Source: Octopus sinensis
Lineage: Eukaryota
Direction of reading: 5' to 3'
Length of the DNA: 64,000 nt
Assembly: GCF_006345805.1 (NCBI RefSeq)
Contig: NC_043001.1
Location: 30,566,001-30,630,000 of the forward strand
Shown here: piece by piece, positions 1-64,000 of the stretch
Layout: each line of letters opens with the position of its first letter
How positions within the stretch are numbered: the stretch's first letter is position 1
Made by a program: the position numbers and the translations under genes
The notes under the pieces: model-generated
What the model was told of the DNA's origin: nothing
What the model saw: only the letters and a program-made list of their open reading frames with translations
Databases searched by the model: none

Positions 1-32
1 TGTGTTCCTTTTCAACCTTCTACATACATACA

Positions 33-68
<36 letters not shown>

Positions 69-95
69 TATGTATATATATATATAATATATATG

Positions 96-162
<67 letters not shown>

Positions 163-259
163 ACAAATGGTAAAATTAATTAAGAAGTAATCAATAATTT
201 CACCAAGTAGAATTCGGCATGAAAAAGGACCATTTCATGGTAAACTTAAGTAATACTTA

Positions 260-806
260 ATAATTAGAGTTCAGCAAAGATTTGCTTTACCACATACCGA
301 AGTTTAGAAATAGCAGCCAAAAAAAGCCTTAGCTATTTCTTCTACTTTAAAAAGGGACTCCCACAAAAACCAAAATACTTGAAAACAATCCACACAGGCA
401 GAGAGGAAAAGTAACAAAAATCAATCAATATCTGGTCACCCATGTACTTGTGTTTCGGAATTAGATCGGTATAAAGAATATAGAATTATACTTTACTGTT
501 CCAGTACCTTCGAATTTAATATTTCAATATTTAATATTGTTGGAGTCCCATGCTGATGAAGAAAATGGTTAGTAAAGTATAATTCTATATTCTTTATACC
601 GATCTAATTCCGAAACGCGCGTACATGGGTGACCAGATATTGATTGATTTTTGTTACTTTTCCTCTCTGCCTGAGTGGATTGTTTTCAAGTATTTTGGTT
701 TTTCTGGGAGTCCCTTTTTAAAGTAGAAGAAATAGCTAAGGCTTTTTGGCAGCTATTTCTAAACTTCGGTATGTGGTAAAGCAAATCTTTGCTGAACGCT
801 AATTAC
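260..806. mobile_element. Inverted-repeat (fold-back) PLE-type terminal unit between (TA)n tracts
   Basis: Arms ~260-497 and ~571-806 are near-perfect reverse complements. The right part carries a hammerhead motif. Confidence 0.75.
547..629 (+). ncRNA. Minimal type I hammerhead ribozyme motif
   Basis: CCCATG-CTGATGA-(imperfect stem II)-GAAAC-GCGC-GTA-CATGGG. Helix I is CCCATG/CATGGG, with a palindromic GCGC loop III. Confidence 0.8.
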
Positions 807-850
<44 letters not shown>

Positions 851-1149
851 TAATCCAAACAAGAAAACACAATAAAACCAAAAAAAAACACAACAATGCA
901 AGGACGTGGAACAAATAAGGAAAGAAGGGAAGAAGGAGGGTTTAACGTTTCTTCGTCGGTAACATAGGAGAAGGAAAGATCCAGAGAAGGGATACACACA
1001 CACACACACACAAATATATATATATATATATACATATCATTCATTTTTCATTCATTTCCATTTTATCTAGTTTCAGCTCATGAGCTGTGGCCAAAACTGT
1101 GGCAATACTGGGGGCACCACCTTGAATGTTGAGTTTGACCTATGATGTG

Positions 1150-1930
1150 CTTGTGCATTAAGTTTTAACGTTCTAGCTCACTTCTGATGTTTACAGCAGT
1201 GCTTGGAGGGAAGGTGTGTAGCGTGTGATCATCGCATTGACCAAGACAGAGGAAGTTGTCATGGTGATACCTGCACAGAGGCCTACATAAAGTTGCAGAA
1301 AGTGTATGGAGAGGAGTGTATGAGCTGCACACAAGTGCATGAGTGGTCCAGATGTTTACAAGATGACCAAAAAAATGTTGAAAATGACTAACCTTCTGAG
1401 AGACTTGCAACCAGCAGAACTGAGAAAAGCTTTGCAGATGTGCATGCAGCTTTGAGGAGAAATCTTCAAATCACCATCCATGAGTTATCAGAGGATGTGC
1501 AGATTAGTTACAGGTCCGTTCAGTCCATTATCACAGAAGATTTGGGTATGAGACGTGTGTCTCAGAAGTTTGTGCCAAAACTGCTTTCAGCTGACCAAAA
1601 AGACACTCAGGTTTCAGTTGCACAAGATTTCCTTGATTGTGTCAAGAACGATGGAAACTTTTTGAAAACTTTGTGTAGGCCTCTGAGCAGGCATTGCCAA
1701 GCTTTTGACAAAATTTGATGCAGATTCTCTGCTCGGCTTTCTCTGTTATGGTCAATGTAATGATCACACACTACACACCTTCCTTCCAAGCACTGCTGTA
1801 AACAGTGGAAGTGAGCTAGAACATTAAAACTTAGTGTACATGCACAGCAGAGTTCAAAGTCAATCTGTACCAAACAGCTTCACCCTGTATGCTTTAGCTT
1901 CATTACTATGGCAACAGTCTGGATACTTAC
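1150..1930 (+). mobile_element. Decayed mariner element, 5'-5' fold-back derivative
   Basis: Broken transposase N-terminus (KVYGEECMS..VHEW; ITIHELSED..SVQSIITEDLGMRRVSQKFVPKLL). ~1730-1840 is an inverted copy of ~1150-1255. Confidence 0.8.
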
Positions 1931-2181
1931 TGATCAGACAAACTTCTAAGTTAAGGGGACGTAAACACACCAACATTGGTTGTCATGTGGCTTGGTGGGA
2001 ACAAACACAAACACAAACACACATGCACATGTGCACACATACACATGTACACACACACACACACACCATTGATAACAAAGAGGAGAGTGAAAATTTATTG
2101 ACATCCAAAACTTTTCGACTGCTTAAATATCTCTGACCTACATATGTTATCCACCAGGATAATTTTTCTCTTTTATATGCG

Positions 2182-2244
<63 letters not shown>

Positions 2245-2799
2245 CACACACACACAACACACACACACACAATGGGATTCTTTCAGTTTCTGTCTCTCAA
2301 ATCCACTCACAAGGCTTTGGTCAGCCCAAGGCTATAATAGAAGACACTTGCTCACGGTGCCATGCACTGGAACTAAATCTGGAACCATGTGCTTGGGAAG
2401 CAATATTCTTGCCACACAGGCATATATGTATGTGGTCCGTTCTATTTCAAGATTTCTTGCCAATAGAGAAAGAGCTAGTTTCTATCCTAGATTCAACATC
2501 AACAATAGGGTATTTCTGTTTTTTATGTATGTATATATGTAAGCCAAAATATATATTATGTGTATAAGGCACACACACACACACACACTCATATGTCTGT
2601 ATGTACGATTCAGTTGTAAATTATGTAATCCAAAGGCTGAGAATTTCATACATTGTACTCATCGAAGTTTGATAAGGGAAATGTAAAAAACTCTTGACCC
2701 TTGAGTCACTTATATAACTTTACACCAAACCAAAGTATATATATATATATATATAAGAATAAAAGTATAAAGGAACAAAGAATATATATATATATATAT

Positions 2800-4290
2800 G
2801 TATTATATTAAATTAGAGATAAAACCACTATTAGGCAAATCATACAATGAAAAACTTAAGCCAATACATAAGATTAATTAATTTATATTATTTAAATATA
2901 TATCAAAATTATTAAAAGAGATAATTAATATAACACTACGATCGTTTCATGGCTGTTCAATTCTTAAAATTTCGAGTTACAGTCATTCTTCAGGTGGTTT
3001 ACATATCAGACTCTATATTCAATAAACCATTAAATATTTATTAAAAATATATTTAGTAATAAAATATTTAGTAATAAAATGAACAACCATCTATAATCTA
3101 ACTATAATTAAAAACAGAACCTAAATAACTAAAATAAACTAATATAATAAATCACCTGGTATATTTATAATACTATTACATAAAACAACAAATAGGGAGC
3201 TAATTAAGGCTAAGAAATAATCATTATTTATCAAGAAATTTATTATATAAAGTAAAGTAACTGTGTCTGCATTTTATTTTGCGCTCATACACAGGTATTC
3301 AGTAAATTATCATGCTTATAAAGTAAAATTTCTTTAAACTCATTAGAACAAAATAACAAAAATTCGCTCCTATAGTAATGATTTAGTTTACTTACTATTT
3401 CCCAAGATAAATCATAATTAATATTTTGGGATTTAAGTCTCTAAATGTACTTGCTAAGTCCAGTGGAGTTAATTAGTTTTATTTTTAAATGAATTCCACA
3501 GTTGTGCGATTCTTATTTTATTTTAGAGGAAGTGGACCCTATTATATAACGCGTTTGAGTTATATTATTTTTTTTTCTATTATCTTATCATGTAATGTAA
3601 CTATACATTATACACTACATCGTAATATCACATTTATTATTAATTTACATTAGTTTTATCTCTTAATTAGTGTCTTGTCTTTATTGGTATTATATATAAT
3701 TTATTTTTACAAAAATTATTCAGTTTAATTTTTAAAAGAAGAAATAATGTTACCTACACTATTAGTGGTGGAATAACCTACTCCAAAATTATTAATGCAG
3801 AAAATGTTTATATTTACGATTATCTTGAATAAATTGTTCAATAATATCTAAAATCTCTTTAATAATGTTCGGTTTAACTTGAGCCACCATAAGGAACTAT
3901 AAACCAAATTTTATTCTTATTTTCCTCTTATTATTAAAACTGTCATTATTATTGTTATTATTATATTTCTTATCATATTAATATATATTATCAGATTTAG
4001 ATTTATAATTAATATTTAAGAATTATTAAAGGTATTAATTTTATTTATTCTTATTTTTATTTATATTATTTTTATTTTATAATTCTAATATTATTTCCAC
4101 TATTACTAACAAAATTATTATAATTATTATTAATATTTTTTATCTCTAATATTATTAGTTATATCTTTATCTTTATTTTTAATAAAAAATTAATATTACT
4201 ATTATAACCTGCCTCTCTAAGGGCCTCATTGTAATAAGAGCATGTTTATTTCCAGACATGATTTTTCCCTGTAAGTTGGATTTATTCCCT
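2800..4290 (-). mobile_element. Decayed Penelope-like element (RT thumb to GIY-YIG and 3' end)
   Basis: Minus-strand remnants YYNEALREAGY (~4205-4237), a YIGST-like motif (~3530-3548) and EILLYKHDNLLN..KCRH (~3260-3340), followed by an HHR in the same sense. Confidence 0.75.
2932..2998 (-). ncRNA. Minimal hammerhead ribozyme motif at PLE 3' end
   Basis: Minus strand: CAC-CTGAAGA-ATGACTGT...ACAGCCAT-GAAAC-GATC-GTA-GTG. Confidence 0.8.
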
Positions 4291-4300
4291 AATATTTTAT

Positions 4301-4341
<41 letters not shown>

Positions 4342-4982
4342 ATTATCTTTCCTTGTTTTTATTTCCATGTTTTATAATGGGGGCATATTATAAGCAAGCT
4401 ACATGTATATCTTTCATCTTTCATTTGTTTCAGTCATTAGACTGTGGCCAAGCTGGGGCACTGCCTTGAATTTTGAATCAAATGAATCAACCTCAGTACT
4501 TCTCTTCTTATTTATTCCCGGTACTTATTCTATCAGTTACTTTTGCCGAACCACTAAGTCACAGGGATGCAAACACACCAGCGACAGTTATCAAGTAGTG
4601 TGGGGAAACAAACATAGACACAAAGACACACACACATACATACATACATACATACACACACACACATACATACATACATATATATAAGGGGCGAATGGGT
4701 TATTTCCCTTGGTTTTTAAAATAAAATATATTAGATATATATAAGGATCCCTTTCAGGGGCCCTATTATCGATTTTTTTTTATCAACAATCTGAGTATGC
4801 TATGAGGTTTCCCGACATGAGTTCTACTCACATGTCAAGTTTCATGAAATTCGATAAAACATTTGCTGGAGTTAGTTAACAACTCCACAAACACACCCAC
4901 AGATAGAATTTCCCGCATATGTAGTAGATACACACACACACGCACACATATACACTACACATACATATACATACCCCTCCCC

Positions 4983-5013
<31 letters not shown>

Positions 5014-5606
5014 GACATATACACACACACGCATATATACACTACATATACATATACACACATCTTATATATATATATAGACACACACGCATATATATAC
5101 TACACACATATATATACATCCACACACATATTTTATATGTGTATATATATATATATATACATACATGCACGCACACACGTACGTGTGCGCGCAACACATT
5201 AATCATAGTGCACAGTATTATGTATATGTATCCATTACAGGTGATCTTAAAAATCGGTTTCACACTCACCCCCATTAAAAAATTGGGTTATCTCCCCACT
5301 AAAAAAAATCGAGTTAATGTAGCGACAAGAGATTGGATTAAAAAGTTAGATCCTTTTGATTCAATACTTCAACACGTTTGTTGACGTTTGGGATCTTTTC
5401 CCTTTGAACGGCAGTTTTCAACACAATTTCTAGTTAACTAAACACTTTTAAACTTCGTATACTGGTAAAATGTGTCAAAATAAAACATTTTGTTTCTCTT
5501 GGCTTTCTTGAGAAAATTGTAATTTGTAAAGGCATGGTATGATTTGTTATAAAAATGTTATCAGATTCAATAAGATGGTTAAATTTTTCAGTTTTCATAT
5601 TTATTC

Positions 5607-5998
5607 GGCGCACATGGCGGAGACGTAAACGGACCCTTCCCCACCTTAAAAAAAAAATTTCTTTTTTTACGGAATCCCACGTTTTCAGCGATGGAAATTC
5701 CGATTCTGAAAAAATTTTCAAAAATCGCCCAAAAGTTTTCTAAGTTCACCCCCCCCCCCACCAATTCCCCTATTTAAATTTTTTTTTCCAAATACTTAGA
5801 AAAATACGGAGAAAAAATTGTAAATTAAAAAAAAAAAAAATTACCCCAACCCCTCCCGATTCTAAGCAGGCTATCCACAAAGGAGAAAAACAATTTCCCT
5901 TTGTCACAGTATTTCCATAGAATCTCCCTAATCGAAAACGTGGGATTCCGTAAAAAACAGTGGGGGAGTGGTCCGTTTACGTCTCCGCCATGTGCGCC
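5607..5998. mobile_element. MITE / non-autonomous DNA transposon
   Basis: TIR GGCGCACATGGCGGAGACGTAAACGGACC at both ends, plus sub-terminal inverted TTTTTTACGGAATCCCACGTTTTC. Confidence 0.85.
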
Positions 5999-6012
5999 CT
6001 CAGATGATTAGC

Positions 6013-6047
<35 letters not shown>

Positions 6048-6101
6048 ATATATATAAATATGTATGTATGTATATATATATATATATATGTATGTATAAT
6101 A

Positions 6102-6136
<35 letters not shown>

Positions 6137-7417
6137 GTGTGTGTGTGTAATGTACAGTATACGTATGTTACAGTAAATGTGCTTTTGTTGTTCGTGAATC
6201 TATGGGCTGTCGTCTAAAGACATATGCAAGTGTTTAATTATTGAGACAACTGTCACGAGATTATATATTTAGTCATGTGAGATAGTGAAAGCATGTATTA
6301 ATCGACAAGTTCCGTGAGAAAATCTTTGAGAATTATTGAGATAAATAACTTACAGTGTAAGAAAGTTCTGCCTGTTTATATATTAAAACACATTTTCGTC
6401 TCATGGAATATCATGCAGTAATATTTTTCACCTACATAAATAAATCTGAACATTTATACTTTAGTTAGAATATTTATTTTATTTTATGTGTTTCGGAAAT
6501 GATCAGACGAATATGTTTTAATATAGAAACTGAAAATCTTTTATACTTCTATGCTTGTACTAAAACATTTAAGACGTTTTCTCAGTTTCTTAAATAATTT
6601 TCTTAATTTTTTTCTCAGATAATACACTGTTCCACTATTTCACATCTCTCTTTCTCTCTCACACACACACACAAACACGTATGTATGTATGTGTCAGGTC
6701 ACTTTCCAGGTCGTCGGCGACTAAACCGGCAACCCCACCAAGCTTGCTTTGTGAGGAGGGTGTTTATTGGACACCCTGCGGGATGAAAAACAAAATCCGT
6801 CAAAGGGCGGAGGAACTCTCGAGAGTCAACGGCCATCCAATAAATGCCTTAAGGCTGTATCATGCGCGGGGACATAGAAATAATCGGACTGAATACGCGA
6901 TCGTGCGGTTAAACCATTGGGAGTGAAGGACTCCTAGCCTTTGTTAGGGCATCCTTCTAGGAGAAGGTAACTCAGGTAACTGGGATAACTCCAACATAAA
7001 ACCTGTGGCTCAGTGGCTACCGATGATGTTGACTTGTTCTTCTTTTCGGATTATGGCTGCTGTTGCTTAGTGAGTGGGATTGACTCAGTGCACAGCCTTT
7101 CCTCACTTAAAAAAAAATTTTCTTGCACAGGCATTGCTCGATAACAACATTGATTAAGCTTCGTGCAATGGCCATACTCGATAACGAGGGGGCAGCCACC
7201 ATGTATAGATGGATGGATGGATGTACATATATATTAAAGCAAATATACACAGCAAACAACTAAAAACAGAATAGTAGAAGGTTAATATTATTACGTTGAT
7301 GCTCAAAGAGGGTGTAAAAGTTATAGAATAAAATTTACCTTTCGAATATTGTTCTTCGTCGGATACTAGAGGCAAATTCATGAACGTCTGATTACAAACA
7401 CACACACACACACACAC

Positions 7418-7515
7418 AAATAAGCAGAAAATGGAGAAAACTTTTGATGAATAAACAAATTGACCACTATCAATTTCTTTGTTGATTAAAAGTTTTCTCC
7501 ATTTTCTGCTTATTT
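7418..7515. repeat. ~100-bp near-perfect palindrome
   Basis: AAATAAGCAGAAAATGGAGAAAACTTTT...AAAAGTTTTCTCCATTTTCTGCTTATTT with a partly paired centre. Confidence 0.85.
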
Positions 7516-7719
7516 TAAATTTATTTCCTGATAAACTCTTCTTTATTCTGTTATTACCTGTACCCTATGAGCATAGTGTGCTTGCATACCCATGCCCAGG
7601 GTTAACATAGGTAATTGATACCGGTAGTTAGAACGGATATTCTTATCCCTTAAATGGTTATTCCAACCGCTAACGCTATTTACTTATATATATATTATAT
7701 ATATATATATATATATAAT

Positions 7720-8325
7720 AGTACGTTTAAATATTTGTTGTGCAATATTTTTATGTGAAGTCGTGTGTTGAAACAGATATTGTTATATTCGGAATGGTCA
7801 TTTTGCCAGTTTAGCCATAAAAACACACGCACTATATATTTGGTGTTATTTTGCTTCAGTGTTATTTATTTTTTACATTTACATTAATCTTAATTTATTT
7901 CGGCCAGAGTTCTTCTCGTCACACTCCTGTGACCGCATCAGTGGTCCTTTGTTTTCTTCTTTCTTATTTGTGTCTCTCCTTACTAACGTCAGCCATTTAT
8001 TTTGTTATTACCTGTACCCTATGAGCATAGTGTGCTTGCATACCCATGCCCAGGGTTAACATAGGTAATTGATACCGGTAGTAAGAACGGATATTCTTAT
8101 CCCTTAAATGGCTGACGGTTAATAAGAAGAGACACAAATAAGAAAGAAGAAAACAAAGGACCACTGATGCGGTCACAGGAGTGTGACGAAAGAACTCTGG
8201 CCGAAATAAGATTAAGATTAATGTAAAAAATAAATAACACTGAAGCAAAATAACACCAAATATATAGTGCGAGTGTTTTTATTGGCTAAACTGGCAAAAT
8301 GACCATTCCGAAATATAACAATATA
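7720..8325. mobile_element. Inverted-repeat unit with variant hammerhead-like motif in each arm
   Basis: Arms ~7777-7998 and ~8105-8324. The spacer 8003-8110 is also present at ~7550-7660. Motif at ~8158-8202: GGACCA-CTGATGCG-GTCACA..TGTGAC-GAAA-GAACTC-TGGCC. Confidence 0.7.
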
Positions 8326-8454
8326 TAATATAATATATATATATATATATAATTTGTGAAAACAAAATTCCAAATCAATCAGGTGTAACCCTACACCGTT
8401 ATATGCATCTACATATCGTACTTTGGTCTTATTTAACGTATATTTATATAGAGT

Positions 8455-8840
8455 CGGTGTGTGGTAAGAAGCTTGCTTACCAACCACATGGTTCCGGGTT
8501 CAGTCCCACTGCGTGGCACCTTGGGCTAGTGTCTTCTACTATAGCCTCGGGCCGACCAAAGCCTTGTGAGTGGATATGGTAGACGGAAACTGAAAGAAGC
8601 CCGTTGTATATATATATGTATGTGTGTGTGTATGTATGTTTGTGTGTATGTTTGCCCCCCAACATCGCTTGACAACCGATGCTGGTGTGTTTGCGTCCCC
8701 GTCACTTAGCAGTTCGGCAAGAAAGACCGATAGAATAAGGACTAGGCTTACAAAGAATAAGTCCTGGGGTCGATCTGCTCGACTAATGGCGGTGCTCCAG
8801 CATGGCCACTGTCAAATGACTGAAACAAATAAAAGAATAA
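8455..8840 (+). mobile_element. tRNA-derived SINE (abundant family)
   Basis: Head GTGTGGTAAG..GGTTCAGTCCC, core ACCTTGGGC.AGTGTC, tail GAATAAG..CCAGCATGGCC..GAAACAA. Other copies at ~28610-28957(-), 42370-43790(+), 45441-45842(+), 46139-46462(+), 55181-55568(-), 55813-56195(+), 58860-59277(+). Confidence 0.85.
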
Positions 8841-9555
8841 AAGAAAATATAAAAAGTATCTGATATAAGTCAGTATTCAATTTCTGGAGATTAATCGATA
8901 TGCGGGTATATCTGACAGTAAACTCATGGTATCAGTTTGCACATCACGAAATAACACTAAAAGGATATAACCTAAATTATCAACTATATAATATACTTCA
9001 TTAATTATATCTTGCATTATGACCCGTCTTTGCCGGGTCATAGTGCTAGTGCACGTATATATGTGTATATATATGTGTACATATTACATATACATCTATA
9101 TATATATACATCTACACATAAAATACAAAATACAAAGTTATATCTTGATATCGCTAGTGATAACAATACTGAAAATATATAACAGACTGGAATTATAGGA
9201 CTATTCCAGTTCTGCACGCTAATTTTATTTTTAATTTATTCCCATTCATGTGAAACCACTTATTCAAGTTCAAATCCTTGATGCAATTTTATACCAATTG
9301 CTATTTTTACTTTTGTTATGTTACGATTATATCATACTTTAGTTTGATTTTAATTATTACTTACTACATATAATTCAATTGTTATTATTTTTTTTATTGA
9401 AATTGGTTGTGTAGTTCCCAAGTTTTAGGAAAACACACAGACAGACAGACACACACACACCACACACATTCTCAGTTTTATATATATAGAGATGAAGGAA
9501 CTACGTGTTTCAGTATTGGAAGATTACAATATATGTACATATACCAACTGTATAC

Positions 9556-9586
<31 letters not shown>

Positions 9587-9792
9587 TATATAATATACAG
9601 CACGGACTTTGTCAGTGAAACGGTCGCGGATTTTAGCGACGAAAATATTTTGACAATTAACTTAAATGTTGGAGTGAATCGAACGGCTTTTGTGTGTTCT
9701 TAAATGGCTTATAAACACCTTCCACGCTGCAATTGTTTTCGTTTCAGCACACGATCTCAGATCAAATTACTTGATATGCGAGTACATCTCCG

Positions 9793-9833
<41 letters not shown>

Positions 9834-10565
9834 AATACATATTTGCAATCGTCAGATTTACAATTATTCCAGTACATCTTCAGGTTCTATTTCAAAATAT
9901 TATATATCTAATTTTACATCCCTTTAAAAATAAGCAATATAATTAAACAATAAAGATTAAAAATTACGAATTAGAAATTAAGAATAAAAATTAAGAATAA
10001 ACCTTATACTTTGTAATATTAAGAATTAAAATTTTTTAATTATACATTATAAATATGAATTAGTATATATATCATTCATGTAAAATCAAGTATATGTCAA
10101 ATACAGAATGTGAGAAATAAAATTAAACATCAGAATAAAAATGTCTGTGTTTAAATTTGATATATAACAAGAAAGATTCAAATAATAATCAAATATGTAA
10201 TTCATATATGTATTTGAATTTTTCTTGCGTGTGTTTGTGTTTGTCCCCCATCATCGCTTGACAACCGCTGTTGGTGTGTTTACGTTCCCGTAACTTAGCG
10301 GCTCGGCACAATAGACCGATAGAATAAGTACTAGGCTTACACAGAATAAGCTCTGGGGTCGATTTGTTCAGCTAAAGGCGGTGCTCCAGCATGGCCGCAG
10401 TCAAATGACTGAAACGAGTAAAAGAAAAAAGAAAGAATATCTATATGTATGTATAAATATATTTATCTATCTATCTATCTATCTATCTATTTATCTATCT
10501 ATCTATCGTTTGTAGAAAAAATAAATCCAGAGAAGCACACTCTGGGTGGGGGAAGGCCGGTTTAT

Positions 10566-10625
10566 GGGATCACCTTAGGTTCCCTGTCCATAAGGGTTTA
10601 GCTTTATGGCGTATCGTCAGACCCC
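10566..10625 (-). ncRNA. Hammerhead motif (degenerate), same family as the PLE pLTR at 25.3/28.3 kb
   Basis: Minus strand: GGGGT-CTGACGA-tacgCCATAAAG..CTTATGGacag-GGAACC-TAA-GGTG-ATCCC. A partial inverted copy follows at ~10628-10667. Confidence 0.6.
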
Positions 10626-10900
10626 ATTACGGACGGGAAACCTAAGTAATCGTATAAGTCAGCCTTCTACATTATATATATATATATATATATATATGAA
10701 GTATATATAAAAATACAAAATGGGACAAGAACGCAAAACATTCAAATAGATGACACAAAAAACGAACGGGTCCACTGATTTGTTCTGCTTTTTTATGTTT
10801 AACCCTACAGTCTCTTATGTGGTGGTTTAATAAAGTATGTGATTGAGTATTATCTGGTAATTAATATTTGATTTAGATGTATTTCTCCATTTTCTTATCT

Positions 10901-10946
<46 letters not shown>

Positions 10947-11265
10947 AATACACACACACACGCACACACATACAAATATATATACATATATGTGTGTGTG
11001 TGTAAGATCCAGGGATTGAGGTGTAGAAGAAAGTTAGCTTCAAGCAATCCGTAGTTAATATAGAAAAAGCAACTTTCAGGGACAATAGTAGTTTATTGAG
11101 AGAGAATATAGTGTATTATTTTCGTATCGAAGTAGGACAAACTGAAAAAAAGTTCTTTTTATATTTCACGGTAGGCGACTTGGGTTGCCGGGTGTATTAA
11201 TAAAGAAACAAGAGTTATAGAATGGAGTTGATAAGACCCGGGCTACAAATGTGTTAAATATCCTT

Positions 11266-11349
11266 GGCCTGAAGAGTAGCCTGCAATATACACCTCGCCT
11301 AGATATTTACCACCTCTGAGGTTGCGCTCGCTATGAAATATATGTAGCC
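11266..11349 (+). ncRNA. Minimal hammerhead ribozyme motif
   Basis: GGC-CTGAAGA-GTAGC...GCTAT-GAAA-T-ATAT-GTA-GCC. Its 3' flank has an inverted copy at ~11223-11247. Confidence 0.7.
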
Positions 11350-11734
11350 CGGATCTTATCTATTCCAAGTTTCTCATTGATCTCTTTTAAATGTTATATA
11401 TCTATTCAGCGACAAAAATATGCGTCCATCCAAGTTAACAAAGACTTATGACCAAGAGACGGCTTGATAAAGCCAAAAATAGAGTTAAGTATAAGCCTTA
11501 AGATAAAGAAATCTAGTTTGTTTGTTCTATGACACTTAGCATAGTCACGAGTATATGAGAATGTCATGTGGTTACTTTCTCTCCGCCGATAACATGTATA
11601 ATTTAAACTATTATACAGTATGTGTAAATACATACACGCACGCACAAAAATAGTGATTACATATATGTACACAAACACTTTTGAAGTTTGTGTGTGTGTC
11701 TGTGTGCGTATGTGTGTTTGCGTGAGTGAATATA

Positions 11735-11935
11735 TACGAAGGGTGCTGAAAAGTTCATAGTTTTGGGTAAAAAAAAACACAGGAGGATCAGTTAATAATG
11801 ATTTTAGTCAACATATTCTCCCCTCAGATTCACACACTTATTGCAGTGGCCTTCAGTTTTTCTAAGCCCTGTAAAAGAACTCGGAAGTTAGGGCCTCCAG
11901 CCTGGCCTTTCGCGACACCCTTAAAGCCAGAAACT
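11735..11935 (+). mobile_element. Mariner-type terminal fragment
   Basis: TA-CGAAGGGTGCTGAAAAGTTC resembles a mariner TIR. Confidence 0.5.
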
Positions 11936-11972
11936 TTTTACCCCCCCCCTCTCTCTCTACACACACACACAC

Positions 11973-12024
<52 letters not shown>

Positions 12025-12247
12025 TATACACATATATACACACACATATACATTACATGATGGCTGCCCCCTCGTTATCGAATATGGCCATTGCACGAAG
12101 CTTAACTGTTATTGGTGCTGTGATCGAATGTGACTTTTTAGCCCAGCTAGAGATCTACAATGTCTTGTACAGAATTGGCAGCTAAAACATTACATACATA
12201 CATACATACATACCTACATACACACACACATACGTGTGTGGGTGTGT

Positions 12248-12620
12248 GGAGGCGCAATGGCCCAGTGGTTTGGGTAGCGGACTCGCGGTCGTAGGATCGC
12301 GGTTTCGATTCGTAGACTGGGCGTTGTGAGTGTTTATAGAGCGAAAACACCTAAATTCCCTCGAGGCTCCGGCAAGGGGTGGTGGTGAACCCTACTGTAC
12401 TCTTTTTCACCACAACTCTTTCTTCCTGTTTCTGTTGTACCTGTATTTCAAAGGGCCAGCCTTGTCACACTCTGTGTCACGCTGAATCTCCCCGAAAGCT
12501 ACGTTAAGGCTACACGTGTCTGTGGAGTGTTCAACCACTTGCATGTTAATTTCATGAGTAGGCTGTTCCGTTGATCGGATCGACTGGAACCCTCGTCGTT
12601 GTAACCGATGAAGTACCATG
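12248..12620 (+). mobile_element. tRNA-derived SINE (second head type)
   Basis: GGAGGCGCAATGGCCCAGTGG..GGTTTCGATTC A/B boxes. The same head occurs at ~26628(-) and ~57812(+). Confidence 0.8.
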
Positions 12621-12635
12621 CTATATATTTATATA

Positions 12636-12995
12636 TTAAGGCGATGTACTTGCATAGCAAGTGACTTGATCTGAGATCGTGTGCTGAAAAAAAAAAAAGC
12701 AATTGCAGCGTGGAAGGTGTTTATAAGCCATTTACCCCCCCCCCCACAAAAAAACCCGTTATGTTTACTTCAACATTTAAATTTAATTTGTGTCAAAATA
12801 TTTTCGTCGCTTTGAAACCGCAACTCGTTCACTGACAAAAATTGAGATGCAGAACGAAATTTTGTTAGTGAACAAGTCGCGGTTTCCAAGCGACGAAAAT
12901 ATCTTGACACAAATTAAATTTAAATGTTGAAGTGAATCTAACAGTTTTTGTATGTTTTTTTAAATGGCTTATAAACACCGTCCATGGTGCAATTC
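12636..12995. mobile_element. Inverted-repeat unit of a family also present at 9605-9796
   Basis: Arms ~12700-12843 and ~12857-12995. Each carries TGTCA-GTGAAC..-GTYGC..GCGAC-GAAA-ATATTT-TGACA. Confidence 0.7.
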
Positions 12996-13029
12996 TTTTA
13001 TACATATATGTGTGTGTGTGTGTGTGTGT

Positions 13030-13338
13030 GTTAAGTTAAGATAAGTTAAGTTAATTTTTTGGCTCAAAAAGCAAATAGCAAGGCCATGTAGGGGGACATG
13101 GAGTTATGTACAGGGAGGGTGTTCATGCAAAGAGTTCAGGCCATTTCTGGTCAAGAGAGACTTTGAACCGAGCGGTCGTCGGCATCTTCACTATCTCGTC
13201 CGGCAGCTTATTCCACGGATCCGCAACCCGGACGGAGAAAGCCCCTCTCCCTCGATTGAGATGAAATCGTCGCAGATAGAGCTTTTCGGAGTGACCCTGC
13301 AGCCGACGCTCTGGAGCAGGAGTGAAGAACAGCTCTTG

Positions 13339-13404
<66 letters not shown>

Positions 13405-13850
13405 TGGATTTGGTAGACGGAAACTGAAAGAAGCCCGTCGCATATATATATACATATATATATGTTGTTTTGAAATTTTTAAGGAACCATCCGGCCAAAC
13501 GTCTGCATTTTATTACTAACTTGGTAATGTGCACCTGGAAAGATGCATCGTTATTCATGTCGATGCCCAGGTCACACACTGATTTTGGTTCAGGATTTGA
13601 AACCCCGCCAGTGTATCCTCTCTGGTTTTCATTGAGCTTCCTGAGTTGGTAGCGCAGGGCTTGGAATTTTCCAGCATTAAACTACATTTTATTTTCTTCA
13701 CCCCATCGGTATATTGCGTCCAACTTACGTCGAAGATACAGGACGTCTCCAGCGTCCTATATCCTCTGAGAGACTTTGGTATCGTCTGCATAGCTAGCAA
13801 GGATGTCTACTTGAGTAGGTGAGGGCATGTCAGGGGTGGGGGCACTATGA
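13030..13850 (-). mobile_element. CR1/L2-like LINE fragments (RT C-terminus and 3' end), interrupted by a SINE piece
   Basis: RRLQGHSEKL..FSVRVADPWNKLP..FKVSLD and DLGIDMNND.SFQVHI..RLAGW, with a short tandem-repeat tail at ~13030-13055. Confidence 0.75.
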
Positions 13851-14259
13851 ATATTTATGCCTTTCTTTCGTTGGGTTTAAATCTCATTTGCGAATCCATG
13901 AAAAACGAAACTCCACTAACTTCTCTGCCTATTTATCTATGCATACCTTATAATGCCGTGTATGCTATAAGGTTTGCAAATCTAACGGAGGCCTCAAAAG
14001 ACATTTTAAGATACACAAAGATCAGAACTTAACTGCAGCTCTTGGTGGTCCAAAGCAGCAATGCTATTTATGTGGGTGTCTTTGCAAAACATTGTCTGGT
14101 TTAAAAAGCCACACCAGACGTCATGATAGATCTAAAGCGTAAATTCAAGAGATGGTCAAACCTATATAACCATCATACATATATATTGCACTGCTTATCA
14201 ACGGTTTCCTATTCACATTTACTATTACGAAGCAAACTATCCCTGAGTAGTTGGTAGAT

Positions 14260-14315
14260 GCTTCTGAAGAGAAACAAGATCCTATTGGTTAAATTTTGAA
14301 ATCACTTGATAAAGC
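14260..14315 (+). ncRNA. Hammerhead ribozyme motif
   Basis: GCTT-CTGAAGA-GAAA...TTTT-GAAA-TC-ACTT-GA-TA-AAGC. Helix I is GCTT/AAGC, with a 2-bp helix III. Confidence 0.65.
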
Positions 14316-14477
14316 CTTGTCACAAGGGAAAGATCGTCTTAGTTTTCTGTGCCCGCTTCCCGTAAATGTAAGTAAATCTGCCTTCAACTCAGTCGCGCAC
14401 CTGTGTTTCGCTTATTCATTGTGTGTTTTACGACTTAAAGGTCACCAACTGCCTACCCTGAGGTATCAGGCACGTGC

Positions 14478-14598
<121 letters not shown>

Positions 14599-14600
14599 TA

Positions 14601-15477
14601 TAGGGTGTTCCAAAAATCATTGATGGGTTTCAATTTTTAATAACTTCATTAACTTTACAAATAAATGAATGAAATTTTGATACAATATAAAAGGCATAAT
14701 GGAAATTAATATGCATAAGTCAAATTTTGCAACACCACTACATCACATATGAAAAATGACATTGCTTAAATGGCAGCCATTTTCGACTTCGCACACCCGT
14801 GCTCTTCCGAAACTTGCACCATAACACCCTCAAGAGTTTCCGACCTTACATCTCTGATTTCTCTATTGATGTTCTCCTTCAGTTGCACCAAGGTCTCCGG
14901 TTTGTTGGTGTAAACCCTCTCTTTCAGGTATCCCCACAAGAAAAGATCCAGGCTAGTCAAGTCTGGGGAATGTGAAGGCCAGTTGACATTACCGTAGCGA
15001 GAGATTATTCTCTCTCCAAAGCACTGCCGTAGCAACTGCATTGTTTCTCGTTGCAGTATGAGCAGTGGCCCCATCTTGCTGGAACCATGTGTAACGTCTA
15101 CTTTGAATGGTTTTCACGTTTCCAGACTTGACTAGCCTGGATTTTTTCTTGTGGGGATACCTGAAAAAGAGGGTTTACGTCAACAAACCGGAGACCCTGG
15201 GGGCAATTGAAGGAGAACATCGATAGAGAAATCAGAGATGTAGGGTCTGAATCTCTTGAGGGTGTTTTGGAAAGAGCACAGGCGTGCGAAGCCGAAAATG
15301 GCTGCCATTTAAGCAATGTCATTTTTCATATGTGATATAGTAGTGATACAAAATTTGACTTGTGCATATTAATTTCCATTATGTCCTTTATATTGTATCA
15401 AAATTTCAGGCATTTATCTGTAAAGTTACGGAAGTTATTGAAAATTGAAACCCATCAATGACTTTTGGAACACCCTG
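14601..15477. mobile_element. Tc1/mariner superfamily DD41D (rosa-type) 3'-3' fold-back element
   Basis: TA-flanked TIRs (C/T)AGGGTGTTCCAAAA and ~360-bp inverted arms. Encodes WFQQDGATAHTA..WPSHSPDLTSLDLFLWGYLKERVY; 41 residues between the 2nd and 3rd Asp after correcting one frameshift. Confidence 0.85.
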
Positions 15478-15613
15478 TATATGCATACATAATTAAAGAT
15501 AAAATCAATTAATGTGGCCAGCAAGTAATAAAAACCATATACGTAAAAAGTAATATAGATATATAATTATATAGATATAATTATAATGAAGGGTACTGAG
15601 AAACAGCACCTAC

Positions 15614-15614
<1 letters not shown>

Positions 15615-15710
<96 letters not shown>

Positions 15711-15755
15711 CGACGACGACGACGACGACGACGACAACAACAACAATAATAATAA
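15615..15755 (+). repeat. Compound trinucleotide microsatellite (AAT)n(GAT)n(GAC)n(AAC)n(AAT)n
   Basis: Read directly; successive blocks differ by a single base. Confidence 0.95.
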
Positions 15756-17230
15756 CAAACAGCGGCAAACTGGGAGTAGGAATGCGAGAAAACAGGCAGT
15801 TATATGGTTTAACCGCCCCCCCCTTTTTCTCTGCAGGTTAAAAATCTCCCTAAGATATTTTTTAATATCGTCGATAAGAATTTCCCTGTGGGCCATAAAT
15901 ACCGCTTTATCTTTAATAGATCCTGTCTAAAACTTTCATACTCAACTACGCCTAATTTAGGATCGATAATCGCAGGGAATGATAGATTCAAGCTTGGGAG
16001 TAACGGGAATATGGGTAGCCCCCAATACGTGTAGGATTATTAATAACATAGATAAAGAACACACAGGGGTGAGCAACAGAAAAAAAAAAAAGCATGCAAT
16101 TGTCGAAACTGCAATCTATGTCCATTGGGGGTTCCTCTCTAAGGAAAAACGTGGTATACAAGACTGAGGTCATAATTTCTAATCAACCTAGGACAATATA
16201 CATAAGAAGTACCATGGATTTCAAAACGGGATATAGAGGAAACATCAGCTCATTCTCGAACCCAGGAACAAAAAACGCAACAGCTGGCTACATATATTAA
16301 CAAACTAAAAATGCGAGATAACGAATTTAGATTAGACTGGTCGATCATAACAGAAACCACCCCTTATAAAACGTATACTGGACGGGGTAAGTTATGTACG
16401 AAGGAAGCAGTTAGTATACTTCGTACAGAGAAGAAAGTTCTAATTAAAAAAATATCAGACGTTATAATTGCATATAGGCATAAATATTTAGCCTTAATTA
16501 ATTATTTTTTAAAAGTAGAAAGGATCCGATTTTATGAACATAATACCTTAATAAAATAATAATTTCCTCCACTTTGGTTAGATTTGATCAACTTAAAGTT
16601 TAAGCGTAAAATTCTTTATACTTTGGCATCTAAGTAATTCATGAGCTTAGCGTCGCATTCGAGCCTATTATTATTAACCTTCTGTATTTAAGTTGCAAGT
16701 TTACGATCTTTGTGAATTGTAAATCACAAATATCAGTGAATTATTAGACCGTTCTCAATAACATTCTGCATATATAGGTTCACCTTACTTTAATTATATA
16801 CTATCTTTAACTATCAGTAGACCAACTGTCTTAACCCGAAAGATGAGTCCTCATTTTATTTTATTTTATTTTATTTTACATATGTTTTTAATTTCATTTT
16901 CATTCGCACAAATGTTTCACTTCACAAAGCTTTTTTATGTCCTTTTTTAAAAAATACTATAACATTCAAAAAATATATATACTTCATATGACTTTAAGTT
17001 CTGTAAGTAGGAAATATCTTAAGCTTTCTCAATTTTTAAACTATTTTAATCGATTTATTTGTACCTCTGATGAGAGAAATGCGACTATTTGTATCGGTTT
17101 GAAAACTCACCCAATACAAACGATTCTTCGAAACGATCGTAGGTTTTGTAATACTGCGTTTCTTTGGATTGTAATATTGGAGCACTTGAAACTTAACATC
17201 TCGATGAATTTTTTTAATGTATTTTGTAAT
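15750..17230 (+). mobile_element. Decayed Penelope-like element (linker, GIY-YIG, 3' HHR)
   Basis: RKQAVIWFN.PP, NVVYKTEV..TIYIRST, DWSII..PY..KLCTKE..IL..RH, and an HHR at 17063-17145. Confidence 0.8.
17063..17145 (+). ncRNA. Minimal hammerhead ribozyme motif at PLE 3' end
   Basis: ACCT-CTGATGA-GAGAA..TTTGTATCGG..CCAATACAAA..TTCTTC-GAAAC-GATC-GTA-GGT. Confidence 0.75.
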
Positions 17231-17916
17231 CCACTTTGATTTTATATTTTGCTCATATTGAACACTCATCATCATCATCATTGTTCGACCGTGGTCGAGA
17301 CAATGGAATTTACTATGCTACGACAAACTTCACGGTACATCATAGCATTACGGAGGTCCTGTTGCTGGATGAACACTGAGATTAGGTTTTTTCTTCTTCT
17401 TATATATATATAATTCCAAGAGAGTTAGAGGTTGTGAATCCAACCAACTAAAGGATAATATCTATCCAATATACTGCTGGTAGAATACCCAATTATTAAT
17501 ACACAAGTATTTATTTTATTGCATGGCAATTACATTATTGAGTATAATAAATGGGTGAGGGTAAAGAGTTATTTTACCATTAATTTATAGAGCAATAAGA
17601 AAATGGAGTGGATCAAAGGTGGTATTCATCAATTTTTAGACATTATATTATGTCAATTTATTTATTTACTAAAAGGACAATTATAACAATATACATACAA
17701 AAGATTTTTCTGGATAATTCAAGATCCTGGATTTCTGACTTTGCATCAGAGAAGCTCTGCCTTCTTCAGTTGAATATACCAGATAAGCACATAAATACAG
17801 ATATATATATATATATATATACAGAACATACGTTATACTTACATATACGAACGCTCATATATACATATATATGCACGTATGCACATGGCCAGCTTAAATT
17901 GCTCGCCAATATATAT

Positions 17917-17965
<49 letters not shown>

Positions 17966-18379
17966 ATACACACACACACTTGGAAATGGATTCATCGCGT
18001 TCAATTAAATAATAATAAGTTTTCGTAAGTCATAAAAAGGATCGGGTTTCGTGTTATATAGTTATATATTTTTGGACTCGTAGAATGAACAATGCAGTCC
18101 TGGAGGAGCTGGGAGTGGAGTGAAAGTTGGTAACAATAGTCAGACAGTGAAAACCGCAATAATTTGACTGCATTATCTCGGCTCAGAACCACTGGGAGTG
18201 GGCGCCTGGGTGACAAAATGGGCTTGAGGGCAAATAAGATGAAAAGTGAAGCGATGACATCAAGGAGAGGACGATGGTGGTCTCTGGAGGAGTATACAGT
18301 TGCGTCACGTGACTGCAGTTGGCAGTGATGATTAATGATCCTGTCTAAGTCTGCCAACTTTCAGCTATGAGGATAAGCG

Positions 18380-18752
18380 TGTGTATGTATGTATGTATGT
18401 ATGTATGTATGTATGTATGTATGTATGTATGTATGTATGTATGTATGTATGTATGTATCTTTGTATGGATGTATGTATGAATGTATGTATGTATGTATGT
18501 ATGTATGTATGTATGTGTGTATGTATGTATGTATGTATGTATGTATGTATGTATGTATGTATGTATGTATGTATGTATGTATGTATGTATGTATGTATGT
18601 ATGTATGTATGTATGTATCTTTGTATGGATGTATGTATGAATGTATGTATGTATGTATGTATGTATGTATGTATGTGTGTATGTATGTATGTATGTATGT
18701 ATGTATGTATGTATGTATGTATGTATGTATGTATGTATGTATGTATGTATGT
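18380..18752. repeat. (TATG)n microsatellite with a 160-bp higher-order duplication
   Basis: The variant string ATCTTTGTATGGATGTATGTATGAATG occurs at ~18457 and ~18617. Confidence 0.9.
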
Positions 18753-19434
18753 ACGTGCGCGCGTGTGTATGTATATATGTACGTTGTCCACAGTTATAGT
18801 CTTTCAAAGAGCTATCACATCAGCAGGGCAGCTGACCTCTATAACAGTACATACTTTTCTTGATCTGCCCTGTTATGTTTACACGTGACATGTTTTAATG
18901 GGAATGTTTCACCAATATTCCTTGTGTTAATGTACGTATGTACGTATGCACGCACGTACTAGATTGTATGTATGTATGTGTGGTATGCATGAGCAACTGC
19001 TGGTCTTCCATAAACAACCTTGCCCGAATTCGTGCTTCGGAGGGTAACTTTTCTAGGTACAACCCAATGGTCATTCGTGACCAAAAGGAGTCTTTACCTT
19101 TACCCTTTATATATGATGAGATTTTTGGCTGTCGTCCAAATAAAGTAGGTTTCACTCGATTTACGGTAACAGATTCACTGTTCCATTTGATGGTGACATA
19201 CTTGGGTGTTTGACATTCTTTATAAGCATCAGGTTAAGGTGATTGTAGAGATTCTGTCCTTAACTAGTCAGATGAAGCTGCGAAGCAGTAATTAATTTAT
19301 GTTACGATCGAAAGGCAACTACATGTTCACGAAAACGATGGCCTTACTAGGACAGGTTTGGTACTCATGTCGGTCGCTTAGGTGTGACCATTTAGCCTCC
19401 TGGCTTGATGGATGTGCCATATAAAAACTCAACT

Positions 19435-20241
19435 GGGATCTTTTCCTTTTGAACGGCAGTTTTCAACACAATTTCTAGTTAACTAAACACTTTTAAACTT
19501 CGTATACTGGTAGAATGTGTTTATAAAACATAATTTTTCTTGGCTTTATTGAGAAAATTCTATATGTTGTAACATATTTCGACTTTAATTTCGAGCATTT
19601 CGGCAATTTTAACCAATCGCTGGAGTCCATTTGGGGTGAAAACATTCTGTGCTGTATGAATATGTCCCTCGTTTAAGAAACAGATTGGGTTTATTTACAT
19701 TTGCGAAGAAAAAAAGATACCCTTCCCCCACCCTAACCCTAACCCTAAAAGATTGAAATGCAATAGATCGATACTAGGGTTATAATTATGGGTGACAATT
19801 TCATACGACACCGCTACGGAAAATGGGATTTTTTTCTAGCGGTGTCAAATGAAAATGTCACCCATAATTATAACCCTAGTATCGATCTATTGCATTTCAA
19901 TGTTTTAGGGTTAGGGTTAGTTAGAGTTAGGTTTAGGGTTAGGGGTGGGGTAAGGGTATCTTTTTTTCTTCACAAATGTAAATAAACCTAATCTGTTTCT
20001 TAAGCGAGGGACATATTCATACAGCATGGAATGTTTTCACCCCAAATGGACTCCAGCGATTGGTTAAAATTGCCGAAATGCTCGAAATTAAAGTCGAAAT
20101 ATATTACAACATATAGAATTTTCTCAATAAAGCCAAGAAAAATTATGTTTTATAAACACATTCTACCAGTATACGAAGTTTAAAAGTGTTTAGTTTACTA
20201 GAAATTGCGTTGAAAACTGCCGTTCAAAAGGAAAAGATCCC
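19435..20241. mobile_element. Fold-back MITE with ~385-bp arms containing telomere-like (CCCTAA/TTAGGG)n
   Basis: GGGATCTTTTCCTTTTGAACGGCAG...GATCCC, with arms separated by ~16 nt. Single-arm copies at ~5390-5590 and ~62106-62490. Confidence 0.85.
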
Positions 20242-21143
20242 TCAAGGGTTGTACAGTCAATTCCTTCTCTTAATGTTGAGCAAATTCCTAAGAGAACAAG
20301 AGACAAATATTCGTACCGTCGGATCGGGCCTGCTTGAGTAATTAGAGATACCTTGAGGTGACGACTAATTCCATTAGTTTTGATGCAAATTGTTATCCCT
20401 ATCCATAGTAATAGTAGCTGATGTACCGAACCTGGAAATCTATTGATAGACAAATATTTTAGTTATGGCTTCAGCAGTGATTTCGCTGAGTGGAATTGCT
20501 TGCTCCAGGTCGATACGTCTAAGAAGATAAGAATATCCTCGAGAAAGTAGAAAAGGTGCAACGATGTTGATGAAATATACACGATCTCAAATGTACTGGA
20601 GACTGATTTCACATGGAACTATTATTTCGTTTTCTGTAAGTCGAAGCAGCTCCTGGCCGACTCGCGAATGCTTTTCAAATTAATCGAGCTGGTATCAACT
20701 TCAGCGAAGAGGTACTGCTAGGGTGTGATGGTGTGATAAGCAATGTAATTAAAAAAAACAAAGCAAAACAAAACAAAACAAAACAGGTCAGCGTTTATAT
20801 TTTTGTAGAACATATGGATGTTGTTGTTCATTGGTGATATCCTTCCAAATAGAACCAGCAGATAAAAAGAAAGAAATCAAAATGGAGATGATAAATTTCG
20901 AACAGCTTTAGTCGTCTTTCTGGTTTGCGGCGATAATGTTCCACAGAGGTAGGGCATGTCGTACATTGATATGAACACTAGTTGCGATGTTATCTCTATC
21001 TTTCATATAACATATATCACTCGTGTACTGAGAAATGAAATCCAGATGGCCAGTTTCTCATGGAGAGTGTTGATCGAACTTAAAAAGGGTACGTGTTAGT
21101 GGTTTATGCTTAGTACACACGCGCGTGCGCACACATCTCTCTC

Positions 21144-21535
21144 TCTATATATATAAAGCTGAAGTTGTCTGTGTATGGCAGGTTTGGTAGCCTTCAACTA
21201 ACACTATCTCCTCCGAGACCCTGCGGCCCAAGTTGACCAAAATTGAGAGTATGATAGAAGAAGGCTTGCTCTTCCTTCCGCAGAAGAAAAAAAATTCAAA
21301 TCGGACCATGTTAACACCAAAAATTATTTACATTAAAAAGGTGCTTTTTTTCTATGAAAATCCGTATTTTTTACGATTTTTCGACTGCTGTGTCGCCATT
21401 TTTCGGTGTATTTAAACCAGAAAAATGTTCACTTAAAGAGAATAACAAGCTACATAATGCAAAATTTTTACTTTTCAAAAATTCCAATTCTAAAGGATCG
21501 AAAGAAACCCGAGCAACGCCGGGCGATACTGCTTG
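21144..21535 (+). mobile_element. Non-autonomous Helitron
   Basis: 5' TCTATATATATAAA; 3' hairpin CCCGAGCAACGCCGGG followed by CTTG (CTAG variant). Confidence 0.7.
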
Positions 21536-22016
21536 TACATATATAAAGTAGCCGATCTTCAAGAAGTCGGAAAAAATTAACTACCAACTTAACTGGCAAT
21601 GTCAATGTAGTGCTATAGAATAGTTCAGCTGACAAGTAACATATTCCTTCTTTGACGGTGGAACGAATTCCAAGAGAAATGAAGGCAGTGGAATCGCCCA
21701 TTCATGCCGCTAGCTGCAGGATGATAAATAATCGCACGCATTCGCTTACAGCCAAGAAAACCTGTCAGTTTGTTAAAGGGCTAAGATTCGATCTGGTGTC
21801 TCCAGTCCTTGTGATAGTAGCAGGCGTGCCATAATGTGCTATCCAATGTTGAACGAGAGCCTTAACATTAAATTCCGCCAGAAATTTCGGTCAATGCAGG
21901 TTAATAAGTGCATACAATTCAGGAGAGAGTGGTTCCACAATATTGATGAACAAGAACTAAAAATGTCGAGTTGCTCAGAAGTATTTTAAGGTAGCGATGA
22001 ATCTTAGCCTTCTTAT

Positions 22017-22352
22017 TTCTTTACTGCCCACAAGGGGCTACACACAGAGGGGACAACAAGGACAGACAAACGGATTAAGTCGATTATGTCGATCCCAGTG
22101 CGTAACTGGAACTTAATTTATCGACCCCGAAAGGATGAAAGGCAAAGTCGACCTGGGCGGAATTTGAACTCAGAACGTAACGGCAGACGAAATACCTATT
22201 TCTTTACTGCCCACAAGGGGCTACACACAGAGAGGACAAACAAGGACAGACAAACGGATTAAGTCGATTTTATCGACCCCAGTGCGTAACTGGTACTTAT
22301 TTAATCAACCCCGAAAGGATGAAAGGCAAAGTCGACCTGGGCGGAATTTGAA
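22017..22352 (-). mobile_element. Tandem dimer of SINE 3' portion (third family; fuller copy at ~54777-54993)
   Basis: TTTCTTTACTGCCCACAAGGGGCT...CGACCCCGAAAGGATGAAAGGCAAAGTCGACC repeated twice head-to-tail. Confidence 0.75.
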
Positions 22353-22948
22353 TAATTTCCATGGTATTTCTTTATATCGTGTTCCTGTCAAATGATATTA
22401 CAGCCTTCTGAGTAGAGCTACATTAGATGGAATACAACCTATCCAACTATAGTGGTCTAGCTTGCTACGTGTAATAGGTATATACAATTCAAAAGAGAGT
22501 GGTTCCATAATATTAATGAACAAGAGCTATAAACGTGCATCAAATGTCGAAGTGCTCACAATGCAACTCACGAACTTTTAACTTTCAACATATTTATTTA
22601 CTGATAATATAACCGCTGATTGGAAGGAGAGAACTAGACTGTGTCTTGTAGAACGCTAGCTGTGGTACATTGTGTGTGGGTGTCCGAAGTTGTCTCTTGT
22701 TCGGGATGATCTGTCCGAGTGCCCTAGATGGTCTGGTCCTAGTGGTTTGCCTTCTGTGAGTGCCCAAGGTGATTTACGCGAATGTCCGAGGCCATCAGGT
22801 TTTAACAATCTGCTTAGGCTGTATGGCTGAGTTAAGCGCCAAACGGTTTTTTTAGGGTGAAAGACAGGCGAATTTTTGATCATCCGAGGAGTCATATCAT
22901 GTCACTGTTTTACGTTGATTTATCGATTTATAGATCAATTTCGTGCAC

Positions 22949-23112
22949 TTGTGTAGCTAAAGGAGGACGGAGGGGGCGGTCCGCCCCGGGCGGCACTGTT
23001 ATGGGAGTGCCACTATTTCTAGGTTTGCTGTTAGCAATATGTATTTTTTGTGAGGGACCGGGGGTGAATAGTTGAAGGGCCATCCCGGGTGGCACACATT
23101 CTAGCTACACTA
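22949..23112. mobile_element. Small MITE
   Basis: Inverted termini GTGTAGCTA / TAGCTACAC with GC-rich CCCGGG sub-terminal motifs. Confidence 0.6.
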
Positions 23113-23419
23113 GTTATTACATGAAACTGTGGTAGTTTCCTCGTGATCCCTAACTGAATATCTTGCACTTAAGGTTCAAATCCTTACAGGACCAACATTT
23201 TCAACTTATTTTCTCCAAACTGGGAACATACATTACTTGTCTTCCAGGGATGGTTTTAGAGTCTTAAAATGTTTCATATAATGTTTAATGGGTTCCTCTG
23301 GCGGCTGAAAACACCCGTTCTTGGGTTACGTAGAGAGGGGAGGTAACTCTTTGCAAAGTAACTTTCAGCAATTGACTGTCTTCCTTACATCCATTGGTCA
23401 AAAAATTATCATAATCTCA

Positions 23420-23658
23420 TCTAATATATAAAATAGAGATGTGTGTGTGTGTATTCGTTTTTCACTTGAAAACGACTTCACCAATTGCTTCCATTCTTGT
23501 GATGCATGAATAATTTGACCTCAGAAACATGTTAGGCTCTTCATTTGATTTTTTTAATTAAAAATAAAAAAATATTGGTTTTTATATTAGATTCACGTCT
23601 TTGAAAGTTAAAAAAATATTTACTTCCGGTTTTCTAGCATCAGTGACGTCTATATATC

Positions 23659-23717
<59 letters not shown>

Positions 23718-23724
23718 CTCTATT

Positions 23725-23801
<77 letters not shown>

Positions 23802-25293
23802 ATCATATTTGTATAACTAGCTCTCGATCTCTCTATATACCACTCACTCTCTATTGTTTTCACTTTCATTTTTCAGACGCTATTGTTTTCACTTTAAGTT
23901 TAATCGCTATCGTTTTCACTGTAAGTTTTCAATCCCTATTTACAAACAACAACGACAAATTACTGACAGAAAGAAGTTCGCAATTACTGATGAAAGTAAT
24001 TTCATACATAACTTACTGACAGTAGTACCTTCATAAATTTCACTTCAGTCCGTACACTTTGTTAAATTTGCTTACACATTTCTTATTTACTTTTGCAACG
24101 TTTTGTGTTATTTTATTTTTTTTTTGAGAACGGAATTACTGATAAAAGTAAGTTCAAAATTTACTAACAGAAGTAACTTCAAAAATTTCACTTAAATCCG
24201 TACACTTAGTTAATTTCCCTAGAAATTTCTTCTTTACTTTTGCAACGGTTTTGTGTTTTTCTGTTGTTAACGGCTTTTTTCTGGTTCCTTCGACACAGGT
24301 TCTTTGTTTCACTAAGTGACAAATTTTGCTTCAACCAGTATAATTCTTTATTTTCCGTAAATGTTTCTTATTTAATTTCTGCCCGTCGTATTAAGAAATG
24401 TAATTTCCGTTACCCAACTATTTTCATTGTTTGTTATCTTCTGCACCCGTGTATTTCTGTATACATATATAACTATGCCTAGAAGGAAAGTGTCAAATTT
24501 GTCTACAATGTCAAGGTCAGCCGAAAGAATGTCTCTGTCCAGGGAAAGAGAGACAGCTGCAGAAATGGAAGCATACCAAGAAATGAACAGACCGTGCACT
24601 ACAAAAGAAAGAGCATCTCAAAGTGATGAACAGAGGTATGCAGATGACACTAACGTTTCCTTTATGTAGATGACACTAGAGTTTCCATTGGTGCAATGAC
24701 AACTGAGTACATACATTGTAAAGCAAAGAAGTGGCCTGGAGAGACACCTTCACTGTACTGCAGTTGGGGAAAATTTAAACTCTTTGCAATCCCCCAATCT
24801 CCACAGCTATTTAAGAAACTGTTGTCATCAATTGACCAAGATTCCAAGCACATTCAAAACAAAATTAGACAATACAACGCTGCACTACAAATGACATCAT
24901 TTGGAGCCAAAAGTGATTTAACTGAGTCAGGATTCATTTCAAAATCCAAGGTCAGATTTATCATCGGATTGGCTCTCCACTACTTCTGTCAAATCAATCA
25001 CCAAAATCGGACTTTCATTGTTTATAATCTGTACCTGTTCTTTGGTTACGAAATAAGCTACACAAAATATGTTTTTGAATTACGTGTATTTACTTTATAT
25101 ACATATAGGAGTTGAAAACTTTCTTTTAACATTTTATTTAACGTCTATGTTCCATGCTGGCATGGGTTGGAGAGTTATTAATGTAGAAATTTGGTATCTC
25201 AACTACTAGCAGTTGAGACCTGCTAGTAGCAGGTCTCAATTTTAAAATTTCACTATTCTTTTTAACCTGGACAATGCCGGGTATTTCTGCTGG
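23420..25293 (+). mobile_element. Internally deleted Helitron with RepHel N-terminal remnant
   Basis: 5' TCTAATATATAAAA. CKAKKWPGE..C..GK..L..P..IRQYNAALQMTSFGA..FKIQGQIYHRIGS. 3' hairpin plus CTGG at 25265-25293. Confidence 0.8.
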
Positions 25294-25353
25294 CGCGCGC
25301 ACACGCACACACACACACACACCCTTATATCAAAGTTAGATAAGGCCGGTTAT

Positions 25354-25414
25354 GGTACCATCTTAGGTTTCACGTCCATAAAGGGCTTAGCTTTATGGTG
25401 TATCATCAGATCCT
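25354..25414 (-). ncRNA. Hammerhead motif in 3' pLTR (degenerate cleavage triplet)
   Basis: Minus strand: GGAT-CTGATGA-tacaCCATAAAG..CTTTATGGacgt-GAAAC-CTAA-GATG. Confidence 0.6.
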
Positions 25415-26271
25415 AAAACCTTTGGCTAAAGGTCTTTTTAGCGAATCATCTTTCTAGAATATAGAAGAAGAAAGAAACACTGTTATTCAATGCCAACAAA
25501 GGGGATTGTCTCCCCTTTGTTATCGATCACCGATGTCAACAAAGAGGATTGTACCCCTTTGGCTATCGATTGTTGGTCACACCGTTATCCCGTTGGTTCC
25601 AATAGGCTGGCAGGAATTTCCTGAAATGTAAGCATGGTCCGAAGATCTCTGTTCTGGAGTTCAAGATGTTCCCTGGGTCGAGAGAGTCCTTTAGGATCCT
25701 AGCTCGTTCCACTATGCATAATTTACAGCAATTGGTCCCGTTAATGTAGGGGCCTGGATTTTCTAGGATTTTCCATGATATTGTGTATGGAATCCCGTCG
25801 TCTATCAGCTGCCATACACGGCTTGCTAATGACATGATGACTCTCTTTTCCGGTATCCTGAAGGAGGATCTGTGGTTGGAGAGGTAATGTTTGAACGAGT
25901 TCCCTGAACAGCCGATGTAACTCTGTGGTCGGGTGTTGGCAGTGGTGTATCTGTTGGTGTTGGCATCGATGCCACCGCTGTTGCTGGAACTGGAGCAGTT
26001 GGTGCTGGTGCTGCTGGTGTTGGTGTCATTGGAAGTGGTGATGGTGTTGGTGCCACCACTGCCGGTATTAGTCAAGGTGCCGTTGTTGTTATTATGGCCA
26101 TCACCATTGATAGAAGCGCTGTGATTGCTGTAGTAGATGTCATTGGCGATATCTGCTGCTATTGGCGATGCTGTCGTCGCTATTATTGTTGTTATCGCTG
26201 GCGATGGTACTGCCGCTGCTGTAGCCGTAGCCGTTAAGGAAGCTGCTATTGCTGCTGTTGCTGTTGCTGTT

Positions 26272-26628
26272 GAGCGAACGGTCTTCGTCCCAGATGGGAG
26301 AAGTCCGAAACTTTAGTCCTTTGCTATTCGCAAGACCCGCAGAAGAGAAAGCAGGTCAACCCCCGACACCGAGAACATCGACGGATGGATGAATGCGCAT
26401 CCAGGCTCAGCGGTTGCGTAGGAAGTCGGGGACAAGAATCAGGAAGAAAGAGTGAGAGAAAGTTGGAGTGAAAGAGTACAACAGGGGTCGCCACCACCCC
26501 CTGCCGGAGCCTCGTGGAGCTTTAGGAGTTTTCGCTCAATAAACACACACAACGCCCGGTCTGGGAATCGAAACCGCGATCCTCCGACCACGAGTCCGCT
26601 ACCCTAACCACTGGGCCATTGCGCCTCC
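26272..26628 (-). mobile_element. tRNA-derived SINE inserted in the PLE endonuclease region
   Basis: Head GGAGGCGCAATGGCCCAGTGGTTAGG..GGTTTCGATTCC, flanked by TGCTGTTGCTG-like repeats. Confidence 0.75.
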
Positions 26629-27621
26629 ACTGCTGTTGCTGCTACTGTTGTTAGGGATACTGTCATTGCTGGTTGTTATTGCTGTTATCGCTGGCGATGG
26701 TGCTGTTGGTTCTGTTCGCGTTGCTGCTGCTGTTACTATTGGTACTGACGTCCTTGCTACTGTGGTCGCCGTTAGGGGAGCAATTGATGCTGTTACTGCT
26801 AAGGTCAACGAGTAACTCGGCTTCGTAGACGATTCCCTTGGTTTCGCAGTGGCCCCCCTCACTGAGCATCTGTTGCGGTCCCTGCATGGACATCCTGTCT
26901 CTGCTCGTGGCCTAGGGGTGCTAACTAGAATGCTCTTAATATTGGGGACACAGCCAAAAGAGACCCTAACGTTGTGCCTGTTAAAAATGCGTCCGCATCT
27001 ATGTGAACTAGTGAAATGTTTATCTACTAACTTAAATGATATCTTACCTATAGACGTTTTTACGTTATGAGTGAAGCGGAGGGCGGGAGACCAAATGATA
27101 TTTCTGTGGCGCTTCCTTCTACGGATGATGGGGCCTGACATGTATGAGATGTGGTCCCTAAATCCGCTAGTAGCTAGGGCCTTGTTATAGTAGGGGGCTG
27201 CTGCATTAAAAATCTCTTGGTTGAAGGAAAGGTTCGTGATCCTCTTACTAACACCTTTCACCAGGTTTTTGAACACGATGGGTGGGTGACAGGAAGTTGT
27301 GTTGATGTAAGTTAGCCTCACATATGGCTTGCGGTAGGGCCTATATATACCGGAGCCCAAGTCGAGCGTGACATCTCAGAAGTCCGTAGTGATGAGGTTG
27401 GTCTCAATGTTGATTTTTAATCCCTTGGAGGCAAGTGTGTTAATTAGATCTTTCCTAAGCTTGTCTAGTGTGTGGTCGTTTGCTCCTCTAGAGATGGCCA
27501 AGGCGTCATCTCTATAGAGACCAAAGAGGACAGAGGGGAATTTTTTCTTAAGGGTATCAAGGATATACAACCCGATGAGGTCGCATGCATCAGCGATGTC
27601 GTAGGCCCTCATTGCTGTGTC

Positions 27622-28140
27622 AATTATTATTATTATCATTATTAATTGTCTTTGCACAGCTTCTAACGCTGGAGATGTACTACAGTGTCAGCTGTTCCCT
27701 ACCAGTGAACTAAGGTAAACACTCCTTATTTTTCGAGCACCATCCGGAGTATTCGAGTGGTTCCAAGCCGTACCGTTTTCTGCAAGTGTTCTACCCTTAT
27801 TGCAGCCCCTATTCGTTCCATGATTCTCAAGATTTTTACTCACTGTTCCCAGGGCTCCGACATTTATTGGTACTACTACCACCTTTTTTCATCGACCACA
27901 ACTGCTTAAGCTTCCACGCCAACCTGTCATATCTATCGACTTTTCTTTCTTCCTTGACGCATACCTTGTTGTCAAGCTGGGCATGCTATATCTATGATCC
28001 AGCATCGTTTGCTTTCTTTCTCAATTAACACTATGTCTGGCTTCCTATTCTCTATCTCATGGTTGCACCGAATCATAAAATCCCAAAGAATATTTGCATT
28101 ATCATTTTCGATGATGTCTTCGGGTTTATGTTCGTAATAT
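27622..28140 (-). mobile_element. 3' fragment of an R4/Dong-like non-LTR element (restriction-like endonuclease) nested in the PLE
   Basis: Remnants LWDF..PDIV..K..C.IIDIA.P.D..EEEKVDRY..L..LWSMKKVVVVPINVGALG, with a (TAA)n-like tail at ~27622-27642. Confidence 0.7.
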
Positions 28141-28249
28141 TATTTACACACACGAAGAAAAAGCACACATAAGTGGAATGGTTACACCCCTAGCATAGGC
28201 CACAACACACACACAAATATATATGTTTATTCTATACACACACATACAT

Positions 28250-28299
<50 letters not shown>

Positions 28300-28323
28300 C
28301 AAAGTTAGATAAGGCCGGTTTAT

Positions 28324-28384
28324 GGGATTACCATGGGTTTCCCGTCCGTAAAGGGTTCAGCTTTATGGTGTATCATCAGACCCC
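28324..28384 (-). ncRNA. Hammerhead motif in 5' pLTR
   Basis: Minus strand: GGGGT-CTGATGA-tacaCCATAAAG..CTTTACGGacgg-GAAA-CC-CAT-GG-TA-ATCCC. An inverted copy lies on + at ~28451-28507. Confidence 0.75.
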
Positions 28385-28790
28385 AAAACTTGGCCTAAAA
28401 TCTCTTCAAATATCTTAATATTTTGAAGGGGTCTTAGAACAAGTTTTGCTGTCTGACGATCGCCATAAAGCTAAACCCTTTATGGACAGGAAACCCAGGG
28501 TGATCCCATAAACCGGCCTTCCCTACTTTTAATATATACTGCTCTACATCTTAGAGTGTGCTTCTCCGGATTTATGTTTTCTACAAACGATATATATATA
28601 TATTTTCTTTTATTCTTTTATTTGTTTCAGTCATTTGACTGCGGCCATGCTGGAGCACCACCTTTAGTCGAGCAAATCGACTTATTCTTTGTAGGCCTAG
28701 TACTTATTCTATCGGTCTCTATTGCCGAACAGCTAAGTCAAGCGATGTTGGGGGGGGGGGGGACAAGCACAGACACACAAGCATATACAT

Positions 28791-28823
<33 letters not shown>

Positions 28824-29101
28824 CGACGGACTTCTTTCAGTTTCCACTCACAAGGCTTTGGTCGGTCCGAGGCTATAGTAGAAAACACTTGCCCAAGGTG
28901 CCACACAGTGGGACTGAACCCGGAACCATGTGGTTGGTAAGCAAGCTACTTACCACATGTTCATACTACATCTATATATATTTACACATACACACACACA
29001 CACACACATTGAGTATGAACACATAATGCTGACATTTCAAACTTCGACCAAAAACGTAGTCGGATCCAATATTTCATTGAGCCAGGTGATATGAAACAAA
29101 A

Positions 29102-29228
29102 TTGGGCGAAAGTAAAGAATACGTACACCCGGTGTTTAGGGTTAGGGTTAGGGTTTAAGGTTAGAATTAAGGTTAAGGTTTTTGTTACGCCGAAAACGGG
29201 TCATGTACGTATTCTTTACCTCTGTCCA
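29102..29228. mobile_element. Small MITE-like element with internal (TTAGGG)n
   Basis: Inverted GTAAAGAATACGTACA / TGTACGTATTCTTTAC enclosing TTAGGG repeats. Confidence 0.7.
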
Positions 29229-29761
29229 AAAGTGATTCAGGCATAGTTTGAAATCAGAATATGAAGGGATGTTATTAATTAATACCCTATGTCTCTGCAG
29301 GTTTTGATATCTAACTGCCTTTTATGTGTGCAAATATTAACATGTATATATACACATACTTTCTAATATGTATTTACTTATATTTGAATAATTCTTTTTT
29401 TTCTTTCTGTCTCTATATTTATAATCATTATCTTTTTTCTTTCTGTCTCTATATTTAAGATCATTATCTATTTCATTTTGAAAAATAAAAATTTACAAAT
29501 AATTAAATGAATAATAAAGATTAGTGGCATATATATATATATATATATTTTTTTATCTCTAACGGAACGATCTTTGTAACTTTAAAATCTTTTAATCACG
29601 TTACTTTTACATCTTTTTACTTTTTAAGATTCTTTTTTTTTCTTTTTTCTTTAATTCATTTCAGTCTTGAGACGACACTTTACCAACCCTCTTCCGGTTT
29701 GAAACTTGATCTCCTGAGCGTAATTGTTATCGGTTTATACTGGTTACCGGGCGACCGTCCA

Positions 29762-29796
29762 TATATAAACTGATTGTTCAGCTCTTATTTTCAGTC
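29762..29796 (+). promoter_or_regulatory. Core promoter of cathepsin D gene: TATA box plus Initiator
   Basis: TATATAAA at 29762-29769 and TCAGTC Inr-like motif at 29791-29796, ~30 bp apart, ~35 nt upstream of the ATG at 29827. Confidence 0.7.
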
Positions 29797-29826
29797 AGTT
29801 GGCTTGAGATTCACCCGATTGTAAAC

Positions 29827-29888
29827 ATGAGATCCCTTCTATTCCTTACTATTTGCATGGCGTTTGCCACTTGCCATGCTCTTCATAG
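29827..29888 (+). CDS. CTSD: Cathepsin D-like lysosomal aspartic protease, exon 1 (signal peptide)
   Basis: MRSLLFLTICMAFATCHALH(R), a hydrophobic signal peptide. AG|GTAAG donor; phase 2 matches exon 2. Confidence 0.85.
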
Positions 29889-32800
29889 GTAAGCTATTTT
29901 TTTATTTTGCCCGTGTTACAATTTAGATCGGTGACAGCCTTGTCACCAATATTTATTATTATAAACCAACTATTTATTATTGTAAACCAAGTATTTATTA
30001 TTGTAAACCACTTTCACATGACCGATGTATGGTGCACTGAATTATGATGTGCCTCATTTCTTCTAACAACTGTTAAATTCTACCCTGAAACCCTGGGTTA
30101 TTATTATTATTATTTACTATTATTATTATTATTATTATTATCTTTTTTCGACCTTTTATGTTATATGCAGTTGAAAATAATAGTTTCGTTGGGCATTTGA
30201 GCTTAAAAGGAAGGCCTGACAAAATCAAGTACACAATTTTTTTCTGTTGTGACCGAGAACATGATTCCCAAATAAACGTTAACCTCATTCCTTTATTATT
30301 TTATGTTGGATAAGTGTTAAGATTGAGATCAAAGCATAATCAAACTTGGGTCACACGATCTTACGGACACTTTTGAGTCATTCATTGAATATCCATTCCT
30401 AATCCTTCGTCTAATATAAATGTGAATGGCTGACGTTACTATAAAGATAATTGTGCAGCTGATTTATTACAAATAACAAAGGAAATATTCTGATAAGAAA
30501 CTTTGTTACTAGGATTATGCTTACAAGATACATGCGTATATGTATTTATATTACAAATAACGGTACCTACGTAAATACATGTATTGGATTTGATAATTTC
30601 AGACGTGATATTTATTTCTTCTTTGTTGCTTTAAATAAATAATTATTAATTATTTCTGAAAGACTCATTAAAATTGAACAAAGAAACCTGCTGGATTCAT
30701 CGAACTGAATGAAATCACATCGCAGGTTTCACGGAAAAACCACGTAAAATAAATAAACAAGTTTTACTAATTGTATGAAATAATAAATGTTTTTTAAAAA
30801 CTCGCAACGGATTTTGGAACTAATTTGAGAAAGTCATCTTCGTGAACAAAATCTCATACCTCTATATTGTTTTTGAAATATTTTGTGTAGGGTAGCAACA
30901 TATTTTGTGATCTACAAAATATGATATACAGATTTTGTTTTCGTCATATCTATAATTAATCGATATTAAGGACATGGGGGTAACTCTACGTAATCACTTG
31001 CTTTCTAGAAAGAAATAAGTCAGTAGCCTCTGATGACACCATACCGTTTTTAAGAGAGACACATCATTCATGCTTTAAAAGCATTCGTTTGAACGAACGA
31101 GATTTTTTGGTAAATCTGTTGACCTAGGGCTAAACAACAAATTAAGGATGTCCAAGTTTTTGATGCATTTAAATTGTATATTTATTTATTTATTCTTGCA
31201 TGAATTTGATCTGGATCTACTTTTACTGGTTGAGGGTCGATTGGCTTCCTTTGTATGATGCGAAAATGATAATTGAACTATTTCATTGTAAGGTGTTATT
31301 GTTCCAAGAATTAGGAGTTGCCAGTTTTTTTTGCCAGTTTTTTTTGCCAAGGCAGCTGAGTGTCGAAGAAAAATACTTTTTGTTACGTAATTTCTCTCGT
31401 TTCTTCTTTTTTCCCCCACCTAATGGCTGCAACGATATGAAACTACGTAAATAAATCAGCGTATTCTATGTTGTCTGTTGATGTAGCCTAGAAATATTGA
31501 TTTTTATGCACATACAACCTCACCTCAGATGTATGAGATCGTGTGGTGTTCATGTTTTCTCGAGGCCGCGAGTAATAAACTAAAAGGAGTTAGAAATAAG
31601 GAGCGAATGGATCGCTGATTCGCATGACAGGAGATAAAACCGTTTGTTACAAGATTTACTCCCACATCAATAGTTTTTGTAATATCCAACTGAAGCGAAA
31701 AGTAGTAGATTATCAGTACCACGATGCGCCAAGGCCAATTTCGGTCTTTTTGCTGCATTGATGTCATTGAAGATAAAATGTGGTCGCATCGCGATTTGAC
31801 CTTTCATGAATTAATTTGTCACACGCAAAGATTCTGTGTCTTTGGATAGAATGGATTTGGTTGACATATTCCAAGCGCCTCTGTCGTAACTGGATGCTTT
31901 GAATCTTATTACCCCAATAAACGAAACAATGTATTTTGATTTAAGCTTTATATTGTTGAAGACAAGTAAAATCTAACGTTGTCTGGGTTTTTTTTTTGTG
32001 ATTGTCATCAAAGAATTTTTAAATAGCTTAATATTTTCATTGAAAAAATATTTGGCCATGATCCAAATGACAATTCTGTAAGTCAAAACGAAGGATGACT
32101 CTGACCATTTTTCGTTTTGACTTGCAGAAATGTCATTGTTGTTCGTTAATTTTCGTAAAATTACTTTTTTTTTTACTTTAGTTTTAAAGTGAAAGGTATC
32201 TGTACGTATATATGAAATGGAGGTGTGTGTGTGTAAGAGAGAGAGAATGAAGTGGGGTGTTGTCATGTATACGTTTATACCAAATATTTTTCATACTCTA
32301 TTTAATAATGAATGTATAATTTTTACTCAAGGTATGCTTGTATGCACGCAATTGTTTGTGTGATTAAGGAGTTCGTTTCGCAACCACTGGTTCTTGCTGC
32401 GTGACACCATGAGAATGTTTTCTTCTATCGCCTCAAATCAGATGAGTGAATTTGGTAAATGGAAACTATAGAGAAGCCCTTCGTGTAGATATATTTGTTT
32501 GTATTTTGACATTGTTTACACACTGCGTAAAAACAATGCCACTTGCATCAGCCATAAAAACATATCCAGTTGGATTGCGGTTCGTTTAGAAATTCAGATG
32601 AATAAGTAGTTGGAAACAAGGAAGGCATCTGGTCTTAAAATACTGCGCCAACATGTAATCAAAGAAAATGAACGTAAAAATAAAGATATACACAGTGGAA
32701 GTCGCTTATTGTGATCATTTTGAAACGAAACTTTTGACCACAGTAACCGGTTGATGACATTACCCAGCATTATAATATCTTCATCATTTAACATCCATCT

Positions 32801-35399
32801 TCCATCCATACTAGCATGAGTTTAGGTCTGCATCGTGCTCTACTGTCTACTTTGACATGGTTTCTATGGTTGGTTGCCCTTAACACAAGTCATTTTACAC
32901 AGTAATGGGTGTTTTTGTTTTGGGGGGAAGGGCACCAGCACTGGTAAGGTTGCCATGCAGCTCACAAAACTAAGCAACTAAGCTGCCCCTGCAACTGAAT
33001 GGGGCTACTGTAGAGAGGGAGGTAACTCAATGCTAGATGAGAGGCCAAAGTATGAAACAAAGGGCTGGAACGGGTTTCTTGCTGTAGAGGGTAGCTGTTT
33101 GCATTATAGAAGAGTGGGTAAGCGTAACCAGGTAAAGCTCGAAAGAAAGATAAAATTGTGGCGATGAGGTGTGAAGGTGGACCCTCAAGTTATATATATA
33201 CATCTTTATCTGTATATTTACCTTCCCTAAGATGTTATTACTTGATTTGAAAACTTTTATATTATTGGAAAACCTATATGAATTGGCTGAAGATTACTCA
33301 GCATCTTAAATCTGCTGTAATATTTACAGCTTTTAATAAAATGTTGTAGTATGAAACAATTGTACTAATATATATATATATGTGTGTGTGTGTGTGTCTA
33401 CATATATATATGTTTTTTATGTCTATTTTTCAATGCTAGCATAGATTAGGTGAATATATTATTGAGGTGATGTTTCACAGCCAAATGCCCTTCCTGTGAA
33501 TAACCATTAACTGTTTTCAAGTAAGGGATCATTTACTAATGTCTTTGAAATTGAAAAGCAAATGGACAGAGAAATGACAACGCTTTTGTAGCTTTCAGTT
33601 TTCATAGAATGAAAATGTAAATACACAGACACATACACAATGAGCTTCTTTCAGTTTCTATCTACCAAATTCATTCACAAGGCTTTGGTGGGCCCAGTTG
33701 AACACACTTGTCCAAAGTACTACACAGTGAGATTTGAACCTGAAACGATATGGTTGACTATACACAGCATAGATCATAATGTTAAATGAGGATTTTATAT
33801 AATACATGCACACAAAGTGTGTGTGTGCGCATGTCCTTTGTAAAATGACAATTGGATTGTGGCCTAATATGAGGGATGCTACAGATAAATTTTAGTAGAT
33901 GGCATGAAATCTCTCCAGAAGCAAGACAATATTCAGAATCACTAGAGATGATATTGTCGGAATTATTTGGACTTTGGAGTAGCAGCTTACCTCAACACTT
34001 AGAGTTCAAATACTACTCCAGTATTTTGTGAGTGAAATTTGATATATGGAAACTGTGTGTGTGTATGTTTATACCAGTCTAAAATAAACAAGGCTACAGT
34101 CCAGTGGCTGAAGCCAATAAAAGAGTCACTACTTCATCTGAATGATGCTAAATCATTGATATTTATAATGCCGAAGTTTGTTGTCTTTTTAGATCTGTAA
34201 ACCTTGTTTGTCATTGTTTAGTCCCAGGTCAACAATTATTGAGTAGACTTGATGATCTGTAGCATTCCAGCTGTTATAGAAGTATAAGTGAAGGGAAATT
34301 TGACTAGCCTATCGGGTAACCATAAAGTTTTACTTGGCTTGTTATAGCCGTTATTATAGATTAGTGACAAAGTAGTGTATAAAATGGTTATTTTATTTCA
34401 TGAATTTCATTCTATTCATTCTATCCCTTTTTAGTATCAAGTTTATTTATGAAAATTTCATTAAATGGTTACATCAATAAAGTGAGGCACAAAGCATCTG
34501 TGTGTGACATGTTTTTATGTAATGGTGTGGTGGAGTGGCTGGACTGATTTTATAGCATTTTCAATTGTCTTTCATGAACTGAATGAAGCAGTGATGAAAA
34601 CAACTTTCAAAATAATTTCTAAAAAATTCTTTCCAAATTGACAAATTAGCTCCTACTGCTATGAGTTAGCTGAAGGCAGGTTAGCACACAAGTGTTACTC
34701 AACTGAATTCATATACATTTCTAACCTTAAATCTTTCACCAAATATGTAGCCATCACTTGAACTTTAAAAAAAAAAAAAAAAAAAAATCTCAAACTTATG
34801 ACAAATATTTGTTGCCAAAAATTTATATAATGATCTACAACTACCTCATTTTAATTGTATTGCAATGCTATTGCTAAGTTAGTTTCTTTTCAGTATTATA
34901 GTCCTTATTAGTCCAGTATATTGTTTTACTGTTTTAATCTTTATTAGTAATGTAGTTAACCACCCCCTTCTCTCATATTCTGTGCTTATCCTGCTTATAA
35001 ACTTTTCCAGTATTTGGCAGCATATAAGATGTAAATTTTTCAATGAATGTCACAAAGAAATCAACTGGGGTCCTCCAATATGCAAAATTGGGTCTTCCAT
35101 ATACTTTAGCTCTTGAGCATTCAGATTTCTTTTGTTTAATGCAATGCTTATTTACTCACATTGCTTTGAATTAGTCATGTGTTACCTTGTAGCTGTGAGA
35201 TGTCAATGACATGATTGTTTATTTTTAGAATAGTATTGTATTGTAAGTGTGAAAGGCTGGATCTGGCCAGTTTGAGGATAAAGCAAGTAGATTATTTCGG
35301 CCAGATACTGCCGGTTTAAAGTTAAGAGAGTTTTCCTGAATATGCACTGTTGAAATTGGGGTATGTCAAATGACTATGTGTCTTTTATGCCATCAATTA

Positions 35400-35802
35400 T
35401 GGTTACCAGCGTCACCTTACTGGCACTTGTGCCTGTGCTAGTGGGGTGCTAAGAGCACCATCTGAGCGTGATCATTGCCAGAGTGGCTAACTGGCTTCCG
35501 TGCCAGTGGCACGTAAAAGGCACCATTTGAGCGTTATCGTTACCAACGTCGCCTTACTGGCACGTGAAAAGACATTCAAGCGAGGTCGTTGCCAGTACCA
35601 CCTGACTGGCCCCCCCGTGTCGGTGCCATGTAAAAGCACGCACTACACTCTCGGAGTGGTTGGCGTTAGGAAGGGCATCCAGCTGTAGAAACTCTGCCAG
35701 ATCAAGATTGGAGCCTGGTGCAGCCATCTGGTTCGCCAGCCCTCAGTCAAATCGTCCAACCCATGCTAGCATGGAAAGTGGATGTTAAACGATGATGATG
35801 AT
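35400..35802 (+). mobile_element. SINE-like repeat with (GAT)n tail and internal GTGGCACGTAAAAAGCACC tandem units
   Basis: TTGGCGTTAGGAAGGGCATCCAGCTGTAGAAAC..CCATGCTAGCATGG..GTTAAACGATGATG. Copies at ~36209-36445(-), 38150-38615(-), 46965-47326(+), 52447-52685(-), 53843-54360(-). Confidence 0.8.
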
Positions 35803-37244
35803 AATTTCACTGTCAAATAATATTACGATTGAAACACTTAATATGATTTTCCAGTGACACGAGGAAAATATTTTGCAGTAATGTAAGCTGTAAAAATAGG
35901 ATTTCAGCTGATGGTGTTGTTTTGAAAATCATAACTATTATTTATTTAACCCCCACCCCACCAAAAAAAAAAACCCTTTTATATTTTACATTGTTTATAT
36001 TTTAATGACTTCTATTGTTATGCCAACAGTGTATGTTTAGCCATTGCCAGAAATGCTTTTCCCTCTTGATTGCAGTCGTTTCAGGTCATTTGTATCACTT
36101 CTGCTCTTAAAAACACCTAATTTCCTTATTAATTTAAAGTAAGAAATTAATTGATGTCTATCGTTTAAAAACCATCACTCAATGAATACAACTTGTTGAA
36201 CTCATATTCATCATCATCATCATCATCGTTTAACGTCCGCTTTCCATGCTAGCATGGGCTGGACGATTTTGACTGAGGGCTGGCGAACCAGACTCCAATC
36301 TTGATCTGGCAGAGTTTCTACAGCTGGATGCCCTTCCTAACGCCAACCACTCCGAGAGTGTAGTGGGTGCTTTTTACGTGCCACCGGCACGGGGGCCAGT
36401 CAGGCAGTACTGGCAATGACCTTGCTCGAATCTTTTTACACATGCCATTTACTACATTCCTTTATTCTTTTTGCTTCAGCCATGCTGGAGCACCACCATG
36501 AGAAATTTGAGTCAACTAATCAACCCCAGTACTTATTCTATCAGTCTCTTTTTCTGAACCACAAATATCTATAGTAGTATTTCTCAATATTTTTAACTTT
36601 GAACTTTTAGAGAGAAAAAAATTTACTAGTGCTATTCACATGGAATGTTATGGAAAATTGTTTGAAAGTTAAAAAAAGAAAAATTTAGAAAATATACAGA
36701 AAAATATTGCTTGCCTTGCTTTATTAAAAATATATTTGATGATATTAGGGATTGCATATGAGGATTATTTAGTGCATGTTCTTGTGTCTTCTACTGAAGA
36801 CACTGGCTGACCACTACCTTGTGTATAACAAAGTTGTTCAATAACGTGTTTTTCAAAACTTTTTCTCAAGCATGAGTATAGATTTTATAAAGCCTTTAAT
36901 TATATTTTTAAAGTATGCAGTGCATTCAGATACCCCTTGTGGAGCAGTTTGAGACTCACTGGTATACAGTAATTACTGTCTTTGATGGCATACAAAAAAA
37001 AAAAAAAAGCCCATGGTACCTATATGTGAAGTTGAACCTCCTATAAGCTAATTTTGTCTCAGACTATCTCCTTTCCAAGTGTATGCTGCTGAAATTGGGG
37101 TGAATCTAATAATTCCCATGCAGCTTTTCAAATGCTGTATGTATTGATATTTTCAGTATTGGTTTTATTGCTTCTAAGTATATTGTTTATTTTCCTTCTA
37201 AAAATGTTCTGTCAACCACTTTCATTGTCTTTGTTTTCTTACAG

Positions 37245-37386
37245 AATCAAATTACATAAGATGACCAGTGTCCGACATGATCTCTTGAGCAAGGGAACCT
37301 CCATGGAAATGTTGAAATACCTCAACCCTCTTGTTTCCACCAGATATGGAGGTCCTGTTCCAGAGCCTCTGTCTAATTATCTTGAT
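37245..37386 (+). CDS. CTSD: Cathepsin D exon 2 (propeptide and start of mature enzyme)
   Basis: ttacag| then (R)IKLHKMTSVRHDLLSKGTSMEMLKYLNPLVSTRYGGPVPEPLSNYLD then |gtaa. RIxLxK and PEPLxNYLD are pepsin-family motifs. Confidence 0.93.
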
Positions 37387-37584
37387 GTAAATTAATTTTC
37401 ACATTCCTTTTTTTACTTCTTTTTTGTTTTACACACACATAAGTGTGAATGTGCTTTCTCAAAAATATTTGATTACAATATTTGGGATTGCATATGAGAA
37501 TTATTTAGTGCATATTCTTGTCTTCCACTGAAGTCTCTGGCTGACCACTGCCTTGTAAGTTTGAAACAGAAACTGTATCAAACC

Positions 37585-37621
<37 letters not shown>

Positions 37622-39471
37622 AGAATGAAGGACTATGAATGTTTGCATTTTGTACTCTGGTGTAATGGTAAATGTTGACAATTTCATCAGCTAATACATC
37701 TTTTGAAGATGTGTGGAATACGAAAATCCCTTGCTTGAAAAACAAGCAAGGGTTAGTACAAGAAGGGAGTTTGACTACAAGACATACCTCAATGATATGT
37801 ACTTGTCTAACCCAAGTTAGCACGAAAAAGCAAATGTTGAATGTGTGTGCATATTTGCACCGTTTTCTTTTTTCTCCTGGAAAAGGCACTGGTTTTCATT
37901 TGGCATCGTACACCAACTGCAAGCAAGAGTGATGTGTATATGTGTGTGCTTGTGTGTGTATGTTGCTTTCCAACCATATGGTTTAGGGTTCAATCCCATT
38001 GCATGTCTCTTCTGCTATTGCCTTGGGCTGGCCTAAAACCTTGTGAGTTTAAATTTTATAGACAAAAACTGAAAAAATCCTGCTGTATGTATATATGTAT
38101 GGTTGTGTCTCCTTGTTTTGACATCGAGTGGTTGCTTAAATAAATATCATTCATCATCATCATCGTTTAACGTCCGTTTCCCGCACTAGCACGGGTTGGA
38201 TGGTTCGACTGGGGTCTGGGAAGCCAGGGCTGCACCAGGATCCAGTCTGATCTGGCAGTGTTTCTACAGCTGGATGCCCTTCCTAACGCCACCCACTCCG
38301 CGAGTGTAGTGGGTGCTTTTTACGTGCCACCTGCACAGATGCCAGGGGGGCCTGGCATCGGCCACGATCGGTTGGTGCTTTTAACGTGCCACCGGCACGG
38401 AAGCCAGCCAAGGCGGCGCTGGCATCGGCTACGTTTGGATGGTGCTTTTTATGTGCCGCCGGCACAGAAGCCAGTCGAGGTGGCGCTGGCAACGGCCACG
38501 TTCAAATGGTGCTTTTTATGTGCCACCGACACAGGTATCACAACTACTATTTCCATTGATATTTGTTTCGATGTTCGTGTACATGCACTTGACTCAACAG
38601 GTCTCCTCAAGCACAGCGAGTCTCTATATATATAAACGGCAAAATGTCTACGTGTGTGTCCTTTATACAAATCCACAATTTTTCAGTTAGAGGGCTTGCA
38701 CTTTCTATGGTCATTCAAAACTGTCCAAGGGTGGTCATGCACATCTTTGTATTTCCCCAGTCAGCCTGCAAGGCCATTAAAATAGATATTTTGTCTATTT
38801 CTTGCTCTTGGATTACAAAAGCAAATTCTTCAAAGTTAGAACTAACATCCAGGTTGTTAATCCAGAATAGACTGCACATCTCTATTTGCATCTATGTATA
38901 TATAGATGTTTATGTGTAAATATATATATGTAATGTATTGTTCTATCATTGGTGAGATCAACAAAAAAATTCAGAGATTCAGAATTCCCTTCAGCATTGA
39001 TATAAGCAATGTAACAGTTGAAAACACTTGAGGTTCTTATGTTACATCTCTCCCTCTCACCTCACTACATTGTTTTATTTCCAGCAGTTTCACAGCATTA
39101 CTGTTTCATATGCATATGCTCTGCTACAACAAAGTTAGAATACATGAAAATGTGTCCATTTGTTATAAATTGCAATTCCTGCCTTTATATAGTATTTTTT
39201 TTCAAAATTTTGAGCCCCCCCCCCCCAACTGTACACAGACATCTCAAAAGTAAATAGACACTCCTCTTAACCCATTTTACCTGTGTGGACACTGCTCATT
39301 AATATGATGTCCAAATGGGTTAAATCTTTGAAAACTATATAAAGAAGGTCTCGATACCAGATTAAGTATTTAAATGCTTCAAATGACATTTTGTTTCATG
39401 AAATAAATCTTTCAAAATAGAGGTGCCTATTTACTTTTGACATGTGTATATTCGATATGAATAAATCCTAA

Positions 39472-39639
<168 letters not shown>

Positions 39640-40820
39640 TAAAGATTTGTCCTTGTTTCAGACATTTGATTATGTTTCTTTTTTACGTCTTATTAACATC
39701 ATTCAGTTTTAGGACTGTTATGATACTATATTGCAAACAATGATGGCATATTGAATATTCTAGAAAGGATTGGACAAAAATATTAACATAAGTTTTATGC
39801 AAGCTACAGAATATTTATAGATTTCACAAAACGAGTTGGCAACTTGGATAATTTCATGCATGTTTGTTATTTTCTAGCAAAAAAGAGCAAGCTAGCAGAA
39901 ACATTAGAGCTTTGGCAAAAAAAAAAAATGCTTTGTGGTATTTCTTCCAATTTTTAATGTTCAAACCCACCTAGGTCAACTTTGCCTTTTATCCCCATGG
40001 GGGTTGATGAAATAAAGTAGCTCTTCTTCACGTCAAAATTGCTGGCCTTGTGCCTAAATCAGAAACCATTATTTTCTATGGAAAAGGCTTCGGATTGTTG
40101 ATTTTTAGCTATAGGAAAAACAGCTCTTTGAGTAGACGAATGAGCATTCTTGTGTTGGCAGTCTGTTATCCAATATGTTTTGACATTATGATTTGGCTAT
40201 TTCTAGCAGGTCAAGTGACTGTGTTGAGACTTTGATTTTTTTTTTTTTTTTTTTGGTAAATTTACCATATTACCAAGTCCTGAGATTTGGGTACTACTTT
40301 GATGCATCACAGTGGCAAATGTTACATGGATTACTTGAAGACAAACTTTTTTGTGATTTGGAGCAAATGAGGCTTATCACAGCTTGTATCTTTTATCTTG
40401 TTTGTCATTGGACTGTGGCTAACACTGGTGTACCATTCTAAAGGGTTTTAGTCAAACAAATTGATCCCAGCACTTATTTGTAAAACCTGGTACCTTAATC
40501 TAATGGTCACTTTTGCTGAACTGCTTAGTAACTGGAAAATAAACAAACACCAATAGTCAAGAAGTAGTGGACAAACACAATGACACACAACACACATATC
40601 TAGATATATACATCAGGTTTCTTTTGGTTTCTGTCTACCAAATCCACTCACTAGGCTTTGGTTGCCCAAGGTGACATGCAATGGAATTGAACTGGAACTA
40701 TATGGTTGGGAAGCAAGCTAATAACCACACAGCTATGCCTATGCTTATGAGTAACTGATTTATAATAGAGAAGACTAGGTGTTAAATAATAGATTTACCA
40801 TTTCAACTGCAAGACTTAGA

Positions 40821-41015
40821 TGTTAAATTTATTTCATGTACTTAGCCTATCTCAGCTTTAGTTCATTTTAAATTTAATGGTAGCATGTTAAATTTATTTC
40901 ATGTACTTAGCCTATCCCAGCTTTAGTTCATTTTAAATTTAATGGTAACATGTTAAATTTATTTCATGTACTTAGCCTATCTCAGCTTTAGTTCATTTTA
41001 AATTTAATGGTAACA
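40821..41015. repeat. Three tandem copies of a 65-bp unit just upstream of the exon 4 acceptor
   Basis: TGTTAAATTTATTTCATGTACTTAGCC... starts at 40821, 40886 and 40951. Confidence 0.92.
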
Positions 41016-41052
41016 ATCTGGTGTTAACTCTTTAAAAAAATTTTCTTTTCAG

Positions 41053-41171
41053 TGTTACATAACAAATATGATAATACTAAATCTTCCACATATAAACCAA
41101 ATGGTACAGACTTTGCTATACACTATGGAAGTGGTAGCTTAACTGGTTTCCTGAGCACAGACACAGTAAAG
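41053..41171 (+). CDS. CTSD: Cathepsin D exon 4 (flap region)
   Basis: (L)[39 protein letters not shown], with the NGT glycosylation site and YGSG flap. Canonical splice sites. Confidence 0.97.
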
Positions 41172-41592
41172 GTAAGTATTTTAAAATAGTCAGCAGAAAT
41201 TTATGTAAACTAAGAAGAATTCTATGTTTTGAACATAATAGGAATCAGCTGGGCCACTGAATTAAGTACAATTTTCATTGTTTTGCTTTTCAAATTCCTT
41301 ATTGGAGTATTGTTTTAGCTTTGTTCTTCTAAATTCCCTCCTAATCCACATTCATTGAACCATTACATTATGGCAAGCTACATTTGAAAATCGTCTGATT
41401 AGAGTGTGAAACAAGTTTTTGCTTCAGACATGACTGTGGTAAAAAGTTTTCTCCCCAACCCCATGGTTTCATGTTCAATCCCACTGTGTGGCACTTTGGG
41501 CAAGAATCACCTGTGAATAGATTTAGTAGATGGAAAATAAAAGCTCATTTTGTGGGTGGGTGTTTTTTACTCTCCTCCTCTTGATGTTACAT

Positions 41593-42120
41593 AATAATAA
41601 TAATGAAATTATTGTATACAGTGCTCAAGTGCACCACAACTTGTCAAAAAGTGCGTATAAAGCATAGGCAGTAATGTACAAATGTCTGGAAAGCGAACAA
41701 TGTATGAGTCAGATACATGCTTGTGTGCGTATGGAGGGGAGAAAATCAGGTGTAGTGTTGGCGAATCTCAGAAAGCATGGAAGTTTTGAAGGATGCAGTG
41801 CTCCGACAACTAGCAACTGATGCCAGCAGTTTGTTCCATGCTTCAGCAACTCTCAGCATGAAAAAATGTTTCCTGAAGTCATGGGAGCTGTGCTGTTTTC
41901 TGACTTTGTAAATATGCCCACGGGTGTTAGACGGGTGGAGTTTGAAAAGGTGCTCAGAGTTATTGTTTGTAAGATGGTTAATAATTTTATGGGTGTCTGC
42001 CAAGTCAAGTCAGCTGCCAGACGTCGGAGTTTCAATGTGTCCATGCACAGGGAAGTAAGGCGTTCAGAATATGGCAAATGCCTGATGGAGGGTATTCTCT
42101 TGGTTGCACGTCGCTGAACG
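41593..42120 (-). mobile_element. CR1/L2-like LINE 3' fragment
   Basis: QRRATKRIP..YSERL..L..TLKLRRL..NTRGHIYKV..FF.LRVAEAWNKL, with a (TTA)n tail. Confidence 0.85.
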
Positions 42121-42499
42121 AATTAGTTGTAAACTTGTATCATTGTCATACAAGTAATGTTCTTTGTTCCCAATTTTCTGTGAAAACGTCTGGTCATGGG
42201 GAAATTATCTTGCATGAAGACAGGTGAGGGTAAATGACAGGAAGGGCATCCATCCAGAGAAATTTCTCATTACCAAAGCAATGATGATGAAGCTTTGTGT
42301 TGAAAGTATTTTGTTTTAAGTAACTTCAGTTAATTCTTCCTAAAGATAAAATCTTATCAGTCATTATTATAGGTGCAAGTAGCTTGCTTACCAACTACAT
42401 GGTTCTTGGTTCAGTCCCACTGCGTGGCACCTTGGGCAAGTGTCTTCTACTAAAGCCTTGTGAGTGGATTTGGTAGACAAAAACTGAAAGAAGCCTGTC

Positions 42500-42606
42500 G
42501 TATATATATATGTATAATGTATGTGTGTTTGTGTATGTATATATATATATATAATGTATGTGTATTTGTGTATGTATATATATATATAATATATATAATG
42601 TGTGTG

Positions 42607-42696
<90 letters not shown>

Positions 42697-42737
42697 TAAT
42701 GTGTGTGTGTATATATATATATATAATATATATATAA

Positions 42738-42769
<32 letters not shown>

Positions 42770-42770
42770 A

Positions 42771-42803
<33 letters not shown>

Positions 42804-42806
42804 TAA

Positions 42807-42842
<36 letters not shown>

Positions 42843-42927
42843 GTGTGTGTGTGTGTGTATGTATATATATATAGTGTGTGTGTGTATATATATATATAGT
42901 GTGTGGTGTGTGTATATATATATATAT

Positions 42928-42961
<34 letters not shown>

Positions 42962-43055
42962 GTGTGTGTGTGTGTGTATATATATAATATATATAATGTT
43001 GTGTGTGTGTGTATATATATATAATGTGTGTGTGTGTATATATATATATAATGTA

Positions 43056-43121
<66 letters not shown>

Positions 43122-43314
43122 GTGTGTGTGTATGTGTATATATATATATAATGTATGTGTGTGTATATATATATAATGTGTGTGGTGTGTATATATATAT
43201 AATGTATGTGTGTGTGTATATATATATATAATGTATGTGTGTGTGTATATATATATATAATGTGTGTGTGTGTGTATATATATATAATGTATGTGTGTGT
43301 GTATATATATATAA

Positions 43315-43361
<47 letters not shown>

Positions 43362-43426
43362 ATATATATATAATGTGTGTGTGTGTGTATATATATATAA
43401 TGTGTGTGTGTGTGTATATATATATA

Positions 43427-43457
<31 letters not shown>

Positions 43458-43510
43458 GTGTGTGTGTGTGTATATATATATATGTGTGTGTGTGTGATAT
43501 ATATATATAT

Positions 43511-43542
<32 letters not shown>

Positions 43543-43615
43543 ATGTATGTGTGTGTGTGTATATATATATATATGTGTGTGTGTGTATATATATATAATG
43601 TATGTGTGTGTATAT
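42500..43615. repeat. ~1.1-kb compound (TA)n/(TG)n microsatellite expanded inside a SINE
   Basis: SINE head at ~42370-42500 and tail at ~43620-43790 flank the array. Confidence 0.9.
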
Positions 43616-44186
43616 GTTTGTCTTCCCATCGCTTGGTGTGTTTATGTCCCTGTAACTTAGTGGTTCAGCAAAAGAGACTGATAGAATAAGTACTAGGCTT
43701 ACAAAGAATAAGTCCTGGGGGCGATTTGCTCGACTAAAGGTGGTGCTCCAGCATGGCCGCAGTCAAATGACTGAAACAAGTAAAAGAGTAAAGTCAAATA
43801 AATAATCTCAAGCTTATTTTTTTTCTTGATGTACCAAAAATACAATTACATAAACTGTATGTATCTAACTAGAATTACTTATTACTTTATAATTTCATTA
43901 TGAAAGTATTTCCTGTGAAATTTTATGACTCAGTCCTTAAGTATTTAGATTGGTCTTTCAAATGTAATGCTTATTTATTCATGTTTTGAATTTATTCATG
44001 CATTGTCTAGTCACTTTGAGATTTCAACGATATGGTTGCTCATCTTTAGAATGATATTGTAGGGTAGGTGTGAAAGATTACATCTGGTCAGATTGAGCAT
44101 AAAACGGGTAGAATATTTGGGCTGGATATGGCTGGTTAAAATGCTGCAGGGTTAAACATTTTCTTGTGCAATTTTGTATTTTGTAG

Positions 44187-44386
44187 ATTGGAGAGATCGC
44201 TGTAAAAGATCAAACATTTGCTGAAGCCACAAATCAACCTGGAATTGTGTTTGTTGCTGCTAAGTTTGATGGTATTCTTGGAATGGGATATGACACTATT
44301 TCTGTTGATGGAGTTGAACCTGTTTTCTATAGCATGGTGGATCAAAAAGTTGTAGATAGTCCTGTGTTTTCTTTCTATCTCAACCG
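44187..44386 (+). CDS. CTSD: Cathepsin D exon 5
   Basis: [66 protein letters not shown](R). Confidence 0.97.
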
Positions 44387-44643
44387 GTATGTTGACTCTC
44401 AAAATTTGGAGTGCATGATATTTTTTTTTTTAAATGTAAAATATTAAATTGTAGATTGTAAAAAGATATAGAAATGCAATATTTCGATGATCTTTGAATT
44501 TGTTTACTAAAACTTTCTGTTTATGCAACCCTTTCAATATTTTCTATTTTTTATTATAAGTCTGTTCTCTCATGATGTTTATGTTGTTTATTCGAACATA
44601 AATATATTAAGATGAATTATTTATTTTTCTATTTACAATTTAG

Positions 44644-44766
44644 TAATCCCGATGCCCAGGAAGGTGGTGAATTGATTTTGGGAGGAACAGATCCTAAACA
44701 CTACGTTGGCAATATGACTTATGTACCTGTCACTAAGAAGGGTTACTGGCAGATTAAAATGGACAG
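44644..44766 (+). CDS. CTSD: Cathepsin D exon 6
   Basis: [40 protein letters not shown](S); splice phases consistent. Confidence 0.97.
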
Positions 44767-46736
44767 GTATATTTTTGTAAATTAGATTAAATCTTTCCTT
44801 TTTTCTTCTCTTTTTTCCACATTTTCATCCTTTAGGTGGTATATTGGTTTATACCAATTGGTATATACCAATATACCAAGGCATATTGGTATATACTAGA
44901 AGGCACATACTAAAATTGCCTTTTGGTATTTGTTGTGACTCTTTACATTCTGAGTTTGAATCTTTTTGAGACCAACTTAGATTTTCATTCCTTTGGGGGT
45001 CAATAAAATAAAGAACCTGCCTAATACTAAAGCTGATTGTATCAAAATTGCTGGCCTTGTGCCTAAATTAGAAATAATTATTTTTAATATTATGGCAGTT
45101 AATTGGCAGAATCCTCAGAGCCCAAGACAAAATTATCCTGTAGTACTTATTACTGCATGTTAGCTGCTGAAATAAAATGTTACTGAGCCTTTCAACTAAG
45201 CCTTTCCTCTTTCTATGCTTTATAAAATGAAGTAACATTAGTTGTCAAGCAAGGACACACATACATGTAAGATGTACCAAATTTTCTCACAAAGCATTGA
45301 TTGGCCCAATAAAACAGTAGTAAACTATTTTCTTAGGTTTCATTTAGTGGGAATGAAACCAAAACCACATGTCTGCAGAGCAAACTTAACCCTACAACTG
45401 TGCCTTCATCTGTTAGTGGAAATACTTTATACTTATCACCAGGCGCAGGAGTGGCTGTGTGGTAAGTAGCTTGCTAATCAACCACATGGTTCCGGGTTCA
45501 GTCCCACCGCGTGGCATCTTGGGCAGGTGTCTTCTACTATAGCCCCAGGCCGACCAATGCCTTGTGAGTGGATTTGGTAGACAGAAACTGAAAGAAGCTT
45601 GTCGTATATATGTATATATGTATGTATGTGTGTTTGTGTGTCTGTGTTTGTCCCCCTAACATTGCTTGACAACCGATGCTGGTGTGTTTACGTCCCCGTC
45701 ACTTAGCGGTTCGGCAAAAGAGACCGATAGAATAAGTACTGGGCTTACAAAGAATAAGTCCCGGGGTCGATTTGCTTGACTAAAAGGCGGTGCTCCAGCA
45801 TGGCCGCAGTCAACTGACTGAAACAAGTAAAAGAGTAAAAGAGAGGGATGTTGAGCCTGGTGTAATTATTACTATGTAATATTTTCTGTTACTAATGCGG
45901 CGAGCTGGCAGACTCACTACCATGCTGGGCAAAATGCTTAGCAGCATTTCTTCTGACTTAACATTGAGTTCAAATGCCATCGGTTGGTTTTGGTTTTCAT
46001 CCTTTCAGGGTCAGTAAAATAAGTACCAGTTGAACGCTGGGCTTGTTGTAATCAACTTAGCTTGCTGACCTTGTGCCAAAATTTGAAAGCAATATTTTCT
46101 GTTAATATATTTATTTTTAGTAATTCTTTAACATAGTCAGGCGTAGGAGCTTATCGACCACATGGTTCAGGGTTCAGTCCCACTGCGTGGCACCTTGGGC
46201 AAGTGTCTTCTACTATAGCCTTGGGCCTACCAAAGCCTTGTGAGTGGATTTGGTAGACGGAAACTGAAAGAAGCCCGTTGTATATATATATATGTATGTG
46301 TTTGTGTGTCTGTGTTTATGTCCCCGTAACTTAGCAGTTCGGCAAAAGAGACCAATAAAATAAGTACTAGGCTTACAAAGAATAAGTCCTGGGGTCGAAT
46401 TGCTCGACTAAAGGTGGTGCTCCAGCATGGACACAGTCAAATGGCTGAAACAAGTAAAAGAGACAAACTTCTGTTTGAAGATAGGTGGCAATTCTTTCTC
46501 ATCCTCTGCAGGAATTTCATACAAGCTTTGTCAATAAAAAAATGCATGGACTCATTGTTGAGTACACATTAAGTTCTCATTTTAATTTCTACTTGAAAGT
46601 ATTTTACCAAATTACTTCAGAATTGCATGAATGTTGCTACTTCTATATATGCGAGGCTTAGTGCTTATTTTTTTTGAAATTCATGTTAATCTGTTAAATT
46701 TTTGTTTTATCAACAATATTGTATTTTCTTATGCAG

Positions 46737-46878
46737 CATAACAGTGAAAAATAGTACATTCTGTAAAGGTGGTTGCGCAGCTATTGCTGATACTGGTACT
46801 TCTCTTATTGCTGGCCCAACAGCTGAAGTCGCTGAGCTCAATAAGTTAATTGGAACTAGACCTATACCTGGTGGCGAG
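46737..46878 (+). CDS. CTSD: Cathepsin D exon 7 (second catalytic DTG)
   Basis: [47 protein letters not shown]. Confidence 0.97.
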
Positions 46879-48180
46879 GTATTTTACATAAATTTTCTCA
46901 ATTTTTATTTTGTATGTCTGTAGCTTTGATAATTAGTTTTAATTTTTTTTTTGTCATATACAAAGCGAAATCGAAATCGAATTGAACCAGCCAGGATCCC
47001 TGGTCTGGTGGTACGTAAAAAGCACTATCCAACTCGTGGCCGATGCCAGCACCGCCTTGACTGGCTTCCGTGCCGGTGGCACATAAAATACACCAATCTG
47101 ACCGTGGCCGTTGCCAGCCCCGCCTGGCACCTGTGCAGGTGGCACGTAAAAAGCACCCACTACACTCACGGAGTGGTTGGCGTTAGGAAGGGCATCCAGC
47201 TGTAGAAACATTGCCAAATTAGACTGGAGCCTGGTGCAGCCTTCTGGCTTCCCAGAACCCCGGTCGAACCGTCCAACCCATGCTAGCATGGAGAACGGAC
47301 GTTAAACGATGATGATGATGATGATGACATAGACAGGCAGAGGCAGTTGCTGTGTGGTTATGAAGTTTGCTTCACAATCGCATTGTTTTAGGGCTCAGTC
47401 TCTCTGCATGGTACTTTGGGCAGGTGCCTACCATTGATGTCAACGATTAACATTCTTATAGAGTACTCACTCTTCATAGAGTACTTAGAGTCACTAGGTA
47501 GCTCAAAAACAGATTTTTTTTCAAGTGAATAAAGAGCAGTGCAGATATTGACATGTTCTAAGATTCTTTTCACTTAGTTCATGTGGAGCCTACTTGCCAT
47601 GCTTAGGCATAGTCCCAAGTTCTTACAAATGATAATAAACAGTTGATAATGATGAATTAACCCATTCTGCTAACTCTTCAGCAGTTCCATTTGGATTTCT
47701 TCCAGTAGCAGCTTTCAATACATCATTATCAAGAGACAGGGCGCTCAGAGCAGCACACACCTTCCAAACTAAAGTCCCCTTGTCAAAATTTATGGAACCA
47801 TCATTGGCACTTGCAAATATTCAAAACACCTTCACCATATACTTCTTGCACTTTTTTTTTTTTTTTTAATGGCATTTGTTGCCTTTTTCATACTCATAAA
47901 GCATGACATATCTGATGTGTTCTGCTGTGACCTCGCATTTTCATGAGGGTCTATTAAAGCAACAAATTGTTACTTGTGTGTCTGCAAGCTAGAATCTAAC
48001 CAACTGAGGCTTTCCTTGCTCTGTGGTATTAATGCACCTGTGAAAATATCTTGTTTAAACATGTTAGAGCAGGTTTCAACAAGTATGGTCTGAAAAAACA
48101 ACATAACTTATGAGAAGACCTGTATATAGCTTTGTATGCTAAAAATTTCCAATAACATGTTTTCTGTTTTTCTTTTCCAG

Positions 48181-48279
48181 AATCTGGTCGATTGTGGTAG
48201 CATTCCTTCATTGCCTGCTATAACCTTCACTTTAGGCGGTAAAAGTTTCACTTTGAGTGGCGCAGATTATGTACTTAAG
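48181..48279 (+). CDS. CTSD: Cathepsin D exon 8
   Basis: [33 protein letters not shown]; ttccag| acceptor and AAG|gtaagt donor, phase 0. Confidence 0.95.
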
Positions 48280-48882
48280 GTAAGTCAAATTTAGTAATAC
48301 CTGTATGTATGTGTGTGTGTGTGTGTGTATCAAATCTCATCTAATGTCCACTTTTTCATATTTGGATGGGTCAGTCAGAATTTGTTGAAGCTAGTTTTCT
48401 GTAACATGATGGCCAGATATTTTTTCGTGGCAGACTGGAAATGGACAGCATGCTTGTTTATATCCTTCATGCACTGTCAGAACAAAGGTACACACAAGCA
48501 CATGTACATGACTTCTTTCAGTTTCTGTCTACCATATCTAACAAGACTTTGTTGGCTCAGAGCTGTAACAGAAGACACTTGCTTAAGGTGCTGCATAGCG
48601 GGACTCAACCGAAGACCATATGGTTGGGAAGCAAGCTTCTTAACCACATGGCCATGCTTGCACCTTAGCTCCTTTTCAGCAAGACAGTTGTCCCTCTATC
48701 ATATTTTCATCTCCCTCAATACTATACTCTGTTCAGCTGAGAAGCTTTGTCTTGTGACTACTTGGTGACCTTACATGGAAAAAGCTTCCTGTAAAGTAGT
48801 TGGCATTAGGAAGGGCATCCATCTATAGAAACATCCAGTGCAGATAATGTAGCTCAGCATAGTCCTCTAACTTGACAGATTC

Positions 48883-49369
48883 TACATTATTTACATTTGA
48901 TGGATATTTGTCCCCATCTTGTTTGTTGTTAACACAACATTTTGGCTGATATACCCTCCAGCCTTCGTCAGGTGTCTTGGAGGAAATTTCAAACTTGGGT
49001 TCTCATTTCCTAATGTATTTTTCGATATTATTATTATTATTATTCAGGTCACTGCCTGGAATCGAACTCGGGATCTTGGGGTTAGTAGCCCGCGCTCTTA
49101 ACCACTATGGGCACATGATGTAGTGGTTAAGAGCGCGGTCTACTAACCCCAAGATTCCGAGTTTGATTCCAGGCAGTGACCTGAATAATGATAACAAAAG
49201 AAAAATACATTAGGAATGAGAACCCAGATTCGAAATTTCCCCCAAGACACCTGACAAAGGCTGGAGAGTATATCAGCTGAAACGTTGTGTTAACAAACAA
49301 GATGAGGACAAATATCCGTCAAATGTAAATAATGTACATAATTCCTTGTTTCTTAAATATAGAACTGTA
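48883..49369. mobile_element. Palindromic tRNA-head + hammerhead retroelement flanked by a target-site duplication
   Basis: Arms 48883-49107 and 49121-49336. tRNA-like A/B boxes at the centre and HHR motifs at ~48927-48976(-) and 49246-49291(+). TTGACAGATTC is duplicated at 48872-48882 and 49370-49380. Confidence 0.85.
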
Positions 49370-49507
49370 TTGACAGATTCTGTTGCCAGCATGGAAAATG
49401 GACATTAAATGATAATGATATAGAAAAACCTGCATTTAAGTTCCCTTAATATTTTTGAAAACTTTGTCAGTATGTTTTTTTTTTTTTTATTTTAATGAAT
49501 ATTTCAG

Positions 49508-49672
49508 GTAAAGTCAATGGGAGAAGTTCTCTGCTTGAGTGGTTTCATGGGACTTGACATTCCAAAGCCAGCTGGACCCCTTTGGATTCTAGGGGATGTA
49601 TTTCTAGGACCCAACTATGCTGAATTTGATCTCAAGAATAACCGGGTGGGGTTTGCAAAGTCAAGGAACTAA
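49508..49672 (+). CDS. CTSD: Cathepsin D alternative last exon 9a (391-aa isoform)
   Basis: tttcag| then [54 protein letters not shown]. Phase 0, uninterrupted. Confidence 0.88.
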
Positions 49673-50491
49673 AAGGAAAGATCTGTTTATATTTTGCGTG
49701 CACTTATAGTGGGTTCATCTTTTAGTGTCTTTTTTTCTCCCCCACTCCCTCTACTTGCTTTGCTTCTCTGTTGAAGCTTCAAATAGTTTGTAGGTTTCTT
49801 TTGTAGCTGCATGCTTGGTTAATCTGCATGAGAACTTTTCCTTCAGTTTCATAAATCTGTCAAACTGCACCAGTACAAATTTTCTTCTTGACGTTATACT
49901 TTCTGGGGCGTTTTAAATTAATCCAAGTCCCCCCTCCTCCCCATCAGTTCTATGGTACATTAAAGAAGTATTGAGATTACAAAGTTTTTTGTACTTGAAT
50001 GTTAAATGAGTTAACAATTCGAGTTATGAAAGAGTAACAATTTTTTTTTCACTCCCAAGTGTACCTAATTACATATTATCACGGTTCTTCCAAAGAGCTG
50101 CTTAAAGACTTATTTATATGCATTAAAAAAAATTTAATCTAGACGGGTGGAATATTGAAAAAATTATTTAGCAGCATGGATCATCTCATTATTTCTGTTT
50201 TGCTTTATTTGAATATTGCTTTGGTGTTTTCATTTTGCATGTATCTTTTTTAGATATTAATATCATCTCTTAAAAAAAAATTTTTTTATGGCTTTTTAAT
50301 TTTAAAATAATCTCCATTAATGCACTATCATTTATTATTTCTCACCATTCTTCCATCCTATTAAAATTCCATTCAACTTCTTTTTAATTTTCTCTTTTTT
50401 TTAACCATTCTATGAATAATTTTGTAATATATATTAGTTTTAATTACTTTAAATTATTACTCATCAATGTGGACATGCCATTATCTCGCAG

Positions 50492-50653
50492 GTAACTCAA
50501 GCTGGACAGACAATTTGTTTAAGTGGCTTTATGGGAATTGACATTCCTCCTCCCGCAGGGCCACTGTGGATATTGGGAGATGTTTTTATTGGAAAATATT
50601 ACACAACATTTGATGCTAAAGGTGACAGAGTTGGTTTTGCTCCTAGTAAATAA
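50492..50653 (+). CDS. CTSD: Cathepsin D alternative last exon 9b (390-aa isoform, canonical polyproline loop)
   Basis: tcgcag| then [53 protein letters not shown]. Phase 0, uninterrupted. Confidence 0.92.
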
Positions 50654-50776
50654 ATCAAAAATATTTTATATACATACAATATTAAAGCAAGATCCCTGCT
50701 ATTCCTTTTTCCTGTAAAAAGAAAGCATTTTCACCACCTGCTATTTGTGCCTCTTTTTTTATTTTTCTAATGATAG

Positions 50777-50782
50777 AATAAA
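50777..50782 (+). terminator. Likely polyadenylation signal of cathepsin D
   Basis: AATAAA ~125 nt after the 9b stop, followed by a GT/T-rich tract at ~50803-50820. Confidence 0.6.
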
Positions 50783-51591
50783 AATGTCTTTATTTCATAA
50801 AAATTGTGTTTTTTTTTTTTCTTCTTTGATACATTTAATGATGCATGCATGTACAGACACATACAAATAACTAGAGCTGAGTATAGCTACAGTCTAATGA
50901 CTGAAGCGAATAAGATACAAATTAAAGTTTGTTTCACATCTGTTGCTTTGACTTAATTTTATGCTTTTTAAGTTGGTCTTTATTGTAGCCACTTTTTAAA
51001 AAAAAAGTTTAAGCCAAGTGAAAGTGAATCTTTTAAAGACACAATTGATTAGATTTTCTAAGATAGCAACAACTATTCCTAACTAATGTGCTGAATTATT
51101 TGTAATAAGCCAACCTTACAATCATAGCTATGTTAAAATGGAAAAAAAGAAAAAAAAAGCACTTTGGAATAAAAGTCACATTCTTAAAGGATTCAGTTAG
51201 TTTTTGCTATTTGCTGTTAACCAACATGATTTCAAATTTTGGCACAAGTATCAGTAATTTCAGGAAGTGGCTATGTCAATTACATCGATCCCAGGGTTCA
51301 ACTGGTACTTATTTTATTGACTCTGCAAGGATGGAAAAGTCAACTTTGGAATTTGAACTCAGAACATAAGGAGGGATGAAATGCCCTTAAGCATTTTGCC
51401 CAGCATACTAATGCTTCTGCCACCTTTTAACCAACATAATGTACGGATGAATGTACAAGATTGTGTAATGAAATTGAAAACTATTGTAATACTGTTTGCT
51501 TTCATTCCCTCTGCTGTATATTGGCAAAAATACAAGCTGTAATAGAAGAATGGTAAATTATTCTAGGATTCAAATCAAAATGGAAATTTGG

Positions 51592-51597
51592 TTTATT
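51592..51597 (-). terminator. Candidate polyadenylation signal of SDHAF2
   Basis: AATAAA on the minus strand ~160 nt after the stop. Confidence 0.45.
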
Positions 51598-51758
51598 CTA
51601 AATAAAATTTGTAGCAAAGCAAAGAACTGCTACTGGAGGAGGCAACATTATTAACTCTGAGACTTGATATGCTTGTAGCTTTTCTTTTTTTTTTTTTTTA
51701 ATCCAAAAGAATGACTATTTTACAAATACATTAAAAATGAAGGAATCCTCTGGTAATT

Positions 51759-51865
51759 TTATAGATCAGGCTGTTTGAGTCGACTGGCACGCTCATCATT
51801 TTTGACAAAGTCTTTCAATAATTGCATAATTTCATTGTTGAACTCATCAGGAGGAGATTTTGCTC
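51759..51865 (-). CDS. SDHAF2: SDHAF2 last coding exon
   Basis: ttccag| then (G)AKSPPDEFNNEIMQLLKDFVKNDERASRLKQPDL*, matching the SDHAF2 C-terminus. Confidence 0.93.
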
Positions 51866-54800
51866 CTGGAAATAAATGAGAATAAGAATTGACATTAATA
51901 TCTGACTAGTCAACAAATTGCTGTTTCTGTTATTTGTTCTGATTAATAATTTGTTTAAATAACTACTCTTCTGAAAGCTGATACTTAGCTCTGGTTTCCT
52001 GGTGTAAATGAGAAATAAATTTTCCCTTCAGGATGGGGGGCATGGTTGGTGATCAAATTTGGTTCCCAACCTTAGTTTTGGGTTTAGTCCCACTAGGTGG
52101 CACATTGGGCAAGTGTTGTCTACAGTAGCCCAGGGGCAGCCTTGTCAGTGGATTTTGGTAGACGGAAACTGGCCATATGTGTATTTGTGCGTTTCCTCAT
52201 CTTGACACCACATGATAGTTATAAATGAATTTCACTATCGTACATGTGGTAGTGTTGGTTTCTAATCTTCCATGGAAAACAAGTCTAATCTGGCTTAGAA
52301 ACCAAGTGAGTGTTGGTGATAAGCTGTACATCCATTTGTAGATCGATCTGCCTCAACAAATTCTCACATATGCAAGCATGGAAAAGTGAACATTAAAATG
52401 ATGATAGAAAGTCACTTCTTTCATTTAGGTGTTGGGATCATCTGAGTCATCATCATCGTTTAACGTCCACTTTCCATGCTAGCATGGGTTGGACGGTTCA
52501 ACCGGGGTCTGGTAAGCCAGGAGGCTGCACCAGGCCCAGTCTGATCTGGCAGTGTTTCTACAGCTGGATGCCCTTCCTAACGCCAACCACTCTGTGAGTG
52601 TAGTGGGTGCTTTTTACGTGCCAGGCAAGGCTGGCAACTGCCACCGGCACGGAGGCCAGTCGAGGCAGCACTGGCAACGGCCACGGATTAAAAGTTATAA
52701 GATACATCGGCAGTAGTGAGAAATCTTAATTATGGATTTAAGATTTCTCACTACCAGTGTAGAATAAAATTTTCAATTTGTAAATAATGAGTGGATTAGA
52801 CTTCTACCAGTCTAGTCATAATATTCTATTCTGTGGAGTGCTGGGGCATTGTTCTCAAGTATTTTATTGATTTCTTTGTTGAACCACTAAGTTAAAGGAC
52901 AGGATACACCATAAACAGTACCACTTTTAGACTAGTATAAATATGGACACTACCAGACGCATTTATATATTGTAGGTTTCTACACAATTTTCATCTATTA
53001 TAATTCCAAATAAGCGATATTAATTAACCTAAGGTTAAGGTAGAATATACTTTTCCAATGGTATTGAATCTGGAATCACACAGATGCAAAGTTACTTAAC
53101 CACATAGCTGAGTCTGTGCCTTTGATATATAACAGAAAATTTGTTAGCTCCATAAGAAATAGAATCTTGTCCACACATGGTATTTGATAATTGCATATCA
53201 GTAAAGCATTAAATATAGTTGATAAAAAATGTGCGTTGGGGACCTTTTTTGCCAGTGCAGGTTAAAAAACTCACTTTGCAACCACTTGGTTTCAGGATCA
53301 GCCCATTGTGTGAAACTTTGGGCAAGTGTCTTCTACTTAAGCCAACTAGTGCTTTGTGAGTTAATTGGGGAAACTGTGTGGAAGTTCATATATATATCAT
53401 CATTTAATGTTCGTTTTCCATGCTGGCATGGGTTGGACGGTTTGACAGAATTAGTAAACTGGGGAACTGTACCAGGTTCCAATCAGATTTGGTATTGTTT
53501 CTATGGCTGGATGCCCTTCCAAGAGTGTAGTGGGTGTTTTTCATGTGCCACAACTATGATCTCACTTGGCTTGACAGGTCTTCTCAAGCATGGTATATCA
53601 CCAAAGGTCTCAGTCACCTGTCACTGCTTCTGTGAGGTTCAACATTTGAACAGTGCTTTTTTATGTGCCATTGGCTACGACTGCAATTTCACTTGGTGTG
53701 ACAGGGCTTCAAGCACAGCAACATTTTTTTTTTTTTGGTGTGTGTGTGTCCCACTGCTTGACAACCAGTGCTGGCCACAGGAAAAGAATCTGACTAGAAA
53801 AATCTGCCTCAACAAAACTATTATCTGACCCATGCAAGTCAACATCATCATCATCATTGTTTAATGTCCGCTTTCCATGCTAGCATGGGTTGGACGATTT
53901 GACTGAGGACTGGCGAACCAGATGGCTGCACCAGGCTCCAATTTGATCTGGCAGAGTTTCTACAGCTGGATTCCCTTCCTAACGCCAACCACTCCGAGAG
54001 TGTAGTGGGTGCTTTTTACATGCCACTGGAACCGGGGGCCAGTCAGGCGGTACTGGCAATGGCTACGCTCAAATGGTGTTTTTTTTACGTGCCACCTGCA
54101 CAGGTACCAGTCCAGCGGCACTGGCAACAACCTCGCTTGAATGTCTTTTCACGTGCCAGTATGGCAACGCTGGTAACGATCACGCTCGAATGGTGCTTTT
54201 TACGTGCCACTGGCATGGAAGCCAGTTAGCTACTCTGGCAACGATCATGCCCGGGTGGTGCTCTTAGCGCTCCACTAGCACGGATGCCAGTCATTGAATT
54301 TGATTTCAATTTCCCTTGCCTCAACAGGTCTTCGGAAGCAGAGTTTAGTGTCCAATGAAGGATGTTGATGATGGCCTGTACCATCACCACTTTAATGTTC
54401 ACTTTTCCATGCATGGATCAGAGCGAGTTTATCGAGGCAGATTTTCTGTTTCCAAGCAAGGTAATATTTCTCCATAACCAGACATGTAGAATATTGGAAA
54501 TGAATGACACTGCTTGCATGACTGTCCATCATTTACGAATATTACACAATGTCATAACAAGGAGATACAAAAAAGACGCACACATCTTTTATTTTTTACT
54601 TGACATGCTGGAGGCATACTATAAAATTGAAGAATTTTAGCCAAATGAATTAATCCCAGTACTTTAAAATAAAAGTCTGGTATTTATTCTCTCAGTCTCT
54701 TTTGCCAAACTGCTAAGTTAGAGGGATGTAAACACACAAACACTGGTTGCTAAGCAGTGGTGGGGAACAAAGACATATTTCTTTACTGCCCACAAGGGGC

Positions 54801-56784
54801 TAAACATAGAGGGGACAAACGGATTAAGTCGATTATATCGACCCCAGTGCGAAACTGGTACTTTATTTTATCGACCCCGAAAGGATGAAAGGCAAAGTTG
54901 ACCTCGGTGGAATTTGAACTCAGAACGTAACGACAGACGAAATACCGCTAAGCATTTCGCCCAGCGCGCTAACATGTCTGCCAGCTCGCCGCCACACATA
55001 TATATGAAGCGTTTCCATCTACCAAATCCACTCAAGGCATTGGTCAGCCCAGGGCTTTAGCAGAAGATACTTGCTCAAGGTGCCATGCATGCAGTGACAC
55101 TGAACCTGGAACCATGTAGTTAAGTAACAAACTTCCTACCACACAGCCATGCCTGCACCTATATATATATTTTTTCTCTTTCTCTTTTACTTGTTTCAGT
55201 CATTTGACTGCGGCCATGCTGGAGCACTGCCTTTAATCGAGCAACTCGACCCCGGGACTTATTCTTTGTAAGCCCAGTACTTATTCTATCGGTCTCTTTT
55301 TTGTCGAACTGCTAAGTGACGGGGACGTAAACACACCAGCATCGGTTGTCAAGCGATGCTAGGGGGACAAACACACACATATATATATATATACATATAT
55401 ATACGACAGGCTTCTTTCAGTTTCCGTCTACCAAATCCACTCACAAGGCATTGGTCGGCCCGGGGCTATAGCAGAAGACACTTGCCCAAGATGCCACACA
55501 GTGGGACTGAACCCGGAGCCATGTGGTTGGTTAGCAAGCTACTTACCACACAGCCACTCCTGCGCCTATGATATAAAGCAAATAAAATAATATTATTAAT
55601 ACTTAAGGAAGAACAAAAGTTAAAAGATTTTGGGTATAGTCCTTCTGCATATACCAGAGGAAAAGTCCATCAGAAATAGGGAAGGGAAGAAAGGAGTTAA
55701 AGAAAAAGAGAGCCAGGAAAAAAATGAATAAGGAATTGGTTAACATTTGACCTCTGACTAATTGGAAGTGTAAAAGAGGATTGTGAATTTAATGGTAAAG
55801 GAGTGCTCCCATTGGCGTGTGGTTGTGTGGTATGTAGCTTGCTTACCAGCCACATGATTCTGGGTTCAGTCCCACTGCATGGCACCTTAGGCAAGTGTCT
55901 TCTACTATAGCCTCGAGCCAACCAAAGCCTTGTGAGTGGATTTGGTAGATGGAAACTGAAAGAAGCTCGTTGTGTATATGTATGTATGGATTTGTGTGTC
56001 TGTGTTTGTCCCCCCACAACATCGCTTGACAACCGACACTGGTGTGTTTACGTCCCTGTAACTTAGCGGTTCAGCAAATGAGACCGATAGAATAAGTACT
56101 AGGCTTGCAAAGAATAAGTCCTAGGGTCAATTTGCTCGACTAAAGTGGTGCTCCAGCATGGCCACAGTCAAATGACTGAAACAAGTAAAAGAGTAAAAAG
56201 AGAGTATACAAATGTGTGTGTATAGGAGGTACGATTACTATATGTGAGTGATAGGATGGTATAGTGGGATGTATGTGTATTAAAGTGGTAAATAAATGAT
56301 AAGCAATGTATATATGTGAGTGTGTGTGTGTATATATATATGTAGGTGCAGTCGTGGTCATGTACTAAAAAATTTTGCTTTCCAACCACATGGTTCTAGG
56401 TTCAATCCATTTGCACGGTACCACAGGTAATTGTCTTCTATTAGAGCCCTGGGTTGACCAAAGTTTTATGAGTGGATCCGATTGATGGAAACTGACAGAT
56501 GCCCATCATTTAACGTGTGTTTTTCATGTTGCGCAGGTGCGTGTGCGGGTTTCATTGTCTTGACATCATGTGATTGTAAATGTGACGGTCACAAAAGTAG
56601 TGTTATTCATTTCCATTATTCTACAAGAACATATTCTGGCCATGGGGAGAGATATTATTACCTTACTTGGAAACCGGTGAGAGTTGGTAACAGGAAGGGC
56701 AACTGGCTGTTGAAAAAATCTGTCTCAAATAAACTGTCTGACCCATACAAGGATGGAAAAATGGATGTTAAATGATAATGATGA

Positions 56785-56914
56785 CTAGCAGTATAACCTG
56801 GCTTTGCCCGGGATTAAGTTAGGATTATTAAGCTAATAAAGTTCTTTATTTCAAACCAAACTAAGTAACATCGATGTCAAATTTGGGCAAAATCCGTTGA
56901 AATTAGTTTTTATT

Positions 56915-56945
<31 letters not shown>

Positions 56946-57277
56946 TGCCTGTATATCAACAAAACACTTTTTTTCCTCGCTGGAAAAAACAAACAACAAA
57001 AGTCTTAGCTAAAACTTACTCGTCACTAGAAGGGGACTTAACTCCTGTTTGCAAACAATGGTGATTTCTCCGACTTGAAAATTGTTAAAAGTTTTGGTTG
57101 AAAATTTATTTTTACTGCTATTCGCTGGTGCCTCTGGGGAAAATGAGTTGATGAAAATACAGCTAGGGTCATGATGAATGTCCTCCTAACATTGGAGCGA
57201 CATGCGTGCTAATTTGTGGACGTGCATAAATTACATTCACGTACACACACACCCATCCTACCTTTTATGTATATAGA
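56785..57277 (-). mobile_element. Non-autonomous Helitron
   Basis: Minus strand: A|TCTATATACATAAAA ... CCCGGGCAAAGCCAGG hairpin ... CTAG|T, a canonical AT insertion. Confidence 0.8.
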
Positions 57278-57811
57278 TATACACATACACACACAATGCA
57301 GCTATAGTAGAAGGCACTTGCAAACATATCTACAAACTTTAGTCAATAAGAAATGGGTTATGAATATACAAATTAGTTTATTTGATTTACATGCTAGCAT
57401 GGAGAGCAGACATTAAACGATGATGATGACTTAAACCCCCATTACCATTACTTTTATAAGAAAACCACCCTACACAGGTAATGAAGGTACTCAGTTACTG
57501 ATAAAATCCTTTTATATCTACCTAATTTGATCCTCCTTCAGACAACGAAAATATTGCATATGAAAACAAAGTGTTTGAATTTGTCTGTTTATATACTGTT
57601 CACAGTTTAAAATCTATTCCACTGTTTGAACTATTTGTATTCTAATATTGTCCAATGTAGTAAGATGTTCTACATTTGTTTGATGTTTACAGTGAGAAAT
57701 ATTTTCATGAATCAAATTAGGACATCAAAAGTATTTATTTTGGAAAACTTACATTGTGCAGAATAAAGTTTGTATAACATTTTAATTTTCTGCATTGTAG
57801 ATAAAAGAAGG

Positions 57812-58140
57812 TGGAGGCACATGGCCTAGTTAGGGCAGCGGACTTGCGGTTGAGGGATCGCGGGTTCAAATCTCAGACCTGGCGATGTGTGTGTTTATGA
57901 GCGAAACACCTAAGCTCCACGCGGCTCCGGCAGAAGGTAATGGTGAACTTCTGCTGGCTCTTACGCCACAACTTTCTCTCACTCTTTCCTCCTGCATCTT
58001 GCAGCTCACCTGCGACGGACCGGCGTCCCGTCCAGGTGGGGAACCTGTACGCCAAGGAAACCAGGAAACCGGTCCTTATGAGCCAGGTATAACTTGAGAA
58101 GGAACAAACAAACAAACAGATAAAAGAAGAAACAAACAAA
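57812..58140 (+). mobile_element. tRNA-derived SINE with distinct 3' half
   Basis: Same head as 12248; the tail contains CCTGCGACGGACCGGCGTCCCGTCCAGG and (ACAA)n. Confidence 0.75.
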
Positions 58141-58196
58141 TAGTTCAAGATACAAAGTGGAAAGACTAAAACAAAAAAAAAATCAAAATATCTGAC

Positions 58197-58306
58197 CTGT
58201 TATCCAATAGTAAATGTCCCAGTCATTCGTTGGTTCATTGATAAGAGTATCATACTGCATCAACTGTTGTTCATTTAGATCATTGAGATATTTCGAAGCA
58301 AAGGTA
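58197..58306 (-). CDS. SDHAF2: SDHAF2 penultimate exon
   Basis: [36 protein letters not shown](G). 110 nt, AG/GT boundaries, phases fit both neighbours. Confidence 0.95.
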
Positions 58307-59033
58307 CTGGAAAAATAAATACAAACATTTCAGTTATGAGAATATTACATACACATATTGATATCATCATTTTATGTTAAATCTATGTCCATGCTTGCAT
58401 GGATTGAACAGTTCCTCTCCTGTTGCTCGTTTTCATTTCTCATTTCTTTTGCAAGGTTCAGCATGCAGAGATCAAGTTTCACCACTTCTGCCTAAGTCTT
58501 CCTCATCCACTGTTTTTTTTGTGATTGAATTCGGTAGGTGGAAGTTACTGCCGTGTGTGTATGTGTGCGTATAGCTGCTCAGTGCCTCTCTGAAAGAGAG
58601 AGAGAGGGATAGATCTCATTAGCACTTTTTTGTTTTTAACCCATTCATAAGTACGTGTTCATTGCAGTTGTCTCTCTTGGACATATCAGATTCCTCTGAT
58701 ATTTGGTTTCAGCTCATCTATCGGCAAAAGAGACCGACAGAATATGTACTAGGCTTACAAAGAATAAGTCATGGGGTCGATTTGCTCAACTAATGGCGGT
58801 GCTCCAGCATGGCCACGGTCAAATGCCTGAAACAATTAAAAGATTAAAAGAATAAACTCATAGGCGCACGAGTGGCTGTGTGGTAAGTAGCTTGTTTACC
58901 AACCACATGGTTCTGGGTTCAGTCCCACTGCGTGGCACCTTGGGCAAGTGTCTTCTACTATAGCCTCGGGCTGACCAAAGCCTTGTGAGTGGATTTGGTA
59001 GATGGAAACTGAAAGAAGCCCGTCGTATATATG

Positions 59034-59065
<32 letters not shown>

Positions 59066-59934
59066 AGTTTGTATATCTGTGTTTGTCCCCCCAACATCGC
59101 TTGACAACCGATGCTGGTGTGTTTATGTCCCCGTCACTTAGCGGTTCGGCAAAGAGACCGATAGAATAAGTACTGGGCTTACAAAGAATAAGTCCCGGGG
59201 TCGAGTTGCCCGATTAAAGGCGGTGCTCCAGCATGGCCACAGTCAAATGCCTGAAACAAGTAAAAGATTAAAAGAATAAACTCATAATGGGAAGTAAACT
59301 CATTACGCCCAAAGTGGACAAGAGAGAGAACTTTATAATTTAAATTGAGGCATCCAGTCAGAAGTGAGTTTGATGTTTTGAAGTATCTCTGTTAACTTTT
59401 ATCTTTTACTTGTTTCAGACAAATGATTGCAAACATTGCCTTGAAACAAATCGACCCCAGGATTTTTTTTTTAAAGCCTAGTGTTTATTCTATAGGTCTC
59501 TAAACTATGGGGGCATCAACAACACTGGTGGTCAAGCGGTGGTGGGAAACAGTCACAGATACACACATCTATCTATATAAAGGGTAAAGACCCCCTTTGG
59601 TCATGAATGACCATGGGATTGCACCTCGTAACTTCCCTTCTGAGGCACATGTCCAGGCAAGGTTATTTATGGAAGACCAGAAGTTGCCCATGGATACCAG
59701 CCTCCCCTCTCCACGTCACCAACATTATTCAAAAGAAAGGCAAAGGCCGACACAGTTTGATACCAGCAATGTTGCAACTCATTTCTACAGCTGAGTGAAT
59801 GGGAGCGACATGAAATAAAGTGTCTTGCTCAAGATCCCGACACACAGCCTGGTTCAGGAATTGAACTCACTACTTCATGATTGTGAGCCTGACACTCTAA
59901 CCACTGAGTCATGAGCCTTCACATACACACATAC

Positions 59935-60372
59935 ATGATGATGGCCGTCCACTCGTGACCAAGGAAGACCATTGCCGACCTTCAGGAACATTGTGCGCTC
60001 TAGGACTAACTTATATTTTGCATTTGCGGCTCCATTGGTGGCTAATAAGCCCTGCTCTTGACAAGCATACACGACTGCAAACATTGCAGACCAAGCTTTC
60101 CCCATTCACTATACAAGCCATGCGCTTTCGCGCAGCTCACTTAAGTTCTTCATGCTGGATATGTGCTCTCTCAAAAGTGTCGAACCCCTCCTTAACCTGC
60201 TTCCTCCATCTGTGGCGATGACAAGCATTGTTCTCCCAGTCAGTGTCCTGCATATCAAAGGCCTTTAACGAGGACTTGACACAGTCCTTAAATCGCAGCC
60301 TTGGTTTCTTCCGGAGTCTCATTTCATTCACAAGTTCTCCATAGAGCATCTGCTTAGGAATCCTTCTATCCT
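59935..60372 (-). mobile_element. RTE-like LINE 3' fragment
   Basis: EDRRIPKQMLYGEL..KPRLRFKDCVKSSLK..WE..A..R.RWR, then C..C..H and a (CAT)n tail. Confidence 0.8.
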
Positions 60373-60899
60373 CCACACATACATACATATATATATATAT
60401 ATACACGCACACAATGAGCTTCTTTCAGTTTCGTCTACTAAATATACTCACAAGGCTTTGGTTGGCTAAAGACTACAGAAGAAGACACTTGGCCAAGGTG
60501 TCACTGAACCTGGAACTATGGTTGGGAAGCAAGCCTCTTCCTATACAGCCATGGTAACAATTCTGGACTTGTTTCAATATTTTAATAAACCACCTTCGCA
60601 AAGTATAGTCTAACACATAATTACTAGACAAAGACAGAATTTTAGTGTGTACATTGTTCCCTTATTAGATGATTCAAAGTAACGAAATGGGAATAATAAT
60701 CAGGTGCACCTTTTGCACAAAGAACATTATTTACTGTTAGGTGAACTAATAGTTAAAAATGTTTTTGTTAGTGATAGAGTACAGTGTTAGGGATATGATA
60801 TTTAGTTTAGATATGTCAGAAGAACAGTAATTAACTTGGTGTAAACATGCACATGCAGATTAAAGAAAAATTATTCTTCAGAAAATATCTTGCCTGTAC

Positions 60900-61075
60900 C
60901 TTAAGATAAGCCCATTTTCCAACATTCCTCGCTTCCTGCTTTGATATAACAACCGAGCCCGTCTCAAGTCTGGAGTCTCATTTTTGTATTCTTTCATGGG
61001 GGGAAGAGGAGGGCTCATGAAATCACTTCCATCTGTTGAAGTTCCCAAACATTTTGACACAACATAAGCTTGACA
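60900..61075 (-). CDS. SDHAF2: Succinate dehydrogenase assembly factor 2, internal exon (first exon not found in window)
   Basis: ttgcag| then CQAYVVSK...[24 protein letters not shown](S) then |gtac. [14 protein letters not shown] is the SDHAF2/Sdh5 signature. Confidence 0.93.
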
Positions 61076-61288
61076 CTGCAAAATTTAACATCATATGTAA
61101 AATGTAACAACATATTAAATCAAAGAGATGTTAGGCACACTGATCATCATCCCAATCATTTAACCCTTTAGCATTTAAATTGACCATAGCCAACCCAAAT
61201 ATTCTACCTGTTTTATATTCATAATAGTCAGTCTCTCACAACTAATCTACAATGCCATTTTAAAAATAAACAATCATACTTATTTCCC

Positions 61289-61752
61289 CTGAACGCCTTA
61301 TTTCCCTGGGCATGGACACATTGAAACTCCGACGCCTGGCAGCTGACTTGGCAGACACCCATAAAATTATTAACCATCTTACAAACAATAACTCTGAACA
61401 CCTTTTCAAACTCCATCTGTCTAACACCCATGGACACATTTACAAAGTCAGAAAACAGCACAGCTCCCATGACTTTAGGAAACATTTTTTCACGCTGAGA
61501 GTTGCTGAAGCATGGAACAAACTGCCGGCATCAGTTGTTAGTTGTCGGAGCACTGCATCCTTCAAAACTTCCATGCTTTCTGAGATTCGCCAACACTACA
61601 CCTGATTTTCTCCCCTCCATACACACACAAGCATGTATCTGACTCATACATTGTTCGCTTTCCAGACATTTGTACATTACTGCATATACTTTATATGCAC
61701 TCTCTGACAAGTTGTGGTGCACCTGAGCACTGTATACAATAATTTCATTATT
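61289..61752 (+). mobile_element. CR1/L2-like LINE 3' fragment, near-identical to 41593-42065
   Basis: MDTLKLRRLAADL..GHIYKVRK..FFTLRVAEAWNKLP with the same 3' UTR. Confidence 0.85.
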
Positions 61753-64000
61753 ATATATCACTAAAATCTCAAAACTTCAAGATAAAGGATGATTAATTCA
61801 AAACAATGTGAATGAGGAAGCATTACATTTGACAGAGCAACTCTGAAAGCCAAGGGGTTAACATCCATGTTCCATGCTAGCACAGGTTGGATGGTTTGAC
61901 AGGATCTGATAGGTCCAAAGACTGCATCATGTTCCAGTGTGTTTAGCATGGTTTCTATGGCCAGATGCCCTTCCTAATGCCAACCACTTTAAAGTGTTCA
62001 CTGTGTGCTTTTCTTGTGCCACTAGCACTAGTGAGGTCACCATGCAGCTTGCAAAACTATGAACTTTGAGTGGGGTGGGGGAAAACTTTATGTAGAAGAA
62101 TATGTGGATCTTTTCCTTTTGAACGGCACTTTGTAACATAATTTCTAGGTAACTAAAAAGTTTTAAACTTCATATACTGGTAGAATGTGCTTATAAAACA
62201 TCATTTCTCTTGGCTTTATTGAGAAAATTCTATAGGTTGTAACATATTTCGTCTAAAATTTCTTGCATTTCGGCAATTTTAACCAATCAATTACCTCCAT
62301 TGACGTAAATAACATTCTGTGCATAATGAATATGTCCCTCCTTTAAGAAACAGATTGGGTTTATTTACATTTGTGAAGAAAAAAGATACCCTTCCCCCAC
62401 CCCTAACTAACCCTAAATCTAAAATAGATTGAAATGCAACAGATCGATACTAGGGTTATAATTATGGGTGACAATTTCATATGACACCGCTCTCAAAAAT
62501 TAAGTAAAAAAAAAACGGGAAAAATAATCTATAATCTTTGTTCAGTACCTGATCGATCCCAATGGTAGTCATGGAATGTGAAGGTAGCTGTAGAAAATTT
62601 ACTAACAGTAATAAATAGTTTATCCTTATCTAATACAAGCCAAAGTTAACAAATTCACCATTCAAAGTAGTTTCAAAGGCAGAGGTAATAAGTTCTACTC
62701 AGGAATTTTTAAATGAATAGCGTGAGATCTTTTAGTTTTCTCTTCTCTTAAATTCTGGCCTTTCTTTAGTATTCCTGTTTTAGATCGATGTATAGATGTA
62801 TGTATATATGTAAGTATACGGTAAAGTGTTGATATGTAAATATAATATATATATTATAAAAATATGTTAGTGTTATTTAATTTCTGGACCGTTTTGCTGC
62901 CGTTTATGTAGTTTGATTTCTGTATCCATCAGTTTTTACTAAGATAGACATGAGTAAAGTTAATAATAGAGAAATTAAAATAAAACTTTGGAAACAGCCT
63001 AAAGGGAGATAATTGAGAAAGACTTGAAATTGAATGTAAGACTGTAATCATGTAAAGTAAATATAACAAATAATCCAGAATCCTTGTCCAGTACTGGATT
63101 GATCCTAAAATCTAATCAGTTCGTACCAGTCATGAAGCCAAACAGCCCTGAAAATTTCATCCAAATCCATCTGGCAGTTCTTGAGATATCTTGTCTATGG
63201 ACAAACACAACTGAAAACAATACCTCCACCTTAGCAGAGGTAGTGAGAAGTGTAGGGACATAACAGGTGTGATCCAATAGGTAAAATTAGTGAAAGATGT
63301 AGTAGAAATAACCTACTCTAGTTTGTATGTCATGGACATAAAGTTGAAGTGTTATTTATAACAAGGAAGATTAATGAACTGTGCTGTGTTTTAAAACCCA
63401 TAACCATTCAATAACTATTATTGAAGATTATCCTTACAATTACTGCATTTATTCAAAATCATAGATGGCTTTCATGTTGTTGAGGTAAGTCATCATGCAG
63501 TCTCCTGCATATGATATTTGATTTATACTTCTATTATAATCCCATTCAATTGCAAGGATTATCTTTCACTATCATCATCACCATCAACATCTATTTTCCT
63601 TGCTGTCATGGGTTGGACGGCTTGACAGGAACTGGCAAGACCAGAATCTATACCAATTCCATGGTCTGTTTTGATTTGATTTCTAAGGCTTGATGCCCTT
63701 CCTAACGCTAACACTTTACAGAGTGTACTGGGTGCTTTTTATGTGGTACCTTCACCAATGCTTTTTATATGGCACCAGCATCAGTGCTTTTTACATGGTA
63801 ACCAGCACCCACACCAATGCTTTTTATGTGGCACCTGTTTTAGGATTTCAATTCTGTTGCAATGGGCTGATCTTCTTGAGTACAGCAATGCACCACATAT
63901 CTTGGTCCAATGTCATCTCCTTTGTAAGGCTTTTAATCAAAAATTTCCAATTCATTATATTAAATATGTGTGACTCTCCTATAGGGACACTCTTAGTGGT

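What the first reader, a model, noticed from the sequence alone, without database searches (positions are those of the whole stretch)
48883..49369. tRNA-promoter + hammerhead element inserted as a single palindromic unit: candidate Penelope-mobilised SINE or retrozyme
Seen: the + arm reads tRNA-like head (GGGCAC..TAGTGGTTAAGAGC..GAGTT[C/T]GATTCC..GTGACC, ~49109-49181), a spacer, then a hammerhead motif. The consensus of both arms is GACAC-CTGACGA-A-GGCTG..CAGCC-GAAA-CGTT-GTGTT. An inverted, ~33-nt shorter copy sits head-to-head, and the whole unit is bounded by an 11-bp TSD (TTGACAGATTC) inside an older SINE, so it is one insertion event. Known: minimal helix-III-poor HHRs and inverted partial terminal copies are hallmarks of Penelope-like elements, and schistosome SMalpha combines a tRNA-related region with an HHR. 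Inference: this is a Pol III-driven non-autonomous element that parasitises PLE machinery rather than a LINE, and may be undescribed in cephalopods.
Basis: partly seen in the sequence, partly recalled or inferred. Interest (0 to 1): 0.8.

Follow-up and report, generated by a model that had tools for sequence, protein, structure and literature searches.

The report
tRNA-headed hammerhead parasite of Penelope elements
A roughly 260-base non-coding jumping element, abundant in this genome, joins a tRNA-like promoter head to a minimal hammerhead ribozyme motif and inserts as head-to-head pairs with the hallmarks of Penelope-like retrotransposons, so it is likely a SINE that borrows Penelope enzymes rather than LINE enzymes, although its partner element has not been found.

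Summary
At 48884-49369 two 88%-alike arms sit head to head inside one 11-12-bp target duplication in an older repeat; only the + arm has a 33-34-nt 3' extension. Each arm has a broken hammerhead core; their differences there are all CpG decay. Contigs of three public runs show an abundant family (hundreds of loci at least, probably thousands) whose majority letters give an intact minimal hammerhead of the published Penelope type and a near-perfect A/B box. Other copies show inverted heads joined to variably truncated 3' pieces, and two 3'-end classes about 30 nt apart: the Penelope insertion signature. Both arms share two rare alleles, so one template made both. Best reading (0.65): a likely Pol III-transcribed, non-autonomous element mobilised by a Penelope-like reverse transcriptase. 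Not shown: a partner element, transcription, self-cleavage; Rfam and ARAGORN do not call the head a tRNA. 'Retrozyme' is not supported. Each ingredient has precedent (Sm-alpha, non-autonomous Penelopes, TRIMp3); nine paper searches did not find the combination. Repbase, Dfam and the 1994 octopus SINE paper could not be checked.

The parts
48872..48883 (+). Left target-site duplication (11-12 bp; last base shared with the end of the - arm)
48884..49109 (-). Inverted arm: tail-less copy starting at about tRNA position 11-13
48931..48976 (-). Minimal hammerhead of the - arm; G12>A (48943) and C15.2>U, both CpG-type changes
49108..49109 (.). Head-to-head junction; 1 base can be assigned to either arm
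   Evidence: sequence read with majority letters
49109..49369 (+). Full-length arm (261 nt), no run of 4 T on the sense strand; first T run downstream at 49452
49109..49183 (+). tRNA-like head; A box 49116-49126, B box 49160-49170
   Evidence: weak in this copy; majority letters at 49114, 49118, 49119, 49139, 49164; no Rfam/ARAGORN call
49184..49199 (+). Length-variable (AAT)n linker, possibly the vestigial tail of the tRNA-derived head or the microsatellite target of the original fusion (inference)
   Evidence: (depth trough, loose end at 49194)
49200..49245 (+). Spacer of unknown origin, part of the family
49246..49291 (+). Minimal type I hammerhead: helix I 49246-50/49287-91, core 49251-57, extra A 49258, 6-bp helix II 49259-64/49273-78, core 49279-82, palindromic ACGU 49282-85, predicted cut after 49286; G8>A at 49256 in this copy
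   Evidence: family majority; published consensus
49292..49335 (+). 3' region common to both arms; highest family depth; first class of 3' ends at 49333-49342
49336..49369 (+). 33-34-nt tail on one arm only; second class of 3' ends at 49367-49371
49370..49381 (+). Right target-site duplication
48780..49420 (+). Older interspersed repeat with a (GAT)n end that hosts the insertion (its two halves flank the element; left limit approximate)
49508..49672 (+). Last coding exon of an aspartic protease gene; the element lies in the intron before it (context, not part of the element)
   Evidence: PF00026, E 3.2e-11

Best explanation
[quoted passage not shown] Steps: (1) inferred: Pol III starts at tRNA position 1 and reads through the T-run-free 261 nt to the first T run in the flank. 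(2) Inferred from published work: the helix-III-less hammerhead is nearly inactive as a monomer, so uncut RNA is the template; a cut after 49286 would separate the promoter from the 3' end. (3) Shown as a product, inferred as a mechanism: the enzyme nicks both target strands 11-12 nt apart and primes reverse transcription on each, at two internal start sites about 30 nt apart, on RNA from one source locus. (4) The two cDNAs run towards the RNA 5' end and join head to head; with so short a template both can approach completion, giving a near-palindrome as here, otherwise one is a 3' stub. (5) Inferred origin: a tRNA-derived head became fused through a microsatellite to a truncated Penelope pseudo-LTR. 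(6) Shown: this copy is decayed, both hammerhead cores being broken by CpG changes.
For: Locus anatomy matches the published Penelope pattern of an inverted 5'-truncated copy and a 30-40-bp tail at one end (PMC8557442). Family level (contigs of runs X1, X2, X5): G8 is G in 96.2, 97.2 and 98.0% of depth; no other core position has a second letter at 10% or more; tool-printed loose-end consensi read CTGATGA and CCGAAACGTT. The motif fits the metazoan min-HHR consensus point by point (PMC4209133), which also reports opposite-strand pairs 100-700 bp apart. 8 of the 15 joint rows shown (of 115) join the inverted head (49107/49109) to + strand places from 49165 to 49317, 2 more (from 49120, opposite strands) likely do; where the letters between are given the head stops at tRNA position 1, about 3 or about 9, none showing upstream sequence. 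Of 21 long pieces listed on the arm, 8 run on 50 nt or more into other sequence: 5 leave at 49333-49342, 3 at 49367-49371. Both arms carry C at 49255 (0.9-1.7% of family depth) and A at 49209 (non-majority 3.7-11.7%). In vitro, an anole Penelope protein nicks and extends both strands, starts at two internal sites that delimit the tail, and uses uncleaved RNA (PMC11167929).
Against: No partner: no genome held; the window's Hydra-type Penelope ends and the 280-790 hammerhead stub give no match better than E 0.47; 4 motifs absent from the Naiad/Hydra/Chlamys supplement (long sequence runs may be cut there). Head not called by Rfam or ARAGORN, folds no better than shuffles (z 0.25 and -0.03). Absence of T runs is weak (50% of 5000 shuffles also lack one). 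The arms' hammerhead folds are not significant by energy (z -1.2, -1.6). The commonest loose end at 49342 begins with a further 9-nt unit of the 3' tandem repeat (agreement 0.43), which recalls LINE-type tails. Joints rest on 21-25-nt short sides and 1-3 contigs a run; depths are biased towards contigs like the laid copy. No single contig listed spans head to hammerhead. The target is only 53% A+T, not the AT-rich or microsatellite target reported for some Penelopes.
Confidence: 0.65

Rival explanations
1. The arm is simply the pseudo-LTR end of a longer, Pol II-transcribed Penelope (autonomous or not) that once received a tRNA-derived insert; the copies are 5'-truncated stubs and the head is a passenger, not a promoter.
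For: Opposite-strand min-HHR pairs 100-700 bp apart are a known product of truncated Penelopes (PMC4209133); a tRNA-type SINE sits inside the window's own Hydra-type Penelope at about 26330-26630; the region upstream of the head in other copies was seen in only a few junctions (table 5c: 12 rows shown of 140).
Against: The + arm here and the few readable junctions stop at tRNA position 1-9 with nothing upstream; no shared loose end before 49109-49121 is among the 18 best-supported rows shown (of 1121). Random truncation would not favour position 1.
Confidence: 0.15
2. An ordinary LINE-mobilised SINE that carries a Penelope-derived hammerhead as a relic; the inverted pair arose by twin priming or template switching.
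For: 11-12-bp target duplication; short 3' tandem unit at 49325-49342 with extra units in some copies; SINEs with RTE, CR1 and other LINE partners abound in octopus (PMC8967140).
Against: Both arms contain the same 3' sequence (duplication, whereas L1-type twin priming gives inversion without duplication: recalled); a unique-sequence 33-nt tail on a minority of copies; inverted 3' pieces at many breakpoints; hammerhead core retained in the majority.
Confidence: 0.1
3. A non-LTR retrozyme or Sm-alpha-like satellite: tandem units are cut by the hammerhead into monomers that circularise and are reverse transcribed.
For: tRNA-related Pol III promoter plus hammerhead is the Sm-alpha/Sj-alpha design (PMC6765202; PMC2770079); retrozymes are proposed Penelope derivatives (bioRxiv 10.64898/2026.07.22.740005). 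One joint row (49107 to 49292, opposite strands) could be a head-to-tail junction.
Against: This locus is not tandem; its hammerheads are on opposite strands and cannot pair in cis; copy 5' ends are at the head, not at the cut site; the hammerhead is minimal, not canonical; retrozymes are described as lacking promoters (PMC7761336).
Confidence: 0.06
4. A fold-back MITE of a Mutator-like DNA transposon (long terminal inverted repeats with a 9-11-bp target duplication: recalled).
For: Long inverted arms and an 11-12-bp duplication.
Against: Ends are asymmetric by 33-34 nt; junction position varies between copies; two 3'-end classes; tRNA head and hammerhead inside.
Confidence: 0.04

Closest known systems
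Minimal hammerheads in metazoan Penelope pseudo-LTRs (Cervera and de la Pena 2014, PMC4209133; first two of four parts and supplement passages read)
   Same: 5-bp helix I, extra nucleotide between 9 and 10.1, G10.1-C11.1, long helix II, palindromic 15.2-16.2, no helix III; opposite-strand pairs 100-700 bp apart (here cores 280 bp apart).
   Different: Those are described as stubs of truncated Penelopes; no tRNA-like promoter head is reported in the parts read.
Sm-alpha / Sj-alpha of schistosomes (seen only through passages of PMC6765202 and PMC2770079)
   Same: tRNA-related Pol III promoter followed by a hammerhead; high copy number.
   Different: Canonical hammerhead, tandem multimers cut into monomers; here a minimal hammerhead, dispersed head-to-head insertions with Penelope tail.
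Non-autonomous Penelopes: MRC1 and other Chlamys derivatives (PMC8557442 passages), short butterfly Penelopes (PMC6685494 passage), animal non-LTR retrozymes (bioRxiv 10.64898/2026.07.22.740005, parts 1-3 of 5)
   Same: Short, non-coding, Penelope-type 3' end, dependence on a Penelope in trans.
   Different: No Pol III head in the passages read; retrozymes are defined by tandem units with a hammerhead in each.
TRIMp3 (Cassandra, Helenus, Ajax; PMC10886601 passages)
   Same: A small-RNA-derived Pol III promoter captured by a non-autonomous element of a class other than LINE, proposed to arise by SINE insertion into a terminal repeat.
   Different: LTR mechanism (PBS, PPT, 4-5-bp duplication); no hammerhead.
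Octopus SINEs OK, OR1, OR2 (Ohshima and Okada 1994; paper not held; family name OK recalled)
   Same: tRNA-derived heads in an octopus genome.
   Different: OR1 and OR2 are CORE-SINEs (PMC4824008, PMC4758252 passages); the arm has no match above 17-20 nt to the window's abundant CORE-type SINE (CORE label recalled). Identity with OK could not be tested.

Membership tests
Penelope min-HHR | Core CUGANGA / GAAA / UH intact | tested here: met
   Family majority; not in either arm of this locus (one mismatch each)
Penelope min-HHR | Extra nucleotide 9.1, G10.1-C11.1, palindromic 15.2-16.2, no helix III, short helix I | tested here: met
   against the consensus; C11.1 is C in 30-65% of depth, U (wobble, as in the laid copy) otherwise
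Penelope min-HHR | Self-cleavage as dimer or with protein | not testable with these tools
   needs in vitro assay
Penelope-type insertion | Inverted 5'-truncated copy at the 5' end | tested here: met
   locus; 8 of 15 joint rows shown
Penelope-type insertion | 30-40-bp tail at one end, two 3'-end classes | tested here: met
   33-34 nt at locus; 5 versus 3 of 8 long run-on pieces
Penelope-type insertion | 3' end shared with an autonomous Penelope | tested here: inconclusive
   no genome; window Penelope ends do not match; motifs absent from one published set
SINE (tRNA-derived) | tRNA-related head with A and B boxes at the 5' end | tested here: met
   majority letters give 0+1 mismatches; this copy 2+2; Rfam and ARAGORN negative; source tRNA not identified
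SINE (tRNA-derived) | Short (75-662 nt), non-coding, many dispersed copies | tested here: met
   261 nt; 267-319 contigs a run leave the element at 49342 into heterogeneous long flanks; range from PMC3531059
SINE (tRNA-derived) | Transcribed by Pol III | not testable with these tools
   only contigs available; no T run on sense strand is weak
SINE (tRNA-derived) | Mobilised by a LINE, LINE-derived 3' tail | tested here: inconclusive
   insertion anatomy is Penelope-like; no LINE library could be searched
Non-LTR retrozyme | Head-to-tail tandem units each with a hammerhead | tested here: not met
   locus is an inverted pair; arrays elsewhere not excluded (15 of 115 joints shown)
Non-LTR retrozyme | Circular monomeric RNA | not testable with these tools
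   no raw RNA reads offered
CORE-SINE (OR1/OR2) | Central CORE domain | tested here: not met
   no extended match to the window's CORE-type SINE; proxy test, that SINE's label is recalled
Mutator-type fold-back MITE | Symmetric terminal inverted repeats reaching both ends, fixed structure | tested here: not met
   33-34-nt asymmetry and variable junctions

The most novel reading that the evidence does not exclude
A true SINE whose partner is a Penelope-like element: a Pol III promoter fused to a Penelope 3' end, amplified to thousands of copies in octopus by dual-strand priming, with a minimal hammerhead kept as a recognition or regulatory element. It would extend the SINE/LINE and TRIMp3/LTR partnerships to the third retrotransposon class and define a 260-nt natural Penelope substrate.
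Probability: 0.45. Interest if true: 0.78.

Novelty: new variant of a known kind. Interest (0 to 1): 0.62.

Why it matters
SINEs are described as parasites of LINEs, and Pol III-headed parasites of LTR elements were named in 2024; a Penelope counterpart was not found in nine paper searches. Penelope insertion mechanics (inverted ends, tail, role of the hammerhead) remain open. A short family with a defined RNA start and thousands of copies would let one tally both priming sites, both truncation points and the target cuts, test whether stubs begin at the ribozyme cut, and supply a minimal RNA for in vitro work. It also suggests that some of the many unclassified octopus SINE families (893 among recently active ones in PMC13282606) may be Penelope-dependent. 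This copy itself is decayed and intronic; no host function is implied.

Tried and rejected
Whole-genome search: no genome held. Rfam on 47000-51500 and on each arm: only hairpin-driven miRNA and snoRNA matches below gathering score, rejected. ARAGORN relaxed to 80 and 70% gives 39 and 202 calls, too noisy to use. Pattern scans: 0 in metagenome contigs twice, 0 in viral contigs, 3 in prokaryote genomes, all 20-27-nt chance matches. Run X18 (RNA, organism D, share 0.12) laid 0 contigs; no evidence for or against expression. No raw-read runs were offered, so RNA ends could not be seen. Sharing of this insertion among organisms A, B and C is not shown: no listed contig spans a junction. Pfam found nothing for the two Penelope-like frames at 25566-27375; their Hydra-clade label is a by-eye match to Hydra-1_Obim. 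Motif search of paper full texts returned 6 unrelated papers. SINEBase consensus files, Lunse 2017 and Ohshima and Okada 1994 were not available; they may bear on novelty, as may the closed supplements of the bioRxiv preprint and file 1 of the PMC4209133 supplement (not searched). Earlier-findings look-ups by sequence and place were empty. A reading of the spacer or 3' region as a Penelope ORF fragment was considered by eye and dropped as too short to test. Summed contig depth was not taken as a copy number.

Full report
Locus. The window sequence holds two inverted arms: 49121-49336 on + and 49107-48883 on -, 88.4% alike over 225 columns; no other copy lies in the 64 kb. The unit is bounded by TTGACAGATTCT at 48872-48883 and 49370-49381, a 12-mer found 2 times in the window; its last base can belong to the - arm, so the duplication is 11 or 12 bp. 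Removing the element and one duplicate restores a copy of an older repeat that aligns with 9 of 9 window copies supplied, apart from a ~15-nt deletion 3 nt to the right. The + arm is longer by 33-34 nt at its 3' end and by 10-12 nt at its 5' end. The site is in the intron before the last exon of an aspartic protease gene. The host is inferred to be an octopus from a by-eye match of a window Penelope frame to Hydra-1_Obim.

Hammerhead. A scan for the minimal motif finds no perfect hit and, allowing one core mismatch, exactly the two arms; 8 of 8 shuffles give none. The + arm's minimum-energy fold is the minimal hammerhead topology, though not significant by energy (z -1.21; - arm -1.61). Each arm is broken at a different catalytic base (G8 on +, G12 on -). 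Of 17 substitutions in 207 aligned bases, 15 are transitions and 7 are at CpG, including all four in the core region. At the clock quoted in PMC13282606 this is roughly 7-12 million years per arm, a rough figure. Rfam has no match to it. The published metazoan consensus (PMC4209133 supplement) and features fit point by point, and that paper notes opposite-strand pairs 100-700 bp apart as products of truncated Penelopes.

Family. No genome is held, so I laid contigs of 4 of the 24 runs listed on 49085-49620 at 80% likeness. X1, X2 and X5 laid 34,802, 31,945 and 21,521 contigs (some on the host repeat's end); X18 laid none. In X1 summed depth is 0.66-7.2 million per bin over 49121-49372 against 45.6 on the unique exon. 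The tool warns this is no copy number; at 49114, near the 5' end, the ratio is 2,155, 3,278 and 2,825, and 298, 319 and 267 contigs leave the element at 49342 into long heterogeneous flanks. Hundreds of loci are thus a floor and thousands likely. G8 is G in 96-98% of depth, no other core base has a second letter at 10% or more, and the printed loose-end consensi show the complete core. Depths are biased towards contigs like the laid copy, so I draw no claim of selection.

Head. In this copy the head is weak: not called by ARAGORN or Rfam, 1 of 11 A/B-box hits at 2+2 mismatches against 0-7 in 10 shuffles, while the window's other tRNA-type SINEs score better; it matches one of them at 63% over 49 nt, E 0.17. 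The majority letters at 49118, 49119 and 49164 bring it to 0+1 mismatches, where shuffles give 0-1. A likeness to tRNA-Arg is recalled and untested. The sense strand has no run of four T, which half of shuffles also achieve.

Insertion signature across copies. Of 15 joint rows shown (115 in all), 8 join the inverted head at 49107/49109 to + strand places 49165-49317, 2 from 49120 likely do the same, 1 is ambiguous and could be head-to-tail, 4 are internal skips. Short sides are 21-25 nt in the 8 rows, each with 1-3 contigs a run, and some landing places may be alignment restarts at indels. One junction to 49318 has about 15 times unique depth in all three runs. Where letters between are printed, the head ends at tRNA position 1, about 3 or about 9. 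These joints tie head and 3' part to one family, although no listed contig crosses the (AAT)n linker from head to hammerhead. Depth peaks at 49301-49336, as expected of short inverted 3' stubs, and falls in two steps after it. Of 21 long pieces listed on the arm, 8 run on for 50 nt or more: 5 leave at 49333-49342 and 3 at 49367-49371. This is the inverted-copy-plus-tail pattern of PMC8557442. Against it, the loose-end consensus at 49342 starts with another 9-nt repeat unit (agreement 0.43), reminiscent of LINE tails.

One template. Both arms carry C at 49255 (0.9-1.7% of family depth) and A at 49209 (non-majority 3.7-11.7%); at the other 7 majority sites compared the - arm has the family letter. 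Two independent insertions would seldom share both, though later gene conversion is not excluded.

Mechanism. PMC11167929 (first two of four parts) shows a Penelope protein that nicks and extends both target strands, starts reverse transcription at two internal sites delimiting the tail, and uses uncleaved RNA. Applied here (inference): each nick primes one cDNA, one from the short and one from the long start, and the cDNAs join at their 5'-proximal ends; a short Pol III RNA lets both run almost to +1. A cut after 49286 would lose the promoter, so propagating copies must escape cleavage, in line with the weak monomer activity reported for minimal hammerheads.

Partner. Not found. The window's Hydra-type ends (25333-25440, 28300-28530) carry a different hammerhead and the 280-790 inverted stub another; neither matches. 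Four motifs were absent from the PMC8557442 supplement. Collection scans gave nothing real.

Prior art. Nine searches found Sm-alpha (tRNA promoter plus canonical hammerhead, tandem), retrozymes as non-autonomous Penelopes, other non-autonomous Penelopes and Pol III-headed TRIMs, but no tRNA-headed, Penelope-inserted SINE. Unchecked notes of this scan describe related cases in other genomes; they are leads only.

Verdict. Real, abundant, decayed at this locus; a new variant of a known kind. Best explanation 0.65; interest 0.62; 0.78 if partner and Pol III start are shown.

Noticed in passing
window 25333-27640 (-) and 28300-28530: Broken Penelope remnant close by eye to Hydra-1_Obim, interrupted by a tRNA-type SINE at about 26330-26630; hammerhead-like motifs with a full helix III at 25409 (-), 28379 (-) and 28453 (+, inverted partner); ends abut (CA)n.
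   Followed up: partly
window 280-790: Second inverted pair (arms 97% alike over 177 nt) with a hammerhead-like motif having the extra A and a long helix II loop near 550-625; another likely Penelope stub, unrelated in sequence to the finding.
   Followed up: partly
window 1129-1863, 14598-15480, 19435-20241, 41597-42007/61344-61754: Other long inverted repeats; the first three look like non-autonomous DNA transposons; 19435-20241 holds telomere-like TTAGGG runs and has a further copy at 62106-62384.
   Followed up: no
window 49384: The host repeat lacks about 15 nt three bases right of the second target duplicate; whether this arose with the insertion is unknown.
   Followed up: no
joint 49109 to 49318: One identical head-to-stub junction has about 15 times unique depth in all three runs, suggesting a junction hot spot or re-amplification of a complete inverted unit.
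   Followed up: no
window 27640-28240 (-): Fragment that reads by eye like the restriction-like endonuclease end of a non-LTR element, between the two Hydra-type ends.
   Followed up: no
window 49508-49672: Last exon of an aspartic protease (cathepsin D-like by recall) gene.
   Followed up: partly

Follow-up and report, generated by a model that had tools for sequence, protein, structure and literature searches.

Tandem duplicated exon substitutions, including those that swap the C-terminal end of a protein, are a known and common kind of arrangement; in the accessible part of a human catalogue, the C-terminal region is exchanged in 77 of 236 events (PMC9741552). The last coding exon of octopus cathepsin D belongs to this kind, and shares with the human cases, as far as that text describes them, consecutive homologous exons of which one is used per protein, retention of core residues, mostly conservative changes and an old origin. 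The octopus exons encode structural core and a wall of the substrate cleft of a pepsin-family enzyme, as opposed to a tail, and are apparently selected by choice of acceptor with shared 3' ends; neither 'Cathepsin' nor 'CTSD' occurs in the catalogue's main text. The nearest functional parallel is insect serpin-1 (Manduca, and PpSerpin-1 of Pteromalus), in which, according to the accessible text of PMC10513286, duplicated alternative last exons change the specificity-bearing end of the protein and the body is shared. However, serpin-1 is an inhibitor with many fast-evolving exons, whereas mollusc cathepsin D is an enzyme with two or three slowly evolving exons for which a change in specificity is only predicted. 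The digestive and lysosomal cathepsins D of insects belong to the same enzyme family and differ in the same loop that lies within the variable octopus exon, but on the evidence of the accessible sections of PMC3886914 each has a gene of its own, and the digestive forms are marked by loss of the motif DxPxPx(G/A)P, which both octopus isoforms keep. For a bug aspartic protease, intron retention is the only such variation reported in the part of PMC11978366 that was available.

Work on molluscs normally takes cathepsin D to be a single enzyme and uses it as a standard marker of lysosomes, digestion and the response to pollution. The older literature on schistosomes includes two forms of cathepsin D that differ by a C-terminal extension. 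Schistosoma mansoni cathepsin D1 (PDB 9rxi, 9snt) is the best structural match to the model of one octopus isoform described below (9a; TM 0.85, 57% identity), and the accessible text of its paper makes no mention of splicing or isoforms (PMC12865886). A literature search covering main texts, largely from outside subscription journals, found no account of mollusc cathepsin D with alternative last exons, nor of this arrangement across molluscs, and both octopus products are already present in the automatic annotation as X1/X2 records. The accessible part of a 2025 paper reports no evidence of cathepsin D in the genome or transcriptome of Octopus maya (PMC12032550), which is at odds with the intact gene and spliced contigs described here and with the database proteins of other octopods.

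Within the window, i.e. the whole 64,000-nucleotide stretch of Octopus sinensis DNA that was analysed, the last exon of one cathepsin D gene is present as two tandem copies, here called 9a and 9b, both of them intact and separated by long divergence. Exon 8 is spliced to 9b and likely also to 9a, which would result in two complete proteases that differ only in their last 53-54 residues and likely in a property of the substrate cleft or in the handling of the zymogen; this reading as a whole is considered likely. Should the endings prove to be functionally different, gene-level expression counts and activity assays will have mixed two enzymes, and the locus offers a natural experiment in which 337 residues are identical and only a module lining one side of the cleft is different. 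For a duplicated-exon switch that acts within the core of an enzyme fold, the arrangement is unusually old, and its interest lies in its conservation across the phylum and in the exchange of a module that lines the cleft.

All exons of the gene lie on the plus strand. Coding exon 1 (29827..29888) holds the ATG and an N-terminal hydrophobic stretch that is likely a signal peptide, exon 2 (37245..37386) the propeptide region and the start of the mature enzyme, exon 3 (39496..39619) the first catalytic DTG and exon 4 (41053..41171) the flap region, followed by exons 5 (44187..44386) and 6 (44644..44766), exon 7 (46737..46878) with the second catalytic DTG, and exon 8 (48181..48279), the last shared exon, whose phase-0 donor GT at 48280 is common to both endings. 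These eight shared exons, spanning 29827-48279, all have GT donors and AG acceptors. The coding part of the proximal ending, 9a (49508..49672), encodes 54 residues and forms residues 338-391 of isoform X1; that of the distal ending, 9b (50492..50653), encodes 53 residues and forms residues 338-390 of isoform X2. Joined to exons 1-8, they give products of 391 and 390 residues respectively from spliced frames without internal stops, identical letter for letter to XP_029636147.1 and XP_029636148.1, the Octopus sinensis 'lysosomal aspartic protease' X1/X2. Membership of the cathepsin D group (pepsin family A1) is indicated by a bilobed chain with a propeptide and two DTG motifs, both in shared exons (DTGSS in exon 3, DTGTS in exon 7), by cathepsins D being the nearest solved relatives in sequence and fold (9a isoform compared), and by the lysosomal-type motif DxPxPx(G/A)P, as defined in the accessible part of PMC3886914, in both exons.

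A search of the Octopus sinensis genome with 9b returned two strong matches only, 9a and 9b themselves, and found no second close cathepsin D gene. Six weaker matches (L003-L008) were rejected as further exon copies, being distant aspartic proteases with mostly 29-48% identity over longer matches. They are compact genes with apparently very short introns on small unplaced contigs (C8901, C9587, C8591, C9497, C9530), possibly from a parasite or another assembly contaminant; introns this small are reminiscent of dicyemids. Elsewhere in the window, a G+C-rich stretch on the minus strand (25566-27375) contains two open frames of 249 and 258 codons that, as an impression from their translation, look like retroelement remains.

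The two last exons have the structure that the original prediction gave them: an AG acceptor, phase 0 with exon 8, an open frame and a stop of their own, TAA in both cases. Its hand count of 35 identical residues out of 53 was borne out, as was its remark on synonymous differences, with different codons at 21 of the 35 shared residues, and the loop and end sequences read as it described them (14 protein letters in 9b, 15 in 9a). The exons are thus consecutive and homologous, in the same phase and 984 nt apart. At the nucleotide level they are identical at 94 of 159 positions, with Nei-Gojobori pS = 0.88 (saturated) and pN = 0.26, and their flanks are without similarity except for one 17-nt match (E 0.04). 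The saturation of silent sites, the low pN and the unrelated flanks together indicate an old duplication in which both copies were kept open. The 'basic tail' attributed to 9a is trivial, with a net exon charge of +1 against 0 for 9b, and is inconsistent in relatives, leading to its rejection as a distinguishing feature.

Evidence on splicing was obtained from contigs of four of 22 listed runs, one each from four studies, aligned to 48100-51700. The data are assembled contigs whose RNA nature is presumed, from runs selected for containing this stretch and given without tissues, and contig depths were not taken as expression values. The joint 48279>50492, linking exon 8 to 9b with GT..AG, is present in all four runs, in each of which exon 7 letters form the loose end before exon 8. 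The corresponding joint to 9a is absent among the joints listed for the four runs, a list that omits rows close to repeats, one such repeat being the T-run ahead of the 9a acceptor. Indirect evidence for it comes from three runs (X4, X8, X12) in which a long contig starts at the acceptor AG of 9a (49506), in the same way as 9b pieces start at 50490. In X8 and X12 these 9a contigs carry 24 unplaced letters, a layout that matches the 9b joint (side 24, both 6). In the same two runs, bin 49431-49551 has a depth (94 and 264 respectively) that equals contig depth x 46/121, from which it follows that the intron just upstream of 9a is uncovered in these runs. In run X1, 9a occurs only on a contig that continues into intron 8, and in X4 a minor contig also crosses the 9a acceptor from the intron; these look like unspliced RNA. 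Use of both exons after the same upstream exon is therefore indicated directly for 9b in four of four runs and indirectly for 9a in three of four, together with annotated and transcript-derived ortholog pairs, so that of the two junctions originally proposed, 48279>50492 was recovered throughout and 48279>49508 only by this indirect route. The depths of 9a contig and 9b joint by run (638/796, 695/1485, 183/1738 and 247/3529) hint that the share of 9a varies between runs, although contig depths cannot rank parts of a gene.

These contigs also bear on whether 9a could be a decaying relic or an annotation artefact, transcribed only as retained intron. The missing 9a joint among those listed and the intron-crossing contigs of X1 and X4 are as such a reading would have it, but the contigs that begin exactly at the 9a acceptor, the intact frame with saturated silent sites, the retention of 41-48 of 53 residues of 9a in other coleoids and a full-length 9a-type protein from transcript-length contigs of a relative make it highly improbable.

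The 3' end of the gene appears to differ from that of classic alternative last exons with separate polyA sites. The inter-exon stretch (49673..50491) contains no AATAAA (three ATTAAA occur) and no match to a donor-like pattern, and 9a contigs are unbroken across its 819 bases in all four runs, reaching 50519 in three of them and 50402 in the fourth. Given this continuity between 9a and 9b, the locus is probably not a pair of classic alternative last exons, with a minor intervening site being possible. An AATAAA at 50777 and a likely cleavage/polyA site at about 50798-50803 (feature 50777..50803) lie downstream of 9b; depth falls near 50800 in X8 and X12, and in X12 the sequence behind 50803 consists of As followed by adapter-like letters. 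Longer 3' ends are also present, with contigs to 51132 and 51672 in X1 and X4 and a second AATAAA at 51168. The proposal that one gene makes two proteases by terminal-exon choice is upheld in that the gene has two old, functional endings, both annotated and with conservation extending well outside octopus; it is refined in that the endings probably do not have separate polyA sites.

On the simplest reading, two acceptors that lie 984 nt apart would compete for a single donor (48280), and the 3' ends would be shared, as we infer from contigs, from which single molecules are not provable. Use of the proximal acceptor would place the stop at 49672 and leave the downstream stretch through 9b as a 3' UTR of about 1,130 nt, the inter-exon stretch then being likely untranslated; use of the distal acceptor would remove 9a and the inter-exon stretch along with intron 8 and leave a 3' UTR of about 150 nt. 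Neither message would be expected to be a nonsense-decay target, since no exon junction follows either stop.

The 9a AG is preceded by a long T-run and that of 9b by a weak pyrimidine tract. Intron 8 also contains a long palindromic, MITE-like interspersed repeat of about 450 bases (48883..49336), ending about 170 nt before the 9a acceptor and probably incidental, with arms of 45 nt (96%), 77 nt (94%) and 122 nt (78% complementary). It likely forms a long hairpin in the pre-mRNA, and its very high contig depth derives from other loci. Just after the donor, 48337-48354 pairs with 49395-49412 before 9a as an 18-nt inverted repeat; the energy is -29.9 kcal/mol, against -20.3 for the 1% quantile of the background. 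Its pairing close to the 9b acceptor is weak, at -17.0, about the 5% quantile. A motif closely similar to 48337-48354 has 108 exact copies in the genome and is an interspersed repeat; a docking-site/selector pairing was therefore not accepted as an ancient mechanism, the motif being a repeat end.

Alternative endings at the same exon boundary are widespread among relatives. Of 25 protein clusters opened, 21 contained same-species proteins that are identical up to residue 335-346 and different after it, always at this boundary; the clusters were mostly picked for 'isoform' in the name, and the proportion is therefore no frequency. In total, alternative endings were found in 26 named species from four mollusc classes plus a nemertean, mostly as automatic annotations: two octopuses, a cuttlefish, a chiton, a limpet, three abalones, five oysters, three scallops, four mussels, four heteroconch clams, a unionid and the nemertean Lineus. 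A squid-like pair was also recovered from transcript-length assembly contigs of 1.2-1.3 kb (P0296/P0135), and three mussels and Lineus have three endings each. Mis-fused gene models of oyster, mussel and pearl oyster carry both exons in a row, in the same type order as the window, and the best orientation of the exon pairs agrees with genomic order in the window, oyster and mussel, the pearl-oyster model lying outside that test with the same order. No swap was seen in four of the clusters (Solemya, Pomacea, Plakobranchus and Biomphalaria), and eight further caenogastropod or heterobranch species have one form only, each with a C-terminal tail; the single form in snails may reflect loss or incomplete annotation. 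A set of near-identical proteins (P0308, P0310, P0311) was rejected as an exon swap, as its members diverge at 337-340 by single residues only. In Mytilus galloprovincialis, the last exons of the proteins 'cathepsin D1' (P0272) and 'D3' (P0209) are those of X1 and X3 respectively, and such products have therefore been named before. A mussel cathepsin paper by Romero et al. in 2022 probably introduced the names D1-D3 and may describe the splicing.

The structural position of the swapped exon was examined in an AlphaFold model of the 9a isoform, which is a complete cathepsin D (pLDDT 84, pTM 0.84) with schistosome, rat and tick cathepsin D as its best structural matches. In the model, exon 9a comprises hairpin strands 335-340 and 343-348 with a turn at Met341-Gly342, a strand at 350-352, the proline loop at 353-362, the ILGD segment and the last two strands. 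The swapped piece is thus modelled as a core part of the pepsin fold, with a surface hairpin, and a strand and proline loop at one wall of the cleft. Comparison of the 21 pairs revealed differences between the exon types that are shared across lineages, most strongly at exon positions 3, 4 and 7 and then at 14, 20 and 16. Second-type exons, to which 9b belongs, have Gln3, Gly5 and Thr7 in 21 of 21 pairs. Position 4 is Met, Phe or Leu in 16 of 21 exons of the first type and in 0 of 21 of the second. The conserved differences lie mainly in the hairpin before the cysteine. The middle residue of the proline loop differs in 13 of 21 pairs, and the octopus cleft strand differs little, with Met at position 14 in both exons and Leu/Ile at position 16; in oyster or scallop pairs, position 14 and the tail are more divergent. 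Some differences are lineage-specific: coleoid 9a has LGPNY in four of four species against IGK(Y/F)Y in 9b, and in scallops, heteroconch clams and unionids the first-type exon only carries an extra 25-40 residues, approximately.

By pepsin numbering, the classic S2 residue corresponds to exon position 14. Exon positions 4-5 align with Met336-Gly337 of S. mansoni cathepsin D1, which the accessible text of PMC12865886 gives as S2 subsite residues not resolved in the crystal. By either assignment, at positions 4-5 or at 14, the S2 residue therefore lies within the swapped exon. Modelling of Clonorchis cathepsin D, as presented in the available parts of PMC8466142 and PMC6960241, places the proline loop over the substrate pocket and describes nearby hairpins as mobile. 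Taken from the sequences, the two isoforms are likely to differ in subsite preference, activation or sorting.

A different view is that the two proteins are functionally equivalent and that selection acts on the RNA, with the long and short 3' UTRs setting stability, localisation or translation. The two predicted UTR lengths, the extension of 9a contigs over the whole inter-exon stretch and into 9b, and the conservation of much of the exon, in which 22 of 53 positions differ in at most one of 21 pairs, including the GPLWI and GD motifs, would all accord with it. Against it, type-specific residues are kept across classes, coleoid 9a retains its LGPNY in all four species, and the additional tail of scallops, heteroconch clams and unionids is confined to the first-type exon, making equivalence of the proteins rather improbable compared with a difference at the protein level.

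The original prediction had also invoked a proline-loop change of the kind seen in insect digestive cathepsin D. This was rejected, given that both octopus exons keep DxPxPx(G/A)P, and across the pairs the motif is kept in 20 of 21 exons of the first type and 17 of 21 of the second; the exceptions have Asn in place of Asp or, in the case of Lineus X3, lack two residues. The loop therefore provides no support for a lysosomal-versus-digestive distinction between the exons. A secreted digestive role for the 9a product and a housekeeping lysosomal role for that of 9b, on the model of the insect paralogues, would nevertheless be in keeping with 9b being the ending most like canonical cathepsin D and joined in all four runs, with the hint of a run-dependent share of 9a in contig depths (which cannot rank gene parts), and with the lack of a second close cathepsin D gene in the genome search. 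In addition to the retention in both exons of the motif whose loss marks insect digestive forms, however, the database 'cathepsin D' of the squid Todarodes is 9b-type, and this division of labour is accordingly given a low probability. The Todarodes protein was reportedly cloned from digestive gland. Among the listed members, assembly-derived oyster proteins (P0278, P0289-P0291) are first-type and those of cuttlefish (P0121, P0123-P0125) second-type, 15 of 37 oyster members being listed; this is a weak hint that the dominant isoform differs between lineages.

The age of the duplication was assessed from exon comparisons, trees and a permutation test. Octopus 9a is identical to O. bimaculoides 9a at 48 of 53 residues and to cuttlefish 9a at 41, against 35 for cuttlefish 9b, and octopus 9b matches cuttlefish 9b at 45 of 53. 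The coleoid 9a exons form a clade (support 99/92), and an octopus-only duplication, with the four octopus exons constrained together, was rejected (AU p = 0.0245) on a tree of 43 of 67 rows, with 24 left out, and 53 columns. The pair therefore predates the octopus-cuttlefish split. This split is dated to approximately 270 million years ago. Deeper in the tree, four of the five AU tests did not reach significance: one clade uniting all second-type exons was not rejected (p 0.16), and nor were separate duplications in coleoids (p 0.24), heteroconchs (p 0.27) or oysters (p 0.26). Some exons group by lineage, i.e. mussel X1/X3 (98/91), chiton X1/X2 (94/70) and the scallop exons, and trees of 53 columns do not distinguish a single ancient origin from several. 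The differences between the exons are correlated across nine mollusc lineages, with a score of 444 against a null of 210 +/- 43 that was reached by none of 2000 permutations (p about 0.0005), pair orientation being optimised in the null too, and 34 of 36 lineage pairs are positive. The correlation is confined to the first 8 residues, positions 9-53 alone giving p 0.80, and could reflect convergent selection. Adding Lineus X1/X3, chosen among three exons, gave p 0.002, with five of nine Lineus comparisons positive.

Several of these results would also be expected had the last exon been duplicated independently in coleoids, oysters, heteroconchs, scallops, chitons and nemerteans, with the copies drifting or converging to similar hairpins: the lineage-wise grouping of some pairs, the failure of the AU test to reject coleoid, oyster and heteroconch clades, the limitation of cross-lineage signal to the first 8 residues and the poor match of the Lineus pairs to the mollusc types. 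Convergent tandem-exon duplications are, moreover, common according to the available part of PMC9741552. However, the exon boundary is identical in all 26 species, the order of types is the same in the four lineages in which order is visible, and Q3, G5 and T7 are present in the second-type exon of all 21 pairs, with a bulky hydrophobic residue 4 in 16 of 21 first-type exons and no second-type exon, such that repeated origins are considered unlikely. As boundary, order and signature agree, one old duplication with partial homogenisation fits best. The sequences place the duplication at least as far back as the octopus-cuttlefish split and most likely in the common mollusc ancestor, after which there would have been partial homogenisation, extra copies in mussels and the nemertean, and perhaps loss in some snails.

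A more far-reaching version of the single-duplication scenario is that the last exon was duplicated once before the mollusc classes split, perhaps even before molluscs and nemerteans parted, and that the resulting splice switch has for more than 500 million years governed which of two acid proteases of distinct function is made, swapping a mobile hairpin and a wall of the substrate pocket and, in scallops, clams and freshwater mussels, adding the tail of 25-40 residues for sorting or secretion. In this full form the scenario is put forward tentatively, as possible though doubtful.

Further variation is apparent at the same end of the protein in other species. In Mercenaria mercenaria (P0236, P0262 and P0263, corresponding to X1-X3), X2 is set apart from the other two by the segment between residue 304 and the exon 9 boundary, and exon 8 thus also seems to exist in two alternative versions in this clam, with two adjacent swappable exons; the window has one exon 8. 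Records named 'isoform X2' are also present for the brachiopod Lingula, the bryozoan Watersipora and the amphioxus Branchiostoma. The proline loop is shortened in Lineus X3, a bryozoan X2, an amphioxus X2, corals and a cockroach (P0246, P0309, P0312, P0315, P0298, P0300), and in the Lineus, bryozoan and amphioxus proteins the short loop is found together with Gln at exon position 3.
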